DNA from: Octopus vulgaris | Lineage: Eukaryota | Direction of reading: 5' to 3' | Assembly: GCA_951406725.2 (NCBI GenBank) | Contig: OX597826.1 | Location: 29,698,001-29,762,000, forward strand | Length of the DNA stretch: 64,000 nucleotides | In this document: piece after piece, positions 1 through 64,000 of the stretch | How positions within the stretch are numbered: the stretch's first letter is position 1 | Layout: each line of letters opens with the position of its first letter | The notes under the pieces: model-generated | The model's input: only the letters and a program-made list of their open reading frames with translations | The model's database searches: none | What the model was told of the DNA's origin: nothing | Position numbers and translations under genes: made by a program

Positions 1-480
1 TATAAACCATTTTATTGCACGATGCGTCTCCATCTTTCCTTTAACTTGAAAATACCCTCTTCCCAGAATTGAGGTGGTTTCATGGCAAAGAATTCATCAA
101 GGTATCTTTTTCCATCATCCAAGGAATTGAAACTTTTACCATTAAGACTATTCTGCAGAGACTTGAGTAAGTGGAAATCCGAAGGAGCAATATCTGGTGA
201 ATAATGAGGGTGGGGTAACACATCTCAGCCGAGCTGCAGCAATTTTTGTGTAGTTCTCAATGCATCAAGTGCCGAAAATGAACTTTCTTATCTTCCATTT
301 TAAAGGGTTACAGAATTAACACGGGTTATAGGAACATAAACCTTCTTCCACGAAAAGATAGCTTAAGCTGTGCTCTAAATGGAGGTGTAGACAAATCCTA
401 TTTTATGAACTCAACCATGTTCTAAAATAAGTCGAAAGGTAAGCTACTATAAATCGGCACGAACTTTCCGGACAACCCAA
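1..480 (-). mobile_element. Internally deleted mariner transposon, truncated by the window edge
   Basis: Minus-strand ORF 12-221 has the mariner HYSPDIAPSDFHL motif and C-terminus. It is joined directly to the N-terminal MEDKKVHFRHLM (ATG at ~298). A TIR-like end (minus strand ttgggttgtccggaaagt) sits next to TA at 481-482. Confidence 0.85.
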
Positions 481-2232
481 TATATTTTGAGCAGCAACAT
501 GTTCTTTAAAGCAATGGCATGTTTGGAACAAGACTATTTTTTTGTAAACTCGCACAGATAAAAGAATTCATGAGAGATTTGACAGAGCCTATAGAATTGT
601 ATATATTAGAAAGAAAGAAAAAAAGGTTATTCAGAACAAAATTTTGTTTATGGAGAACACAATGAAGAAACGCAGTTTTTGGATGTTTGGCCTGTTTTTG
701 AACTCGAATGCTTTCTTCCTTTCTTGCCAGTGAAGGGCAGCTGTCTTTAGTCATGTAGTTTGTCCAGGTTTAAGCCAAATCGCGTGAAGTGCTCAATGAT
801 TGCTTTAGTAAAAGGAAACATCGGCTTCTGACATGGAGACAGCGTGCAATTCACTTCGCTGTTGAAAAGCCGATGAATTTCATTGCATTTGTATGTGTGT
901 GCGCGCACACACATATTTAAACATACACGCATATATACATAGGCACTTATTTAAACACACACACAAACACAAAAATATACATACATACACACACACAAAT
1001 ATACATACATACATACATACATATACACACACACACAAATACATATAAAATACACATCTACACAAACAAGTGTGTGTGCGTGTGCACGCACATATAGTGT
1101 ATACACGCACGCGCATATATACACGTGTACATACATAAATACATACACGCGCACACATTCACGTACATATACACGCATACACTTACACGCACAAAGATAC
1201 ACAAATATACAAAACGCATTTCCAGAGACACAAAGACGTGCTTGCTATCACTTCCATTTTCGTGTCTCAAAAACTTGGAAGGAAATACTAGCATCGAAAA
1301 AAAATAAAACAGAAAATTTCTACACGAAAATATAAATTAATAAAATTGCATCTTACAAATATATATACAACGTATCTATGCAACAGAATAAAGGAATACG
1401 ACTGGAATAATGGTTTCTACTACAAAGGTTACGTGAAGAGAGAGAGAAAAAACATTAGACTTAAGAATATCTTTGATGAAAACTGAAATACTGTGTAAGG
1501 TGATAGGAAATGTTGCATGAGGAAAATTAAAACGACATCTAATGAAATACAAAAGCAAATTGTATTTTATGTGAATAAATGAATAAAATAGTCACACACA
1601 TTCATACACGAACATACATACGCATATACATATATATATATATATGTATACGTACGTATGTATGTATACATTTTCTCTGTCTGTCATATATATATATATA
1701 TATATATATATATGACAGACAGAGAAAATGTATACATACGTACGTATGTATACACACAATCTAATATGAAATGATATAATTTAACAAAATTGTATGTATG
1801 TATATGAGCGTGCGTGTGTATATATATGTTGAAATACCATTCTGTATATGCGTGTGTATGCATATATATATATATATATATACTTTTCATTCGCGTATAC
1901 ATATATAACGTTGACGGCTTCAATTTTATTGCGTATCTTTAGAATTTAGTGTAAACATCTTAGAGAACCTAGAACTTTCATACGATACAACTACTGAAAG
2001 CAAAAATATATAAAAAGACATTGTTGCAACGACTTTAACCTACCAATTGATATTTATCAATAATTGAATATTTTATTTATTGAACTCCGGTTGTATTGAA
2101 ATAATTGTTTGGGGCTTTCCAGTCAAGTAGTTGTTTTATTTTATGTTTAAGCCCTATTCTCATCAGCAGTGAGTGTCTCTATGATTTTGTATTATATATT
2201 TATATATTTGTACGCATGTAAATATGTGTGTA

Positions 2233-2285
<53 letters not shown>

Positions 2286-2838
2286 TAGACACACGCACAA
2301 ATATAAGTTTAATTCTTGATCATGCTGCCAATAAAACCACACGCACTGGTGAGGTTTCACTTCGTTTTTTTTTACCAGACACTGAATTAATCAAGTGTCT
2401 AATGGATTTTTCGGTGACCGGCAATATTGTCACAGCAAAAAAAGTTACAATTTATGGGATCCGGACAACCCCCCTCCGGGACGAAACCCTCTCGGACAAA
2501 ACTTTTTTACCTGGGAATTTTTTTTTTTTTTACCTGGATTCGAATATTCTGTCACATTTCCTCACAGTCTATGTAATTCTTTATCTTTGACCACGTGGAA
2601 AAAACTGGTAACTGCTCACTTGCTCTCTTGTCTTTATATGCTTTTATGAATTCACATCCTTGTTTATGAAGTTACCAGTTTTTTCCACATGCTAATCTGT
2701 ACCACTCATACATGTGTGTGTATTCACCCAATACATTTGAATAAATAGACATACTTGAATGTTTACCGGCTGATGTCTGTCGATTTTATATCCACTCCGT
2801 TTTCTTATTTGCCATATATATATATATATATATATATA

Positions 2839-2953
2839 TTTGACGGATATTTGTCCTCATCTTGTTTGTTGTTAACAACGTTTCGGCTGATATACCCTCC
2901 AGCCTTCATCAGGTGTCTTGGGGAAATTTCGAACCTACGTTCTCATTCCTAAG

Positions 2954-2987
<34 letters not shown>

Positions 2988-3034
2988 CTGCCAGGGTTAG
3001 TAGCCCGTGCTCTTAACCATTACGCCATATGCCC
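2839..3034 (-). mobile_element. tRNA-headed short repeat containing a hammerhead ribozyme motif (copy 1)
   Basis: Homologous to 5087-5394, 5395-6005 and 51134-51368. It has a tRNA-like head with box A (tggcgtaatgg), an (AAT)n spacer and CTGATGA-stem-GAAAC at ~2872-2919. Confidence 0.75.
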
Positions 3035-3189
3035 GTGGGCAATTATGGAGTTAATTTTTATGGCTTATAAATCTAATATTTTTCTATCCTTCCTTAATAC
3101 CGGTTCCCATATGCTATTCATATCTGCACTCGGTCTGCTTAGGAGGTTGTTGTGTCCTAGTTTGTTATCCTTCCTTTTCTTTTATATGT

Positions 3190-3610
3190 TTTAATCATTG
3201 GTCTGCAGCCATGTCGGGGCACCTCTTTGAAGTGTCTAGTCGAACAAATCAACCCTAGTACATATTTTTCAAGCCTGCTACTTATTCTATCGGTTTCTTT
3301 TGTTGAACAGCTAAGTTACGTGGATGTAAACAAACCAGCACCGGTTGTAAAGCGGCAGCGGTGGTGGTGGTGGACAAACATATACACAAAGGAAAACACA
3401 TAAATACATACATATTCACACAGATGCACACATGTATATGTATACATATATATGCACACACAAGACGGGCTTCTTTCAGCTACCGTTTACCAAATCCAGT
3501 CACATGGTTTTGGTCAACCCGGAGCAATAGCAAGACACTTGCTCAAGCTGCCACGCAGTGAGACTGAACCGAAGATCATACTGTTTAAAAGGAAATTTTC
3601 TAATCACAGT
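3190..3610 (-). mobile_element. SINE family B (tRNA head, CORE-like ccttgggcaagt, internal microsatellite)
   Basis: Diverged match to the 5510-5904 copy. Confidence 0.75.
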
Positions 3611-4319
3611 CAAGCAGGGATTGAAGACATCCAGGCGAATACCTCAGCCAGCAGTCCCCACGGGAAAGAAAAAGAACGTGGGTATTAGAATATCAAGCGA
3701 GTAATATAAGATACTATACAGGTTAAATACATCGGGCAATCTATACAAATTGTAAAACCGAGGTTATTTAATGATCGATTTGTTGGTATATTAATCGTTG
3801 TGTATGATAGCAATGCGATTGCTACATACATACATACATACATACAGACAGACATACAGACATACAGACAGACAGACAGACAGACACTCACAAATATGAG
3901 AGAGACAGGGTGGAGAGAAATACGTTTGTAAGTATCCTATGTCAAATAATTTGTGAAACCGTTGGTGCATTGAGAAGGAGCTTTGAAGATCAATGGCTGC
4001 ACTTTAAAGAATGATGAAAGGACCTGTCAGTTTTGGTACACCCCGACAACGGAACCCCTTTGATCAGGTGACTTTACACCAGTTGCGTCCGTCACTTTGA
4101 TAAATTGGAGAACACAAGAGTAAAGAGCTGCTACGAAACTAGCTCGGTAACGCAAACACAGCATGCTATTTGCGCACGCACGCACAAGCAAATATGCACA
4201 TGCAAACGCACTAGCATCCAAATATACATGCACGCACATGCATGTGCACACGCACGCTCATAATCATATATACGCACGCACACACACACATTAGCATACA
4301 TATATGTATGCACACATAA

Positions 4320-4354
<35 letters not shown>

Positions 4355-4398
4355 TGCACATGCATATACAAATGCACACACACACACGTATATATATA

Positions 4399-4434
<36 letters not shown>

Positions 4435-4488
4435 CATATATACAAGTGCACACAAGCATATACACACACGCACGCGCGCCCAAGCATA

Positions 4489-4519
<31 letters not shown>

Positions 4520-4737
4520 TACATACACGCACACACACACACGAACACACACACAAACACACACGCAAACACACACGCACAAACACACACGCGCAAACAC
4601 ACACGCGCAAACACACACGCGCAAACACACACGCGCAAACACACACACACACACACACACACGAATACTCGAAGATAAGTTCTTGATGTTGTTGTTATTA
4701 ATGTTGTTGTTACTGACGTTGTTGATTGTGATCTTTT

Positions 4738-4950
4738 GAGGTGGAATTGCAGAAACGTTAGAGCGTCGGAAAAGACACTTCGAAATACCACTTCCGGTTC
4801 TACAACCCGAGTTCGAATCCCGCCGAGGTAGATTTGCTTTTTTCCTTTCAAGGTCGATAAAATAAAGTTCCAGCAAGGAATTGGTATCGTTGGTATCGAT
4901 TAACCCCACCTTCCTAAAATAGCTGGCCCTGGGCCTAAATTATAAATCAA
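4738..4950 (+). mobile_element. SINE family A (tRNA head plus gcctttcatcctttcggggtcgataaa core)
   Basis: Box B gagttcgaatcc followed by a diverged core. Confidence 0.7.
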
Positions 4951-5086
4951 TTATGATTTTCTGGTCAATTTCGTTGTCATTGTTGTGTTGCTTCAAATAT
5001 TGTTATTTATGATCTAAAGTTAGCTTTGTAAGCAAGTTTTTTTCGTGCCCAGCTCCACGGTTGGGCATCTGGGGCATGTTCTATAT

Positions 5087-5254
5087 TTAAGAGATGAGGA
5101 ATTATGTACATTATTTACATTTGACGGATATTTGTCTTCAGCTTGTTTTATGTTATCATAACGTTTCGGATGATATACCCTCCAGCTTTCATCAGGTGTC
5201 TTGGGGAAATTTCGAACGTGGGTTCTCATTCCTAAGGAATATTTCTCATTCCTA

Positions 5255-5324
<70 letters not shown>

Positions 5325-5394
5325 TCACTACCTAGAATCGAACTCGGAATCTTGGGTTTAGTTTACCGCGCTATTAATCACTACGCCATATGCC
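5087..5394 (-). mobile_element. tRNA-headed hammerhead repeat (copy 2)
   Basis: Reverse complement reads gacacctgatgaaagctggagggtatatcatccgaaacgtt. The tRNA-like head ends at 5394. Confidence 0.75.
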
Positions 5395-5414
5395 CGAGTT
5401 CGATTCCAGGCAGA

Positions 5415-5458
<44 letters not shown>

Positions 5459-5509
5459 TCGAAAAATACCTTAGGTATGAGAACGCAGGTTCGAAATTTC
5501 TCCAAGACA

Positions 5510-5904
5510 GGCGCAGGAGTGGCTGTGTAGTAAGTAGCTTGCTTACCAACCACATGGTTCCGGGCTCAGTCCCACTGCGTGGCATCTTGGGCAAGTGTCT
5601 TCTACTATAGCCTCGGGCCGATTAAAGCCTTGTGAGTGGATTTGGTAGACAGAAACGGAAAGAAGCCCGTCGTGTACGTGTGTGTGTCTGTGTGTATGTT
5701 TGTGTGTCTGGTCTCCCCAACATCGCTTTACAACCAATGCTTGTGTGTTTACGTCCCCGTAACTTAGCGGTTCGGCAAAAGAGACCGATAGAATAAGTAC
5801 TAGGCTTACAAAGAATAAGTCCTGGGATCGATTTGCTCAACTAAATGCGGTGCTCCAGCATGGCCGTAGTCAAATGACTGAAACAAGTAAATGAGTAAAA
5901 GAGT
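5510..5904 (+). mobile_element. Full-length SINE family B with aagaca target-site duplication
   Basis: Head ggcgcaggagtggctgtgt, CORE-like cttgggcaagtg and tail gctccagcatggccgtagtcaaatgactgaaacaagtaaa. aagaca occurs at 5504-5509 and 5905-5910. Confidence 0.85.
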
Positions 5905-5905
5905 A

Positions 5906-5952
5906 AGACACCTGAAGAAGGCCGGAGGGTTTACCAGCCGAAACGTTGTGTT
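5906..5952 (+). ncRNA. Minimal type I hammerhead ribozyme motif
   Basis: gacac-CTGAAGA-a-ggccgg..ccagcc-GAAAC-GTT-gtgtt: both catalytic boxes, stem II, palindromic ACGT stem III and stem I gacac/gtgtt. Confidence 0.7.
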
Positions 5953-6120
5953 AACAACAAACATGGTGAGAAATATCCGTCAAATATAAATAATGTAAAT
6001 AATGTATCTGGAACATGTGTTCTCTATTACAGCCCCGGGTCCAATAAGCCTACAGTGAAAGCTTGGTTAGGCAGAAACTGTGTGGAAGCCCGTCGCGCGT
6101 GCGTGTGACATACAAACGTG

Positions 6121-6400
6121 AAGGCTCATAGCCTAATGGTTAGATGTGTTGTACTCACGGTCGTAGTTTCGATTCAAGACCGGCTGCGCATTGTGTTCTT
6201 GAGCAAAGCTCTTCGTTTCATGTTGCTCCAGTCCACTCAGTTGTAAATGGGTACATCCTGCAACAGATTAGCCTCCTGATCAGGAGTAAAATTGGCTTAC
6301 TCACCTAGCCAGTAGGTTGGCATCATTCGAAAGGTAAAATGAAGCAAAGGGCATTGTGACTAGCGATGTATAACATCTGATAGTCTGGACGATACCGTGA
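6121..6400 (+). mobile_element. tRNA-derived SINE (head type 2, tail type 2)
   Basis: Head and core match 20389-20690. The tail gcattgtgactagcgatgtataacatctgatagtctgg matches 59776-60067. Confidence 0.65.
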
Positions 6401-6544
6401 AACATACACAAACATACACACACACTTTATTTTATCGATCTCTATAGCATTTGAACTCAATGTAAAGTGCCGAAACAAATGACGCAGGAATCTTTTTCCA
6501 TGCTCTGACGATTCCGCCAATTTCTCACTAATAATAATAATAAT

Positions 6545-6985
6545 CCTTTCTAATATAGGGACAAGGCCTGGAAGTTGTTTTTTTATGAGGGCTCTAGTAG
6601 ATTACATCGATCACCCTGCTCAACTGGTATTTATTTCATCGACGCCGAAAGGATAGACAGCAAAGTGGACGTCGGTGGAATTTGAATTCGAAACGGAAAA
6701 GTGGAAAAAATGCAGCGAAGCATTTTGTCCGGCGTGTTAACGATTCTGCCAGCACACCATCTTAATGGCTTCAAATTTTGCCACAAGGCCAGTAATTTTA
6801 GGGGGTGGGGAGAAATTAATCATTTACACCGCCCTCATTATTCAATTGGTATTTTATTTTATTAACCCCAGAAGGATGGAAGGCTAAATCACCCTGAGTG
6901 GCGTTTGAACTCGTATAAGGAGCCAGAAAAAAATACTGCTAAACATTTTGTCCGACGTGCAAACGATTGCTGTTGTTAACCGGCT
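6545..6985 (-). mobile_element. Two tandem SINE family A copies
   Basis: Two reverse-complement cores (atcgac..gaaaggat..gcaaagt..gac) with heads. Confidence 0.7.
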
Positions 6986-7145
6986 TAATGATTTTGTTTT
7001 TCTGATCATACACCTCGCCAACAAGGAGACTACAATAATATTCTCGCATTAAATTTGGAGGAAAAAGAAAACAACCCTTATCTAAACATCACGTTTGATC
7101 CTAAAAAGCAAGCTACATTACAAAAAAAAAAATCAATTCTTAAAA

Positions 7146-7228
<83 letters not shown>

Positions 7229-7944
7229 AATCGATATAGAAACTTTAGAAAGAAATAAAATGCAAAACGAAAACAAAAATAGAACGAACTCAGTACAAAT
7301 GTAAAGAAAAAATAGAACATCGAAAGCTTAAGTCATGAAGATAAAGAAAATATAATAAATAACACGAGTCAAAAAAATGAATAAAATAAATGATAGAGCA
7401 AAATTCAAATTGTAGAACATGTACAAAACACTGACCAAAATGTATAGCAAACTAAAAATTGGAAAAATAAAAGAAAAACGGAATCAGAATAACACAAACA
7501 AAAACAAAGAAAAAGAATTTGAAGATTTACGAAATGGAAAATTCTAATGATAGGAATAAGGAATCTGACAGTCGAAAGGTGGGAATAATTGAAGAATTAG
7601 AATCAATATACGATGTTGGTATATAGAGAAACGAAATACTATCTGAGGATTAATGTCGAGAATGAAAGAGCAAGAAAAACAGAAAATAAACGCAATCCTG
7701 GTTGTGACCGGTTTAATGAGAACAGACACGAACATCAATATCACCAGATTAAATGAAATGATATATGCAACAGCCATGCTAGTTGCAAAGAAAACTGGTT
7801 AATCCCTCTGATCTATTCTTGTAGGAATATCAAAAAGAAAAGCTAAGGAAAGAGAAACGAAGTAAGAAAAAGAAAATGTATAGAGGAAAAAGATAAGAAA
7901 AAGGATATCTCAATCCTTATTGAATTTAATAAGGAAAAGTTACA

Positions 7945-8013
<69 letters not shown>

Positions 8014-8139
8014 TACAGAATTATAACACACACACGTACACAGACTAAACGTCTTACCCGAAACCAAACAACACATCAAACGGATCCTTCCTAATTTGCA
8101 AAGAATCAACGACATGAAACAGATAACTTATCTTTCATG

Positions 8140-8541
8140 TTTTACTCGTTTCAGGGAATTGGATTGCGGCCATGCTGGAGTAGCTCTTCTAAGGGTTTTA
8201 GTCGAATAAATCAATACCAATGTATATTTTTTTTCAAGTATGCTACTTATTTTATCGCTGATTTTTGCCGAACTGCAAAGTTACGGAGACGTAAGCAAGC
8301 GAACACGGTTGTCAAGCAGTGAATGGGAGACAAAGAAAGATGCATGCGCGCACGCACGCACACACACACACACACACACACACGCACGACAGGAGTTTCT
8401 GTTTGTCTAATCCACTCATAAGTCTCTGGTTAATCCGAGGCGAAAGCAGAAAATACTTGGCTAAGGCGCCACGCAGTTGGACTGAACCCGGAACCATGCG
8501 GTTGAGAAGCAAACTTCTTACCAAACAGCCATGCCTGCGCT
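8140..8541 (-). mobile_element. SINE family B
   Basis: Reverse complement of the 5510 consensus with an internal (CA)n. Confidence 0.8.
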
Positions 8542-8907
8542 TAAAAACAATACACAGTTCGATTTTAACTCCAAAACGCTCAAAAACTAAAAAAAATAAT
8601 AATAAATAAACAAAGAAAAAAAAACGAAACAACAGAAGTAACGGCAGAACTAAAAGGAAGAAGATATTGAAGAATTCGGGGTAGGAGGGGGTGGTTAAGG
8701 GTAGCAAAAACCGTAGAACACACGAAATCAATGCAGCACCAACAGCAAGAGATATTGAAAGATTCTAGGAAGGATTAAGGATAGCAAAGGAATTACCGTT
8801 GACGAGATTGACCAAAACAATGAACACGGCATCGGAATAGTTGTGGAAAGATATATCGATGGAAAGAGTAGCCCGGATGTTATAAAGACCAAATAGAATT
8901 GGTGTAA

Positions 8908-9940
8908 GCATGGAGACGTGGTTGAGAAGTTTGTTTTGCAATTACGTGGGTTTGGGTTCAATCCACAGTGTGGCATCTTGGCATCTTGGGCAAGCTGTTT
9001 TCTACTATATCCCTGTGTTGCCCAATGCCTTTCGAGTAGATTTCATACACGAACCCCACCACCACGTATGTGTATGTGTGTATACGAGTGTGTTTGTATG
9101 TGTATGCGTGTGTGTGTATGTTTGTGTGTGCGTGTGTCTGTATATGTGTGCGCTTGTGTGTATATATGTGTGCGCGTGCGTATGAATATGTTTGTGCGTG
9201 CGCGTGTGTATGTGTTTGTGTGTGTGTGCGGGTGTGTGCGTGTTTGTGTCTGCATGTGTATGTGCCTGCGTGTGTGTGTATGTGCCTGCGTGTGTGTGTA
9301 TGTGCCTGCGTGTGTGTGTGTATGTGCCTGCGTGTGTGCGCGTTTGTGCCTGTATGTGTATGCGCATTTGTGCCTGCATGTGTATGTGCTTGCGTGTGTG
9401 TGTATGTGCCTGCGTGTGTGTGTATGTGCCTGCGTGTGCGTGTATGTGCCTGCGTGTGCGTGTATGTGCCTGCTTGCGTGTGTATGTGCTTGCGTGTGTG
9501 TGTATGTGCTTGCGTGTGTGTGTATGTGCCTGCGTGTGTGTGTATGTGCCTGCGTGTGTGTGTATGTGCCTGCGTGTGCGTGTATGTGCCTGCGTGTGCG
9601 TGTATGTGCCTGCATGTGCGTGTATGTGCCTGCGTGTGCGTGTATGTGCCTGCGTGTGTGTGTATGTGCCTGCGTGTGCATGTATGTGCCTGCGTGTGTA
9701 TGTATGTGCCTGCGTGTGTATGTATGTGCGTGTGTGTATGTATGTGCGTGTGTGTGTGTGTGTGTATGTGGGTGTGTGTATGTGTGTTAGTTCGGTGACA
9801 GTATGTGTTAGTTCAGTGAAAACAGAACGATAAGTACCAAGCTTAAAAACATTAGTACTGTTGTCAGTCTGGTCGACGAACCCTACAAAACTGTGCTCCA
9901 ACATGGCCGTAGTCTAATAACTGAAACAAGTAAAAAAAAA
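8908..9940 (+). mobile_element. SINE family B with a greatly expanded internal microsatellite/minisatellite
   Basis: Head 8908-9060 and tail ~9787-9940 flank ~720 bp of TG-rich repeat. Confidence 0.75.
9256..9720. repeat. 20-bp minisatellite (tgtatgtgcctgcgtgtgyg)n
   Basis: Directly visible tandem units, more than 20 copies. Confidence 0.9.
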
Positions 9941-10047
9941 AGAGTAGATACGAAACACCAGGAAAAGACGACCGACTACAAACTTCTGGTTGGTTAAAAA
10001 ATTTAAAAGGGATACTTAAAATGCAAGCAGATATGTTCAGTTAGATT

Positions 10048-10420
10048 CTTTTACTTGTTTCAGTCATTTGACTGCAGCCATGCTGGAGCACCGCCTTTAG
10101 TCGAACAAATCGACCCCAGGACTTATTCTTTGGAAGCCTAGTACTTATTGTATCGGTCTCTTTTGCTGAACCGCTAAGCTACGGGTACGTGAATACACCA
10201 ACAACGGTTGTCAAGCGATGTTGGAGGGACAGACAAGCACACACATACACACACACACACACACATATATATACGACGGGCTTCTTTCAGTCTCCGCCTA
10301 CCAAATCCACTCACAAGTCTTTGGTCGGCCCGAAGCTACAGTAGAAGACACTTGCTCAAGGTGCCACGCAGTGGGACTGAACCCGGAAGCATGTGGTTGG
10401 TAAATAAGCTACTTACCACA
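10048..10420 (-). mobile_element. SINE family B
   Basis: Near-consensus reverse complement. Confidence 0.85.
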
Positions 10421-10579
10421 ATTGCTCCGACAATTGTGAAAAGAACAGGAAATAATAGCTGCCTGGATACAAAGAATAAAAAAAACCATTTTAATTCCCA
10501 AGACAAAAGCGGCAAAACCCTGAAACTACAGGTCAATAAGCTACTGTCGAAAGTTTACAAAACTAAATATGATATTGCT

Positions 10580-11035
10580 TTTAAATTTTGATACAAGGGC
10601 AATAATTTCGGAGGTTGAGGCTAATCGATTACATCGAACATAGTGTTCAATTGGTATTCATTTTATCGACACCGAAGGGCTGAAAGACAAAGTCGACCTC
10701 GGTGGAATTAGAACTCAGAGCGTAAATATGTACGAAATTCTACTGAGTAATTTGCGAGGGGTGCTAAAGATTCTGCTGGCTTTTACCGCCTTGCTAAGTG
10801 ATATAATATTGCAGTGAGTAAGGCGACGAGCTGTCAGAAACGTTAGCACGCCGAGCGAAATGCTTAGCGGTATTTCGTATGTCTTTACGTTCTGAGTTCA
10901 AATTCCGCCGAGGTCAACTTTGCCTTTCATCCTTTCGAGGTCGACAAATTAGTTACAAGTTGCGTACTGGGATCGATCTAATCGACTGGCCCCCTCCCCC
11001 AAAATTCGGGCCTTGTGCCTAAAGTAGAAAATAAT
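10580..11035. mobile_element. Two SINE family A copies, head-to-head (10580-10792 minus, 10819-11035 plus)
   Basis: The core and tRNA head occur in both orientations. Confidence 0.8.
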
Positions 11036-11039
11036 ATTG

Positions 11040-11640
11040 CAGAGAGTAAATAAACACATGGGAATTCACAACGTTGCTCCAGAAGGGGGCTGAAGAACTT
11101 TTATGGTTGTAAAGACAGATTACTGTTTGCAGACCCATAAGCAAAGACCGTAGAAGCAGAAAGCAGTTTTAACAAGACATGCATTGATTATGAAAAGTCT
11201 TTTGACTGTGTTGTTTACATGTGGATTCAGGAAACATCATGATTAAAGGAGTTTCAAAAATGTGCGGATACATTTAACATATTTATGGAGAAAAGAAAAA
11301 AAAAACCCGACAGTTATAGACAAAAGAAGGAGTAAGAAAACTAAACCCTTTACAGTTAGAAGTGAAGCATTTCAAGAGAATTCTTTCGTTCCATTCCTTT
11401 CCTGCCTGGTGCTTACACATTTAACCTTTAAACAAAATGTTAAGCAACATTGGACACTGACGCAATTGTTATCGTTGGACAATGAACCATCTTTTGTTTA
11501 TGGACGGCCCCATATTGTACGCTAAAATGATAAACAACTAGAAACACTTCTACGGAAAATACAAGGATTTATTAAACGGAGATTGAATTAGGGAAATGAG
11601 CCGAAGTAATGAAATGTGGAATATTAACCAAGAAGTCCAT
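11040..11640 (+). pseudogene. Degraded non-LTR reverse transcriptase relic (R4/Dong-like)
   Basis: Remnant motifs DYEKSFDCV (DYxKAFDSV), FQENSFVPFL (FQGDSLSPLLF) and LFMDG (LYMDD), broken by stops. Confidence 0.5.
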
Positions 11641-11779
11641 TATCAAGATCCGGTTAACCAAGCTTCTACCAACCCTCTATACTAGTGAGACATAAATCAG
11701 CACTGAAAAATGGACAGGAAGATAGATGTGTTTTACAAAAGATGCTTGAGCACGATTCTGAGGCCGTACTGGTAAGAAC

Positions 11780-12090
11780 CAATAAAGACATTTTAAAGAG
11801 AGCCGACACAAGACCACTTAATAAAATCTTCACAGAACAATGATCAAAACAAACAGGTTACATACTCCGGCTCTCAGAAAAACCCCATTTTAAACAGCTT
11901 TCAAATGGACACTGCAGGAGAGAGAAAGAAAGAGAGGACACCCAAAAACTACATGGCAGAGAGCATTCATGACTGATTTGAGAGAGACCGATGTTACATG
12001 ACCAGATGCAGAGAAAACTGCAGCTTACAGAAACCAGTGGAGTCAGTTTGCTTCCTAATGTGTTTTTGAGTGCAGGACGAAATGAACATC
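11780..12090 (+). pseudogene. RTE-like LINE 3' relic
   Basis: Remnant G-Y-I-L-R...KW..G.RKRGHPKTTW..A..RNQW C-terminal motifs. Confidence 0.45.
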
Positions 12091-12361
12091 AAGATAGGAA
12101 AAGACAAACTTAAGAAAATTAGACCAAAGACTGTCTTAAAAGAACTTTAGTATCAATAAAGTTGCCGGAGCACAACACATACGAAAGAAATGATTGTGAA
12201 AGAACATTAAAAGATGCATTGTATCTATCTGTATTGTAAAGCTAAATGTCAAAATATAAGGTAATAAGTATCACTTATTGTCTTAGTAATAAGTTATAGT
12301 TATAATATTTTTAATTGAACTTTAAATGAATGAATAAGCTTAGTCAGAAACACAAGAAAAT

Positions 12362-12563
12362 TCTTTCTACGGTAGGCACAAGGCCTGACAGGTTTTGTGA
12401 GACGGTGGGGCTAGTCAACTATATCGACCCCGGTGTTGGTACTTATTTTATCGATGCCGAATAGACGAAAGGCAAAGTGAACTTCGGAGGAATTTTAACT
12501 GAGAACGTGAAGCCCGAAGAAATGTCGCCAAGCATTTTTGTCCGGTCCATTAGCGACTCTGCT
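12362..12563 (-). mobile_element. SINE family A
   Basis: Reverse-complement core and tail. Confidence 0.7.
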
Positions 12564-14124
12564 AAGAAAAGTTACAGTATTTAGAATACACTACTCACAA
12601 TATACTGTAGATAGCTTATATTTAACCGGAATACAGGGAGACCGGGTCCTTATGCGACTAGTAAAACTAAAAAAAATATTAATTGGACTACAAAATATCT
12701 GAAATACAACAGAAAACTAATACACATACACACACACACTTCTTTCGCTTATTTCTGTTGTTGCCATAAATGGTTATATGCAGATTAGCTCTGGTGGAGT
12801 AGAGCTATGTGTATGTTCAAAGGTGTTCCAATCAAGACCATCATATCAGTTTTGTTTCATTTTGTTTTGTTCATTTTAGGTGTACTAAATTTATAACATT
12901 AACCATTGATTGAGTGGATCTGTTTTCAAGACAGTTGGGTGTGATTTGACTGCCGGTTCTTAAATCAATTGAACATTTAGAATCTCTTTTATTTCTTAAC
13001 TTGTGTGTGTACTTGCGTATGTACGTACGTACGACATGTGCAGAGCTGTGCATGTTTATGCGTATAAAAATGCAATTGCTAGAAAATGCAAATTTCTTTC
13101 ACACGTTGTATTGATAGTTTAATCTGCCTGTGATTGATTAATCCATTAATTAAGATGCAATCCACTCTTTATTTGATTAGTATGTTGTTTTGGCGCTGCC
13201 TGCTTTTTTTTCCTATTGAAGATAATGTCTGAGTTTAACGTAACGTCACCGCTAGTTATTATGAAACTTCAATTAAAGGAGGAACCATTCTCTACCATTC
13301 TCTACCATTCTAAGCTGTTTGGAGCGAGTTACCAATCAACTGGAAAATGTCTATTCTTTATTTTTTGTCACGTTAATCCTTTCAAATTCTTGGTAACCAT
13401 GCACTTACTTCCGGTTAGATAATTAAATAAAAGAAACTATTTTCGTTCCTGGTCCTAAAATGTCTGTGAGAATTAAGAAAATATCGATTTCTCACGTTGT
13501 GATACAATACAAGAGCCAAGAGCCGAAAAAGAAAGAATATTAAGTTTCCTACCCTGCGAGCGATAGCAGCCAAATCCGCCTCAAATGACACGGCGCTGTC
13601 TTAAGAAAAATTGAGGACGAGTTGAATAATGCCCTTGATTATATAAATATATATCTGAAAACTAAGCGGAATTGTCACGGCTGGAGCGTCTTTGATGGCT
13701 GGTCTAAATGATCAATGATTACTCGCAGACAAAGCGGTCGTTAGATTTACTAGAAAAACCAGCCAGTTCTCCCTCAAATCAGTCTTCTGTCATAAATAAG
13801 AGGTAGGGCATATTTCTATAACTAATAAAGAAAAAAGAAAACCCTTAGGCGGGTTGGTCACAGCCAGAATTTATTTGATCCCCGTCGTCTCTAAACAACA
13901 AAGTAGCATAAATTTAAAAGTAAAAAATATACTCGATGCGAAGTGACAGCAGTATATGACAGGTACTTTTATTTTATCGATCTCGCCGCCCCACGGTAGG
14001 ATTCTAAGACTACTTCAGCGGGATTTGAACTGAAATAAAATAGAGACGTAACTACATTTAGTTACGCTTTCTACAACTTCTGCTGCTCAAACAAAGCCTA
14101 CAGTTATAGAAGTATTATATTTCA

Positions 14125-14309
14125 CTCTTTTTCTTGGTCCAGTCACTAGTCTGTGGTCATGGTGGGGCTCTGTCTTGAAGGTTCTTAGTCGAACAAATCA
14201 ACATTGGCACCTTTTTTAAAGTCTGGTACTTATTCTAAGTTACAGAGATGTAAACAAACCAACACTGGTCGTCAAGCAGTGTAAAGGGACACACACACAT
14301 AAGCACACA

Positions 14310-14380
<71 letters not shown>

Positions 14381-14553
14381 GACTTTCTCATACATGACGG
14401 GTTTTCAGTTGCCGTCTACCAAATTCATTCACAAAAACTTTGGTCGGCCTGGGGCTAAGGTTGAAGATATTTGTTCAAGGTGCTGCGCAGTGGGACTGAA
14501 CACGAGACCCACGTTTGCATAGCGAGCTTCTTAACCATACAGCCATGTCTGCG
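14125..14553 (-). mobile_element. SINE family B
   Basis: Diverged reverse complement with internal (CA)n(TA)n. Confidence 0.75.
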
Positions 14554-15353
14554 TCGATGACGCGGAGTTAAAAACAAATTGGAAAGCAAACGAAGAATAA
14601 AAATCTAATAACACGACTGAGACGCACAGAGTGTTAGAAAAACGAAAAACAAAAGAATTTTACTGAATCTTTGTAATAAATTAATCAACTTTCGAGACAT
14701 TAAATGTTACTGCTGTCACCTGCTCATTGTTTCTCCTCTTCCCACCACCTTTGTCTTCAATATCCAGTTTGAATCTCTCGACGATCAAATAAAATATTCA
14801 TATATTTCTAGAAGAAAATATAAATCTCGACAAAATGTTTTTAATAAGACGAGTCGGAAACACGACAGGTCGGCGAGGCCTAGTCTTAAGTTTTCTTTTT
14901 GCTTGGAAACTATGGCAGGGCCTCCGAAAAAGTGGAAGTGAAAGAGAAGGGTGTTTCCAAACAAAAGACATGCCCTGAATGTTTGCAATAGAAAAGATTC
15001 CACTAAAAGGTACTCCTGTAACCCTAGAACCAGGCGTTCATGTAAAACCGATCAGGTATATTACCTATATAGGCCACGGCGAGATTTGAACTTAGAATGT
15101 AAAGAGCCGGAACAAATACTGCGAAGCACTGGTTCGAAGTTGTTACAGTACCACCAACCCACCGCTTTGAAATGGTAGTTCTTTTTTTCATCGATCCCGA
15201 AAAACCAAAAAGGTAAAGTTAACCTCAACGGTATTTGAACTCAGAATGCTGGATGCTAGCATTGATACAGCAAGGAATTCCATGCGACACTCTAACGACT
15301 GCAAACACACTGCCTGGAATTAGTATGCAGCAAGGGAAAAGGGAACACAAGTG

Positions 15354-15390
<37 letters not shown>

Positions 15391-17089
15391 TGCAAACTGT
15401 GTGATAAGAAGCTTGCTTTCCAACTGCATGGTTTTGGGGTGTGTCTTCTACTATAGTCTTGGGTCTACAAAAGCCTTGTGAGTGTATTTGATAGACGGAA
15501 ACTGAAAGAAACCCATCGCGTGCGATAAAAGTTGGAGCTTCATACGTGAAGCATTTAACGTTTAAAATAAGCCAGAGAATGTTTATTGAAAGATGACAGG
15601 TAATGGTATATCTGCGGAGTACTAATGAAGGTGAGTCTTATAAGACGTCATTTGGTTGAAAATGCGGCCGGCCATAAATGGCTGGACAATTGTAATGCCA
15701 AAGAGATTACTTAGTCCAACCCTATGGGCATAGAATGAGAGGTATACATTTTTGTCGGCAGATCTTGGTTTTCAGGCACGTGGAGATTATTCAGGAGAAA
15801 ACTCCTCTGATGAAGACAGGTAGAGAATGAATCTAACCTACAGTTGAGAGATATCGACAATTTAACACCTGGAGCTTCTCAATTAGATTATGTATATCTA
15901 TCCGTGATACTTTGAAACACAGATAGACATTATGGTGTTTCATGCTACTGGAGATTGTTCAGATCATTATTGGTATTTTCCTTGTTCCTTGATCTAAACG
16001 AGTGAGGATACTGATGATAAACGACTTTTTAGTGTTTGAAGCGAATCCGCTTTTTTGATTCCTTTTGTTGTGGATGCTCGATAAACAACTTATTTGGAAA
16101 GAGAGACTACTCTGAATAAAAAGAGAGATGAATTTCAGCAGTTACAAGTTGGCAGACGGGTGAGAGATCTGTGGGTATAGGTTTTCGATTCAATGATCTG
16201 GAAGCGATGTTATCCAGGCAAGAAAAGCTGGCCTTAACATTGCGTCCATTGAAAAATTTAATTCGTTTATGCGCTGTTGGGGACTGCTGTGTTAGTGGGA
16301 CTTAAAAATTGTTTGAAAGGGAGTCAGAGCTCTAGTGCTGCAGACATGTGATTAGAATTTTCCTGGAAAGAATCTCAAGACAAATTCTTCCAGCTGAACC
16401 GAGGGGTAGACCATGAACGTGATGGTTAAATAATATCCATAGTTTTAGTTGGTCACGTTTGGAAATAGAGCCGAAAATTGTAATGACGGTTGGTTCTGAT
16501 AGGACCCTATGGAGGTGGTGCGTGAAGACACTATCCCTATAATCCTCCGAAGAATAGTGGACGGAAAAGATGGCTGGATATGTGTACAAATGTATATACA
16601 TCTTTCAGCCTAATAGTCTATCTACCTATCTATCAACCTACCAGCTTACATACCAACCTCACTACCTGTTTATCTATGTATGTCTATAAATATCTTAAAT
16701 TTAATTCTATGTTCCACACACACACAAACACACACAGTTAATGTTTTCTTTAGCATTTTATCTAAGTTAAACTGTTATTATTCCTCATTAAAATTATTCC
16801 GCTATATATCAAAATATATTTTTGCATGTGCGATAACTTCTGCATATATGTTATTTACTATAAACAACTTTCACACGTCGTTGGAAAACAAGCTATTGAT
16901 TCTAAAATTATGAGATGGTGTTGGCTGAAAAACATGTTATTGGTTTGAAAGATTAATTATGTGATGAATTATCTCAGTATAACATTACTATCTGTCATCC
17001 AAAACAATAATAAACAACTAAACATATAATAAAGATAATTTATTTCATATAAAACACGACAGCAACAACAAAAGCAAAACTAGTAATTC

Positions 17090-17464
17090 TTTCTAATTTT
17101 GGAATAATGCCAACAATTTTTCGGGGTAAATTATGTCAGTTACATCAACCTCACTACTTTCCTACTTGCTTTATCGACCTCGAAAGGATGGAAAGCAAAG
17201 TTTAGCTCAGCGCAGAATGTGAACTCAGAATGTAAAGAGAATAAGAATAATGGTTTCAAATTTTGCCACAAGGGCAGCCATTTTGGGGAAGGGGATAAGT
17301 CGATCACAACAACCCCCAGTACTCAACTGGTACTTAATCTATCGACCCCGAAAGGATGAAAGGTAAAGTCGACCTCGGTGGAATTGGAACTCAGAATGTA
17401 GCGACGGGCAAAATACCGCTAAGCATGTTGCCCAGAGTGCTAACGATTCTGCCAACTCATCGCC

Positions 17465-17508
<44 letters not shown>

Positions 17509-18283
17509 TTCAAATTTTGCCACGAGGGCAGCAACTTTTTTTTTTGGGGGGGATTAGTCGATTATATCGACCGCAGTGCGTAACTGGTACTTATTTGATC
17601 GACCCCAAAAAAGGATGAATGGCAAAGTCGACCTCGGCGGAATTTGAACTCAGAACGTAGCGGCAGACGAAATTCCTATTTCTTTACTGCCCACAAGGGG
17701 CTAAACACAGAGAGGACAAACAAGGATAGACAAACGGATTAAGTCGATTATATCGACCCCAGTGCGTAACTGGTACTTATTTAATCGACCCCGAAAGGAT
17801 GAAAGGCACAGTTGACCTCGGCGGAATTTAAACTCAGAACGTAGCGGCGTGCCAACGTTTCTGCCAGCTCGCCGCCTTAAAGGGACTAATAATAATAAAG
17901 GTACATGACCAGAAATTTTGGCGAGAGGGGGCAACTCGATTACATCGACTCCAGTGCTCGGCTGCTACTTAATTTACAGACCCTGAAATGATGAAAGGCC
18001 AAAGTAACCATAGTGGAATCTGAACTCAGAATGTAAAACCGAAAAAAATAAAAAAATAAATAATAATGCCGCCAAGTATATCGACCGGTGCGTTAAGCAC
18101 TCTGCCAGCAGAACAATAATTGCTTCAAAATTTGACCCAAAGCCATCAGTCTGTTGAGGGAGGTGAAGAGTCAATCATATTGACCTCAGTACTTAACTGG
18201 TACTTTATTTAGAACGTAAAAACGGACGAAATGTCGTTAAGCATTCTGCTCGGCGTGCTAACGATTCTGCCAGCTCGCCGCCT

Positions 18284-18318
<35 letters not shown>

Positions 18319-18735
18319 TATTATTATTATTATTATACGCCTTTCTACTATAGGCACAATGCCTGAAATTTGGGGATGGGGACCAGTCGATTACATCGAA
18401 TCCAGTACGCAAATGGTACTTAATTTATCGACCCCGAAAGGATGAAAGGCAAAGATGACCTCGGCGAAATTTGAACTCAGAACGTAACGACGGATGAAAT
18501 ACCTATTTCTTTACTACCCACAAGGGGCTAAACACACAGAATACAAACAAAGATACACAAACGGATTTAGTCGATTATATCGACCCCAGTGCGTAACTGG
18601 TACTTATTTAATCGACCCCGAAAGAATGAAAGGCAAAGTCGACCTCGGTGGAATTTGAACTCAGAACGTAACGGCAGACGAAATACCGCTAAGCAATTTG
18701 CCCGGAATGCTAACGACTCTGCCAGCTCGCCGACT
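17090..18735 (-). mobile_element. Cluster of about eight SINE family A copies separated by (AAT)n, including two composites carrying the LINE-like tail
   Basis: Repeated cores. Tail-to-head junctions at 17676/17677 and 18503/18504. Confidence 0.85.
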
Positions 18736-19174
18736 TTTAATAATAATAATAATAATGATAATAATAATAATAATAATGATGATAATAATAATGATAATAA
18801 TAATGATAATAATAATCCCTTACGTAGGCAATAAGCTAAAATGTTGCTTTTAAGGGGGAACAAGAAAACCGATTAAAACTATTCCCGCAATAATTCTATC
18901 GATTGTGAATGAAAAATATTGCAGCAGATTAATTCAAAGTAATTAACTAACTACTTGTTAAGAAACCACTCAATCATATGTCATTACTTAATCTACATTG
19001 ACTTCGCTTTTAATCGGGTTTCATAATTCCGAAGAGAATACGATACTTAACTACTACTTCATTCAATCTGAATTTAAATTTTATATTAGCTGTAACAATT
19101 AATAATATTATAACTGAATTTACGAAGTAAGAGAAAATGTTGTTTGAATGCTCATCATTACCCCCCCCCCCCCA

Positions 19175-19566
19175 CATATATATATACATATATATATATA
19201 CATATATATATATGTATATTCACACCCACACACACATATATGTACAAACACATATATGCACACACACATATACAAATACACATATATACATACATGCGTA
19301 TATGTATGTACATACATACATATACGCATATATGCATATAGACATATACGCATATAGACATATGCGCATATACACATACATATACGCATACATATACACA
19401 TATATATGCGCATACACATATACATATACACAGACACATACATATACGCATAATCGCATACATATATACATAATCGCATACATATATACATATACGCATA
19501 CATATACGCATGCAACACATATACATACACATATACATACATATACACACACATACATACATATAC
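19175..19566. repeat. Compound (CATA/TA/CA)n microsatellite
   Basis: Directly visible. It produces spurious ORFs. Confidence 0.9.
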
Positions 19567-19937
19567 GGTTTAAAAAGCCGATACATAGGTCTTCACATGT
19601 ATACACATGTATATACTTCCTCTCTTCTTAACACAAATATATTTAAATATGAGAGTGTATGTGTGTGTCTGTGTGTATATATACACATGTGTGTGGGAAC
19701 AAAAATACACACACTGGTTGTGGTTCGAATTTTAGTTAATTATTAATTAACTCCCTGGACAACTGAGGCCATTCCAATGATTTTGCCTCAAATGAGTTTT
19801 CTTCCATTTTATGTTTGGTCGTTATACGCACATACACAAAATGAAATACGTATATGTGTGTGTGGCTTGAGTGTTGTGTATATGCGTGCATAAGTGCTTG
19901 ACTGCTGTGTATATACGTGTTTCCGTGTTGTACACTT

Positions 19938-20357
19938 TTACCCTTTTAACTTTTTTCAGTCATTTGACTGCGGTCATGCTGGAGCACCGCCTTTAGTCGA
20001 GCAAATCGACCCCAGGACTTATTCTTTGTAAGCCTCGTACTTATTCTATCGGTTTCTTTTGTCGAACCGCTAAGTTACGGGGACGTAAACACACCAGCAT
20101 CGGTTGTCAAGCGATGTTGTGGGGACAAACACAGACACACAAACTAACACAGGCACACTACATATATATGTATATATATATATTACATATATACGACGGG
20201 CTTCTTTCAGTTTCCGCCTACCAAATCCACTCACAAGGCTTTGGTCGGCCCGAGGCTATAGTAGAAGACACTTGCTCAAGGTGTCACGCAGTGGGACTGA
20301 ACCCGGAACCATGTGGTTGGTAAGTAAGCTACTTACCACACAGCCACTCCTGCGCCT
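19938..20357 (-). mobile_element. SINE family B, near consensus
   Basis: Full reverse complement from tail to cagccactcctgcgcc. Confidence 0.88.
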
Positions 20358-20388
20358 AGCTTCATGCATATATAAACGTCTGAGTGTG

Positions 20389-20690
20389 AAGGCGTGTGGC
20401 TTAGCGGTAAAGGTGTTCGGCTCACGATTGTTAGCTCGCGAGATCGCTTCCCAATGGCACGCTGTGCACTTGAGCAAGACACTTTATTTCACGTTGCTCC
20501 AGTCCACTCATCTGGCAAAAATGAATAGTACCTATATTTCAAGGGGCCATTCTTATCATTCTCTGTGTTACGCTGAATGTTAGGGGTACACGTTTCTGTA
20601 GAGTGTTCAGCCACTTGCACGTTAATTCAACGAGCAGGTTGTTCCGTTGATCGGATCAACTCGAACACTCGTCGTCGTAACCGACGGAGT
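20389..20690 (+). mobile_element. tRNA-derived SINE (head type 2, tail type 1)
   Basis: The tail cagccacttgcacgttaatt..cgagcaggttgttccgttgatcggatcaac..cgtcgtcgtaaccgac is shared with 50583-50955. Confidence 0.7.
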
Positions 20691-20999
20691 ACAAATTTTG
20701 TGTGAGTGTTGTATATAAGTGCCCATGCATGTTTGAGTATATGAATGTACTTACGTTTACGCGTTTTATTTATCATCTCTAAAATGTGTAAATGCATGCA
20801 TGTAGGTATGTATGTGCGCGTGCATGTGCGTGTGCGTGTGTGTGTGTATGTGTGTGTGCGTGCGTGCATGTGTGTGTGCGTATTAATGGGAACGTTGTGA
20901 ACGTCTACATGTTGGCGATTAAATTAATTTTTGTTGTTTTGAGTTCATATTCGCGATATTTATTCATAAATGTAACCGTAGAGGTCAAAGTGTTTGACT

Positions 21000-21494
21000 G
21001 TTCTCCCCATCTCTGCTTATTTTATGTTTTGCCCGATACTTATTCCACCAGTCTTGTCCAATCGCTAGCTGTCATGGATGTAAACAAACCAATACCGGTT
21101 GTCAAGTAGCAACGTCGAGAGGATCAACGCATATATATATATACGGCAATAAGAAAATAGAGGGGATCAAGAGGTGGTATTCATCAACTTTTAGACATTA
21201 TATTATGTCTATTTTTAAATAAAAAACCATTATAACAATATACATACATGTATAACATTATGCTTTGCATATATAAAATAGCAGTAATTATTAAAATATA
21301 TAACGTACAACATAGAAAGTATAATAGTTTCTTACAGCTGTTTCAGCCAAGAGGTCATAGTACCCCACTTTACTGAAGTATTTGGTAGATAAGATTAAGG
21401 TATTTGGGTGGGTCTCTGGGCTTCGTCAGAAAGTTTAGAAAGTTCATAAGGTTAAGTTATAAATATAAATACACACTTTTTCATACACACACAT

Positions 21495-21525
<31 letters not shown>

Positions 21526-21889
21526 AGAGTTTACGAAAAAAACAACAAAAAAGACAGGTGGTGAACAAAACAAACAGATGTATTAGTATAACGCTCAGGA
21601 ATAGAAAAAGTCTTTTACGTTTCGAGCCTACGCTCTTCTACAGAAAGGGACACAGAAACAAGGAGAGAAAAAATGTGTTTAGTGGCTAACGATCTATCAT
21701 GGCGTCTGATAGCATATATATATATATATATATATTCTTTTAGTTTCCGTCAATCAAATTCACCCATAGAGCTTTGGTCGACCCAAGGCAATAGTAGAAG
21801 ACACTTGACCAAGGTGCCATGCAGTGGGACTGAACTCAGAACCATGTGGTTGGGAAGTTAACTTCTTAGCACACAGCCATACCTGCGCC
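21000..21889 (-). mobile_element. SINE family B interrupted at its microsatellite by Penelope-type fragments
   Basis: Tail ~21000-21130 and head 21735-21889. The insert carries hammerhead motifs. Confidence 0.6.
21326..21435 (-). ncRNA. Hammerhead ribozyme motif with long stem II
   Basis: Reverse complement: CTGACGA-agcccagag...ctcttggct-GAAAC-AGCT-GTA, with palindromic stem III (acagctgt). Confidence 0.6.
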
Positions 21890-22683
21890 TAAAAAAATGT
21901 AAAACGGTAAGTCAACAGAATTAGATGTCTTAGAGACATGGAAGTAAATTGGGGATTCGCTGTACTGTTTTAAGGGTCAATGGAAAAATGTTGCTTTAGA
22001 TGTGTTCATTCCAAGGAGCAGCAAGATTTCCTTTTCTAGCATTTCACATAGTTCAACCTGCACAAGCAAATGTGTGGAAAACAAATAGGAATTTTGAAGG
22101 AAGAATCAATAAAGCTAGTTTTTAAACATCGAATGGTTATGGGGCTCCACCAGAATAGAAAAGTAACCAAAGGGGTCCAAGATGGAAGTTAAAAGGTCAA
22201 GGAAGTATATTTTTCGGTCATATACCAATTGGTCAATCTGTCATGAAAGGACTGAAAAAGTAAGTCTATTGTTTAGATAATATTTGTAGATGTCAGTATA
22301 AAAAGAAGTGATGATAAACTATGCGTAGCTATTTAGCAGTGTTCTGTATATTCAGATCAATAGAATGATTGATAGTGGTATAGATGGAGAAACTGAGCGG
22401 AGAAAATGATGATGAATTATGGGTAAGAGAGAGAGAGAGGAGGGGGAGCTCCTTAAGATCTCGATTCGTCTATAGAAAAATCTATTTGATTAAATAGAAA
22501 AAGAAACGTGCACATACATTCAGAGAGCAAACATTATTTTCAACCCATTTGATATTCATTAAACTGACTTTCTACTTAGTGTTCAGTGGAAATGGGAGAT
22601 AAAATTTATCTTTCGAATTATTATTATTTATTTTTGAATAATATTTACTTGTTTTTCATCGGGCAGAATTATAACTGGCCAAA

Positions 22684-23268
22684 GGCGGCGAGCTGGAAGA
22701 AACGTTAGCAGGCCGGGCGAAATGCGTAGCCGTATTTCGTCTGCCATTACGTTCTGAGTTCAAATTCCGCCAAGGTCCACTTTGCCTTTCATCCTTTCGG
22801 GGTCGATTAAATAAGTACCAGTTACGCACTGGGGTCGATATAATCGACTTAATCCGTTTGTCTGTCCTTGTTTGTCACCTCTGAGTTTAGCCCCTTGTGA
22901 GTAGTAAAGAAATAGGTATTTCGTCTGCCACTACGTTCTGAGTTCAAATTCCGCCGAGGTAGACTTTGCCTTTCATCCTTTCGGGGTCGATTAAATAAGT
23001 ACCAGTTACGCACTGGGGTCGATATAATCAACTTAATCCGTTTGTCTGTCCTTGTTTGTTCTCTCTGTGTTTAGCCCCTTGTGGGCAGTAAAGAAATAGG
23101 TATTTCATCTATCTTTACGTTCTGGGTCCAAATTCGCCGAGGTCGAGTTTGCATTTCATCCTTTCGGGCTCGATAAATTAAGTACCAGTTGCGTACTGCG
23201 GTAGATCTAATCGACTGGCCCCTCCTCCAAAATTTCGAACCTTAAGCCTAGAGTAGAAAAGGAATTAT
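22684..23268 (+). mobile_element. SINE family A trimer (two LINE-like tails plus one standard tail)
   Basis: 184-bp period. Junctions aaagaaata|ggtatttc at 22914/22915 and 23098/23099. Confidence 0.88.
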
Positions 23269-23359
23269 AAACTAGTAAATACAAACACCTTGGTACTTTA
23301 AATTACTATTTAAACTCGTGTAGAATAGATAGAAAGGGAAATAGCTTTTCTTAGATTTA

Positions 23360-23758
23360 TCTTTTACTGTTTACTTGTTTCAGTCATTTGATTGCGGGCA
23401 TGCTGGGGCACCGCATTGAAGGGATTTGTCAAACAAGTCGACCCTGGTACTTTAATTTTAAATCTGGTACGCTTATTCTATCACTGTCTTTTGCAGAACT
23501 TCTAAGTCACCGAAATAAACGAACCAACACCGGTTGCCAAATGGTGAGGTACAGACACACACGCGTGTGTGAGTGAGAGAGAGAGAGAGAGGGAGAGAGG
23601 GAGACTTTTAGTTTCCGTCTACCAAATTCACTGACAAGGGTCTGTTCGGTCCTGTGCTATAGTAGAAGACCCTAATTCAAGATGCCAGACAGTGGGTCTG
23701 AATCTGAAATCATGTATTCGGGAAAGAAACTTCTTACCACCTAGCCATACCTGCGCCT
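23360..23758 (-). mobile_element. SINE family B
   Basis: Reverse-complement consensus with an internal (GA)n. Confidence 0.75.
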
Positions 23759-23774
23759 AAAAGAATAGTATATA

Positions 23775-23997
23775 GGACGATGAGCTGGCAGAAACGTTGG
23801 CACGCTGGGCGAAATGCTTAGCGATATTTCGTCTGCCGTTACGTTCTGAGTTCAAATTCCACCGCGGTCGACTTTGCCTTTCATCCTTTCGGGGTTGATT
23901 GAATAAGTACCAGTTACGCACTGGGGTCTATATAATCGACTTAATCCCCTAGTTTGTCCTCTCTATGTTTATCCCCCTGTGGGTAATAAAGAAATAA
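23775..23997 (+). mobile_element. SINE family A with LINE-like tail
   Basis: Ends tttgtcctctctatgtttatccccctgtgggtaataaagaaata. Confidence 0.8.
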
Positions 23998-24927
23998 AAG
24001 AAAAGTATAACGTTAACTCAACACAGATGTCTTAGAGAATTTGTATTTTAAATATTTGTAGATTCGCGAAATGAATTCAAGGGGTTTCATTTCATTAGAA
24101 AACGCTTTTATGAGAGGAACAGAGGGGAGAAAAAGTGATGGAGAAATCTATATAGAAATATAACCGTTTTTAAGACGGTATAAATATGGAAATAGAAATT
24201 AAAATTAAACAGCATGAAATCGATAGAAGAGAAAAAGAAATTTGATTAAAATGGTTTAAAATATCAAAATAATCAATCAGCCCTGATTCTAAAATAATTA
24301 CTTTAGTTGATGGAAAAGAAATTTGGGGAGAAAGAAGGTATATCACCATACATTTAGTCAAAGTGGTCTAATTTTCTTTAATTAACCCTATAAGCGCAGG
24401 CACGGCTGGGTGAGCGGTTAAGAAGCTCCTTTTCGAACTGACTGGTTTTAGGTTCGGTCCCACTGCGTGACACCTTGGGTTTGTAGGCACGGGCCGTCAG
24501 TAATTACTCAGGGTAGTCAGTTGGCGACATTTATGTAGTAAATCACACAAAAATAAACGAAACACAGGCGCGCGACTGAGTTGAAGGCAGATTTATTTTT
24601 GTCTTTATAACATGTAAAGAAAACGGTGTTGTAGAAATGAACACAGTACGTGTACTACTGCATAAATACTGTGATTGAAAAGTAGGGGCGAATTATCCCA
24701 ACTTAATCTACAAAAAAAAAAAAAAATATTAAACATTTTATGCATAGTAATCAGAGTACCCTTCATAATCTTATTGACTTAGGTGCATATTTTGTCATAA
24801 AAGGAAAATGTTGCTATTGATCTATTTTACAGGCACTGCGTACCTTGCCTGCCTTAGGCGGCACCTCCCTGGTGTATATATATATAATTGATATTTGATT
24901 TAGATGTATTTCTCCATTTTCTTATCT

Positions 24928-24971
<44 letters not shown>

Positions 24972-24975
<4 letters not shown>

Positions 24976-25179
24976 GTTGGTGCATAATTATTGCGGCTTT
25001 TTTTTTTCAAAAAATTATATTTAAATGATTATTCCGGAGCATATTCACCATCTACTTCAATTACTATTTCCCATTTGCTTGGTAGACTGTCAGGCCGTCA
25101 TTTAAAGATGCTTTTGTTAAATATTGTTATTGTTGAAGAAAATTTGTTGAAAAAAAACCCGCAATAATTAGGCACAAAA

Positions 25180-25183
<4 letters not shown>
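24972..25183 (-). mobile_element. ~210 bp mariner-derived MITE in a (TA)n tract
   Basis: Imperfect TIRs ttgggttggtgcataattattgcgg / ccgcaataattaggcacaaaacc. The minus strand retains a transposase C-terminus (LPSKWEIVIEVDGEY). Confidence 0.75.
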
Positions 25184-25239
<56 letters not shown>

Positions 25240-26440
25240 TATTTTTTACAAAGCCACAGACGCCAAACAATACCTACTTTTTGATTCATGTCACCCAAGA
25301 CACACTAAAACAAACATCCCTTTCAACCTTGCAAGAAGGATATGCACAATAGTGTCAGAACAAAATACCAGGAACGTTAGACTACAAGAACTCAAAAACA
25401 CCCTAATTGACAGACACTACCCAGCTCAACTCATAGAGGATGGGATCAGACGTGCAACAGAAATCGACATAGAAACTTTAAGAAAAGTTCAACACAACAA
25501 CACACCTTCCCCGAAAATACTGCCTTACAGATCCACATACAACCCCAGAAACAAAGAAGCCTTCACCATCACCACCCAGAATTTACCAATACTTCACAAG
25601 GACCCCAAATTAAAGGAAATTCTAAACATACATAAAATCATTAAAAGCTACAAACAACCTAAATCACTTAAAAAGATTCTCACAAAGGCAAAATTGCTTT
25701 CTGAAATTACGGATGCAAAAGTAAAAAAATGTGGTAGACCAAACTGCGTAACATGCCCAAACCTTCTAGAAGGATCAGAATTCCTCTTCAAAGAGGGACA
25801 AAAATTCAAGATCAAATCTAATTTTACTTGTGCTTCTGAAAATATAATTTATGTCATAAGATGCTCGGGCTGCCACCAAAACTACGTGTGGTCCACGGGA
25901 CTATCACTCAGACGGAGATGCACACTGCATCGACAACAGATTGCATTCCCAGAATACAGAATGATACTCTTTAGTGAGCATATTGAGAAATGCGCAAAGC
26001 AACTACTACCACAACTACTACCAATACAAATTAGACTAAACAGGAAACATTCTTCATTGAAAAATATAAGCCCAAACTTAACCACTCTAACATTCTTATA
26101 CAGAGAAACTCATCCCATTAAATAAAAGAGACAAGAAATATAAAGCGATTATCTCCCTTACACTGGAAGAAGTCACTTATTACCTCCCCTTACCTGGAAC
26201 TCTTCTTTACACGTCATAACGAAGTCATAACACGATGTTTTGAGAAATTTGAATAGTTAACACGAAATCGGTAATTTCTTCAAAAACTGTCACTGTATGA
26301 AAAAAAATTATAACATTCTTCTGACATAATGACTCAAATATATATTTTAACCTTTTAAAACAAGCCTTCTGTAGTTTTTTCACTTTTTACTATTTTCTAT
26401 ATATTCAACCACGTGCTTTCACACACCAACTTTCTCACCT
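25240..26440 (+). mobile_element. 5'-truncated Penelope-like element (RT C-terminus plus GIY-YIG endonuclease)
   Basis: ORF 25352-26125 has L..RHYP, KCGRPNCVTC and NIIYVIRCSGCHQNYVWSTG (GIY-YIG). It is flanked by (TA)n. Confidence 0.85.
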
Positions 26441-26453
26441 ATATATATATATA

Positions 26454-26800
26454 TCTTTATATATATAAAATTGAGAATGTGTGTCTGTCTGTGTGTTTCC
26501 CTAAAACTTGAGAACTACACAACCAATTCCATTCAAATTTTACACATGCCTTACTTAGAGTCCATGTAGTTTCATGGACAAAAAAATGTTCAACTTCTTG
26601 CCTAGAGCGAGCCCATAGCAATATCATATCTTCTCCACTATTTCAGTATTACGTGTTAAAAGTGAAACAAAAACGTTTCTCTATTTTGTCAGATACTTTC
26701 ATTTTAACAATAAAAATAATGATAACAATTGAATTATATATAGTAAGTAATAATTAAAATCAAACTAAAGTAACATGACAAAAGTAAAAATAGCAATTGG
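26454..26800 (+). mobile_element. Possible Helitron-like non-autonomous 5' end
   Basis: Starts TCtttatatatataaaa followed by a tgtctgtctgtg microsatellite, an architecture typical of such elements. Confidence 0.45.
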
Positions 26801-26849
26801 TATAAAATTGCATCAATGATTTGAACATGAATAAGTGGTTTCACATGAA

Positions 26850-26980
26850 TGGGAATAAATTAAAAATAAAATTAGCCTGCAGAAATGGAAGAGTCCAGAT
26901 GGATAATAAAAAATTAAATTAAAGAAAAAACTATTGTCTATAAAGTATAAAATGTAGAGAAAAAAGAAGATTCGAACACA
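26850..26980 (+). pseudogene. Left half of an old ORF1 relic interrupted by the array
   Basis: Translates KKTIVYKV*NVEKK..KIRT and aligns to ORF1 KRIIYKTYDTTTKMIQK. Confidence 0.6.
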
Positions 26981-28761
26981 CGGCGGAAATCAATTTGCGT
27001 GTTGTTATCTGTGATTAGACGTTGAAATTTTGTTGTGTAAAGTGATTAATATCGCGCGAGGCGTTTGCCTCCACGTTTGGAAACCTTCCGAAGAAGGTGA
27101 ATTGACCCTCTAGTCATGGCGACTTACGCGGGGGTCACGGGAAAGAATAATAATGATTCGGCAATAATCGTGAAGGATGTTTTCTTTGAGAAAAGTAAAA
27201 TCAAAGAATATGAAAAGCTATTCAAAAGGGAGGGTGATAGCGTGAAGCTAATCCCCCCGCGAAAGCAAAGGAGGACAAGGAAAACAAAACTGTAACGTAT
27301 AGAACCCAGGATAAAAGTACAAAGAAACTGGCAAGAGTGGAGATAGCAGAGATCGAAAAATGTCTGGGAGACATAATGGATAAATCGACCTACGTGAGTA
27401 GAGGAAAAAAATTTGGTACGGTGGAGGTGAGATGTGCAACGGAAGAAATTGCAGCCTCACTGGCTACCACTGTTCTAAGAGCGGAAACATTTATAATGTG
27501 GCCCTCATACAAGGGAAGAAGAGGGGTCCGGGTTAAAATTCCCGAATATACCCCCAGAAATAAAAACAGAATGGCTGGCAACAGCTATTCTAGGAGCAGC
27601 AGAAGAGGAAGTGGAGGTGGAATCCTTTAAGGAGTCCAACGCAGTAAATTGGAGAGGATATGGGGTAGAACTGTGTTTGATGGCCACAAAAGAGGACATT
27701 GAAAGCTTCCCCTATAGAATAGAAATCGAAGACGAGAAAACCCTCAGTGTAATTGTAGAGGGAAGAAAGCCAAACTGCTACTTGTGCGGGACAAGGGGGC
27801 ACATTAAAAAAGAGTGCCCGTTATATGAATTCATGGCGGAGTATGAGAAGGAAACTGAAGAAAAGAAGAATACGGTAAATGAAAAAGAAAACATAGAAAA
27901 GGAGACAAAACAACAAGAGAAAGGAAATAATAAGTCAACGAAGGAAAAAGAAATAAAAGAAAAGAAAGAAATAGAACCAAAACAGAGTCAGGAAAAGAAA
28001 AAGGAAAAAGAAACAACAGGAAAAAAACAAGAGAGAGAACAGAATCAAACGAAAAGAAAAGACGGCACACAAAAAGAAAAAGAAAAGGAACATAAAACAC
28101 GAGAGAAAGAGAGAACAGACAAAGAACCAAAAAGACAAGAGAAGGAAGAAGAAAGAAAAGAAGGCAAAAAGAGAGAAAGAGAGAAACAAAGAGAGGAGAA
28201 CAAGGAAGAAATAAGCCCGAAAAGAAAAACGAGAGAAAACGTAGGACGGAAACAAGATTACTACAAGTTAATAACCTTCCATTTCAGCCCCGAAATGAAG
28301 GAATTGACATGTAGTATGGAGGGACATGTGTGGGTCAACAGGATGACTGATCAGTGGCAGGAGACTGCTCTGATCCCCGAAGAAAGAGTCGCTGAGTTCC
28401 TCAGAGCAGCTGGAGAGAGTGTAATTTTTTACACGGGTGTTCGAGTGAAAGAGCGGCTGCCTGAGGGCTCAGTGATTGACTTTAGAGACTTGAAAAGTAT
28501 TATGGAATACGTGTGAGATTGTGAGAGGAGAGAGAAGAAAGAAGAGAAAAAGAAAAAAAAATTGTGAACTATATGTGACGAAAATGTAACCTCTCGATTC
28601 CGGGGATCGAGTGGGCATTTGCATCTCATTGTAAATATTCTTTCATTTGTCATTTTTATTTTTATTTTTTCCTTTTCTTGTCATTTCGCTTTCTTATTTT
28701 AAGTTCCCCGATTGTATTGTCCCCTCTATGTTCGCCCCTTGTGGGTAGTAATAAAATCAAA
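26981..28761 (+). mobile_element. ORF1-only non-autonomous retroelement S1
   Basis: 1781 bp. Shares termini with the L units and has no EN or RT. Confidence 0.9.
27116..28516 (+). CDS. S1 ORF1 (RRM-like region, CCHC zinc knuckle, K/E-rich tract, C-terminal domain); frameshifted
   Basis: MATYAGVTGK start and CYLCGTRGHIKKEC knuckle. Colinear with L ORF1. Two frameshifts. Confidence 0.8.
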
Positions 28762-30539
28762 CGGCGGAAATCAATTTGCGTGTTGTTATCTGTGATTAGA
28801 CGTTGAAATTTTGTTGTGTAAAGTGATTAATATCGCGCGAGGCGTTTGCCTCCACCTGTGGAAACCTTCCGAAGAAGGTGAATTGACCCTCTAGTCATGG
28901 CGACTTACGCGGGGGTCACGGGAAAGAAAAATAATGATTCGGCAATAATCGTGAAGGATGTTTTCTTTGAGAAGAGTAAACTCAAAGAATATGAAAAGCT
29001 ATTCAAAAGGGAGGGTGATAGCGTGAAGCTAATCCCCCCGCGAAAGCAAAAGAGGACAAAGAAAACAAGACTGTAACGTATAGAACCCAGGACAAAAGTA
29101 CAAAGAAACTGGCAAGAGTGGAGATAGCAGAGATCGAAAAATGTCTGGGAGACATAATGGATAAATCGACCTACGTGAGTAGAGGAAAAAATTTGGTACG
29201 GTGGAGGTGAGATGTGCAACGGAAGAAATTGCAGCCTCACTGGCTACCACTGTTCTAAGAGCGGAAACATTTATAATGTGGCCCTCATACAAGGGAAGAA
29301 GAGGGGTCCGGGTTAAAATCCCGAATATACCCCCAGAAGTAAAAACAGAATGGCTGGCAACAGCTATTCTAGGAGCAGCAGAAGAGGAAGTGGAGGTGGA
29401 ATCCTTTAAGGAGTCCAACGCAGTAAATTGGAGAGGATATGGGGTAGAACTGTGTTTGATGGCCACAAAAGAGGACATTGAAAGGTTCCCCTATAGAATA
29501 GAAATCGAAGACGAGAAAACCCTCAGTGTAATTGTAGAGGGAAGAAAGCCAAACTGCTACTTGTGCAGGACAAGGGGGCACATTAAAAAAGAGTGCCCGT
29601 TATATGAATTCATGGCGGAGTATGAGAAGGAAAATGAAGAAAAGAAGAATACGGTAAATGAAAAAGAAAACATAGAAAAGGAGACAAAACAACAAGAGAA
29701 AGGAAATAATAAGTCAATGAAGGAAAAAGAAATAAAAGAAAAGAAAGAAATAGAACCAAAACAGAGTCAGGAAAAGAAAAAGGAAAAAGAAACAACAGGA
29801 AAAAAACAAGAGAGAGAACAGAATCAAACGAAAAGAAAAGACGGCACACAAAAAGAAAAAGAAAAGGAACATAAAACACGAGAGAAAGAGAGAACAGACA
29901 AAGAACCAAAAAGACAAGAGAAGGAAGAAGAAAGAAAAGAAGGCAAAAAGAGAGAAAGAGAGAAACAAAGAGAGGAGAACAAGGAAGAAATAAGCCCGAA
30001 AAGAAAAACGAGAGAAAACGTAGGACGGAAACAAGATTACTACAAGTTAATAACCTTCCATTTCAGCCCCGAAATGAAGGAATTGACATGTAGTACGGAG
30101 GGACATGTGTGGGTCAACAGGATGACTGATCAGTGGCAGGAGACTGCTCTGATCCCCGAAGAAAGAGTCGCTGAGTTCCTCAGAGCAGCTGGAGAGAGTG
30201 TAATTTTTTACACGGGTGTTCGAGTGAAAGAGCGGCTGCCTGAGGGCTCAGTGATTGACTTTAGAGACTTGAAAATTATGGAATACGTGTGAGATTGTGA
30301 GAGGAGAGAGAAGAAAGAAGAGAAAAAAGAAAAAAAAAATTGTGAACTATATGTGACGAAAATGTAACCTCTCGATTCCGGGGATCGAGTGGGCATTTGC
30401 ATCTCATTGTAAATATTCTTTCATTTGTCATTTTTATTTTTATTTTTTCCTTTTCTTGTCATTTCGCTTTCTTATTTTAAGTTCCCCGATTGTATTGTCC
30501 CCTCTATGTTCGCCCCTTGTGGGTAGTAATAAAATCACA
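28762..30539 (+). mobile_element. ORF1-only element S2 (ORF1 28897-30292, frameshifted)
   Basis: Near-identical to S1. The 363-aa ORF 29201-30292 is open. Confidence 0.9.
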
Positions 30540-30766
30540 CGGCGGAAATCAATTTATTGCGTTATTAGTAAGTTGATATATATTTTTGCTCTCATACTAC
30601 TTATCTTTGTTATTATATACTGTTGGTCTACCTTTTTTTGTCCATTGTTGTCTAACGGACGAAGTCAACCTTCGCGCGAAGACTTCGCGTTGGTGTTCCC
30701 CCCTCAGTGGGGGAAAACTACAATCAATTTAGATTACCAAAGGCTTGTTAAAGCCATTTGTTCAAA

Positions 30767-31803
30767 ATGGAGTCCCCCATCACTTATTCGCCCGTGACGA
30801 GCGAGGAGGAATACCCGGCGTTGTCGCCAAGTAAAAAAGAGGCGTTGTCGCCAAGAAAAAAAGAGGCGCTGTCGCCGAAGAAAAAGAGGCGGCGTCGCCC
30901 AAGAAAATGGTAAAACCAGTACCAGCATCAACTCCAGCAAAAAAATTCGCTGAAGTGGCTGGGAAGAAAATTAAAAAAATTAACGTGGACAACCTGGGAA
31001 AACATGCAGACTGTGTGTCAAAAGAGGGCACAGAAGTAACCGTGGCTTCAAACGCCAAAATACAGGAGGATATTTCGAATAGGAGAATAATCTATAAGAC
31101 ATTCAGTATAACAAACAGAGCAATCCAAAAAATAGAGGAGAAAAAGATTGAAAACTGCTTAAAGCCAATAATGGACAAAATTACGTATATCAATCGAGGG
31201 AAGAAATACGGCACAGTGGAGGTGAGATTCACGTCAGAGGAGGTAGCGAAGAAGCTATCCATGGAACCCATAAAAGCAGAGGATATTGTTCTCCTACCCC
31301 TGTATAAAGGCAAGAGAACTTCCAAAATCACTATGAACAACATCCCGCCAGAAGCGGATGCCGAAGTCCCTAGTGGCAGCAGTTATGGTAGGCCTGGAGG
31401 AAAAAATAAACATCCTCCAGGCCACCGTAGAAGAAGAAGAATTCTGGAAAGGGCAAAAGATAATAATAGCCATACAAGCAGAAGTACAAACCCTGGAAGA
31501 GATCCCAGAGACTCTTAGGATAAGCGAAGATGAAAGAGTCACAGTCTTCGTAGAGGGCAGAAAGCCGAGGTGCTTCGGCTGCGGTAAGAAGGGGCATGTA
31601 AGGGCGGAATGCCAGCCCCAACCCAAACCGCAGGAAGCACCTAAGCCAAAAGGAAAAGAAGACAATGTGTCATCAGAAGCAGCGTCAGACGGCCCAGATG
31701 GGAAGACTGAAGGTGTGGAGGTGATGATAACAGCAGAACCAGCGGCGGAGGAAAAAAAGAGCGAAGAAAAGATAAATGAGGAGGGGTGGGCAAAAATTAT
31801 CGG

Positions 31804-31839
<36 letters not shown>

Positions 31840-32165
31840 CGGAAACCACCCCTCCCAGAGTAATTTTAAAAAAGAAAAAAGAGTCAATAAACTCATATAT
31901 GGCCGTAAAAGCATCAAATAGCAGACTCGGAAACGTGTTGGCTGCCATGGCCAATGTGAAGAGAGTAGAGAAAAAAAATGACTTTGCAATTTACAAAATA
32001 GACCGGAAGGATTACGGGCGGATAAAGTCAGATTTCTTCCATGACGTAGGCCCACTTAGGTTGGATGTAACATCTCCACATATATTCGAGGGCCTACGTC
32101 AGACTCCCCCACGAGGCCCAGAAAAAGAGAAGGAAGAAGAAGAAAAAACCGAACCACTGATATAA
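30767..32165 (+). CDS. L-a ORF1 (SPxK repeats, RRM-like region, zinc knuckle CFGCGKKGHVRAEC); frameshifted
   Basis: Pieced from ATG 30767 and ORFs 30907, 31358 and 31776. Confirmed by comparison with L-b. Confidence 0.8.
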
Positions 32166-32174
32166 AGGTAAGTA

Positions 32175-35100
32175 ATGGATTACATTTATGTTGGTTGTTT
32201 AAATGTGCGCGGCCTGGGAGCAGGCTGGAAGCAAGGTCGCTTCCTGCATGATATCAGGTCGCGTAATTTAGATGTTATTGTTGCTACAGAAACCCGGCTA
32301 GAGGGGCCAAGAGGTCTACTCCCGCTGTTTGACGGCTACGAGAGTTTTTTCTCTCCTGGCAGTCCTACAGGCGGGAGTGGGGTGTTGGTCCTATTAAAAA
32401 GAAACCGGGTTTCTGAGAAAAAGTTAATTTTTGCAGATCCAGAAGGTAGGCTGGTCGTCATGGATTTGACGTTCAGTAATGGTAAAGTTATCAGACTGGT
32501 TGCAATTTACGCACCCAACCATACAGGGCAAAGTGATTATTTTCGTGAACTAGAAAACTTTCTTGGTACTTCGCATTCATTAGTGGTGCTAGGAGACTTT
32601 AACACAATTTGCAAAGCGGATGTAGATTATGTTGGCTCGTGTCCAGATAGAAAAGGCAACAGTGGCTTCATGGAACTGCTAAGCCGCTTTGAGCTAGCAG
32701 ATCCTTATAGGCTGGAATTTCCGAACGCTCCATTGTGGACATGGTCAAACAGCGACGGATCTTCCAGGTCGTATCTAGATAGAATACTAATTAGAAAAGT
32801 AGACAGTAAAATAGCTAAGTGTCCACAGTTTTACCCGATCAGCTACAGTGATCATAAAATGGTCACTTGTAAGCTTGACATAGATAAGGTTAAAAATAGA
32901 GGATCCGGTTACTGGAAACTTAATACGTCCCTTTTGGCGATTAAGGAGTACAAAGACCGGATTAGGAATATAATTCAGAGGGCACTATCTGGTACCATCA
33001 TTAATAACAAATGGTGGTACGCCCTCAAACGAGCCATCAAGTTTGAGTCTATTAGATATAGCATAGGAGTAGTGGCTAGAGAGGCTAGAAGGGAAACTAC
33101 TCTAGTTAAGGAATTAGAGGAAGCCATGAAAACTGGCTCTGCGGCTCAGGTGGCGGCCAAGAGACTGGTGTTAAACCAGCACCTCGAGGCCAAACACATG
33201 GGCTGCATTGTCAGGGCTAGAATCCGTCATATGGGATGTGAAGGAATCAACGCCGTGAGATGGGCCCGAGTGGTGGAAGCTCAGCATGGTAACGATGCCA
33301 CGATTCGATCTTTGACGAACCAACAAGGTGAGTTGATAAACGAACCCGAGGAGATGTGTGAGGCCTTTCAGGAGCACTTCGCTCAGCTTTTCGGTGAGTG
33401 CGGCGGACTGGATAGGAGGAGGGCCTTTACGGACCTACTCGACGGTCTGCCGCGCTTATCGGGGCGAGATGCGGAGGGCTGTGAAGGGCCAATCACGCCT
33501 GAGGAGGTGGTTGAGGCAATGGCGGACTGCGGCGCGGGCAAGGCGCCGGGTTTGGATGGTCTACCCTATGAGTTATATAAGAGTATGCCAGACTTGTTCG
33601 GGCACCTACTGGCGGAGGTCTACGCGAACTGGCAGCAGAACGGGCTTATACCCAGATCTGTGCGCCGGGGAGTAGTGACTCTCGTCAGAAAGGACCCGAG
33701 CAAGGGGGAGTGCATTGATAATTTCAGGCCCATCACTCTGCTAAACACAGAGTTGAAGATTTTGGCCAAAGTGTTATCGAAAAGATTGGCGCGTGTCGCG
33801 GATGGTCTGATCGGAGGGGCACAGACATGTGCCGTTCCGGGCAGATCCATTCAGGATAATCTCCATCTAATGCGGTACACTATAGAGGGGTTTAATAGTG
33901 ATTCTGGCAAGGGTGGGGCACTGGTCCATTTAGACCAATCTAAAGCTTTTGATAGGGTCGACCATCGTTACCTGGTATCTGCCCTGGCACAGTTCGGGCT
34001 GAGCCTTGGATTCCTCAGGTGGATTATCGAAATTTATGATAACATCGACTCGGTAGTTCGGGTGAACGGCTTCTTGTCGAAGCCGTTCAAAATCAAACGC
34101 TCGGTTCGTCAAGGGTGTCCGCTCTCCCCGCTTTTGTACGTGATGGCTCTTGAGCCATTACTGCGAAAACTGAGCGGCATCCCGAGACAGCCAGGTAATG
34201 GAAAATCAGTGTCAGCGTACGCGGATGACATCACCATCATCGTAACCGAAATGGACCACCTATGTAAAGTAGGCAAGGCCATAGAGGTGTACGAGACGGT
34301 GACAGGAGCAAAAGTTAATCGCGAAAAGTCAGTCGGCTTGCAACTCGGCACCTGGAGAGGCAAGTCGATGCCTCCTGACAGCGTCGTGGGACGTTGGACG
34401 GAGGGTCCGATTAAACTGCTAGGGGTCTGGTTCGGTCCAGACCTCCAAATAGAGAAGAATTGGGGCGAGGTAACGAGCAAGGTGGCTGCAGTAGCCAAGA
34501 CCTGGTCTTGGCGGTGGCTATCCCTGAAAGGGAGGGCGGAGGTGGCCAATGTGTTTATCGCATCGGTTATCACCTACCGCCTTTCCGTCGTTCCTTGCCC
34601 TGATTCGTGGTTGATCAAGTTGGAAAGACAGCTCTTCTACTTCTTGTGGAAGGGCGGGAAACCACTTGTGAAACGCTCTACTTGCTGTCAACAACCGTTA
34701 AAGGGTGGGCTAGGGATGCCTTGGCTGATGATGCGCAGACATGCGCTGAGGTTAAGACATCTGTGGCTCTACCTGGATGGTGAACGGGTGTGGTCTTCGC
34801 TAGCAAAACTGATGTTTCCCAAGTTCACTAGTTTCGGTGGATGGGAAACCTGGCTGAATCGTAGATCGAAACTTGGTACTTGGTACACGGAGTGTCGCAA
34901 GGCTCTCCTGCTATTCCGTCGCTCGGGCAACGCCTGCGGTGGGGGTTCCACCACTTTCTTCTATAGAGGGTTGGTAGAGGCGGAATGTGAAGATACCTTG
35001 GGGGAAACCCTAGGTCTCGACGATAATCAGCTGGCCAGTCTGTTCCGACGTACGTTCGAGCCAAGGACACTGGACAACTTCCAGAAGTCTCTGGCATGGC

Positions 35101-35570
35101 AATGCTACAGAGGAGCTCTACCTGTTCGGGATAAACTCGCAAGGCACGGTGGCCAAGACAGTCCGATATGTCCAAGATGCGGGCGGGATAGGGAAACCGT
35201 CCCGCACGCGATTGTTCATTGTCCGGACGTGTCTGAGGTGTGGGTTTATGCCGAACACCTGTTGTCAGGTACACGAAGAGTACAGCTGTCGACTGAGTCG
35301 ATTACAAAAATTGACCCACCGGATTTCCTCGTGAATGAAGGTAAGTTTCGTTTTCTCGTTGTAGTAGCAATCGCGAAAGAGGTGATATGGAAGACGAGAA
35401 TGAAAGGTTTACAGTCAGGCAAGTTCATCTCCGGCCCTGGTTTGATGAATTATTTCATCTTTCACCTGAAAAGGAAGATAGGGCTGGAGAGAATATGCCT
35501 GACTAGGAGAGCGTATGAAGAACGATGGAAGGATGTAGCACGGAAGTTGCGAATGAAAGTTACAACATAA
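32175..35570 (+). CDS. L-a ORF2: APE endonuclease, reverse transcriptase and C-terminal CCHC, 1131 aa, intact
   Basis: LNVRG, GDFN and SDH (APE); GYWKLN; FRPITLLN, KAFDRV, RQGCPLSP and YADD (RT); CPRC..ETVPHAIVHC. Confidence 0.95.
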   Translation: MDYIYVGCLNVRGLGAGWKQGRFLHDIRSRNLDVIVATETRLEGPRGLLPLFDGYESFFSPGSPTGGSGVLVLLKRNRVSEKKLIFADPEGRLVVMDLTFSNGKVIRLVAIYAPNHTGQSDYFRELENFLGTSHSLVVLGDFNTICKADVDYVGSCPDRKGNSGFMELLSRFELADPYRLEFPNAPLWTWSNSDGSSRSYLDRILIRKVDSKIAKCPQFYPISYSDHKMVTCKLDIDKVKNRGSGYWKLNTSLLAIKEYKDRIRNIIQRALSGTIINNKWWYALKRAIKFESIRYSIGVVAREARRETTLVKELEEAMKTGSAAQVAAKRLVLNQHLEAKHMGCIVRARIRHMGCEGINAVRWARVVEAQHGNDATIRSLTNQQGELINEPEEMCEAFQEHFAQLFGECGGLDRRRAFTDLLDGLPRLSGRDAEGCEGPITPEEVVEAMADCGAGKAPGLDGLPYELYKSMPDLFGHLLAEVYANWQQNGLIPRSVRRGVVTLVRKDPSKGECIDNFRPITLLNTELKILAKVLSKRLARVADGLIGGAQTCAVPGRSIQDNLHLMRYTIEGFNSDSGKGGALVHLDQSKAFDRVDHRYLVSALAQFGLSLGFLRWIIEIYDNIDSVVRVNGFLSKPFKIKRSVRQGCPLSPLLYVMALEPLLRKLSGIPRQPGNGKSVSAYADDITIIVTEMDHLCKVGKAIEVYETVTGAKVNREKSVGLQLGTWRGKSMPPDSVVGRWTEGPIKLLGVWFGPDLQIEKNWGEVTSKVAAVAKTWSWRWLSLKGRAEVANVFIASVITYRLSVVPCPDSWLIKLERQLFYFLWKGGKPLVKRSTCCQQPLKGGLGMPWLMMRRHALRLRHLWLYLDGERVWSSLAKLMFPKFTSFGGWETWLNRRSKLGTWYTECRKALLLFRRSGNACGGGSTTFFYRGLVEAECEDTLGETLGLDDNQLASLFRRTFEPRTLDNFQKSLAWQCYRGALPVRDKLARHGGQDSPICPRCGRDRETVPHAIVHCPDVSEVWVYAEHLLSGTRRVQLSTESITKIDPPDFLVNEGKFRFLVVVAIAKEVIWKTRMKGLQSGKFISGPGLMNYFIFHLKRKIGLERICLTRRAYEERWKDVARKLRMKVTT

Positions 35571-35819
35571 ATGTAATACCAAGTGCAACCAAAAGTATCA
35601 GTGGGGAGGCGGGGCTCGTGGGGTCCGAGCTAAACCCGCACCCACTCCACCCGTAATGTCTTCCGGTCTGTCCTATCACTCGATTTTTGTCCATTTATTG
35701 TTATTCATGAAAATTTTTAAACCCGATTTATTGTAAAAACCCATTCGTTTGTCTGACCCCATCATCAGAATGTATTGTCCCATCTGTGTTCGCCCCTTGT
35801 GGGTAATAATAAAACAACA

Positions 35820-37595
35820 CGGCGGAAATCAATTTGCGTGTTGTTATCTGTGATTAGAAGTTGAAATTTTGTTGTGTAAAGTGATTAATATCGCGCGAGG
35901 CGTTTGCCTCCACCTGTGGAAACCTTCCGAAGAAGGTGAATTGACCCTCTAGTCATGGCGACTTACGCGGGGGTCACGGGAAAGAAAAATAATGATTCGT
36001 CGATAATCGTGAAGGATGTTTTCTTTGAGAAAAGTAAACTCAAAGAATATGAAAAGCTATTCAAAAGGGAGGGTGATAGCGTGAAGCTAATCCCCCCGCG
36101 AAAGCAAAAGAGGACAAAGAAAACAAGACTGTAACGTATAGAACCCAGGACAAAAGTACAAAGAAACTGGCAAGAGTGGAGATAGCAGAGATCGAAAAAT
36201 GTCTGGGAGACATAATGGATAAATCGACCTACGTGAGTAGAGGCAAAAATTTGGTACGGTGGAGGTGAGATGTGCAACGGAAGAAATTGCAGCCTCACTG
36301 GCTACCACTGTTCTAAGAGCGGAAACATTTATAATGTGGCCCTCATACAAGGGAAGAAGAGGGGTCCGGGTTAAAATCCCGAATATACCCCCAGAAGTAA
36401 AAACAGAATGGCTGGCAACAGCTATTCTAGGAGCAGCAGAAGAGGAAGTGGAGGTGGAATCCTTTAAGGAGTCCAACGCAGTAAATTGGAGAGGATATGG
36501 GGTAGAACTGTGTTTGATGGCCACAAAAGAGGACATTGAAAGGTTCCCCTATAGAATAGAAATCGAAGACGAGAAAACCCTCAGTGTAATTGTAGAGGGA
36601 AGAAAGCCAAACTGCTACTTGTGCGGGACAAGGGGGCACATTAAAAAAGAGTGCCCGTTATACGAATTCGTAGCGGAGTGCGAGCAGGAACTCGAAAAGA
36701 AGAATACGGTAAATGAAAAAGAAAACATAGAAAAGGAAACAAAACAACAAGAGAAAGGAAATAATAAGTCAATGAAGGAAAAAGAAATAAAAGAAAAGAA
36801 AGAAATAGAACCAAAACAGAGTCAGGAAAAGAAAAAGGAAAAAGAAACAACAGGAAAAAAACAAGAGAGAGATCAGAATCAAACGAAAAGAAAAGACGGC
36901 ACACAAAAGAAAAAGAAAAGGAACATAAAACACGAGAGAAAGAGAGAACAGACAAAGAACCAAAAGACAAGAGAAGGAAGGAGAAAGAAAAGAAGGCAAA
37001 AAGAGAGAAAGAGAGAAACAAAGAGAGGAGAACAAGGAAGAAATAAGCCCGAAAAGAAAAACGAGAGAAAACGTAGGACGGAAACAAGATTACTACAAGT
37101 TAATAACCTTCCATTTCAGCCCCGAAATGAAGGAATTGACATGTAGTACGGAGGGACATGTGTGGGTCAACAGGATGACTGATCAGTGGCAGGAGACTGC
37201 TCTGATCCCCGAAGAAAGAGTCGCTGAGTTCCTCAGAGCAGCTGGAGAGAGTGTAATTTTTTACACGGGTGTTCGAATGAAAGAGCGGCTGCCTGAGGGC
37301 TCAGTGATTGACTTTAGAGACTTGAAAGGTATTATGGAATACGTGTGAGATTGTGAGAGGAGAGAGAAGAAAGAAGAAAAAAAAGAAAAAAAAAATTGTG
37401 AACTATATGTGACGAAAATGTAACCTCTCGATTCCGGGGATCGAGTGGGCATTTGCATCTCATTGTAAATATTCTTTCATTTGTCATTTTTACTTTTTAT
37501 TTTTTCCCTTCTTGTCATTTCGCTTTCTTATTTTAAGTTCCCCGATTGTATTGTCCCCTCTATGTTCGCCCCTTGTGGGTAGTAATAAAATCACA
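35820..37595 (+). mobile_element. ORF1-only element S3 (ORF1 35955-37348, frameshifted)
   Basis: Homologous to S1 and S2. Confidence 0.9.
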
Positions 37596-39376
37596 CGGCG
37601 GAAATCTATTTGCGTGTTGTTATCTGTGATTAGACGTTGAAATTTTGTTGTGTAAAGTGATTAATATCGCGCGAGGCGTTTGCCTCCACGTGTGGCAACC
37701 TTCCGAAGAAGGTGAATTGACCCTCTAGTCATGGCGACTTACGCGGGGGTCACGGGAAAGAAAAATAATGATTCGTCGATAATCGTGAAGGATGTTTTCT
37801 TTGAGAAAAGTAAACTCAAAGAATATGAAAAACTATTCAAAAGGGAGGGTGATAGCGTGAAGCTAATCCCCCCGCGAAAGCAAAAGAGGACAAAGAAAAC
37901 AAGACTGTAACATATAGAACCCAAGACAAAAATACAAAGAAACTGGCAAGAGTGGAGATAGCCGAAATCGAAAAATGTCTGGGAGACATAATGGGGAAAT
38001 CGACCTACGTGAGTAGAGGCAAGAAATTTGGTACGGTGGAGGTGAGATGTGCAACGGAAGAAATTGCAGCCTCACTGGCTACCACTGTACTAAGAGCGGA
38101 AACATTTATAATGTGGCCCTCATACAAGGGAAGAAGAGGGGTCCGGGTTAAAATCCCGAATATACCCCCAGAAGTAAAAACAGAATGGCTGGCAACAGCT
38201 ATTCTAGGAGCAGCAGAAGAGGAAGTGGAGGTGGAATCCTTTAAGGAGTCCAACGCAGATAAACTGGAGAGGATATGGGGTAGAACTGTGTTTGATGGCC
38301 ACAAAAGAGGACATTGAAAGGTTCCCCTACAGAATAGAAATTGAAGATGAGAAAACCCTCAGTGTAATTGTAGAGGGAAGAAAGCCAAACTGCTACTTGT
38401 GCGGGACAAGGGGGCACATTAAAAAAGAGTGCCCGTTATACGAATTCGTAGCGGAGTGCGAGCAGGAACTCGAAAAGAAGAATACGGTAAATGAAAAAGA
38501 AAACATAGAAAAGGAAACAAAACAACAAGAGAAAGGAAATAATAAGTCAATGAAGGAAAAAGAAATAAAAGAAAAGAAAGAAATAGAACCAAAACAGAGT
38601 CAGGAAAAGAAAAAGGAAAAAGAAACAACAGGAAAAAAACAAGAGAGAGATCAGAACCAAACGAAAAGAAAAGACGGCACACAAAAAGAAAAAGAAAAGG
38701 AACATAAAACACGAGAGAAAGAGAGAACAGACAAAGAACCAAAAAGACAAGAGAAGGAAGGAGAAAGAAAAGAAGGCAAAAAGAGAGAAAGAGAGAAACA
38801 AAGAGAGGAGAACAAGGAAGAAATAAGCCCGAAAAGAAAAACGAGGAAAACGTAGGACGGAAACAAGATCACGGCTTCTACAAGTTAGTAACCTTCCATT
38901 TCTGCCCTGAAATGAAAGAATTGACAAGTAGTACGGAGGGACATATATGGGTCAACAGGATGACCGATCAGTGGCAGGAGACTGCTCTAATCCCCGAAGA
39001 AAGAGTCGCTGAGTTCCTCAGAGCTGCCGGAGAGAGTGTAACGTTTTACACGAGTGTTCGAGTGAGAGAGCGGCTGCCTGAGGGCTCAGTGATTGACTTT
39101 AGAGAATTGAAAACTATTATGGAATACGTATAGAATTGTGAAAAGAGAGAGAAGAAAGAAGAGAAAAAAGAAAATATTGTGAACTATATGTGACGAAAAT
39201 GTAACCTCTCGATTCCGGGGATCGAGTGGGCATTTACATCTCATTGTAAATATTCTTTCATATGTCATTTTTTACTTTTATTTTTTCCTTTTCTTGTCAT
39301 TTGCTTTCTTATTTTAAGTTCCCCGATTGTATTGTCTCCTCTATGTTCGCCCCTTGTGGGTAATAATAAAATCACA
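37596..39376 (+). mobile_element. ORF1-only element S4 (ORF1 37731-39133, frameshifted)
   Basis: Homologous, with a variant 3' portion. Confidence 0.9.
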
Positions 39377-41139
39377 CGTCGGAAATCTATTTGCGTGTTG
39401 TTATCTGTGACTAGACAGTGAAATTTTGTTGTGTAAATTGATTATTATCGCGCGAGGCGTTTGCCTCCACGTGTGGAAACCTTCCGAAGAAGGTGAATTG
39501 ACCCTCTAGTCATGGCGACTTACGCGGGGGTCACGGGAAAGAAAAATAATGATTCGTCGATAATCGTGAAGGATGTTTTCTTTGAGAAGAGTAAACTCAA
39601 AGAATATGAAAAGCTATTCAAAAGGGTGGGTGATAGCGTGAAGCAAAAGAGGACAAAGAAAACAAGACTGTAACATATAGAACACAAGACAAAAATACAA
39701 AGAAACTGGCAAGAGTGGAGATAGCAGAAATCGAAAAATGTCTGGGAGACATAATGGGGAAATCGACCTACGTGAGTAGAGGCAAAAATTTGGTACGGTG
39801 GAGGTGAGATGTGCAACGGAAGAAATTGCAGCCTCACTGGCTACCACTGTACTAAGAGCGGAAACATTTATAATGTGGCCCTCATACAAGGGAAGAAGAG
39901 GGGTCCGGGTTAAAATCCCGAATATACCCCCAGAAGTAAAAACAGAATGGCTGGCAACAGCTATTCTAGGAGCAGCAGAAGAGGAAGTGGAGGTGGAATC
40001 CTTTAAGGAGTCCAACGCGATAAACTGGAGAGGATATGGGGTAGAACTGTGTTTGATGGCCACAAAAGAGGACATTGAAAGGTTCCCCTACAGAATAGAA
40101 ATTGAAGATGAGAAAACCCTCAGTGTAATTGTAGAGGGAAGAAAGCCAAACTGCTACTTGTGCGGGACAAGGGGGCACATTAAAAAAGAGTGCCCGTTAT
40201 ACGAATTCGTAGCGGAGTGCGAGCAGGAACTCGAAGAAAAGAAGAATACGGTAAATGAAAAAGAAAACATAGAAAAGGAAACAAAACAACAAGAGAAAGG
40301 AAATAATAAGTCAATGAAGGAAAAAGAAATAAAAGAAAAGAAAGAAATAGAACCAAAACAGAGTCAGGAAAAAAAAAGGAAAAAGAAACAACAGGAAAAA
40401 AACAAGAGAGAGATCAGAATCAAACGAAAAGAAAAGACGGCACACAAAAAGAAAAAGAAAAGGAACATAAAACACGAGAGAAAGAGAGAACAGACAAAGA
40501 ACCAAAAAGACAAGAGAAGGAAGGAGAAAGAAAAGAAGGCAAAAAGAGAGAAAGAGAGAAACAAAGAGAGGAGAACAAGGAAGAAATAAGCCCGAAAAGA
40601 AAAATGAAGGAAAACGTAGGACGGAAACAAGATTACTGCTTCTACAAGTTAGTAACCTTCCATTTCTGCCCTGAAATGAAGGATTTGACAAGTAATACGG
40701 AGGGACATGTGTGGGTCAACAGGATGACCGATCAGTGGCAGGAGACTGCTCTAATCCCCGAAGAAAGAGTCGCTGAGTTCCTCAGAGCTGCCGGTGAGAG
40801 TGTAACATTTTACACGAGTGTTCGAGTGAGAGAGCGGCTGCCTGAGGGCTCAGTGATAGACTTTAGAGAATTGAAAACTATCATGGAATATGTATAGAAT
40901 TGTGAGAAGAGAGAGAAGAAAGAAGAGAAAAAGAAAATATTGTGAAATATATGTGACGAAAATGTAACCTCTCGATTCCGGGGATCGAGTGGGCATTTAC
41001 ATCTCATTGTAAATATTCTTTCATATGTCATTTTTTACTTTTATTTTTTCCTTTTCTTGTCATTCGCTTTCTTATTTTAAGTTCCCCGATTGTATTGTCC
41101 CCTCTATGTTCGCCCCTTGTGGGTAATAATAAAATCACA
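39377..41139 (+). mobile_element. ORF1-only element S5 (ORF1 39512-40897, frameshifted, 18-nt deletion)
   Basis: Homologous. Lacks taatccccccgcgaaagc. Confidence 0.9.
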
Positions 41140-41363
41140 CGTCGGAAATCAATTTTTTGCGTTTATTAGTAAGTTGATATATTTTTGCTCTCGTACTATT
41201 ATCTCTGTTATTATATACTGTTGGTCTACCTGTTTTGTCTATTGTTGTCTAACTGACGAAGTCAGCCTTCGCGCGAGACTTCGCGTTGGTGTTCCCCCCT
41301 CCGTGGGGGAAAACTACAATTAATTTGGATTTACCAAAGGCTTGTTAAAGCCATTTGTTCAAG

Positions 41364-42741
41364 ATGGAGTCCCCCATCTCTTATTCGCCCGTGACGAGCG
41401 AGGATGAATACCCGGCGTTGTCGCCAAGAAAAAAGAGGCGTTGTCGCCAAGAAAAAAAGAGGCGTTGTCGCCGAAGAAAAAAGAGGCGGCGTCGCCCAAG
41501 AAAATGGAAAAACCAGTACCAGCATCAACTCCAGCGAAAAAATTCGCTGAAGTGGCTGGGAAAAAGATTAAAAAAATAAATATAGAAAATTTGGAAAAAT
41601 TTGCAGACTGTGTAAAAAAAGAGGGCACAGAAGTGACTGTGGCCACAAACATACAAAAACATGACGATATAGAAAAAAAAAGAATAATATATAAAACTTA
41701 CGACACAACGACAAAAATGATCCAAAAAATCGAAGAAAAAAAAATAGAGTTTTGTCTAAAACCTTTTATGGATAAAATAACGTATATAAACAGAGGAAAA
41801 AGATACGGCACAGTGGAGGTGCGTTTTACTACGGAGGAGATAGCGAAAAAACTATCGATGGAGCCGATCAAAACAGAAAACATTGTCTTACTACCATTGT
41901 ATAAAGGAAAAAGGACGTCGAAAATTTCAATGAACAACATACCGCCAGAGGCAGATGCAGAATGTCTGGTGGCAGCAGTGATGGTAGGCCTGGAGGAAAA
42001 AATAAACATCCTCCAGGCCACAGTGGAGGAAGAGGAGTTTTGGAAAGGGCAGAAAATAGTGATAGCCATTCAGGCGGAGGTGCAAACACTGGAAGAAATT
42101 CCAGAAACGGTAAAGATTAGTGAAGACGAGAAAATAACAGTTTTCGTGGAGGGCAGGAAGCCGAGGTGCTTCGGCTGCGGCAAGAAGGGTCATGTAAGGG
42201 CGGAATGCCAACCCCAACCCAAACCGCAGGAAGCACCTAAGCCAAGAGAAAAAGAAGATAATGTGTCACCAGAAGCAGCGTCGGACGGCCCAGAAGGGAA
42301 GACTGAAGGTGTGGAGGTGACGGTGACAGCAGAACCAGCGGCGGAGGAAAAAAAGAGCGAGGAAAAGATAAATGAGGAGGGGTGGGCAAAAATTACCGGA
42401 AAAAAAAAAGAAAAACGGAAACCACCCCTCCCAGAGTAATTTTAAAAAAGAAAAGAGAGTCAATGAACTCGTATATGGCCGTAAAGGCAGCAAATAGCAG
42501 ACTCGGAAACGTGTTGGCAGCCATGGCCAAAGTGGAGAAAGTAGTGAAAAAAAACGACTTTGTAATTTACAGAATAGGCCGGAAGGATTACGGGCGGATA
42601 AAGTCAGAATTCTTCCATGACGTAGGCCCACTTAGATTGGATGTGACATCTCCACATATATTCGAGGGCCTACGTCAGACTCCCCCACGAGGCCCAGAAA
42701 AAGAGTTAGAAGAACAAGAGAAAACCGAACCACTGATATAA
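41364..42741 (+). CDS. L-b ORF1; frameshifted in A-runs
   Basis: MESPISYSP start, 332-aa ORF 41441-42439 and C-terminal ORF 42382-42741. Confidence 0.82.
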
Positions 42742-42750
42742 AGGTAAGTA

Positions 42751-45700
42751 ATGGATTACATTTATGTTGGTTGTTTGAATGTGCGCGGCCTGGGAGCAGG
42801 CTGGAAGCAAGGTCGCTTCCTGCATGATATCAGGTCGCGTAATTTAGATGTTATTGTTGCTACAGAAACCCGGTTAGAGGGGCCAAGAGGTCTACTCCCG
42901 CTGTTTGACGGCTACGAGAGTTTTTTCTCTCCTGGCAGTCCTACAGGCGGGAGTGGGGTGTTGGTCCTATTAAAAAGAAACCGGGTTTCTGAGAAAAAGT
43001 TAATTTTTGCAGATCCAGAAGGTAGGCTGGTCGTCATGGATTTGACGTTCAGTAATGGTAAAGTTATCAGACTGGTTGCAATTTACGCACCCAACCATAC
43101 AGGGCAAAGTGATTATTTTCGTGAACTAGAAAACTTTCTTGGTACTTCGCATTCATTAGTGGTGCTAGGAGACTTTAATACAATTTGCAAAGCGGATGTA
43201 GATTGTGTTGGCTCGCGTCCAGATAGAAAAGGCAACAGTGGCTTCATGGAACTGCTAAGCCGCTTTGAGCTAGCAGATCCTTATAGGCTGGAATTTCCGA
43301 ACGCTCCATTGTGGACATGGTCAAACAGCGACGGATCTTCCAGGTCATATTTAGATAAAATACTAATTAGAAAAGTAGACAGTAAAATAGCTAAGTGTCC
43401 ACAGTTTTACCCGATCAGCTACAGTGATCATAAAATGGTCACTTGTAAGCTTGACATAGATAAGGTTAAAAATAGAGGATCCGGTTACTGGAAACTTAAT
43501 ACGTCCCTTTTGGCGATTAAGGAGTACAAAGACCGGATTAGGAATATAATTCAGAGGGCACTATCTGGTACCATCATTAATAACAAATGGTGGTACGCCC
43601 TCAAACGAGCCATCAAGTTTGAGTCTATTAGATATAGCATAGGAGTAGTGGCTAGAGAGGCTAGAAGGGAAACTACTCTAGTTAAGGAATTAGAGGAAGC
43701 CATGAAAACTGGCTCTGCGGCTCAGGTGGCGTCCAAGAGACTGGTGTTAAACCAGCACCTCGAGGCCAAACACATGGGCTGCATTGTCAGGGCTAGAATC
43801 CGTCATATGGGATGTGAAGGAATCAACGCCGTGAGATGGGCCCGAGTGGTGGAAGCTCAGCATGGTAACGATGCCACGATTCGATCTTTGACGAACCAAC
43901 AAGGTGAGTTGATAAACGAACCCGAGGAGATGTGTGAGGCCTTTCAGGAGCACTTCGCTCAGCTTTTCGGTGAGTGCGGCGGACTGGATAGGAGGAGGGC
44001 CTTTACGGACCTACTCGACGGGCTGCCGCGCTTATCGGGGCGAGATGCGGAGGGCTGTGAAGGGCCAATCACGCCTGAGGAGGTGGTTGAGGCAATGGCG
44101 GACTGCGGCGCGGGCAAGGCGCCGGGTTTGGATGGTCTACCCTATGAGTTATATAAGAGTATGCCAGACTTGTTCGGGCACCTACTGGCGGAGGTCTATG
44201 CGAACTGGCAGCAGAACGGGCTTATACCCAGATCTGTGCGCCGGGGAGTAGTGACTCTCGTCAGAAAGGACCCGAGCAAGGGGAGTGCATTGATAATTTC
44301 AGGCCCATCACTCTGCTAAACACAGAGTTGAAGATTTTGGCCAAAGTGTTATCGAAAAGATTGGCGCGTGTCGCGGATGGTCTGATCGGAGAGGCACAGA
44401 CATGTGCCGTTCCGGGCAGATCCATTCAGGATAATCTCCATCTAATGCGGTACACTATAGAGGGGTTTAATAGTGATTCTGGCAAGGGTGGGGCACTGGT
44501 CCATTTAGACCAATCTAAAGCTTTTGATAGGGTCGACCATCGTTACCTGGTATCTGCCCTGGCACAGTTCGGGCTGAGCCTTGGCTTCCTCAGGTGGATT
44601 ATCCAAATTTATGATAACATCGACTCGGTAGTTCGGGTGAACGGCTTCTTGTCGAAGCCGTTCAAAATCAAACGCTCGGTTCGTCAAGGGTGTCCGCTCT
44701 CCCCGCTTTTGTACGTGATGGCTCTTGAGCCATTACTGCGAAAACTGAGCGGCATCCCGAGACAGCCAGGTAATGGAAAATCAGTGTCAGCGTACGCGGA
44801 TGACATCACCATCATCGTAACCGAAATGGACCACCTATGTAAAGTAGGCAAGGCCATAGAGGTTTACGAGACGGTGACAGGAGCAAAAGTTAATCGCGAA
44901 AAGTCAGTCGGCTTGCAACTCGGCACCTGGAGAGGCAAGTCGATGCCTCCTGACAGCGTCGTGGGACGTTGGACGGAGGGTCCGATTAAACTGCTAGGGG
45001 TCTGGTTCGGTCCAGACCTCCAAATAGAGAAGAATTGGGGCGAGGTAACGAGCAAGGTGGCTGCAGTAGCCAAGACCTGGTCTTGGCGGTGGCTATCCCT
45101 GAAAGGGAGGGCGGAGGTGGCCAATGTGTTTATCGCATCGGTTATCACCTACCGCCTTTCCGTCGTTCCTTGCCCTGATTCGTGGTTGATCAAGTTGGAA
45201 AGACAGCTCTTCTACTTCTTGTGGAAGGGCGGGAAACCACTTGTGAAACGCTCTACTTGCTGTCAACAACCGTTAAAGGGTGGGCTAGGGATGCCTTGGC
45301 TGATGATGCGCAGACATGCGCTGAGGTTAAGACATCTGTGGCTCTACCTGGATGGTGAACGGGTGTGGTCTTCGCTAGCAAAACTGATGTTTCCCAAGTT
45401 CACTAGTTTCGGTGGATGGGAAACCTGGCTGAATCGTAGATCGAAACTTGGTACTTGGTACACGGAGTGTCGCAAGGCTCTCCTGCTATTCCGTCGCTCG
45501 GGCAACGCCTGCGGTGGGGGTTCCACCACATTCTTCTATAGAGGGTTGGTAGAGGCGGAATGTGAAGATACCTTGGGGGAAACCCTAGGTCTCGACGATA
45601 ATCAGCTGGCCAGTCTGTTCCGACGTACGTTCAAGCCGAGGACACTGGACAACTTCCAGAAGTCTCTGGCATGGCAATGCTACAGAGGAGCTCTACCTGT

Positions 45701-46143
45701 TCGGGATAAACTCGCAAGGCACGGTGGCCAAGACAGTCCGATATGTCCAAGATGGGGGGGATAGGGAAACCGTCCCGCACGCTATTGTTCATTGTCCGGA
45801 CGTGTCTGAGGTGTGGGTTTATGCCGAACAGCTGTTGTCAGGTACACGAAGAGTACAGCTGTCGACTGAGTCAATTACAAAAATTGACCCACCGGATTTC
45901 CTCGTGAATGAAGGTAAGTTTCGTTTTCTCGTTGTAGTAGCAATTGCGAAAGAGGTGATATGGAAGACGAGAATGAAAGGTTTACAGTCAGGCAAGTTCA
46001 TCTCCGGCCCTGGTTTGATGAATTATTTCATCTTTCACCTGAAAAGGAAGATAGGGCTGGAGAGAATATGCCTGACTAGGAGAGTGTATGAAGAACGATG
46101 GAAGGATGTAGCACGAAAGTTGCGAGTGAAAGATACAACATAA
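42751..46143 (+). CDS. L-b ORF2 (EN-RT-CCHC), split by two frameshifts in G-runs
   Basis: ORFs 42751-44319, 44328-45764 and 45724-46143 are almost identical to L-a ORF2. Confidence 0.9.
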
Positions 46144-46390
46144 ATGTAATACCAAGCGCAACCAAAAGTATCAGTGGGGAGGCGGGGCTCGTGGGGTCCG
46201 AGCTAAACCCGCACCCACTCCACCCGTAATGTCTTCCGGTCTGTCCCATCATTCGATTTCTGTCCATTTATTGTAATTCATGAAAATTTTTAAATTCGAT
46301 TTATTGTAAAAACCCATTCGTGTGTCTGACCCCATCATCAGATTGTATTGTCCCATCTATGTAGCCCCTAGTGGGTAATAATAAAACAAC

Positions 46391-46690
46391 ATGGAGGAAA
46401 GCACCTTCGAAAAGTGTCTTGGTGCGACTATCAGAGGCGGTAAATTCGCCACAATAGAAGCAAGGTTCGAGTCAACGGAGCGTGCAAGGGAGTACTCGAT
46501 TCGAACTTGCAAAGTGGAAATATTTTATTTTTACCTTTATATCTGGGACGTAGGATGTCCCGGAAAAAAATTTTAAATGCCCCCCCCCAGAAGTAGAGGT
46601 AGGCTGGATTGTAGCCACACTTCTATACAAGAGGGAGGACAAGATACAATTGATCGAAATTACAAGAGATGGGCTAACGATTCCAGTCTG
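46391..46690 (+). pseudogene. Right half of the old ORF1 relic
   Basis: MEESTFEKCLG..RGGKFATIEARF..LPLYLGRR..NAPPEVEVGWIVATLL aligns to S and L ORF1. Confidence 0.75.
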
Positions 46691-47275
46691 TTATATATTT
46701 TGAGTATTGTTATCACTAGTGATATCAAGATATAACTTTGTATTTTGTATTTTATGTGTAGATGTATATATATAGATGTACACACATATATATACACATA
46801 TATACATGCACTAGCACTATGACCCGGCAACGACGGGTCTTTAATGCTAGTATATATATATATATATATATGAGAATGTGCATATGTACATGGGGTGGGT
46901 ATAGTTGGGCGGTTAAGAAACTCGGTTTGCAAACGTGTGGTTTTAGGATCAGGCCTCTGTGTAGCACCTTGGGCAAGAGTCTCCTACTGTAGCCCCGGGT
47001 TGACCAGTGTCTTGAGAGTGAATTGGTGGAGGAAAACTGTATGGAAACCTGTTGTGTGTGTGTGTATGTATGTGTGTATTTATGTGTGTGTGTGAGCGTA
47101 TTTGTGTGTGTGTATTTATGTGTGTGTGTGTGCGCATGCGCGTGAGTGTATATATGTGCGAGTGTGCGCGTGGTGTATATGTGTGCGTGTGTCTTTTTTT
47201 CACCGATTGACAAGTGGTGTTGGTTTGTTTACGTCTCCGTAACTTATAAGTTCAACAATGGAAAGCGATAGAATA

Positions 47276-48566
47276 CGAGGGGCGTTCAATAAGTAATGCC
47301 CCTGACCCACTTCCCATAGCAGTAGAGCAACGAAATTTGGCACAGTTATTAGTCTTTTTCTACATAGGAACCACCCAGAGTTACGCATTTCTCCCATCGT
47401 TTGATGCGGCTCTGGAGACCGTTTTTGTAGAAGAACCCAGCTTGGTCCTCCAACCTCAACGTGACTTCAGAAATCAAGGCTGCATCATCTGGGAAACGCT
47501 TTCCTTTCAAAAACAACTTCATGATTGGGAAGAGGTGAAAATCAGAGGGTGCAAGGTCAGGAAAGTAGGGGGGATGGGGAGGAGTTCATAGCCATACGCC
47601 TGTGCTTCTGATCTGGCGACAAGCGAGTTGTGGACCGGAGCGTTGTCCTGCAGGAGGAGGATGCCTTTGCTGATCTTGCCCCGCCTCTTGATTTTGATAA
47701 CTTCTCTTAATTTCCTCAAAAGTGAAGCATAATAGGCTCCTGCAATTGTGGTACCCTTTGCCAGGAAATCTGTCATCACTACTCCGTCCTGGTCCCAGAA
47801 GACTGTGAGCATGACCTTGCCAGCGGAGGGCTGCACCCTTGCCTTCTTTGGAGGGGGTGAGTCACGGTGCTTCCACTGCATTGACTGGGATTTGGTCTCT
47901 GGATCATCGTGATGGACCCAGGTTTCATCCTGTGTAATCAGTCTTTTGAAAAAGTTTGACTCATCTTCTTGGCACATCTCCAAATTCACCCTCGAGCACT
48001 CGACGCGTTCTTGCTTCTGGAAAGGCGTGAGTAACCTGGGAATCCATCTGGCAGACATCTTTTGCATATGCAAATGGTCATGAATGATAGTTTCCACAGA
48101 CCCGGTACTAATCTTGACCTCATGGGCTATTTGGCGAATAATTATGCGTCGATCTTCCAAAATGGCAGCCTCAACTTGATGGACAGATGCCTCATCAATG
48201 GCAGAAGGGGGCGACCAGATCTGGGAGCTGTTTCCACAGAGTTCCGACCATGTTTGAATTCACGATGCCAGTGTTTTACAAGGTCATTTGATGGGGCATC
48301 ATCACCATAAGTTACTTTCATTTCATCAAAAGTCTCCCGTGGTGTGCGTCTTTTCAAATACAAAAACCGGATCACTGCTCGACACTCAACAGGCTCCATT
48401 TCACACTTGACTCGGTTCAAACACCTGTAAATCAGAAACCACAATTAATTCAGAGCTGTAATTTGCCATTTAATCTATAGAGATATAAATGATTGCACAT
48501 GCAAAATTTCAGCTAGATCAAACAACTGCAAGTGGGTCAGAGGCATTACTTATTGAACGTCCCTCG
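47276..48566 (-). mobile_element. Full-length 1291-bp mariner with ~37-bp TIRs and TA duplication
   Basis: TIRs cgaggggcgttcaataagtaatgcccctgacccactt / aagtgggtcagaggcattacttattgaacgtccctcg. TA at 47274-75 and 48567-68. Confidence 0.93.
47349..48399 (-). pseudogene. Mariner transposase, frameshifted
   Basis: MEPVECRAVIRF start, WIPRLL, QDETW, QDNAP and PYFPDLAPSDF. Confidence 0.88.
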
Positions 48567-50539
48567 TAAATACCAGACTTTGAAAATATATGCATTTTGG
48601 GCGATTTTTAAACAAAACTCTTCAAAGCGGTGTCCCTGCATGGTCACAGTTTACGTAAACGATAAAAGATAAGTAAAACTACTTTCTACATCCATGATAG
48701 AAATGCCGCCAACTTTGTCGGTTTCGCATAAAATTTCTTTCAATTCTTCTTCTCATCATATCCTATACTTTTATGGTGCTTATTTTTTAAAGATGTAATC
48801 AAGATGTCTGACTCGTGAGTCTTCACGGTGCCATAAATATGTGCTGAGTTAGACTCTTCTATGCATTTCGAAAGGAAATGCATCCCGTTTGAGAATTAGC
48901 AACAGTAATTTACTTATTTATCGACTTTAAATTTTAGTTTTTTGAATTTTCTAATTTTCACAAATTTTCTGTTATCATAGAAAATATTGTTATTTTCCCA
49001 TTTTGTAATGTATTCTTTGTTCAAAATAACAGATTGCTCTTATCGCTTTTACATATTACAATAACTAACTCTCCAGGATCTGAAAAATAACGATAAAATT
49101 GTAATATATAAAATCGATAAAAGCAATTTTTTTTTTGTTATCTAGAACAAAAAACGAAGACATTAGCAAAATCGGCATTATACTCTACGATAACAACAGC
49201 AAATTCGTCAACATAACAAGAGACAAAATAGAACCATTAAAAAGTAAACTTAATCACTGCAAATGCTCAAATCGGATTTGATTCTTTCCAATACATAGAA
49301 GAATTTAGCTTAGGATACGTCCATGGCACCGAAAGGACTCAAACGAAACGTCACTCCCCTCTGATCTATAATCTTCGAAATCAATACACATACTCATAGA
49401 ATCGCTAAACAACTACATTGTATAGTATATATATATATATATATATATATTTATTATACACACACACACCAGAGTGATAAAATATAGTGTTGGTGAAAGA
49501 GAAATTTTACAGGAAACCATTCAAGTTGGTGACATTTTCAACATGGATGTAGAAAATGCTTTATTTACGTTCTTGCATAAAAAGTATAGAAACAATTGTA
49601 GGTAGGGTGTGTACAGACGTAGACAGCATGCTTTGATTGTTTAATTCGAACACGTATTTTTTTCTCATCTTTTTTCTCTCATCTATTCTGTCTGTGGAAG
49701 AGCGTAGGTGCGAAACGTTAAGAACGTCTTCCATTTTCCCTCAGCGTTAAACTAACGCACCCTGTTTGTTGTTCTTTCATCCCCACCTTTGTGTCTTTTT
49801 CATTTTATTTTTAGATTATATACATTCAAGCTCCTGTGATATTCTGAGATGCGCTACGGGTCTTGTAGATAGGGAGTTATCTCACTTGCTGGATATTATT
49901 AACAGTGCGTGACAGGAATTGTGGAAAGATATAAATGTGATAGTCTCCAGGAATGCGTGGGGGTGGAGACTCTGCCGTGAGGTCCTCCATGCTACATCAG
50001 AACTCGGACACTGATACGCGACGTTCATTGTAGTATTCCTTCATCTGCGGATGATATTACCCAGATAGCAACATAACTGATCATTACTCATTGACGTGGA
50101 TTTGCTCCTACCAGCCAAGACAACATTCCAACCACCAGACATGCCAAGAAGCATATTAAAAAGATTCTGTTGTCCTAACACAAAAGAAGTTCTTCGTCGG
50201 CAATCTATACATCTAGAGGGCAACAAACTGAATACGTGGATGGAGGAGTCGTCACATTTAGGGCGTTTCAACATGGCTAATGTCCATAAAGTTATTACTA
50301 AATATAACTATATCATGCATAGAAGTTACGTTGATGAAATATCCATTGTGCTAGACAGAAGGATAGATTTGGAGATTTGAAAAATATTTTTATTCTTAGA
50401 TTTACAACCCAACACCATTTTAGCATGAATTAAATTCCCCCAACAAATTGCATCTACATGTACACCGCCTCCACACTCACACATATATATATAGGGGAGA
50501 GAGAGAGTGTGTAGTCTCCATAGATGTATATAATGTCTA

Positions 50540-50579
<40 letters not shown>

Positions 50580-50582
50580 GTG

Positions 50583-50955
50583 AAGGCACAATGGCCCAGT
50601 GGTTAAGGCAGCAGACTCGCGGTAGTAGGATCGCGGTTTCGATTCCAAGTCCTGGCGTTGCGTTTATTGAGTCAAAACATCTAATGCTCCACTAGTCTCC
50701 GGCAGGGGTGGGTGGGGAATCCTGCTGTACTCATTCACCACAACTTTATCTCACTTTTTATTTTTGTTTCTATTGTACCTGTATTTCAAAGGGCCAGCCT
50801 TTCCACACTGTGTCACGCTGAATTTCCCCGATAACTAAGTTACAGGCACACGTGTCTGTGGAGTGCTCAGCCACTTGCACGTTAATTTCACGAGCAGGCT
50901 GTTCCGTTGATCGGATCAACTGGAACCCTCGTCGTCGTAACCGACAGAGTGCCGC
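50583..50955 (+). mobile_element. tRNA-derived SINE (head type 1, tail type 1)
   Basis: Box A tggcccagtgg and box B ggtttcgattcc. The head is shared with 59776 and the tail with 20389. Confidence 0.8.
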
Positions 50956-51133
50956 GATATATTATAAATATTAAATGTCTGTAGTCTCCTTAGATACATA
51001 AAACATCTGTAGCCAAATCTTTTCTGACAAGCTTTTAAATTTTCATCCTGTAAAAAGCTTTTGATAAGAAAATATTAAGAGTGAAACGGTTAGATTACTA
51101 GACCAAAATATAGAACAATAAAAGAACTATACA

Positions 51134-51368
51134 GGCATATGGCGTAATGGTTAAGAGCGCGGGCTACTAACACCAAGATTCCGAGTTCGATTCCAGGCAG
51201 TGACCTGAATGATAATAACAACAACAACACCGAAAAATACCTTAGGAATGAGAACCCAGGTTCGAAATTTCCCCAAAACACATGATGAAGGCTGGAAGGT
51301 ATGTCAGCCGAAACGTTGTGTTAACAACAAACAAGATGAGGACAAATATCCGTCGAATGTAAATAAAT
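51134..51368 (+). mobile_element. tRNA-headed hammerhead repeat (copy 4, most complete)
   Basis: Box A tggcgtaatgg and box B gagttcgattcc. Hammerhead at 51277-51322 with a C-to-A change in the CTGATGA box. Confidence 0.8.
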
Positions 51369-52199
51369 GCAAGAACAAATTCTCTCACACAATTACAAAG
51401 ATTTTACCATACAAAGCAAAAATACTCTCGTCATAGAATGGATGGACAGATCGTTACAAAACTCATAAAAGGGAACACAGCATGTATTACGGCTCCCATC
51501 ACCAACTAATCATTAGAATATATTAAGAATCACCAGCATGAAAGCCTTCGCATCAACATGAAACCACAACCACATAAGCAGTAGGATGCACTTCAGACAA
51601 TCAATGTAATACAGAAATTTCAGTGTAAGCAAGAATATTGTAAACATCATGATACAAAGTATTACAGAGAAGACATAGAGGTACGACACTGTTTCGTCGA
51701 AAGTACATAGGCTTACAACAATGTAAGGAAATTGAACAGCCATTAATAAAGTCGTCCTCCAACACCTTGATTCTGTCTCATTGTCTACTGCTGCTACTAC
51801 TACTACTACTACTACTACGATTTCGATAAAATCAAATCTATTGATGACCTACACTCCCTCTGTTATCCACAAGTGGGATCTTCACTTGGAAAACTTTGAT
51901 GGAAGCAATGCTGCAGATCTCGATATTAGCAAAACTGTGGAAACCCATCTGCCTACTCTCTCTAACAAAGGGGAGGAACTTTGTAGGCGATTGCTCCACT
52001 TTCTAGAAGCATCAGCCAAACCTACCTCAAATTACACTCAATCCTTAAATGTACATACACAACCATACACAAAGGATTGGCACGCGGTTTGAATATGGTA
52101 ATTCAGTCGTGTCTGGATTAGCTTTTATTACCAGTTTCTACAATCAGTGATGACTTACGGTTAAACTACAACGGCAGTGGATGAGTTAATGATGACACC

Positions 52200-52818
52200 T
52201 CTATGTATATATATATATATACATATATAACAGTGTGTTTGTGTGTGCATATACATATACACATATACATACATAGATACACACACACATACACACACAC
52301 ACATACACACACACATACACACATGTACACACACATACATACACACACACATACACACACACACATACACACACACATACACACACACATACATACACAC
52401 ACATACATGTGCACACACATACACACACACATACATACATACACACACATACATACACACACATACACACACGCATACACACATACACACACACACATAC
52501 ACGCATACACACACACACAATACATACACATACATAATACATACACACACAATACATACACACACATAATGCATACACACACATAATGCATACACACACA
52601 TAATGCATACACACACATACACACACACATATATATATAACAGTGTATACGTATACACACACACACAAGAGTGTATGCAGATATACACTTCATACAGGGA
52701 GTGAAAGAGAGTGAGAGACAAAGACATTTTAATACTCTGTAGTAGCCACCGCCTTTATACAAACACACACACACACACGCACACACATATGAGAGAGAAA
52801 GAAAGAAAGAAAGAGAGC

Positions 52819-52851
<33 letters not shown>

Positions 52852-52867
52852 AGAGAGAGAGAGAGAG

Positions 52868-52934
<67 letters not shown>

Positions 52935-52980
52935 AAGAGAGAGAGAGAGAGAGAAAAAGAGAAAGAGAGAGAGAGAGATT
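52200..52980. repeat. (CA/CATA)n followed by (GA)n microsatellites
   Basis: Directly visible. Confidence 0.9.
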
Positions 52981-53849
52981 ACTTCATAAACGAGACGCCT
53001 CTCAATATATTCTATTACTCAGTGGAATAGAATACAACAACATTCTTTTGAAGTGTTTTACTATTCACCTGCAGGAGAATTGTACAAAAATCATTGCTGC
53101 CGCATAATGAAGACTTTTGTAGTGACACACGATGATCAAATAAAATATATGCATAAATAACGAACAGACCAGCTATATAAAAGGGAAGCTATATAAACGA
53201 ACATAGCCACACCGCACACACACATACACACACACATATATATATATACACACGTGTGTGTATGCACACAATAAAAGAAAATGCGAAATTATTTAATCAG
53301 TTTAAGAGATCACCTGAAGATTTAATAAATATATGATTACAGACCAATTAAATCTCATATTAATTTAATTAAAATAGCAGCATAGATTTATGGGTTTTCC
53401 CATAATGTTTAGCATTAATATAAAGTGAAATTAATATAAAATATTTCAGTGTTATTTAAGTAACCTGGAGTCAAATCCAGAGATGATATAATTGTTTTTT
53501 ACTACGTTTTTATATTATATATTTTATTTTATTAATTTTATGATGCTTATGTATTTGTTTTATATTCTTTTATTATTTGATATGTTGTGACATCGAAATG
53601 AAGAGAAGAGAAAGCTGTATCATTTTCGCTTATTACTGGTAGATCAATTAACGCTAATGAAAGTCAAAACCACATGACCAGCCATTGATATTAAGTTGGT
53701 GAAAGGGGAAAATTAATTGGTTGGAGCAGTTGAGCGTCAGTAAAATTGTGTTGCTGTATTTAACCATGTCCTGTTAAATTCCGTGTTCAAATCTCGTTGT
53801 GGTAAACTTTGCATTTCTCATTTGCATGGGAGAATCATGGTGCTGCAAA

Positions 53850-54432
53850 TACGTAGTCTGATCAATAAGTATCCGGACTGTTGCTATAGTAACAAAGCTA
53901 AAGCACAGAGAGTGGAGTCGCTTGTCACTTCCACTGTTTACAGCAGGAAGGAAAGTGTGTAACGTGTGATCGTCGCATTGACCATGACACAGAAAGTTGA
54001 GCAGAAAATATGCATCAAATTTTAGCAAAAGCTTGGCGATACCTGCTCAGAGGCCTACGCAAAGTTTTTAAAAAGTTTTCATCGTTCTCAACACAATCAA
54101 GGAGATCTTGTGCAACTGAACAACTGAAACCTGAATGTCTTTTTGGTCAGCTGAAAGCAGTTTTGGCACAAACTCGACAGGCATGTGTCTTACACCCAAA
54201 TCTTCAGTGATAACGGACTGAACTGAACCGTAACTAACTTGCACATCCTCTAATAACTCACGGATGGTGATTCGACGATTTCCCCTCACAGCTGCACGCA
54301 CATCTGCAATGTTTTTCTCAGTTCTGCTGGTTGCGGGTCTCTCAGAAGATTCGTCAATATCAACATTTTTCGGCCATCTTGGAAACATCTGAACCACTCA
54401 TACACTTGTGTGCGGCTCATACACTCCTCTCC
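53850..54432. mobile_element. Mariner 5' fragment with an internal inversion
   Basis: TIR-like tacgtagtctgatcaataagtatccggactg. Plus strand reads MTQKVEQKICIKF..SEAYAK; the continuation (MSRTQVYEWF..FVPKLL) is on the minus strand at 54068-54430. Confidence 0.75.
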
Positions 54433-54439
54433 ATTCTTC

Positions 54440-55490
54440 CCGGCTCTTTACGTTCTGGGTTCAAATGATGTTGAGGTCAGCTTTGCCTTTCATTTCTCCA
54501 AGGTCAACAGAATACAGTACCAAATATTCTCCTCCTCTCAAAATGCAGGCCTTTAGTCTAAATCAGAATGAATTAAAAGGCTGTAGCAGCAATGCTAGAG
54601 CGTCGGGAAAATGTTTATCGGCATCTTTCCTTGCTTTTTACAATCTGAGTTCTAACCTCACCAAGGTCAGGTTTGGTATTTTTTTTCTTTCCAGTACCGA
54701 TAAAATAATATACTAGTCAAGTACTGAAGTTGATGCTATCGACTAATCTTCTACCCTTAAACTTACTAGCTTAGTATTAAAAATTAGCATGCCGGGAAAA
54801 TGTTTAGCAGCAGTTCGTCTATCTCCACGTTCTGAGTTCAAATTCCACCGTGTTTGACTTTGCTTATCCTTTAGGGGCCGATAAAATAAGTACCAATTGA
54901 ACACAAGGGTCGATGTGATTGACTTAGCATCTCTCTCAAACCTACTAGCCTTGTACCAAAATTTGAAATCGTTATTATTATTATTATTATAATAATAATT
55001 ATTATTATTAATAGTAATTAATAATAAGGCGGCGAGCTCGCAGAATCGTTAGCTTACTGGACGAACTGCTTAGCAGTATCTCGCCCGTCGCTACGTTCTG
55101 AGTTCAAATTCTGCCAAGGTCGACTGTCCCTTTCATCCTTTCAAGGTCGATAAAATAAGTACCAGTTGAACACTGGGGTCGATGTACTCGACTTATCCCC
55201 GCCCCCAAAACTGCTGCCCCTATGGAAAAATTTGAAACCATTATTATTATTATTATTATTATTATTAAAGCGGTGAGCTGGCAGAATCGTTAGCACGCTG
55301 GACGAACTGCTTAGCGGTATTTCGCCCGTTACTACGTTCTGATTTCAAATTCTACTGAGGTCGACTTTGCTTTCATCCTGTCGAGGTCGATAAATTAAGT
55401 ACCAGTGAAACAATGGAGTCGATGTAATTGTCTAGTCCCCTCCCTCCAAATTTCAGGCCTTGTGTTTTTAGTAGAAAGGATTATTATTGA
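54440..55490 (+). mobile_element. Tandem cluster of about five SINE family A copies
   Basis: Repeated cgttctgagttcaaatt and cores, separated by (TTA)n. Confidence 0.8.
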
Positions 55491-56031
55491 GATAGCAATA
55501 CATACTATCAAAGTGACACTGGGGTAAAATATACTCACGACTACTCGTCTGATAACGGTACCCCAGGTACATGCATCACAACCATATGTGCGCGACATAG
55601 TGATCTCATATCATGATAAACAGCGCAGTTAGAATTTTCTTCTGGTCGAGTAGCGCTTCTTACTCAAAAGGTCCTGAATAAAGTTTGGTTAAGGATGTTG
55701 AACAAAACACCCATGTTTCCAAAGGTGAATTATCAAAACCCCAAAGAATTCCTCTCAACACATGGCTACGACGCTCCCCCACTACTTCTGCTCATGATCA
55801 GCGATGCACATATCGTCAGCCACTAAGGGACATGCTCAACGGGTTATGGTCAAGCAAGTAACAAGTACATCTGTGGTATTGAGCGCAATATTTGTTGTAG
55901 CTCATCTTTTGTACAAAGACAAAACAATGTACATATTAACACTTCCAATCAGTTAAGATCAGAAGCCATGAGAACCACTGCCTGGTACTACATCAGGGCA
56001 TTTATTATTATTACTTTTATTGTTATTATTA

Positions 56032-56235
56032 GGGCGGCGAGCTGGCAGAATCATTAACACAACGCGCGAAATGCTTAGTGGTATTTCGTCTGTTGCTACG
56101 TTCTGAGTTCAAATTCCGCCGAGATCGACTTTGCCTTTCATTCTTTAGGGATCTATAAAATAAATACCAGTTGGGGTTGATGTAATCGACTCATTCCCAC
56201 CTCCTCCAAGCTGACCTTAAGTCAAAAATTTGAAA
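56032..56235 (+). mobile_element. SINE family A
   Basis: Full head and core. Confidence 0.8.
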
Positions 56236-58724
56236 TCTATACTATAATGGAAAAAGCTGCTTATCAATTATGTAGCAATTACTAAAAGTACTAAATGAAA
56301 GCAATTATTAAAGGACTGACCGTCTGGAAATATTTGTATAAATTCATGTTCTAAGAAATTGCCTATAATTTCGATTTCTGAAGTTTATTGAATTTTTTGA
56401 CTCCAAATTCTCGAAAATTTAAATATTCATTGAATTCACTGCGTCCAATTCTTCATAAATTTAAATATTCATTGCATTCACTGCAGAATTTTTGTAAATT
56501 TTAATGTTTAATTATAAACACTATTAATTCGTTGCAGTCAACATTTTACATTTTTATTTGCATCAGTCTCTCATTCTCATTGAATATGCAGGGAGACGAC
56601 GACACGATTCTGTTTCCACTACACATAACCGACTGGTTAGGGTATCTCGAGAGGAGAATATTCTACTTCAAAATAATGGTGTCAGATCATAAATTGTTGA
56701 AGCAGCACTAAAGAGATCTTTTCTTTGCGATCTTGTGGAAATAGTGGAGTTGACAATCAATCTAAGACTTCGTACAAATGGTCATTCTGATGAAAGAGAG
56801 TTTGCTAATTGCCTTTTTGATGTAGGAAATGACAACATTTCTGTTGAACAAAGCCTAGGTGAATTCAAAATCAAACTACCCAATGACCCTTGCTTTGAAA
56901 GATCTATGTGATTTTGTATATGCTGACCTCAAAAATAACTCCACAAACCCTGTGTGGCTTGCAAATAGAACCATTGTTATTCCGACAAACGAAGCAGCAC
57001 AATTTGTGAATGATTTTCTTTTGACCAGGATCCCTGATGAGCTAAATATATACAGATGTTCATATGCAGTTGATAATGAAACTGTACCCAGTCGAGTTCA
57101 TCAAAAAACTTACACCATCAGGGTTTCCACCACACATTCTCAAATTGAAGATAAAATGCAGCATAAAGTTTCTGAGGAATTTAGATGCAACTAATGGACA
57201 TTGCAATGGTACGCGCTACATCATTGTCAGTTTACATGATCATGTTATTGAGGTTGAGGTTGCTTCTGGTCCTTATGCAGGATCAACTCTGCTAATCCCA
57301 AGAATACCACATGTATCTCAAGAAATGGAATTTCCATTCATATTTACACGCAAACAATTTCCTGGAAAGCCAGCTTTTGCCTTGACATGCAACAAGGCAG
57401 AGGGACAGACTTTTGAACAAATTGGAATATATCTTCCGACACAATTCTTCTCACATGATCAGCTGTATGTTACATTATCTAGAGTTTGAAAGAAGGCTAA
57501 TATAAAAATATTGGCTGAGAGAAATGGAAACAATATGATTACTGACAATTGTGTCTACAAGGAAATACTGATTTAAAGCAAAATATGCTTTTTAGCAAGT
57601 TTCAGTAAATAGAATTAACACATAAATTATATGTAAAGTAACATATATTTGTGAGGAATTAAAATGTTTTGGAATATTTCAACACATGCCGAATGAATGA
57701 TATCATTATATTAGACAGTTTTAAATTTGGGTATATATGAAAAGGCAAGGAAACGCTATTCCTATGTGTTCTCATAGCACCAGACTTTTGTATCAATCTA
57801 TCTTTCTATCTATCTATCCACCTACCTGTTCATCCACTCATCTAAGTTCTACCAATTATTAACGGTAAATATATATATATAACAGATTGACTCAGCTATA
57901 TATCTACATATAAATTTCTGTTATGTCCGTTAGTTAGTCACACCGTCCGTAATAACCATATTATAGGTTTGACTCTCTGGAAATTTTTTATAAATTCGTC
58001 TGTTAATATATATCGATAAAAAAGCACTTTCGAGGCTTTCATTATTTCATTATTTACTATCACAAGTTTAGATATTTGTTGTCAAGCTTTTACGTTCACT
58101 GCAAAGTCGGTTTAACATTTGATAAACAATATTAATATGTTTTAGCAAAATTTTTCGTTTTCATTTGCAACATAGTCTCTCACTTTCTCTCTTTCCAGCC
58201 TCTAATTGCTTTCAGTAATAATAATTTACTTAATACATATTCATTGCAATTTTTTCATTTCAAATTTTATTTCGTTATTTCAGATGAGGAAATCAAGTAT
58301 TTTGTTGACTTAAATTCGCTTTTAAATTCCCTCAGTTTATTGTTTATACATACTGAAAATAAATTATATTAGACAACTTATTAAAACTTACTGAAGCGTC
58401 GAACTCATGTGACTTATTTCCTTTCCGTCATTATCTAAGAATTAGCAAGTGAATTTGTTGCTATGGCTATTTGATACGATATAGGTATTAACATATCTCT
58501 ATGTGATCGCTGCTATTTTTTCGCACATTAAACATAGTTGGACTACCTTGATATTTGTTTAAAAAAGGGAGATTATGACTGTGATAAAATAATGAGCACT
58601 ATAATGCAAGAAAATAATTAAACTTAAAATATCATAAAAATTATTTGAATTGGAAAAAAATCAAATGGGGATGTATAATCGAGTGGCTAGCAGAAAACTG
58701 TCCGGAGGGCGGTCTTTCTGCTAG
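56236..58724 (+). mobile_element. Internally deleted Helitron (~2.5 kb)
   Basis: 5' TCTATACTATAA and 3' hairpin plus CTAG, inserted between A and T. Carries a PIF1 helicase remnant. Confidence 0.75.
56700..57576 (+). pseudogene. Helitron RepHel PIF1-like helicase C-terminal remnant
   Basis: PPHILKLK, RNLDATNGHCNGTR, RKQFP..AFALTCNKAEGQT and QLYVTLSRV, with stops and frameshifts. Confidence 0.85.
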
Positions 58725-58754
58725 TAATAAAAATAATAATAATTATTTTTATTA

Positions 58755-59130
58755 GGGCGGTGAGCTGGCAGAATCGTTAGCACTCCAGATGAAATGCTTA
58801 GCAGAATTTCGTCTGACGCTACGTTCCGAGTTCAAATTCTGCCGAGTTCGACGAGTACGTACCAGTGAAACAGTGGGATCGATGTAATCGGCTAGTTCCC
58901 GCCCCAAAATTTCAGCCCTTGTGTCTTTAATAGAAAGGATTATTAATTATTATTATTATTAGGGCGGCGATCTGGCAGAATCGTCAACACCTGTGTTCAA
59001 ATTTCGCCGAGGTTGACTTTGCCTTTCACCCTTTCGGGGTCGATAAATTAAGTACCAGTTGAATACTAGGGTCGATGTGATCAACTATCTCCATAAAATC
59101 TAGGCCTTATGCATCCAGTAGAAAGGATTA
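58755..59130 (+). mobile_element. Two SINE family A copies with internal deletions
   Basis: Heads gggcgg(t/c)ga(g/t)ctggcagaatcg and standard tails. Confidence 0.75.
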
Positions 59131-59775
59131 TCCTTATTATCCATCGCTACAGTCGTCATGTTATTACTCAAGATTTTGACAGGTGTCAATCATAAACGAC
59201 AAGATCGATCGCAATGGCACGCTAATGTGTCAAGAAAATCTTTATTCTTTGTTTTATGCTGTATTGAAATTGTTATTTTTAAAACGAGGAATTTGTCTGG
59301 GAGTGAAGTTATGAGATTTAAAATCAGTAAGATTTGTTTGGTCTTCACAGAATTTGCCATTCCTGTTTGGAATTGAAAGCAATCTTTCTCTGGAATCCTA
59401 GCATCATTTTGACATTTTTCTTCCTTTCTGTGTTTGTATATATTTATGTATGTGTATATATATATCGTGAACGCTCACGCACACCCACATACATATGCAC
59501 ACATGAATGTATGCACGTTTATGCATGCATGTGTGACAGCATGTATATATGTATCTATATTTGCATATATGTATGCGTATATGACTGTATATATATATAT
59601 ACACACACACACACAAGCATTTAGATATGTTATGTATGCATTTATATAGATATGTATTACACACATAGGTTGTGATATTTATGTATGCGTGTGCGTGTAT
59701 ATATGTACCTAATTTGTAAGTGCGCATGTCTATTTACATCTGTATGTGTTTTTATATATATATATATATAAATAA

Positions 59776-60067
59776 ATGGCCCAGTGGTTAGGGCAGCGGA
59801 CACGCGGTCGTAGGATCGCGGTTTCGATTCCCAGACCGGGCATTGTGAGTGTTTATTGAGCGAAAACACCTAAAGCTCTACGAGGCTCCGGCAGAGGGTG
59901 GTGGCGATCCCTGCTGTACTCTTTCGCCGCAACTTTCTCACACTTTCTTCTGTTGGCCTGCTCGCTTAGCCAGCGGAGTGGCGTCATTTGAAGGCTAAAA
60001 CAATGCGAAGCGCATTGTGACCAGCGATGTGTAGCAACATCCGATGGTCTGGTCGGTCACGGTGATA
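59776..60067 (+). mobile_element. tRNA-derived SINE (head type 1, tail type 2)
   Basis: Head as in 50583 and tail as in 6121. Confidence 0.8.
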
Positions 60068-60449
60068 TATATATATAAACTCAGTTTTATAAAGATGTAT
60101 CTATGTGTTGAACAAGTTGAATGTATGCATGGATAAATATATGTACCAGTTTATAAATATAGAATATCTATGTATGTATAATACGAGTAAAATACTAAAA
60201 TGTGTACCTCTATGTACGGTATGGAGGTACTTTGTCTGTGTGTGTGTATATGTGGTTTTTTAGTTCTGTAGTTGTATAATTGTATGTGTAAGTGTATGGT
60301 ATAAGCACGCAAATATCCGGTAGTTAATTACTATAATGTATACCGGTAATACACAAACATATTCACAGAAATAGATTATATAGATACATGTACATACATA
60401 CACATATAGACACTTACATATATACATTCTTACTTTCTCTCCATATAAA

Positions 60450-60480
<31 letters not shown>

Positions 60481-61440
60481 AGTACGTTTATCGATAGGTT
60501 CAGCGATCGAATGCACTCAATACTTTTAAGATTTATGAAAGCAGTTTATAAGTAATAACTTATAAAGCTTCGGAAAACAACTCAAGTTTTATGTTCGATA
60601 CTTTATTTAACATGGCTGAGACTGGAGCTCCGTCAGTTACTTCAACCACAAGGCTATCTCGGTGAATTTAAATTATGGCTGGTGATAATACAAAAGAATG
60701 CAATGTTTTTTAGTAAATGTAAATAGTATGATAGCGATGGTAACTCAGATTTATAGAAGTCTAAGACGAGTTCCTTGGGTCGTTAAAAATGTTGACTGAA
60801 CAAAGTAAAGCTAAGTACAATGTATATAATATTTCAAGAAGTCTAAATGTGCCTTAAATGTTCTATTGTTGTAGGTGTTGTGAGTGAGCGGAAAGTTAGA
60901 CCTAAGTTCCTTAAACGATTTTGAGGTGGTGTTATCTGACAGAGGTGTTCATATATGCATGGCGTTGATGTGCATAGTGAAGTTTAATTGTAGGTAAAGT
61001 TGAAAGAAGCAAGTGGAAAGATGGGAGAGTACAACTGTGGACTGCACATTTGGTGTTGGTGGGACTTTCCAGTTCAATAGGAGGATTTTATCAGCGTGAA
61101 CACACCACATGATTACTTTTTTTAAAATTCATATACTTATTGAAGTGCATTAACGAAAGCAAGTTTTTGTATATATATATTTACGTATGCATGCATGCAT
61201 ACACATAAACACTCGAATGGCTTGTATACTTTATATAAATATACATCACGTACATAAAACATACATGTATATACATATGTACACAAAATACACACACAAG
61301 CGCATACAATATATATGCATATGATTATGAATATATATATACATATACGCATAAATACATGCATATATACGCTACATATAAGTTTGGAAAGCTAAGCGTA
61401 TTAATTATGCAGTGTCTGACTGTTTTAATGGTGTTTCGTG

Positions 61441-61484
<44 letters not shown>

Positions 61485-62079
61485 ATATGTAATGGCATCT
61501 GATATTTACTCAACACATATCCCCATACGAACACGGAGACATATATCCATGCATAGCAAAAATTAAGCAATACATATGTATATGTACACACATATACAAA
61601 AACAGATGTACACACGCATATATATATATACGTACGTATACATACCTACACACACACATTCATACGCAAATGAAAACCGAAGCGTATTAATTATACAGTG
61701 TCTGGTTTTCACGTTTTAATGACGGTTGAATATTTTTGCAACTGTTGTTGTCTTGCTTTCGATATTACTTTTAGCGAAGCCTTGCGTATTATAAATTCAT
61801 TAATTCATTCGTTAATTCATTTCAGTTAGACGACAACAACAACAAATACTAAATACTACATCTATTACATGAAGCACAACCGCAACAGCAACACCTTTAG
61901 AATTGGTTACAAGGTTAAAAGACAAAAAAAAAATGTAACCGGATGCAGTAAACAAAGTAAGCATCGTCGAAATTAAGAGATGTTTCAGAATCGTTATTGT
62001 GTATCAACACATTGATACATCGCCACAAAAATCACACACACACACACACACACATTTTATATTTACACCCACCCACCTG

Positions 62080-62420
62080 TGGCAAGGAGTTTGCTTCCCA
62101 GCCACATGGTCCCGGGTTCATTCCCACTACACGGCATTTCATCGACTCGAGGCAACTATAGCCTTGAACTGACCAAAGCACTGTGAGTGGATTTAGTAGG
62201 CGGAAACTGAAAGAATCCCGTCGTGTGTGTGTGTGTCCCATTCAGCACCGCATGTTGGTGTGCTTATACGCCCTTACTTAGCGGTTTGGCAAAAAGACAC
62301 CGATAGTATTAGTACCGGGCTTCAAAATAGGTACTGTGGTCGATTCGTTCGACTAAAAATTCTTCAAGACCCGATACCCCAGCATGGCCAGAATCAGACG
62401 ACTCAAACATGTATTAAAAG
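62080..62420 (+). mobile_element. Diverged SINE family B
   Basis: ccacatggtcccgggttca...gtggatttagtaggcggaaactgaaag...cagcatggcc. Confidence 0.7.
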
Positions 62421-62512
62421 GCGAGTGTGTGTATACTTTATATATATATATTGATAGAAATGGTAAGACAACAAAAGAATGAAAGAGACCTCGATATTAT
62501 GTAAATGGAGGA

Positions 62513-62516
<4 letters not shown>

Positions 62517-62555
<39 letters not shown>

Positions 62556-62594
62556 AATATATGTATATATATATATATATATATAATATATAAA

Positions 62595-62674
<80 letters not shown>

Positions 62675-63530
62675 TATGCATATATACATACATATATGTA
62701 CATACCTATATATGTATGTGTATATATAGGTACAGGACAAAAAAAAATGTGAGCAACATGAAAAACGAGAACATAAAAAACAAAAACATGGCAAACGACC
62801 TTTTTTTCGAACAACGAAAGAAACAAATAATGAAACGAGAGAGGCAACATGAAGAACATTCCCTTCATGAGTTGTCCCCTGTTTTATCTACATCGCGTTT
62901 CACACACACGCATAAATATTATAGGAGTTATTAGCTGCTTATTACCTAATAGTTATATATATATATGCATACACACAGTTATATCAATATGCGTATATGT
63001 ATAGATATGAATATATGCATGTTTCTATTTATGTAGAGGCTCATATGTTTATATATATATTGATTTCCAACATGTTAGATATCTCGAGGGATGCAGGAAA
63101 TGTAAAACATGTTTCATGTCAGTCGTGATGCATGTGATGTATTTTAAACATCTATTAATCAATGGTATATAGATAGATAGATAATTAGATAGATAGATAG
63201 ATAAAGATAGATAGATAGAGATAGATAGATAGAGACAGATATAGAGATAGATAGAGATAGATAGAGATAGATAGATAGAGATAGATAGATAGATAGAGAT
63301 AGAGATAGATAGATAGATAGATAGAGATAGATAGATAGAGATAGATAGATAGATAGAGATAGATAGAGATAGATAGATAGAGATAGATAGAGATAGATAG
63401 TTAGACAGAGATAGATAGATAGATAGATAGATAGACAGAGATAGATAGATATATAGATAGACAGAGATAGATAGATAGATAGACAGAGATAGATAGTTAG
63501 ATAGATAGAAGAGATAGATAGAGATAGATA
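62517..63530. repeat. (TA)n (62517-62730) and (GATA/GAGATA)n (63168-63530) microsatellites
   Basis: Directly visible. Confidence 0.9.
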
Positions 63531-64000
63531 GGAAAGCCATCTTTTTTCTATCGAGGGATTATATGCCCCTTTATTAGACTATTTTCCTAAGTCATTGCAC
63601 GGTGATCGCCACAAGCTATAAGCTCACATAAAAATGCGATTATTATTATTATTTACAGGATCGTAAAATACGGCACCGTATAACAAAACCATTCGCACCG
63701 AAAGCATATATATATATATATACACATATACATACACACACACGCACGCAAACACGCGCACATACATACACACACATACATATCCCCCCAAACGCACGCA
63801 CATACATACATACATACATACATACATACATACATACATACATACATACATACATACATAGTAGCAGAGGTACCCGGCATTGCCTGAGATTGAAATTTTT
63901 TCTTACATATTGGAAAAATAACAATAATAATAAACGAAAATATGAAATTTACCATTTTTATGAAAGGAAATAAATTCTACCACATATGTCGAATGAAATT

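Follow-up and report, generated by a model that had tools for sequence, protein, structure and literature searches.

The window, a 64,000-nucleotide stretch of Octopus vulgaris DNA (GCA_951406725.2, contig OX597826.1, positions 29,698,001 to 29,762,000), contains seven head-to-tail units inserted at a single Helitron base, in the order S S L S S S L from left to right. L denotes an APE-RT LINE of the L1/Tx1 group and S its ORF1-only partner. The array splits the middle of a non-autonomous Helitron of about 1 kb that is present in hundreds of copies and here spans 26454-46850 including the insert. The features are as follows, in window positions.

26454..26977, + strand, Helitron 5' half, with a TC start preceded by A
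26918..26977, + strand, captured ORF1-like fragment, first part, with one in-frame stop in this copy
26939 and 26946, TATA-like words in the Helitron 5' half
26978..26992, + strand, left junction tag, a target-site duplication overwritten by an element-borne variant
26978..28758, + strand, S1, ORF1-only unit, the most derived S within the array
27116-28516, ORF1 of S1, with a zinc knuckle, frameshifted in this copy
28759..30536, + strand, S2
30537..35816, + strand, L1 unit, a full-length LINE
30767-32165, ORF1 of the L1 unit, with frameshifts within A runs
32175-35570, ORF2 of the L1 unit, open, 1131 aa, with APE endonuclease, RT and zf-RVT
35817..37592, + strand, S3
37593..39373, + strand, S4
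39374..41136, + strand, S5, the most basal S within the array
41137..46388, + strand, L2, of an older L subfamily, with ORF2 spread over several frames
46389..46404, + strand, right copy of the target-site duplication, the original Helitron target word
46389..46675, + strand, captured ORF1-like fragment, second part, frameshifted
46389..46850, + strand, Helitron 3' half, with a CTAG end (46847-46850) followed by T

The host was recognised as a Helitron by its TC and CTAG ends, by a GC-rich hairpin (46821-46839) lying 7 bases ahead of CTAG, and by its insertion between A and T. A copy search returned 601 and 1214 first-look candidates, and empty Helitrons, uninterrupted at the target, exist elsewhere in the genome. 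Among the 45 empty sites that we compared, the 5' TC was present in 26 and preceded by A in 20 of these 26, while CTAG was present in 41 and followed by T in all 41. The earlier note had placed the array inside an older ORF1 relic; the array lies instead in this multicopy element. The flank letters it quoted are found at 26967-26978 and from 46391, and the empty sites bear out its premise that both flank halves derive from one element. The note had suggested looking for the empty allele in other individuals or species. The empty form was seen in Helitron copies at other loci; an empty allele of this locus was not seen.

The rejoined flanks had been read as ORF1, and this reading stood in part. 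An ORF1-like fragment is detected by tblastn (E 1.7e-6 and 31% over residues 58-159 against S ORF1, E 1.2e-6 against L ORF1, compared with a best E of 4.4 in a shuffled control), and matches with E<1e-3 were obtained for 10 of the 45 empty copies with S ORF1 and for 15 with L ORF1. The proposed join, however, drops one base, and real empty sites are out of frame there, with the single exception of L069, which is two bases shorter and in frame. The left-flank reading frame was also mistaken, the ORF1-like frame starting at 26918. Judged by these protein-level matches, the Helitron carries a frameshifted ORF1 piece from a distant relative. The piece showed no similarity to S or L at the nucleotide level; its best local match was the older L ORF1 (58-61% over 18-24 residues), family B gave no match among the 25 best outside the Helitron, and a source family was not found among the ORF1s compared.

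Pfam domains place L in the L1 group, with ORF1 and an ORF2 containing an APE endonuclease, RT and a C-terminal zinc region. L ORF2 is nearer to L1 than to R2 (E 7e-65 against human L1 ORF2p, E 5e-26 against R2). Only one of 32 L homologues bore a TX1 name, at 26% identity, and a protein atlas look-up gave no clade name for the LINE. Elements of the Tx1 type have an ORF1 CCHC knuckle, a target preference, a duplication of about 16 bp and no poly(A) tail; L has all four of these traits, which suggests that the family is Tx1-like. S has an ORF1 and no RT, and has its 3' tail, site and duplication in common with L, as expected of an ORF1-only non-autonomous LINE. The two had no blastn match apart from their ends, and S ORF1 is far from that of L. 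The common tail and site suggest that S may be mobilised in trans by L ORF2. Mixed head-to-tail chains of HeT-A and TAHRE recall the S/L chains. Contigs of S occurred in four sequencing runs guessed to be RNA, and the empty-site form in three of the four; no firm conclusion about expression, strand or start follows from them.

Exact element-to-Helitron junctions, 115 in a count that includes a second family, open on the same single base, in agreement with the earlier claim of sequence-specific targeting. There were 410 exact 3' ends, of which the first 100 were classified: the Helitron 3' half follows at 29 of these (30 by eye), S or L was scored as next at 38 (3 of them mis-calls), and 33 had other sequence. 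Off-target sites of the same lineage have only the four bases ACAT or ACCT in common (8/8). The duplication at off-target sites is 16-19 bp long, and the junction motif is a target-site duplication.

We compared the junction words with the target word. The 15-mer at 46389-46403 agrees with the junction 15-mer (26978, 30537 and 35817) at 12 of 15 positions, as the earlier note had counted, but it is no degenerate copy of the motif: it is the majority target word, found in 31 of the 45 empty sites. The words that have drifted are the junction words. Mismatches in 12 positions against the target word averaged 2.2 at 29 left and 70 internal junctions; for 29 right junctions and the 45 empty sites the averages were 0.48 and 0.38. 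The right junctions bear each Helitron copy's own variant. Successive junction words were identical in 59 of 99 cases. In single-unit insertions the left copy was unlike the right copy in 8 of 11, one of the eight (L187) being a one-base shift, which upholds the claim that the word is carried or regenerated at the element 5' end. The tag variant of the window recurs on two other chromosomes, at L269 and L270, and L204, an off-target locus, retains the tag together with 8 Helitron-like bases behind the true duplication. Elements likely carry the tag in their own RNA. The tag was also associated with complete insertion: the 3'-most unit was full-length at 27 of 30 on-site loci and 1 of 8 off-site loci when sorted by hand (Fisher p 7e-5), and at 24 of 26 and 3 of 15 in an automatic count that mixes in loci picked for intact left ends and tail-only matches.

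The order of the units gives the direction of growth. Of the two S units in a pair, the upstream one was the more derived in 132 of the 134 pairs that were informative, and 7 of 8 arrays showed this polarity (sign test, p 0.035). Pairs within an array are non-independent, and age order was taken from one outgroup copy. Inside the window all 10 pairs agreed. The two opposite pairs occurred in array L175 (one) and in L220 (one of 76). At L141 a younger-type L lies downstream of basal S units, an order that would fit either internal insertion or overlapping lineages. Arrays therefore grow at their 5', Helitron-side edge, and one site is passed on rather than multiplied; the largest holds up to 23 units. 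L2 is likely the founding insertion of the window array, and the left junction tag at 26978..26992 is likely the landing place for the next copy.

This polarity bears directly on the self-targeting proposed in the earlier note, in which a junction word of 14-15 nt is what the endonuclease recognises, each insertion creates a new landing site, every junction is usable and growth can occur anywhere. Every junction does resemble the word, the elements do carry it, and L141 may contain one internal insertion. However, growth at the 5' edge (132 pairs against 2) replaces a new landing site per insertion. The best copies of the word lie at right junctions, beside the oldest units, whereas junctions with 3-4 mismatches were reused; neither the near-perfect right-hand word nor internal junctions gave a clear sign of reuse. 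Against an enzyme reading the whole word stand the four-base off-target sites and the tagless S insertion at L278. Nor is the target the element's own sequence in the strict sense, since it is Helitron DNA whose ORF1 piece lacks nucleotide similarity to S or L. Self-targeting is therefore improbable and already largely refuted.

An alternative main source of the arrays would be the copying of a few insertions through unequal crossing-over or tandem duplication. In its favour, the S-S-L block at 26977-35831 aligns at 94.7% with the one at 37592-46403, and L220 and L230 contain stretches in which the units show 0-3 differences. Corresponding units of the S-S-L blocks in the window nevertheless differ at 77 and 70 of 1747 columns, as against 16 between neighbours S1 and S2; the closest relatives of all five window S units sit in other arrays; and the order of units in the window follows the genome-wide ladder. 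Block duplication as the origin of the window array was ruled out by these unit differences and relatives elsewhere, and as a general account duplication has little to recommend it. For L220 and L230 it is part of the explanation, provided that no identical copies of their units exist elsewhere, and local multiplication probably contributed to the near-identical runs in some arrays. Even less credible is hitchhiking, in which transposition of the Helitron would have spread a single old insertion, the site being inherited and not targeted. The host is itself mobile and four older loci have one second site in common, but the arrays are unlike one another in make-up, in subfamily and in truncation points, the inserts are 0-1% diverged while Helitron copies differ by a median of 5.2%, and the variants at right junctions belong to the individual Helitron copies. 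The best explanation, to which we assign a probability of about 75%, is the serial insertion, at one Helitron base, of two complete LINEs and five elements with ORF1 only, each likely at the left edge.

What sets that edge apart is likely the DNA upstream of the site and not the tag, with the last ~40 bases of the Helitron 5' half as the likely determinant. The upstream requirement rests on the polarity and on one natural experiment, L278/L284, in which S landed on the site though the downstream word was another family's leader without the motif. Only one S/L-before-B junction was found genome-wide. By comparison, in at least 14 Helitron-B junctions the final upstream bases have been lost and nothing precedes B; B junctions may also simply be younger. 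By eye, off-target upstream sequences had no evident likeness to the Helitron upstream sequence. A sub-lineage at a distance of about 3% has a different repeat as its target and bears that repeat's word, and one full-length copy of it lies at an unrelated site with a tag match of 12/14.

Serial insertion at the left edge could also be steered by transcription: the Helitron 5' half would act as a promoter, with elements directed to its start site as the source of the RNA tag. This would alter how insertion occurs and leave the outline unchanged. The TATA-like words lie 39 and 32 bases ahead of the site, the tag sits at the presumed RNA start, and a 4-base core alone is insufficient for such specificity. 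Yet most copies of the Helitron lack a TATA-like word at -32, and the sub-lineage with a switched target also has a switched endonuclease loop, which points to reading by the protein. We regard steering by a promoter as rather unlikely.

Under serial insertion, the L APE endonuclease would nick a short AC-A/C-T core when it lies behind Helitron upstream sequence, target-primed reverse transcription would then duplicate about 16 bp, and S would borrow the L enzyme through the common 3' tail. The RNA likely starts at, or a few bases ahead of, the duplication, in which case the cDNA end would contain a copy of the tag. This end could anneal to the target overhang and prime the second strand, making the new left junction a target/tag chimera; such a step would favour full-length insertion on site and allow the tag to drift. 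Because upstream DNA is kept only at the left junction, round after round, a single landing site is inherited, and the chain is a right-to-left record of element succession. We tentatively suggest, as a possibility about which we have real doubts, that targeting is split: upstream host DNA would set the nick, an RNA-borne tag of 12-16 nt from the previous landing site would decide full-length completion and be rewritten at each insertion, and the Helitron would serve as a landing pad.

R1 already provides a precedent for the basic mechanism of array formation. In the Drosophila tandem arrays described by Stage and Eickbush (2009; PMC2718515), copies in 28S rDNA lie a duplication of ~14 bp apart, newcomers enter the duplication at the resident's 5' end, and RNA-borne target bases anneal to give precise 5' junctions; mean arrays are 2-3, the spacer is unchanged 28S sequence, and that account reports no R1 upstream of a copy without the duplication. 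Here too a site-specific APE LINE forms arrays with a duplication between units and growth at the 5' junction, but the elements fall outside the R1 clade and its 28S rDNA niche (Helitron target, L1-like ORF2), and the arrays hold up to 23 units of two element types, with a drifting tag and one tagless insertion. For R2 it has been proposed that 28S bases carried by the RNA prime the second strand and make the 5' junctions uniform (PMC3774820). R2 differs in its restriction-like endonuclease and ribozyme, and the bases that it carries come from upstream of the nick, whereas those of S and L are mostly downstream. Kojima (2015; PMC4494074) describes Tx1L in Tx1D, and Tx1-Mar and SINEU-3 in Mariner-N4_AMi, that is, Tx1-clade LINEs and non-autonomous partners targeting a non-autonomous DNA transposon, with SINEU-3 in tandem around a 16 bp duplication. 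Compared with the systems presented there, ours has a Helitron host, a target in a captured LINE ORF1 piece, an ORF1-encoding partner and long age-ordered chains. HeT-A, HAL1 and Ag-Sponge are given as ORF1-only non-autonomous LINEs from Jockey, L1 and CR1 (PMC5786205); S likewise has ORF1 without ORF2 and a 3' tail common to L, but it inserts interstitially at a specific site, and its ORF1 differs widely from that of L. The LINE clusters of Zepp in green algae are described as repeated insertion in one place (PMC3446292), with copies nested in each other, whereas S and L units are whole, side by side and dependent on host DNA; their site lies in the Helitron, has no S or L nucleotide match, and is not within their own sequence as in Zepp-like self-targeting. 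New here are the Helitron host, the target within the captured ORF1 piece, the fast-drifting tag and the tie between full-length insertion and a tag-matching site.

These arrays provide many dated natural experiments on 5' end joining of site-specific LINEs, the least understood step of LINE integration. They allow the contributions of upstream DNA, of the nick core and of target bases on the RNA to be separated, with relevance to RNA-templated gene insertion tools, and they show one mobile element acting as a spreading safe haven for others. If targeting is split, lineages could switch hosts by acquiring a new tag, since the tag is rewritten at each insertion, and the chains would be leader-polarised, CRISPR-style tapes of LINE succession. 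The Helitron with its LINE ORF1 piece would then be a self-spreading landing pad for which several families compete.

The array was confirmed as a real feature of the 2.8 Gb genome, and the earlier reading of it was partly right. It combines an APE-RT LINE (L) with an ORF1-only partner (S), a type of partner element that is already known (PMC5786205).

Features of the window and the units of the array
26978-46388: array, unit order S S L S S S L
S unit, 1.78 kb: single ORF1 with a CCHC knuckle
L unit, 5.3 kb: ORF1 and ORF2 (APE endonuclease, RT, zf-RVT)
47277-48567, minus strand: Mariner-type element with a transposase fragment (Pfam Transposase_1) and inverted ends

S and L have only the 5' tag and the final ~60 bases in common. 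The nearest solved structure to L ORF2 was human L1 ORF2p, and we provisionally call L Tx1-like. The oldest and youngest S units in the window differ in 82 of 1747 columns. The two L copies, L1 (full-length) and the older L2, are <2% apart in ORF2 but differ at ~120 of 500 positions across a section of ORF1 (31000-31500 against 41600-42100), a pattern that may reflect a swap of ORF1 or its rapid change. Outside the array, a 3' tail at 23980-24010 resembles that of a second ORF1-only family (B), and an open frame at 25250-26125, which had no Pfam match, appears to be the 3' portion of a Penelope-type element, bearing a GIY-YIG-like region.

The two array flanks are the halves of a single repeat, with 601 and 1214 first-look candidates genome-wide, of which 40 per search were scored. 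Most of the 60 loci drawn from both searches were empty sites with the halves joined, bearing out the earlier note's view that both flanks derive from one element. Since this repeat (1.0-1.2 kb) has a TC start preceded by A and a hairpin-CTAG end followed by T, it is a non-autonomous Helitron. Its copies diverge by a median of 5.2% (n=45), only somewhat above the oldest-youngest S divergence in the window. The earlier note had placed the array inside an ORF1 relic. Its flank letters and its 12/15 match of the post-array sequence to the internal junction were correct on re-reading; its joined peptide had dropped one base and ran in the wrong frame on the left. The homology itself is real: a frameshifted piece in the Helitron middle matches S and L ORF1 at E 1e-6 with 30-40% identity, against E 4.4 for a shuffled control, and has no blastn match to either. 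The relic is thus a piece that the Helitron took up from a distant family; its source was sought and not found. The literature searched showed no Helitron as the target of a LINE, though such cases may exist in Repbase, in subscription papers or in the supplements to PMC4494074 and PMC13282606. A repeat annotation of octopus lists L1-Tx1 families as active, and its main text contains neither 'target' nor 'nested' (PMC13282606).

Exact S or L 3' ends number 410 genome-wide, and we examined the first 100 listed (C1-C4), adding 34 stretches selected for their long arrays, for left junctions or for ends off target. Among the 100, 29 (30 by eye) ran into the Helitron at a single base, another unit was called after 38 (3 of these were mis-calls), and 33 were other: older subfamilies off target, four ends at a second site that lies in a shorter variant of the Helitron, and three from a lineage with a different target. 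A direct pattern search gave 115 element-to-Helitron junctions, family B included. Because off-target and truncated copies carry duplications of 16-19 bp, the junction motif is first of all a target-site duplication. Among known systems, R1 arrays arise when a copy enters the duplication found at the resident's 5' end, and target bases are present on some R1 RNAs (PMC2718515); other transposons are targets of Tx1 families, with SINEU-3 in tandem around a duplication (PMC4494074).

Several other insertions were seen in this Helitron. Older L and S subfamilies (loci L172, L173, L177, L219, L145, L216) use a different word, matched by their tags, in a variant lacking ~290 bp, at almost the same distance from shared upstream sequence. 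Related families enter upstream of the main site, at distances of ~10, 23 and 40 bases from it (L144 near 317; L150 near 2751 and 4440; positions in the oriented clusters). At 5'-truncated on-site insertions (L135, L147, L148, L158), 40-310 bases of upstream Helitron DNA are deleted.

The claim that elements carry the motif at their 5' ends held. Left and right 12-mers differed in 8 of 11 single-unit Helitrons with both ends intact (one by a one-base shift only), the window's tag variant recurred at L269 and L270, and at off-target L204 both L copies retain, behind the true duplication, the tag together with 8 Helitron-like bases. Compared with the majority target over 12 positions, the left and internal words of 29 arrays had on average 2.2 mismatches, right words 0.48 and empty sites 0.38 (one truncated-L junction was counted as right, and one left junction comes after the end of a B element), and 59 of 99 successive junctions were identical; a new junction is therefore a copy of the old one or partly overwritten. 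If pairing of tag with target completed the element's 5' end, then full-length insertion should be favoured on site; by hand count, the 3'-most unit was full-length in 27/30 on-site and 1/8 off-site insertions (p 7e-5).

The earlier note also proposed that the endonuclease reads the motif and that every insertion creates a new landing site. Neither idea was supported. The tree of 70 full-length S units was ladder-shaped, and of 134 pairs differing by >15 substitutions, 132 had the more derived unit upstream, although the ladder was rooted on one older copy and pairs are not independent; counted by arrays, 7 of 8 informative ones showed this polarity (p 0.035), and in the window 10/10 pairs did. 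A tree of 53 L ends agreed for most pairs, L141 being a possible exception. Left junctions carrying 3-4 mismatches were therefore used again, whereas no clear reuse was seen at the right junction, where the best motif is retained. In one 45 kb chain (L220-L224, G000:C7:100.087-100.132 Mb), made up of 22 S units and a single L, there are runs of identical units and the tag drifts stepwise from right to left. Off target, eight sites used by the same lineage had no more in common than ACAT (7) or ACCT (1). At L278, the only exact S/L-before-B junction genome-wide, S landed on the exact base with the family B leader as its downstream word. At least 14 Helitron-B junctions miss the last upstream bases, and nothing lies in front of them.

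The insertion site is thus likely set by upstream Helitron DNA, which may act either through endonuclease reading or as a promoter. Tx1L endonuclease cut more poorly once upstream bases were replaced (PMC1950540). Endonucleases of on-site L copies are 96-100% identical. Three L copies, diverged from L2 by ~3% over their 3' ends, use another repeat, whose word forms their tag (30 exact matches, most within that repeat); they differ, as does one older copy (L171), in the loop that follows the catalytic tyrosine-asparagine. This coincidence of loop and target change favours reading by the protein, but one of the three, L168, is full length at an unrelated site with a 12/14 match to its tag. A second multicopy repeat (L234-L263, e.g. 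L237, L245, L254, L260) is a hub that several related families enter at different bases within ~50 bp.

The Helitron base on which S and L end is also where at least two more ORF1-only families (B) end (L232, L233, L214, L181, L144). At the B 5' junction ~12 upstream bases are removed, and B units are located upstream of S/L. Family B insertions may close the site to S and L.

Follow-up and report, generated by a model that had tools for sequence, protein, structure and literature searches.

Mostly age-ordered arrays of an L1-group LINE and ORF1-only partners at a fixed site within a Helitron of Octopus vulgaris

The window analysed here, a 64,000-nt stretch of the Octopus vulgaris assembly (contig OX597826.1), holds an array of seven retrotransposon units that abut on one strand in the order S,S,L,S,S,S,L (26978-46388; Table 1), L being an autonomous LINE and S an element that encodes ORF1 only. 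A first-pass annotation had described seven contiguous same-strand units without spacer DNA, and the array is confirmed as real. It had also presented the array as standing alone, which does not hold: the units fill a site within a ~1.05-kb Helitron (26454-46850), here called T, that had been overlooked. The final ~60 nt of the left part of T are a decayed ORF1-like fragment, and the right part carries a 19-bp hairpin at 46821-46839.

Table 1. Units of the array and flanking parts of the host Helitron, in window positions
Feature	Position	Strand	Remarks
Left part of non-autonomous Helitron T	26454..26977	+	5' TC after A; ends at insertion site
S1 unit 1, ORF1-only	26978..28758	+	ATG 27116, stop 28516, frameshifted in assembly
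S1 unit 2	28759..30536	+	ORF1 ATG 28897, stop 30292, frameshifted in assembly
L unit, young subfamily	30537..35816	+	ORF1 30767-32165 frameshifted in assembly; ORF2 32175-35570 intact
ORF2 of young L, 1131 aa	32175..35570	+	APE endonuclease, reverse transcriptase (YADD), zf-RVT; catalytic motifs present
S1 unit 4	35817..37592	+	ORF1 ATG 35955
S1 unit 5	37593..39373	+	ORF1 ATG 37731
S1 unit 6	39374..41136	+	least derived S1 of window array
L unit, older subfamily	41137..46388	+	ORF1 41364-42741, ORF2 from 42751, both frameshifted in assembly
Right part of Helitron T	46389..46850	+	target sequence, remaining captured ORF1-like fragment, hairpin, CTAG end then T

Unit 1, which opens with a ~16-nt recopied junction, is the most derived S1 of the window array, and the closest copy of unit 6 lies on a different contig at 0.17% divergence. 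The S copies of the window diverge by 0.9-4.4% and its two L copies by 4.4%; the older L, as the 3'-most unit, was probably the first coloniser. All seven units are full length, as had been claimed, but truncated copies exist at other loci. Frameshifts interrupt all five window S ORF1s, both L ORF1s and the ORF2 of the last L in this assembly. S and L have a 3' tail of 47 nt in common (89-91% identity). At the 5' end they have 17-19 nt in common, and here the proposed shared motif is mostly a recopied ~16-nt target; its CGGCGG form, taken for a family-wide 5' end, was seen just in the window array among 72 junctions. The ORF1 proteins are indeed alike (32% over 170 aa, E 4e-46, tblastx), and a 61-77-nt patch of ORF1 matches at 70-74%.

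L is an L1-group non-LTR retrotransposon: its ORF2 combines an APE endonuclease, a reverse transcriptase and a C-terminal zinc finger (Pfam Exo_endo_phos, RVT_1 and zf-RVT), and its best match among solved structures is human L1 ORF2p (E 7e-65; R2, E 5e-26). The nearest named hits come from Argonauta hians (65%) and turtles (36-42%); a fungal protein named 'Transposon TX1' matches at 26%. Membership of L in the Tx1 clade is putative. A Type I ORF1, an RRM plus a CCHC knuckle, is consistent with Tx1 in non-mammalian animals (PMC5203782); the ORF1s here are of this type, with a CCHC motif unvarying in 12 of them. Target preference has been defined, in the account of crocodilian elements, as more than 20% of flanks in one sequence (PMC4494074), and T lies on at least one side at 45/58 examined loci. 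A second LINE, L2, carries the S/L 3' tail and uses the same Helitron. L is a candidate site-specific LINE for biochemistry: some of its copies are intact, most of its insertions are full length, and its target site is fixed.

T is a small, multi-copy, non-autonomous Helitron. Helitrons begin with 5' TC, end with 3' CTRR and insert between A and T (PMC3288121); among 50 T loci we find A|TC at 27/28 5' ends and CTAG|T at 36/41 3' ends, together with a 19-bp palindrome that finishes 11 nt before the element end, in line with the 16-20-bp/10-12-bp form of a Helitron hairpin. About 118 codons captured by T form a decayed ORF1-like stretch with 26-31% identity to the family ORF1s (best E 1e-9, against a database of 4 sequences), and the insertion site of the arrays falls inside it. 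By our own estimate T makes up <0.1% of the genome, in which at least 928 exact empty T sites are left. A deletion subfamily of T has a second cut site at an equal distance from the same upstream flank, and the site-B arrays seen with an intact left end all lie in this subfamily.

Genome-wide, there are 298 tail matches, and arrays show many unit orders, so the mixed arrays foreseen in the first-pass annotation do exist and its own refuting case, a single-locus duplication or misassembly, is rejected. The largest arrays reach 22 S plus L (23 units), and arrays combine families just 26-63% alike in protein. Loci are scattered along contigs of 50-226 Mb, which rules out a telomeric location. Insertions at many loci were independent: for 98 L pairs less than 1% apart, the flanking T copies are a median 5.4% apart (minimum 2.2%), and across 496 pairs L divergence is uncorrelated with that of the flanking T (rho 0.05). 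Co-transposition of an S-L dimer is not favoured as a main route, as the four loci that are informative (L074, L080, L085 and L090) each show the local target allele at their S-L junction. The first-pass annotation had not recorded the polar growth, the number of ORF1-only families, the second LINE or the difference in colonisation between L and S described below.

That S and L share an insertion site holds at many loci; the element-borne junction motif that had been proposed as their target does not. The actual target is the fixed site in the Helitron, and the motif that separates units is for the most part a target-site duplication. Such duplications measure 16-17 nt, both at off-target copies and at one truncated copy. 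At junction position 3, a rare base was copied to the left junction in 21/21 units (background 13%), and at position 4 in 10/10 (background 0%); for first insertions into the C-allele site the count was 6/6 against 1/24. Identical junction variants, moreover, turn up in as many as 5 unrelated arrays, among S and L units alike, and at two off-target copies (L115 and C31) the duplication is followed by 4-9 nt of Helitron-like flank plus the junction. S1 and S2 have the exact cut position and junction pattern of L; the L2-associated families have a different left junction, ~12 nt upstream.

At least six ORF1-only families were found in this genome, with units of 1.65-1.96 kb that each end in the shared tail and intact ORF1s of 442-493 aa in S1, S2, S3, S4 and S6. 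Their ORF1 has a Type I RRM-RRM-CCHC architecture and is 26% identical to that of the co-resident LINE. The S1 ORF1 has a dN/dS of 0.15 on shared variants and 0.08 in the RRM-CCHC core, bearing out the earlier view of S as an ORF1-only element with a working ORF1, and values are 0.05-0.20 between intact ORF1 copies and between families; at the level of sequence, these ratios show purifying selection on what appears to be a functional protein. The predicted S1 ORF1 structure (mean pLDDT 59, core 70-87) matches tandem-RRM proteins with a best E of 7.5e-6 and low TM-scores. A frameshifting C6 run in 43/60 S1 copies led us to consider a programmed -1 frameshift, which we think less likely than homopolymer error or slippage: run lengths of 7, 10 and 13 keep the frame, and run length varies between near-identical neighbouring units. 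The 1.5 kb around each of 30 S-type ORF1 hits contained no ORF2 endonuclease, and a non-exhaustive search of 30 loci found no autonomous parent with an S-type ORF1. Homologues include the O. bimaculoides protein P0045. A SINE-like repeat gave no Rfam match.

L and S differ in the sites that they colonise. L took empty sites in 36/47 cases and occupied ones in 11/47, the latter near a rough availability estimate of 17% (p=0.24). S, on the other hand, stands in front of existing units in 30/33 cases, and 26/37 S1 loci start on an occupied site. This follower bias of S is compatible with ORF1/Gag-directed targeting.

Arrays are age-ordered, with front (5') units usually newer. In the discovery set, a tree-based comparison gave 51 pairs against 4 (p=5e-5); counting the derived alleles that units have in common, which needs no tree, gave 52 against 7. 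On held-out arrays the tree-free count gave 27 against 7 (p=0.009), a measure devised after the tree-depth test of these arrays had come out non-significant (24 vs 19 pairs, p=0.34). By array, the tree-free count places newer units 5' in 15/17 (p=0.002). One held-out array, H254, runs against this order (74, 88, 87, 84), and polarity among L units alone is weak (3 vs 0 on ORF2, 2 vs 2 on the 5' part). On a single ladder-shaped tree, units from different arrays are intermixed and sorted by their position.

L and S share the fixed Helitron site, and we consider it probable that their insertions each rebuild a usable site at the 5' side, such that later elements stack in front and arrays run from oldest at the 3' end to newest at the 5' end. 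L ORF2 would act by target-primed reverse transcription, cutting at GAAC^AC[A/C]TGG. The shared 47-nt tail, the cut site and the pattern of target-site duplication suggest that S is mobilised in trans by L, likely borrowing its endonuclease and reverse transcriptase, with the S RNA recognised through the shared tail. The element RNA may begin a few bases ahead of the element, within flanking sequence, and so bring along the junction of its donor, which would partly overwrite the local copy. That front units are usually newer would follow if every insertion recreates a landing site ahead of itself, as is likely; polarity would arise because only the leftmost junction retains the upstream flank. 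S may have retained its ORF1 because the protein packages its own RNA in cis. Stacking at the off-target sites L115 and C31, which have no Helitron flank, counts against this model, as do the tree-depth result on the held-out arrays, the order of H254, the weak polarity of L and the C6 run of most S1 copies.

Once one or two insertions were in place, arrays might instead have grown mainly by local tandem duplication, through unequal crossing-over. In the 44-kb C7 array, units 5-15 are indeed 0-0.6% from an in-array neighbour, 7/8 units of H248 hardly differ in the number of derived alleles, the closest unit lies in the same array for 24/59 S1 units of multi-S1 arrays, and the 22-S array holds many near-identical units; the last two observations mean that some stacking is local duplication, which adds units to long S-only runs. 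The nearest neighbours found across arrays already contradict it as the leading process, and we regard it as improbable in that role: 35/59 S1 units are nearest to a unit elsewhere, window unit 6 is 0.17% from a C1 copy but 1.7% from its neighbour, and neither the single ladder-shaped tree, with arrays interleaved by position, nor the mixing of distant families agrees with it. Far less credible still is that the Helitron spread composite T-plus-array units, or that the arrays are assembly artefacts. Helitrons are known to carry cargo, and homopolymer indels are frequent. Hitchhiking is nevertheless rejected by the uncorrelated L and T divergences and by occupied T copies being no closer to each other (5.5%) than empty ones (5.2%); as to misassembly, unit orders vary by locus and follow an age gradient that it would not produce, and 20 public runs from 9 studies, one possibly of the source sample, hold about half of the sampled S-S words.

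The choice of enzyme and of site can each be read otherwise. Another LINE could mobilise S in place of L, be it L2 or an undetected parent whose ORF1 is of the S type. L2 has the 3' tail and the same Helitron, and the search for a parent spanned just 30 loci. We find this improbable, given that S1 and S2 match the cut position and junction of L rather than the upstream junction of the L2-associated families, and that the 30 S-type ORF1 hits lacked a neighbouring ORF2 endonuclease. It is a good deal more conceivable, though still somewhat doubtful, that the mechanism is as we propose but that S accumulates because occupied loci are open or transcribed, with no recognition of the junction by S RNA or ORF1. 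No sequence feature has been demonstrated as necessary, and S1 also took bare T sites at 11/39 loci. A general hot-locus effect, however, would be expected to act on both L and S, and L, with presumably the same enzyme, used occupied sites in just 11/47 cases against 26/37 for S1. This pioneer/follower split among elements that likely share one enzyme points towards target choice based on RNA or ORF1.

Under the rebuilding model, a more elaborate reading, which we hold only tentatively and think rather unlikely as a whole, is that of a three-tier parasite guild of Helitron landing pads, a pioneer LINE and specialist ORF1-only followers steered to the remodelled junction. The Helitron would have picked up part of ORF1 from this very LINE family and amplified it to some thousand pads, the autonomous LINE would pioneer the empty ones, and ancient ORF1-only lineages would be steered by an RNA leader or their own ORF1 protein to the junction before the residents, much as HeT-A Gag brings RNA to telomeres. 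If true, every array would record, as on tape, how retrotransposons succeeded one another, and ORF2 loss would be a general outcome of polar head-to-tail arrays, not a telomere peculiarity.

Each part of the system has a precedent (Tx1-Mar/SINEU, HAL1, HeT-A); the combination is apparently undescribed. We found no description of it in the literature, and Repbase, Dfam or the repeat library of PMC13282606 may hold the families. The sections of PMC4494074 on crocodilian elements describe Tx1-Mar LINEs and SINEU that target Mariner-N4_AMi, so that there, too, a non-autonomous DNA transposon houses the common target of a Tx1-type LINE and its non-autonomous partners, 5' extensions derive from the host transposon, and hitchhiking is excluded; SINEU-3 forms tandem copies around a 16-nt TSD by sequential insertion (PMC4494074). 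In the octopus, by contrast, the host is a Helitron whose captured piece of ORF1 from the same family contains the site, the partners are not snRNA-headed SINEs but protein-coding elements of 1.7-1.9 kb under selection, and arrays are age-ordered, mix several families and reach 23 units. Xenopus Tx1L, which inserts into Tx1D, and crocodilian Tx1-9_AMi, which inserts into Harbinger elements, are likewise L1/Tx1-group LINEs that use one set position within a DNA transposon, and the same sections mention for them neither an ORF1-only partner nor long polar arrays (PMC4494074).

Mammalian HAL1 (half-L1) is described as non-autonomous, encoding ORF1p only and of several origins (PMC5753468). S likewise encodes ORF1 only, yet is no HAL1 proper, which has a mammalian L1 origin and a Type II ORF1, whereas S is an octopus element with RRM-RRM-CCHC. 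HAL1 copies are dispersed; S is site-specific and builds arrays. Mixed tandem insertions at a hot-spot occur with the ingi/RIME elements of trypanosomes. Their autonomous LINE and non-autonomous partner share, by the account in PMC7563717, a site in multi-copy sequence, the RHS genes; unlike S, RIME is non-coding, belongs to another clade and has a gene family as host (PMC7563717).

The octopus arrays may be read as an inner-chromosome parallel to the telomeric retrotransposon arrays of flies: they too are head-to-tail, same-direction, mixed and polar in growth. In the HeT-A/TART/TAHRE arrays the newest units join at the 5' end. These arrays, as outlined in PMC5537684 and PMC13534243, combine autonomous and ORF1-only elements head-to-tail in one direction, with a conserved ORF1 and ORF1-only lineages that persist and spawn new ORF1-only families. 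They are formed by Jockey-clade elements at chromosome ends (PMC5537684, PMC13534243), while those of the octopus are L1-group, interstitial and on many contigs, with endonuclease-type TSDs and without known host function. According to PMC13534243, ORF2 was repeatedly lost in telomeric array-forming Jockey elements and apparently not in dispersed relatives. The octopus system offers an independent, non-telomeric, L1-group pairing of polar arrays with long-lived ORF1-only lineages, which makes testable the idea that array life favours ORF2 loss; its arrays also supply a positional clock of subfamily succession at dozens of loci.

The head-to-tail array described in the first-pass annotation is present in the sequence, its seven same-strand units (S,S,L,S,S,S,L) following one another without spacer, and similar arrays are real and occur genome-wide. 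L, the autonomous LINE, encodes ORF1 and ORF2 (units of 5280 and 5252 bp, 4.4% divergent from each other), and its partner S encodes ORF1 alone (1763-1781 bp, pairwise divergence 0.9-4.4%). ORF2 of the first L in the window is intact at 1131 aa, with APE, RT and zf-RVT domains and its catalytic motifs, and human L1 ORF2p is the nearest solved structure to it. S and L have in common a 47-nt tail and 17-19 nt of 5' end, and their ORF1s are weakly similar. Named database proteins matching at 97-100% identity carry the Octopus vulgaris label; fragments of S ORF1 (P0043, P0044, P0047-P0049) stand in public databases as annotated O. vulgaris host proteins. A ~185-bp SINE-like repeat, possibly of tRNA origin, is abundant and often head-to-tail, and gave no match in an Rfam search; because its 3' tail is nearly that of L and S, this LINE group may mobilise it as well. 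A Mariner-type transposase fragment in the window is unconnected with the array.

Positions of arrays and other features (window coordinates unless a contig or loci are named)
Feature	Position or loci	Strand	Remark
Seven-unit array	26978-46388		
Mariner-type transposase fragment	47519-48067	-	Pfam Transposase_1, E 4e-24
~185-bp SINE-like repeat	22732-23216, 23782-23996		
~185-bp SINE-like repeat	17551-17848, 18385-18687	-	
Array on contig C7 of the searched genome	G000:C7, ~100.087-100.131 Mb (L211-L215, L231)		44 kb
Second-guild loci	L141-L153; L069, L074, L089, L096, L097, L105, L113, L121, L123, L125		

The array flanks are the two halves of a single repeat, T, about 1.03-1.06 kb long with copies ~5% apart. 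It begins with TC preceded by A (27 of 28 ends) and finishes in CTAG followed by T (36 of 41 ends), with a hairpin of 19 bp placed 11 nt before the 3' end; since a TC start after A, a CTAG-type end before T and a 3' hairpin are Helitron hallmarks in the excerpted text of PMC3288121, T is identified as a Helitron. The genome holds 298 exact matches to the tail motif; the first 100 listed fall into 64 clusters, of which 57 (93 of those 100 tails), together with the window, make up the 58 loci examined. The last exact tail adjoins one fixed site in 34 of the 58 and a second site in 5; with 6 further T loci found by extension, the tabulation of flanks and orders places 45 of 58 inside T, in many unit orders, leaving 4 in another repeat and 9 elsewhere or unplaced. 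Exact matches to the empty site number at least 928, and the insertion site lies inside a decayed fragment of ~118 codons, itself related to the family ORF1 (26-31%). T also has a deletion subfamily (131 matches; empty in 18 of 20 inspected), in which the second cut site, site B, lies as far from the upstream flank as the main site does; every site-B array seen with an intact left end lies in this subfamily. T itself also occurs in tandem copies, often with a duplicated 5' end (L037, L045, L137). In a second host repeat (L084, L103, L117, L133, L145), an L subfamily whose tail is S-type occupies one site, and S4, one of the ORF1-only families S1-S6, apparently occupies a neighbouring position; this is possibly a target switch.

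Arrays might have spread as passengers of the Helitron. At 32 loci with L on a bare site, 98 pairs of L that differ by less than 1% lie in Helitrons with a median divergence of 5.4%, and L divergence and Helitron divergence show no overall correlation, which rules out such hitchhiking and shows the insertions to be independent. A single-locus duplication is rejected by the 298 tail matches and the variety of orders, among them L, LL, SL, SSSSS, SSLL, two L preceded by eight S, and one L preceded by 22 S. Another origin, of S lineages as recent deletions of L, is rejected: S1 and L share 26% ORF1 identity, synonymous sites between families are near or at saturation, and three groups are supported in the ORF1 tree, (S1, S2, S6, an O. 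bimaculoides protein), (S3, S4) and (L, L2), L2 being a second LINE. From these sequence comparisons the S lineages are old, and they likely predate the spread of T.

That S is ORF1-only, as first proposed, was borne out: no ORF2 endonuclease lies within 1.5 kb of 30 S-type ORF1 matches. By exact motif there are at least 98 S1 and at least 113 L copies. Intact ORF1 is 467 aa in S1 and 442-493 aa in S2, S3, S4 and S6, S5 being an additional family observed; its core is predicted to hold two RRMs and a CCHC knuckle (model mean pLDDT 59). For variants shared between arrays, dN/dS in S1 ORF1 is 0.15 overall, 0.08 in the core and 0.15 upstream of an apparent common frameshift; for L it is 0.13 in ORF1 and 0.23 in ORF2, which is complete in 9 of 37 L units. 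S thus reads as a living ORF1-only lineage, with several such families. A second guild, S3, S4 and S6 with autonomous L2 (ORF2 ~77% identical to that of L in nucleotides), uses the same Helitron; it has a left junction ~12 nt upstream that almost always falls at T position ~526, and 3' ends whose position varies, and it is mostly placed 5' of S1, S2 and L. A set of S-like copies that are older, also ORF1-only and nearest to the O. bimaculoides protein (L181-L185, L189, L190, L193, L195; L224-L230), mostly with an S-type 3' UTR downstream and mostly off the Helitron site, may show the ancestral target.

The 5' motif shared by S and L is present (17-19 nt) but is mostly recopied target. Where both junctions are at the main site (72 units), rare bases of the right junction recur on the left, in 21/21 at position 3 (background 13%) and in 10/10 at position 4 (background 0%); for first insertions only, the figures are 6/6 for those into a C-allele site vs 1/24. 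Duplications of 16-17 nt occur at one truncated copy and at off-target copies. Junction positions 6-15 are often swapped for variants that turn up in S as well as L and in as many as five unrelated arrays, and two off-target loci have 4-9 nt of Helitron-like flank plus junction downstream of their target-site duplication, suggesting that the element RNA starts just upstream of the cut and brings the donor's junction. The A allele of the site is found in 24/30 first insertions vs 30/100 empty sites (the first 100 listed, counted by hand; p=1.5e-6), a difference that could come from enzyme preference or from the age of Helitron subfamilies.

For target-primed reverse transcription and recognition of the tail, we rely on established LINE biology. 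We consider it quite probable that L ORF2 inserts L or S via the shared tail, each insertion duplicating the site and the next landing leftmost. L ORF2 would nick the site and reverse-transcribe an L or S RNA recognised by its tail, and a second nick ~16 nt downstream would duplicate the site; because only the leftmost copy would keep the upstream flank, the next element would land there. We infer the trans-mobilisation of S by L, the RNA leader and the part played by this flank. Units also stack at two off-target sites, so the Helitron flank is not an absolute requirement.

Among 93 tails (13 elsewhere or unclassified), those of L adjoin bare Helitron in 36 cases and another unit in 11, against 3 and 30 for S (p=1e-9). 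The 98 S1 motifs form 39 loci, each run counted once, with S1 starting on a bare site at 11, in front of another family at 26 (6 of them from spacing to the L motif only) and off-target at 2; S1 starts on occupied sites far above chance at either a rough (17%) or a generous (30%) estimate of their availability, and L does not. Growth of the arrays is mostly polar, newer units lying 5'. On the S1 tree, which is ladder-shaped, the arrays are interleaved. Of the discovery-set pairs, 51 have the more derived unit 5' and 4 the reverse, with 4 ties (p=5e-5), and the C7 array runs the same way (tau -0.45, p=0.004); by tree depth the held-out set of 18 loci gave 24 vs 19 pairs (p=0.34), the reversals mostly between tip copies of nearly the same age. 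A count of shared derived alleles that uses no tree, devised after that result, gave 52:7 (discovery) and 27:7 (held-out, p=0.009), with the expected direction in 15 of 17 arrays (p=0.002); the window's S units, read 5' to 3', count 84, 73, 68, 38 and 32, and in one array, H254, the direction is reversed. Local duplication operates too, as 24 of 59 units (C7 left out) are closest to an in-array unit and those in the middle of the C7 array are nearly identical. The C7 array consists of the Helitron left part, 22 S1, one L and the Helitron right part, its junction motif drifting stepwise along it.

Our literature search, with Repbase and Dfam outside its scope, found no description of this system. 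In the O. vulgaris repeat annotation, 13 L1-Tx1 families are given as recently active (PMC13282606); 'target', 'nested' and 'ORF1' are absent from its main text, the repeat library itself lying outside the search, and one supplement has no match for 'nested' or 'ORF1'. PMC12988792 has no match for Tx1 or Helitron. ORF1-only partners are known in mammals as HAL1 (reviewed in PMC5753468) and in Drosophila telomeric arrays (PMC5537684, PMC13534243), where ORF2 loss is described as recurrent and, in the excerpts of PMC13534243, as apparently absent from non-telomeric relatives. The nearest system is that of crocodilian Tx1-Mar and SINEU in Mariner-N4_AMi, in which tandem SINEU-3 sandwich a 16-nt target-site duplication (excerpts of PMC4494074). 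The octopus arrays resemble Tx1-Mar/SINEU in targeting and HeT-A/TART in array logic, yet belong to neither; each kind is already known, and what seems new here is their combination.
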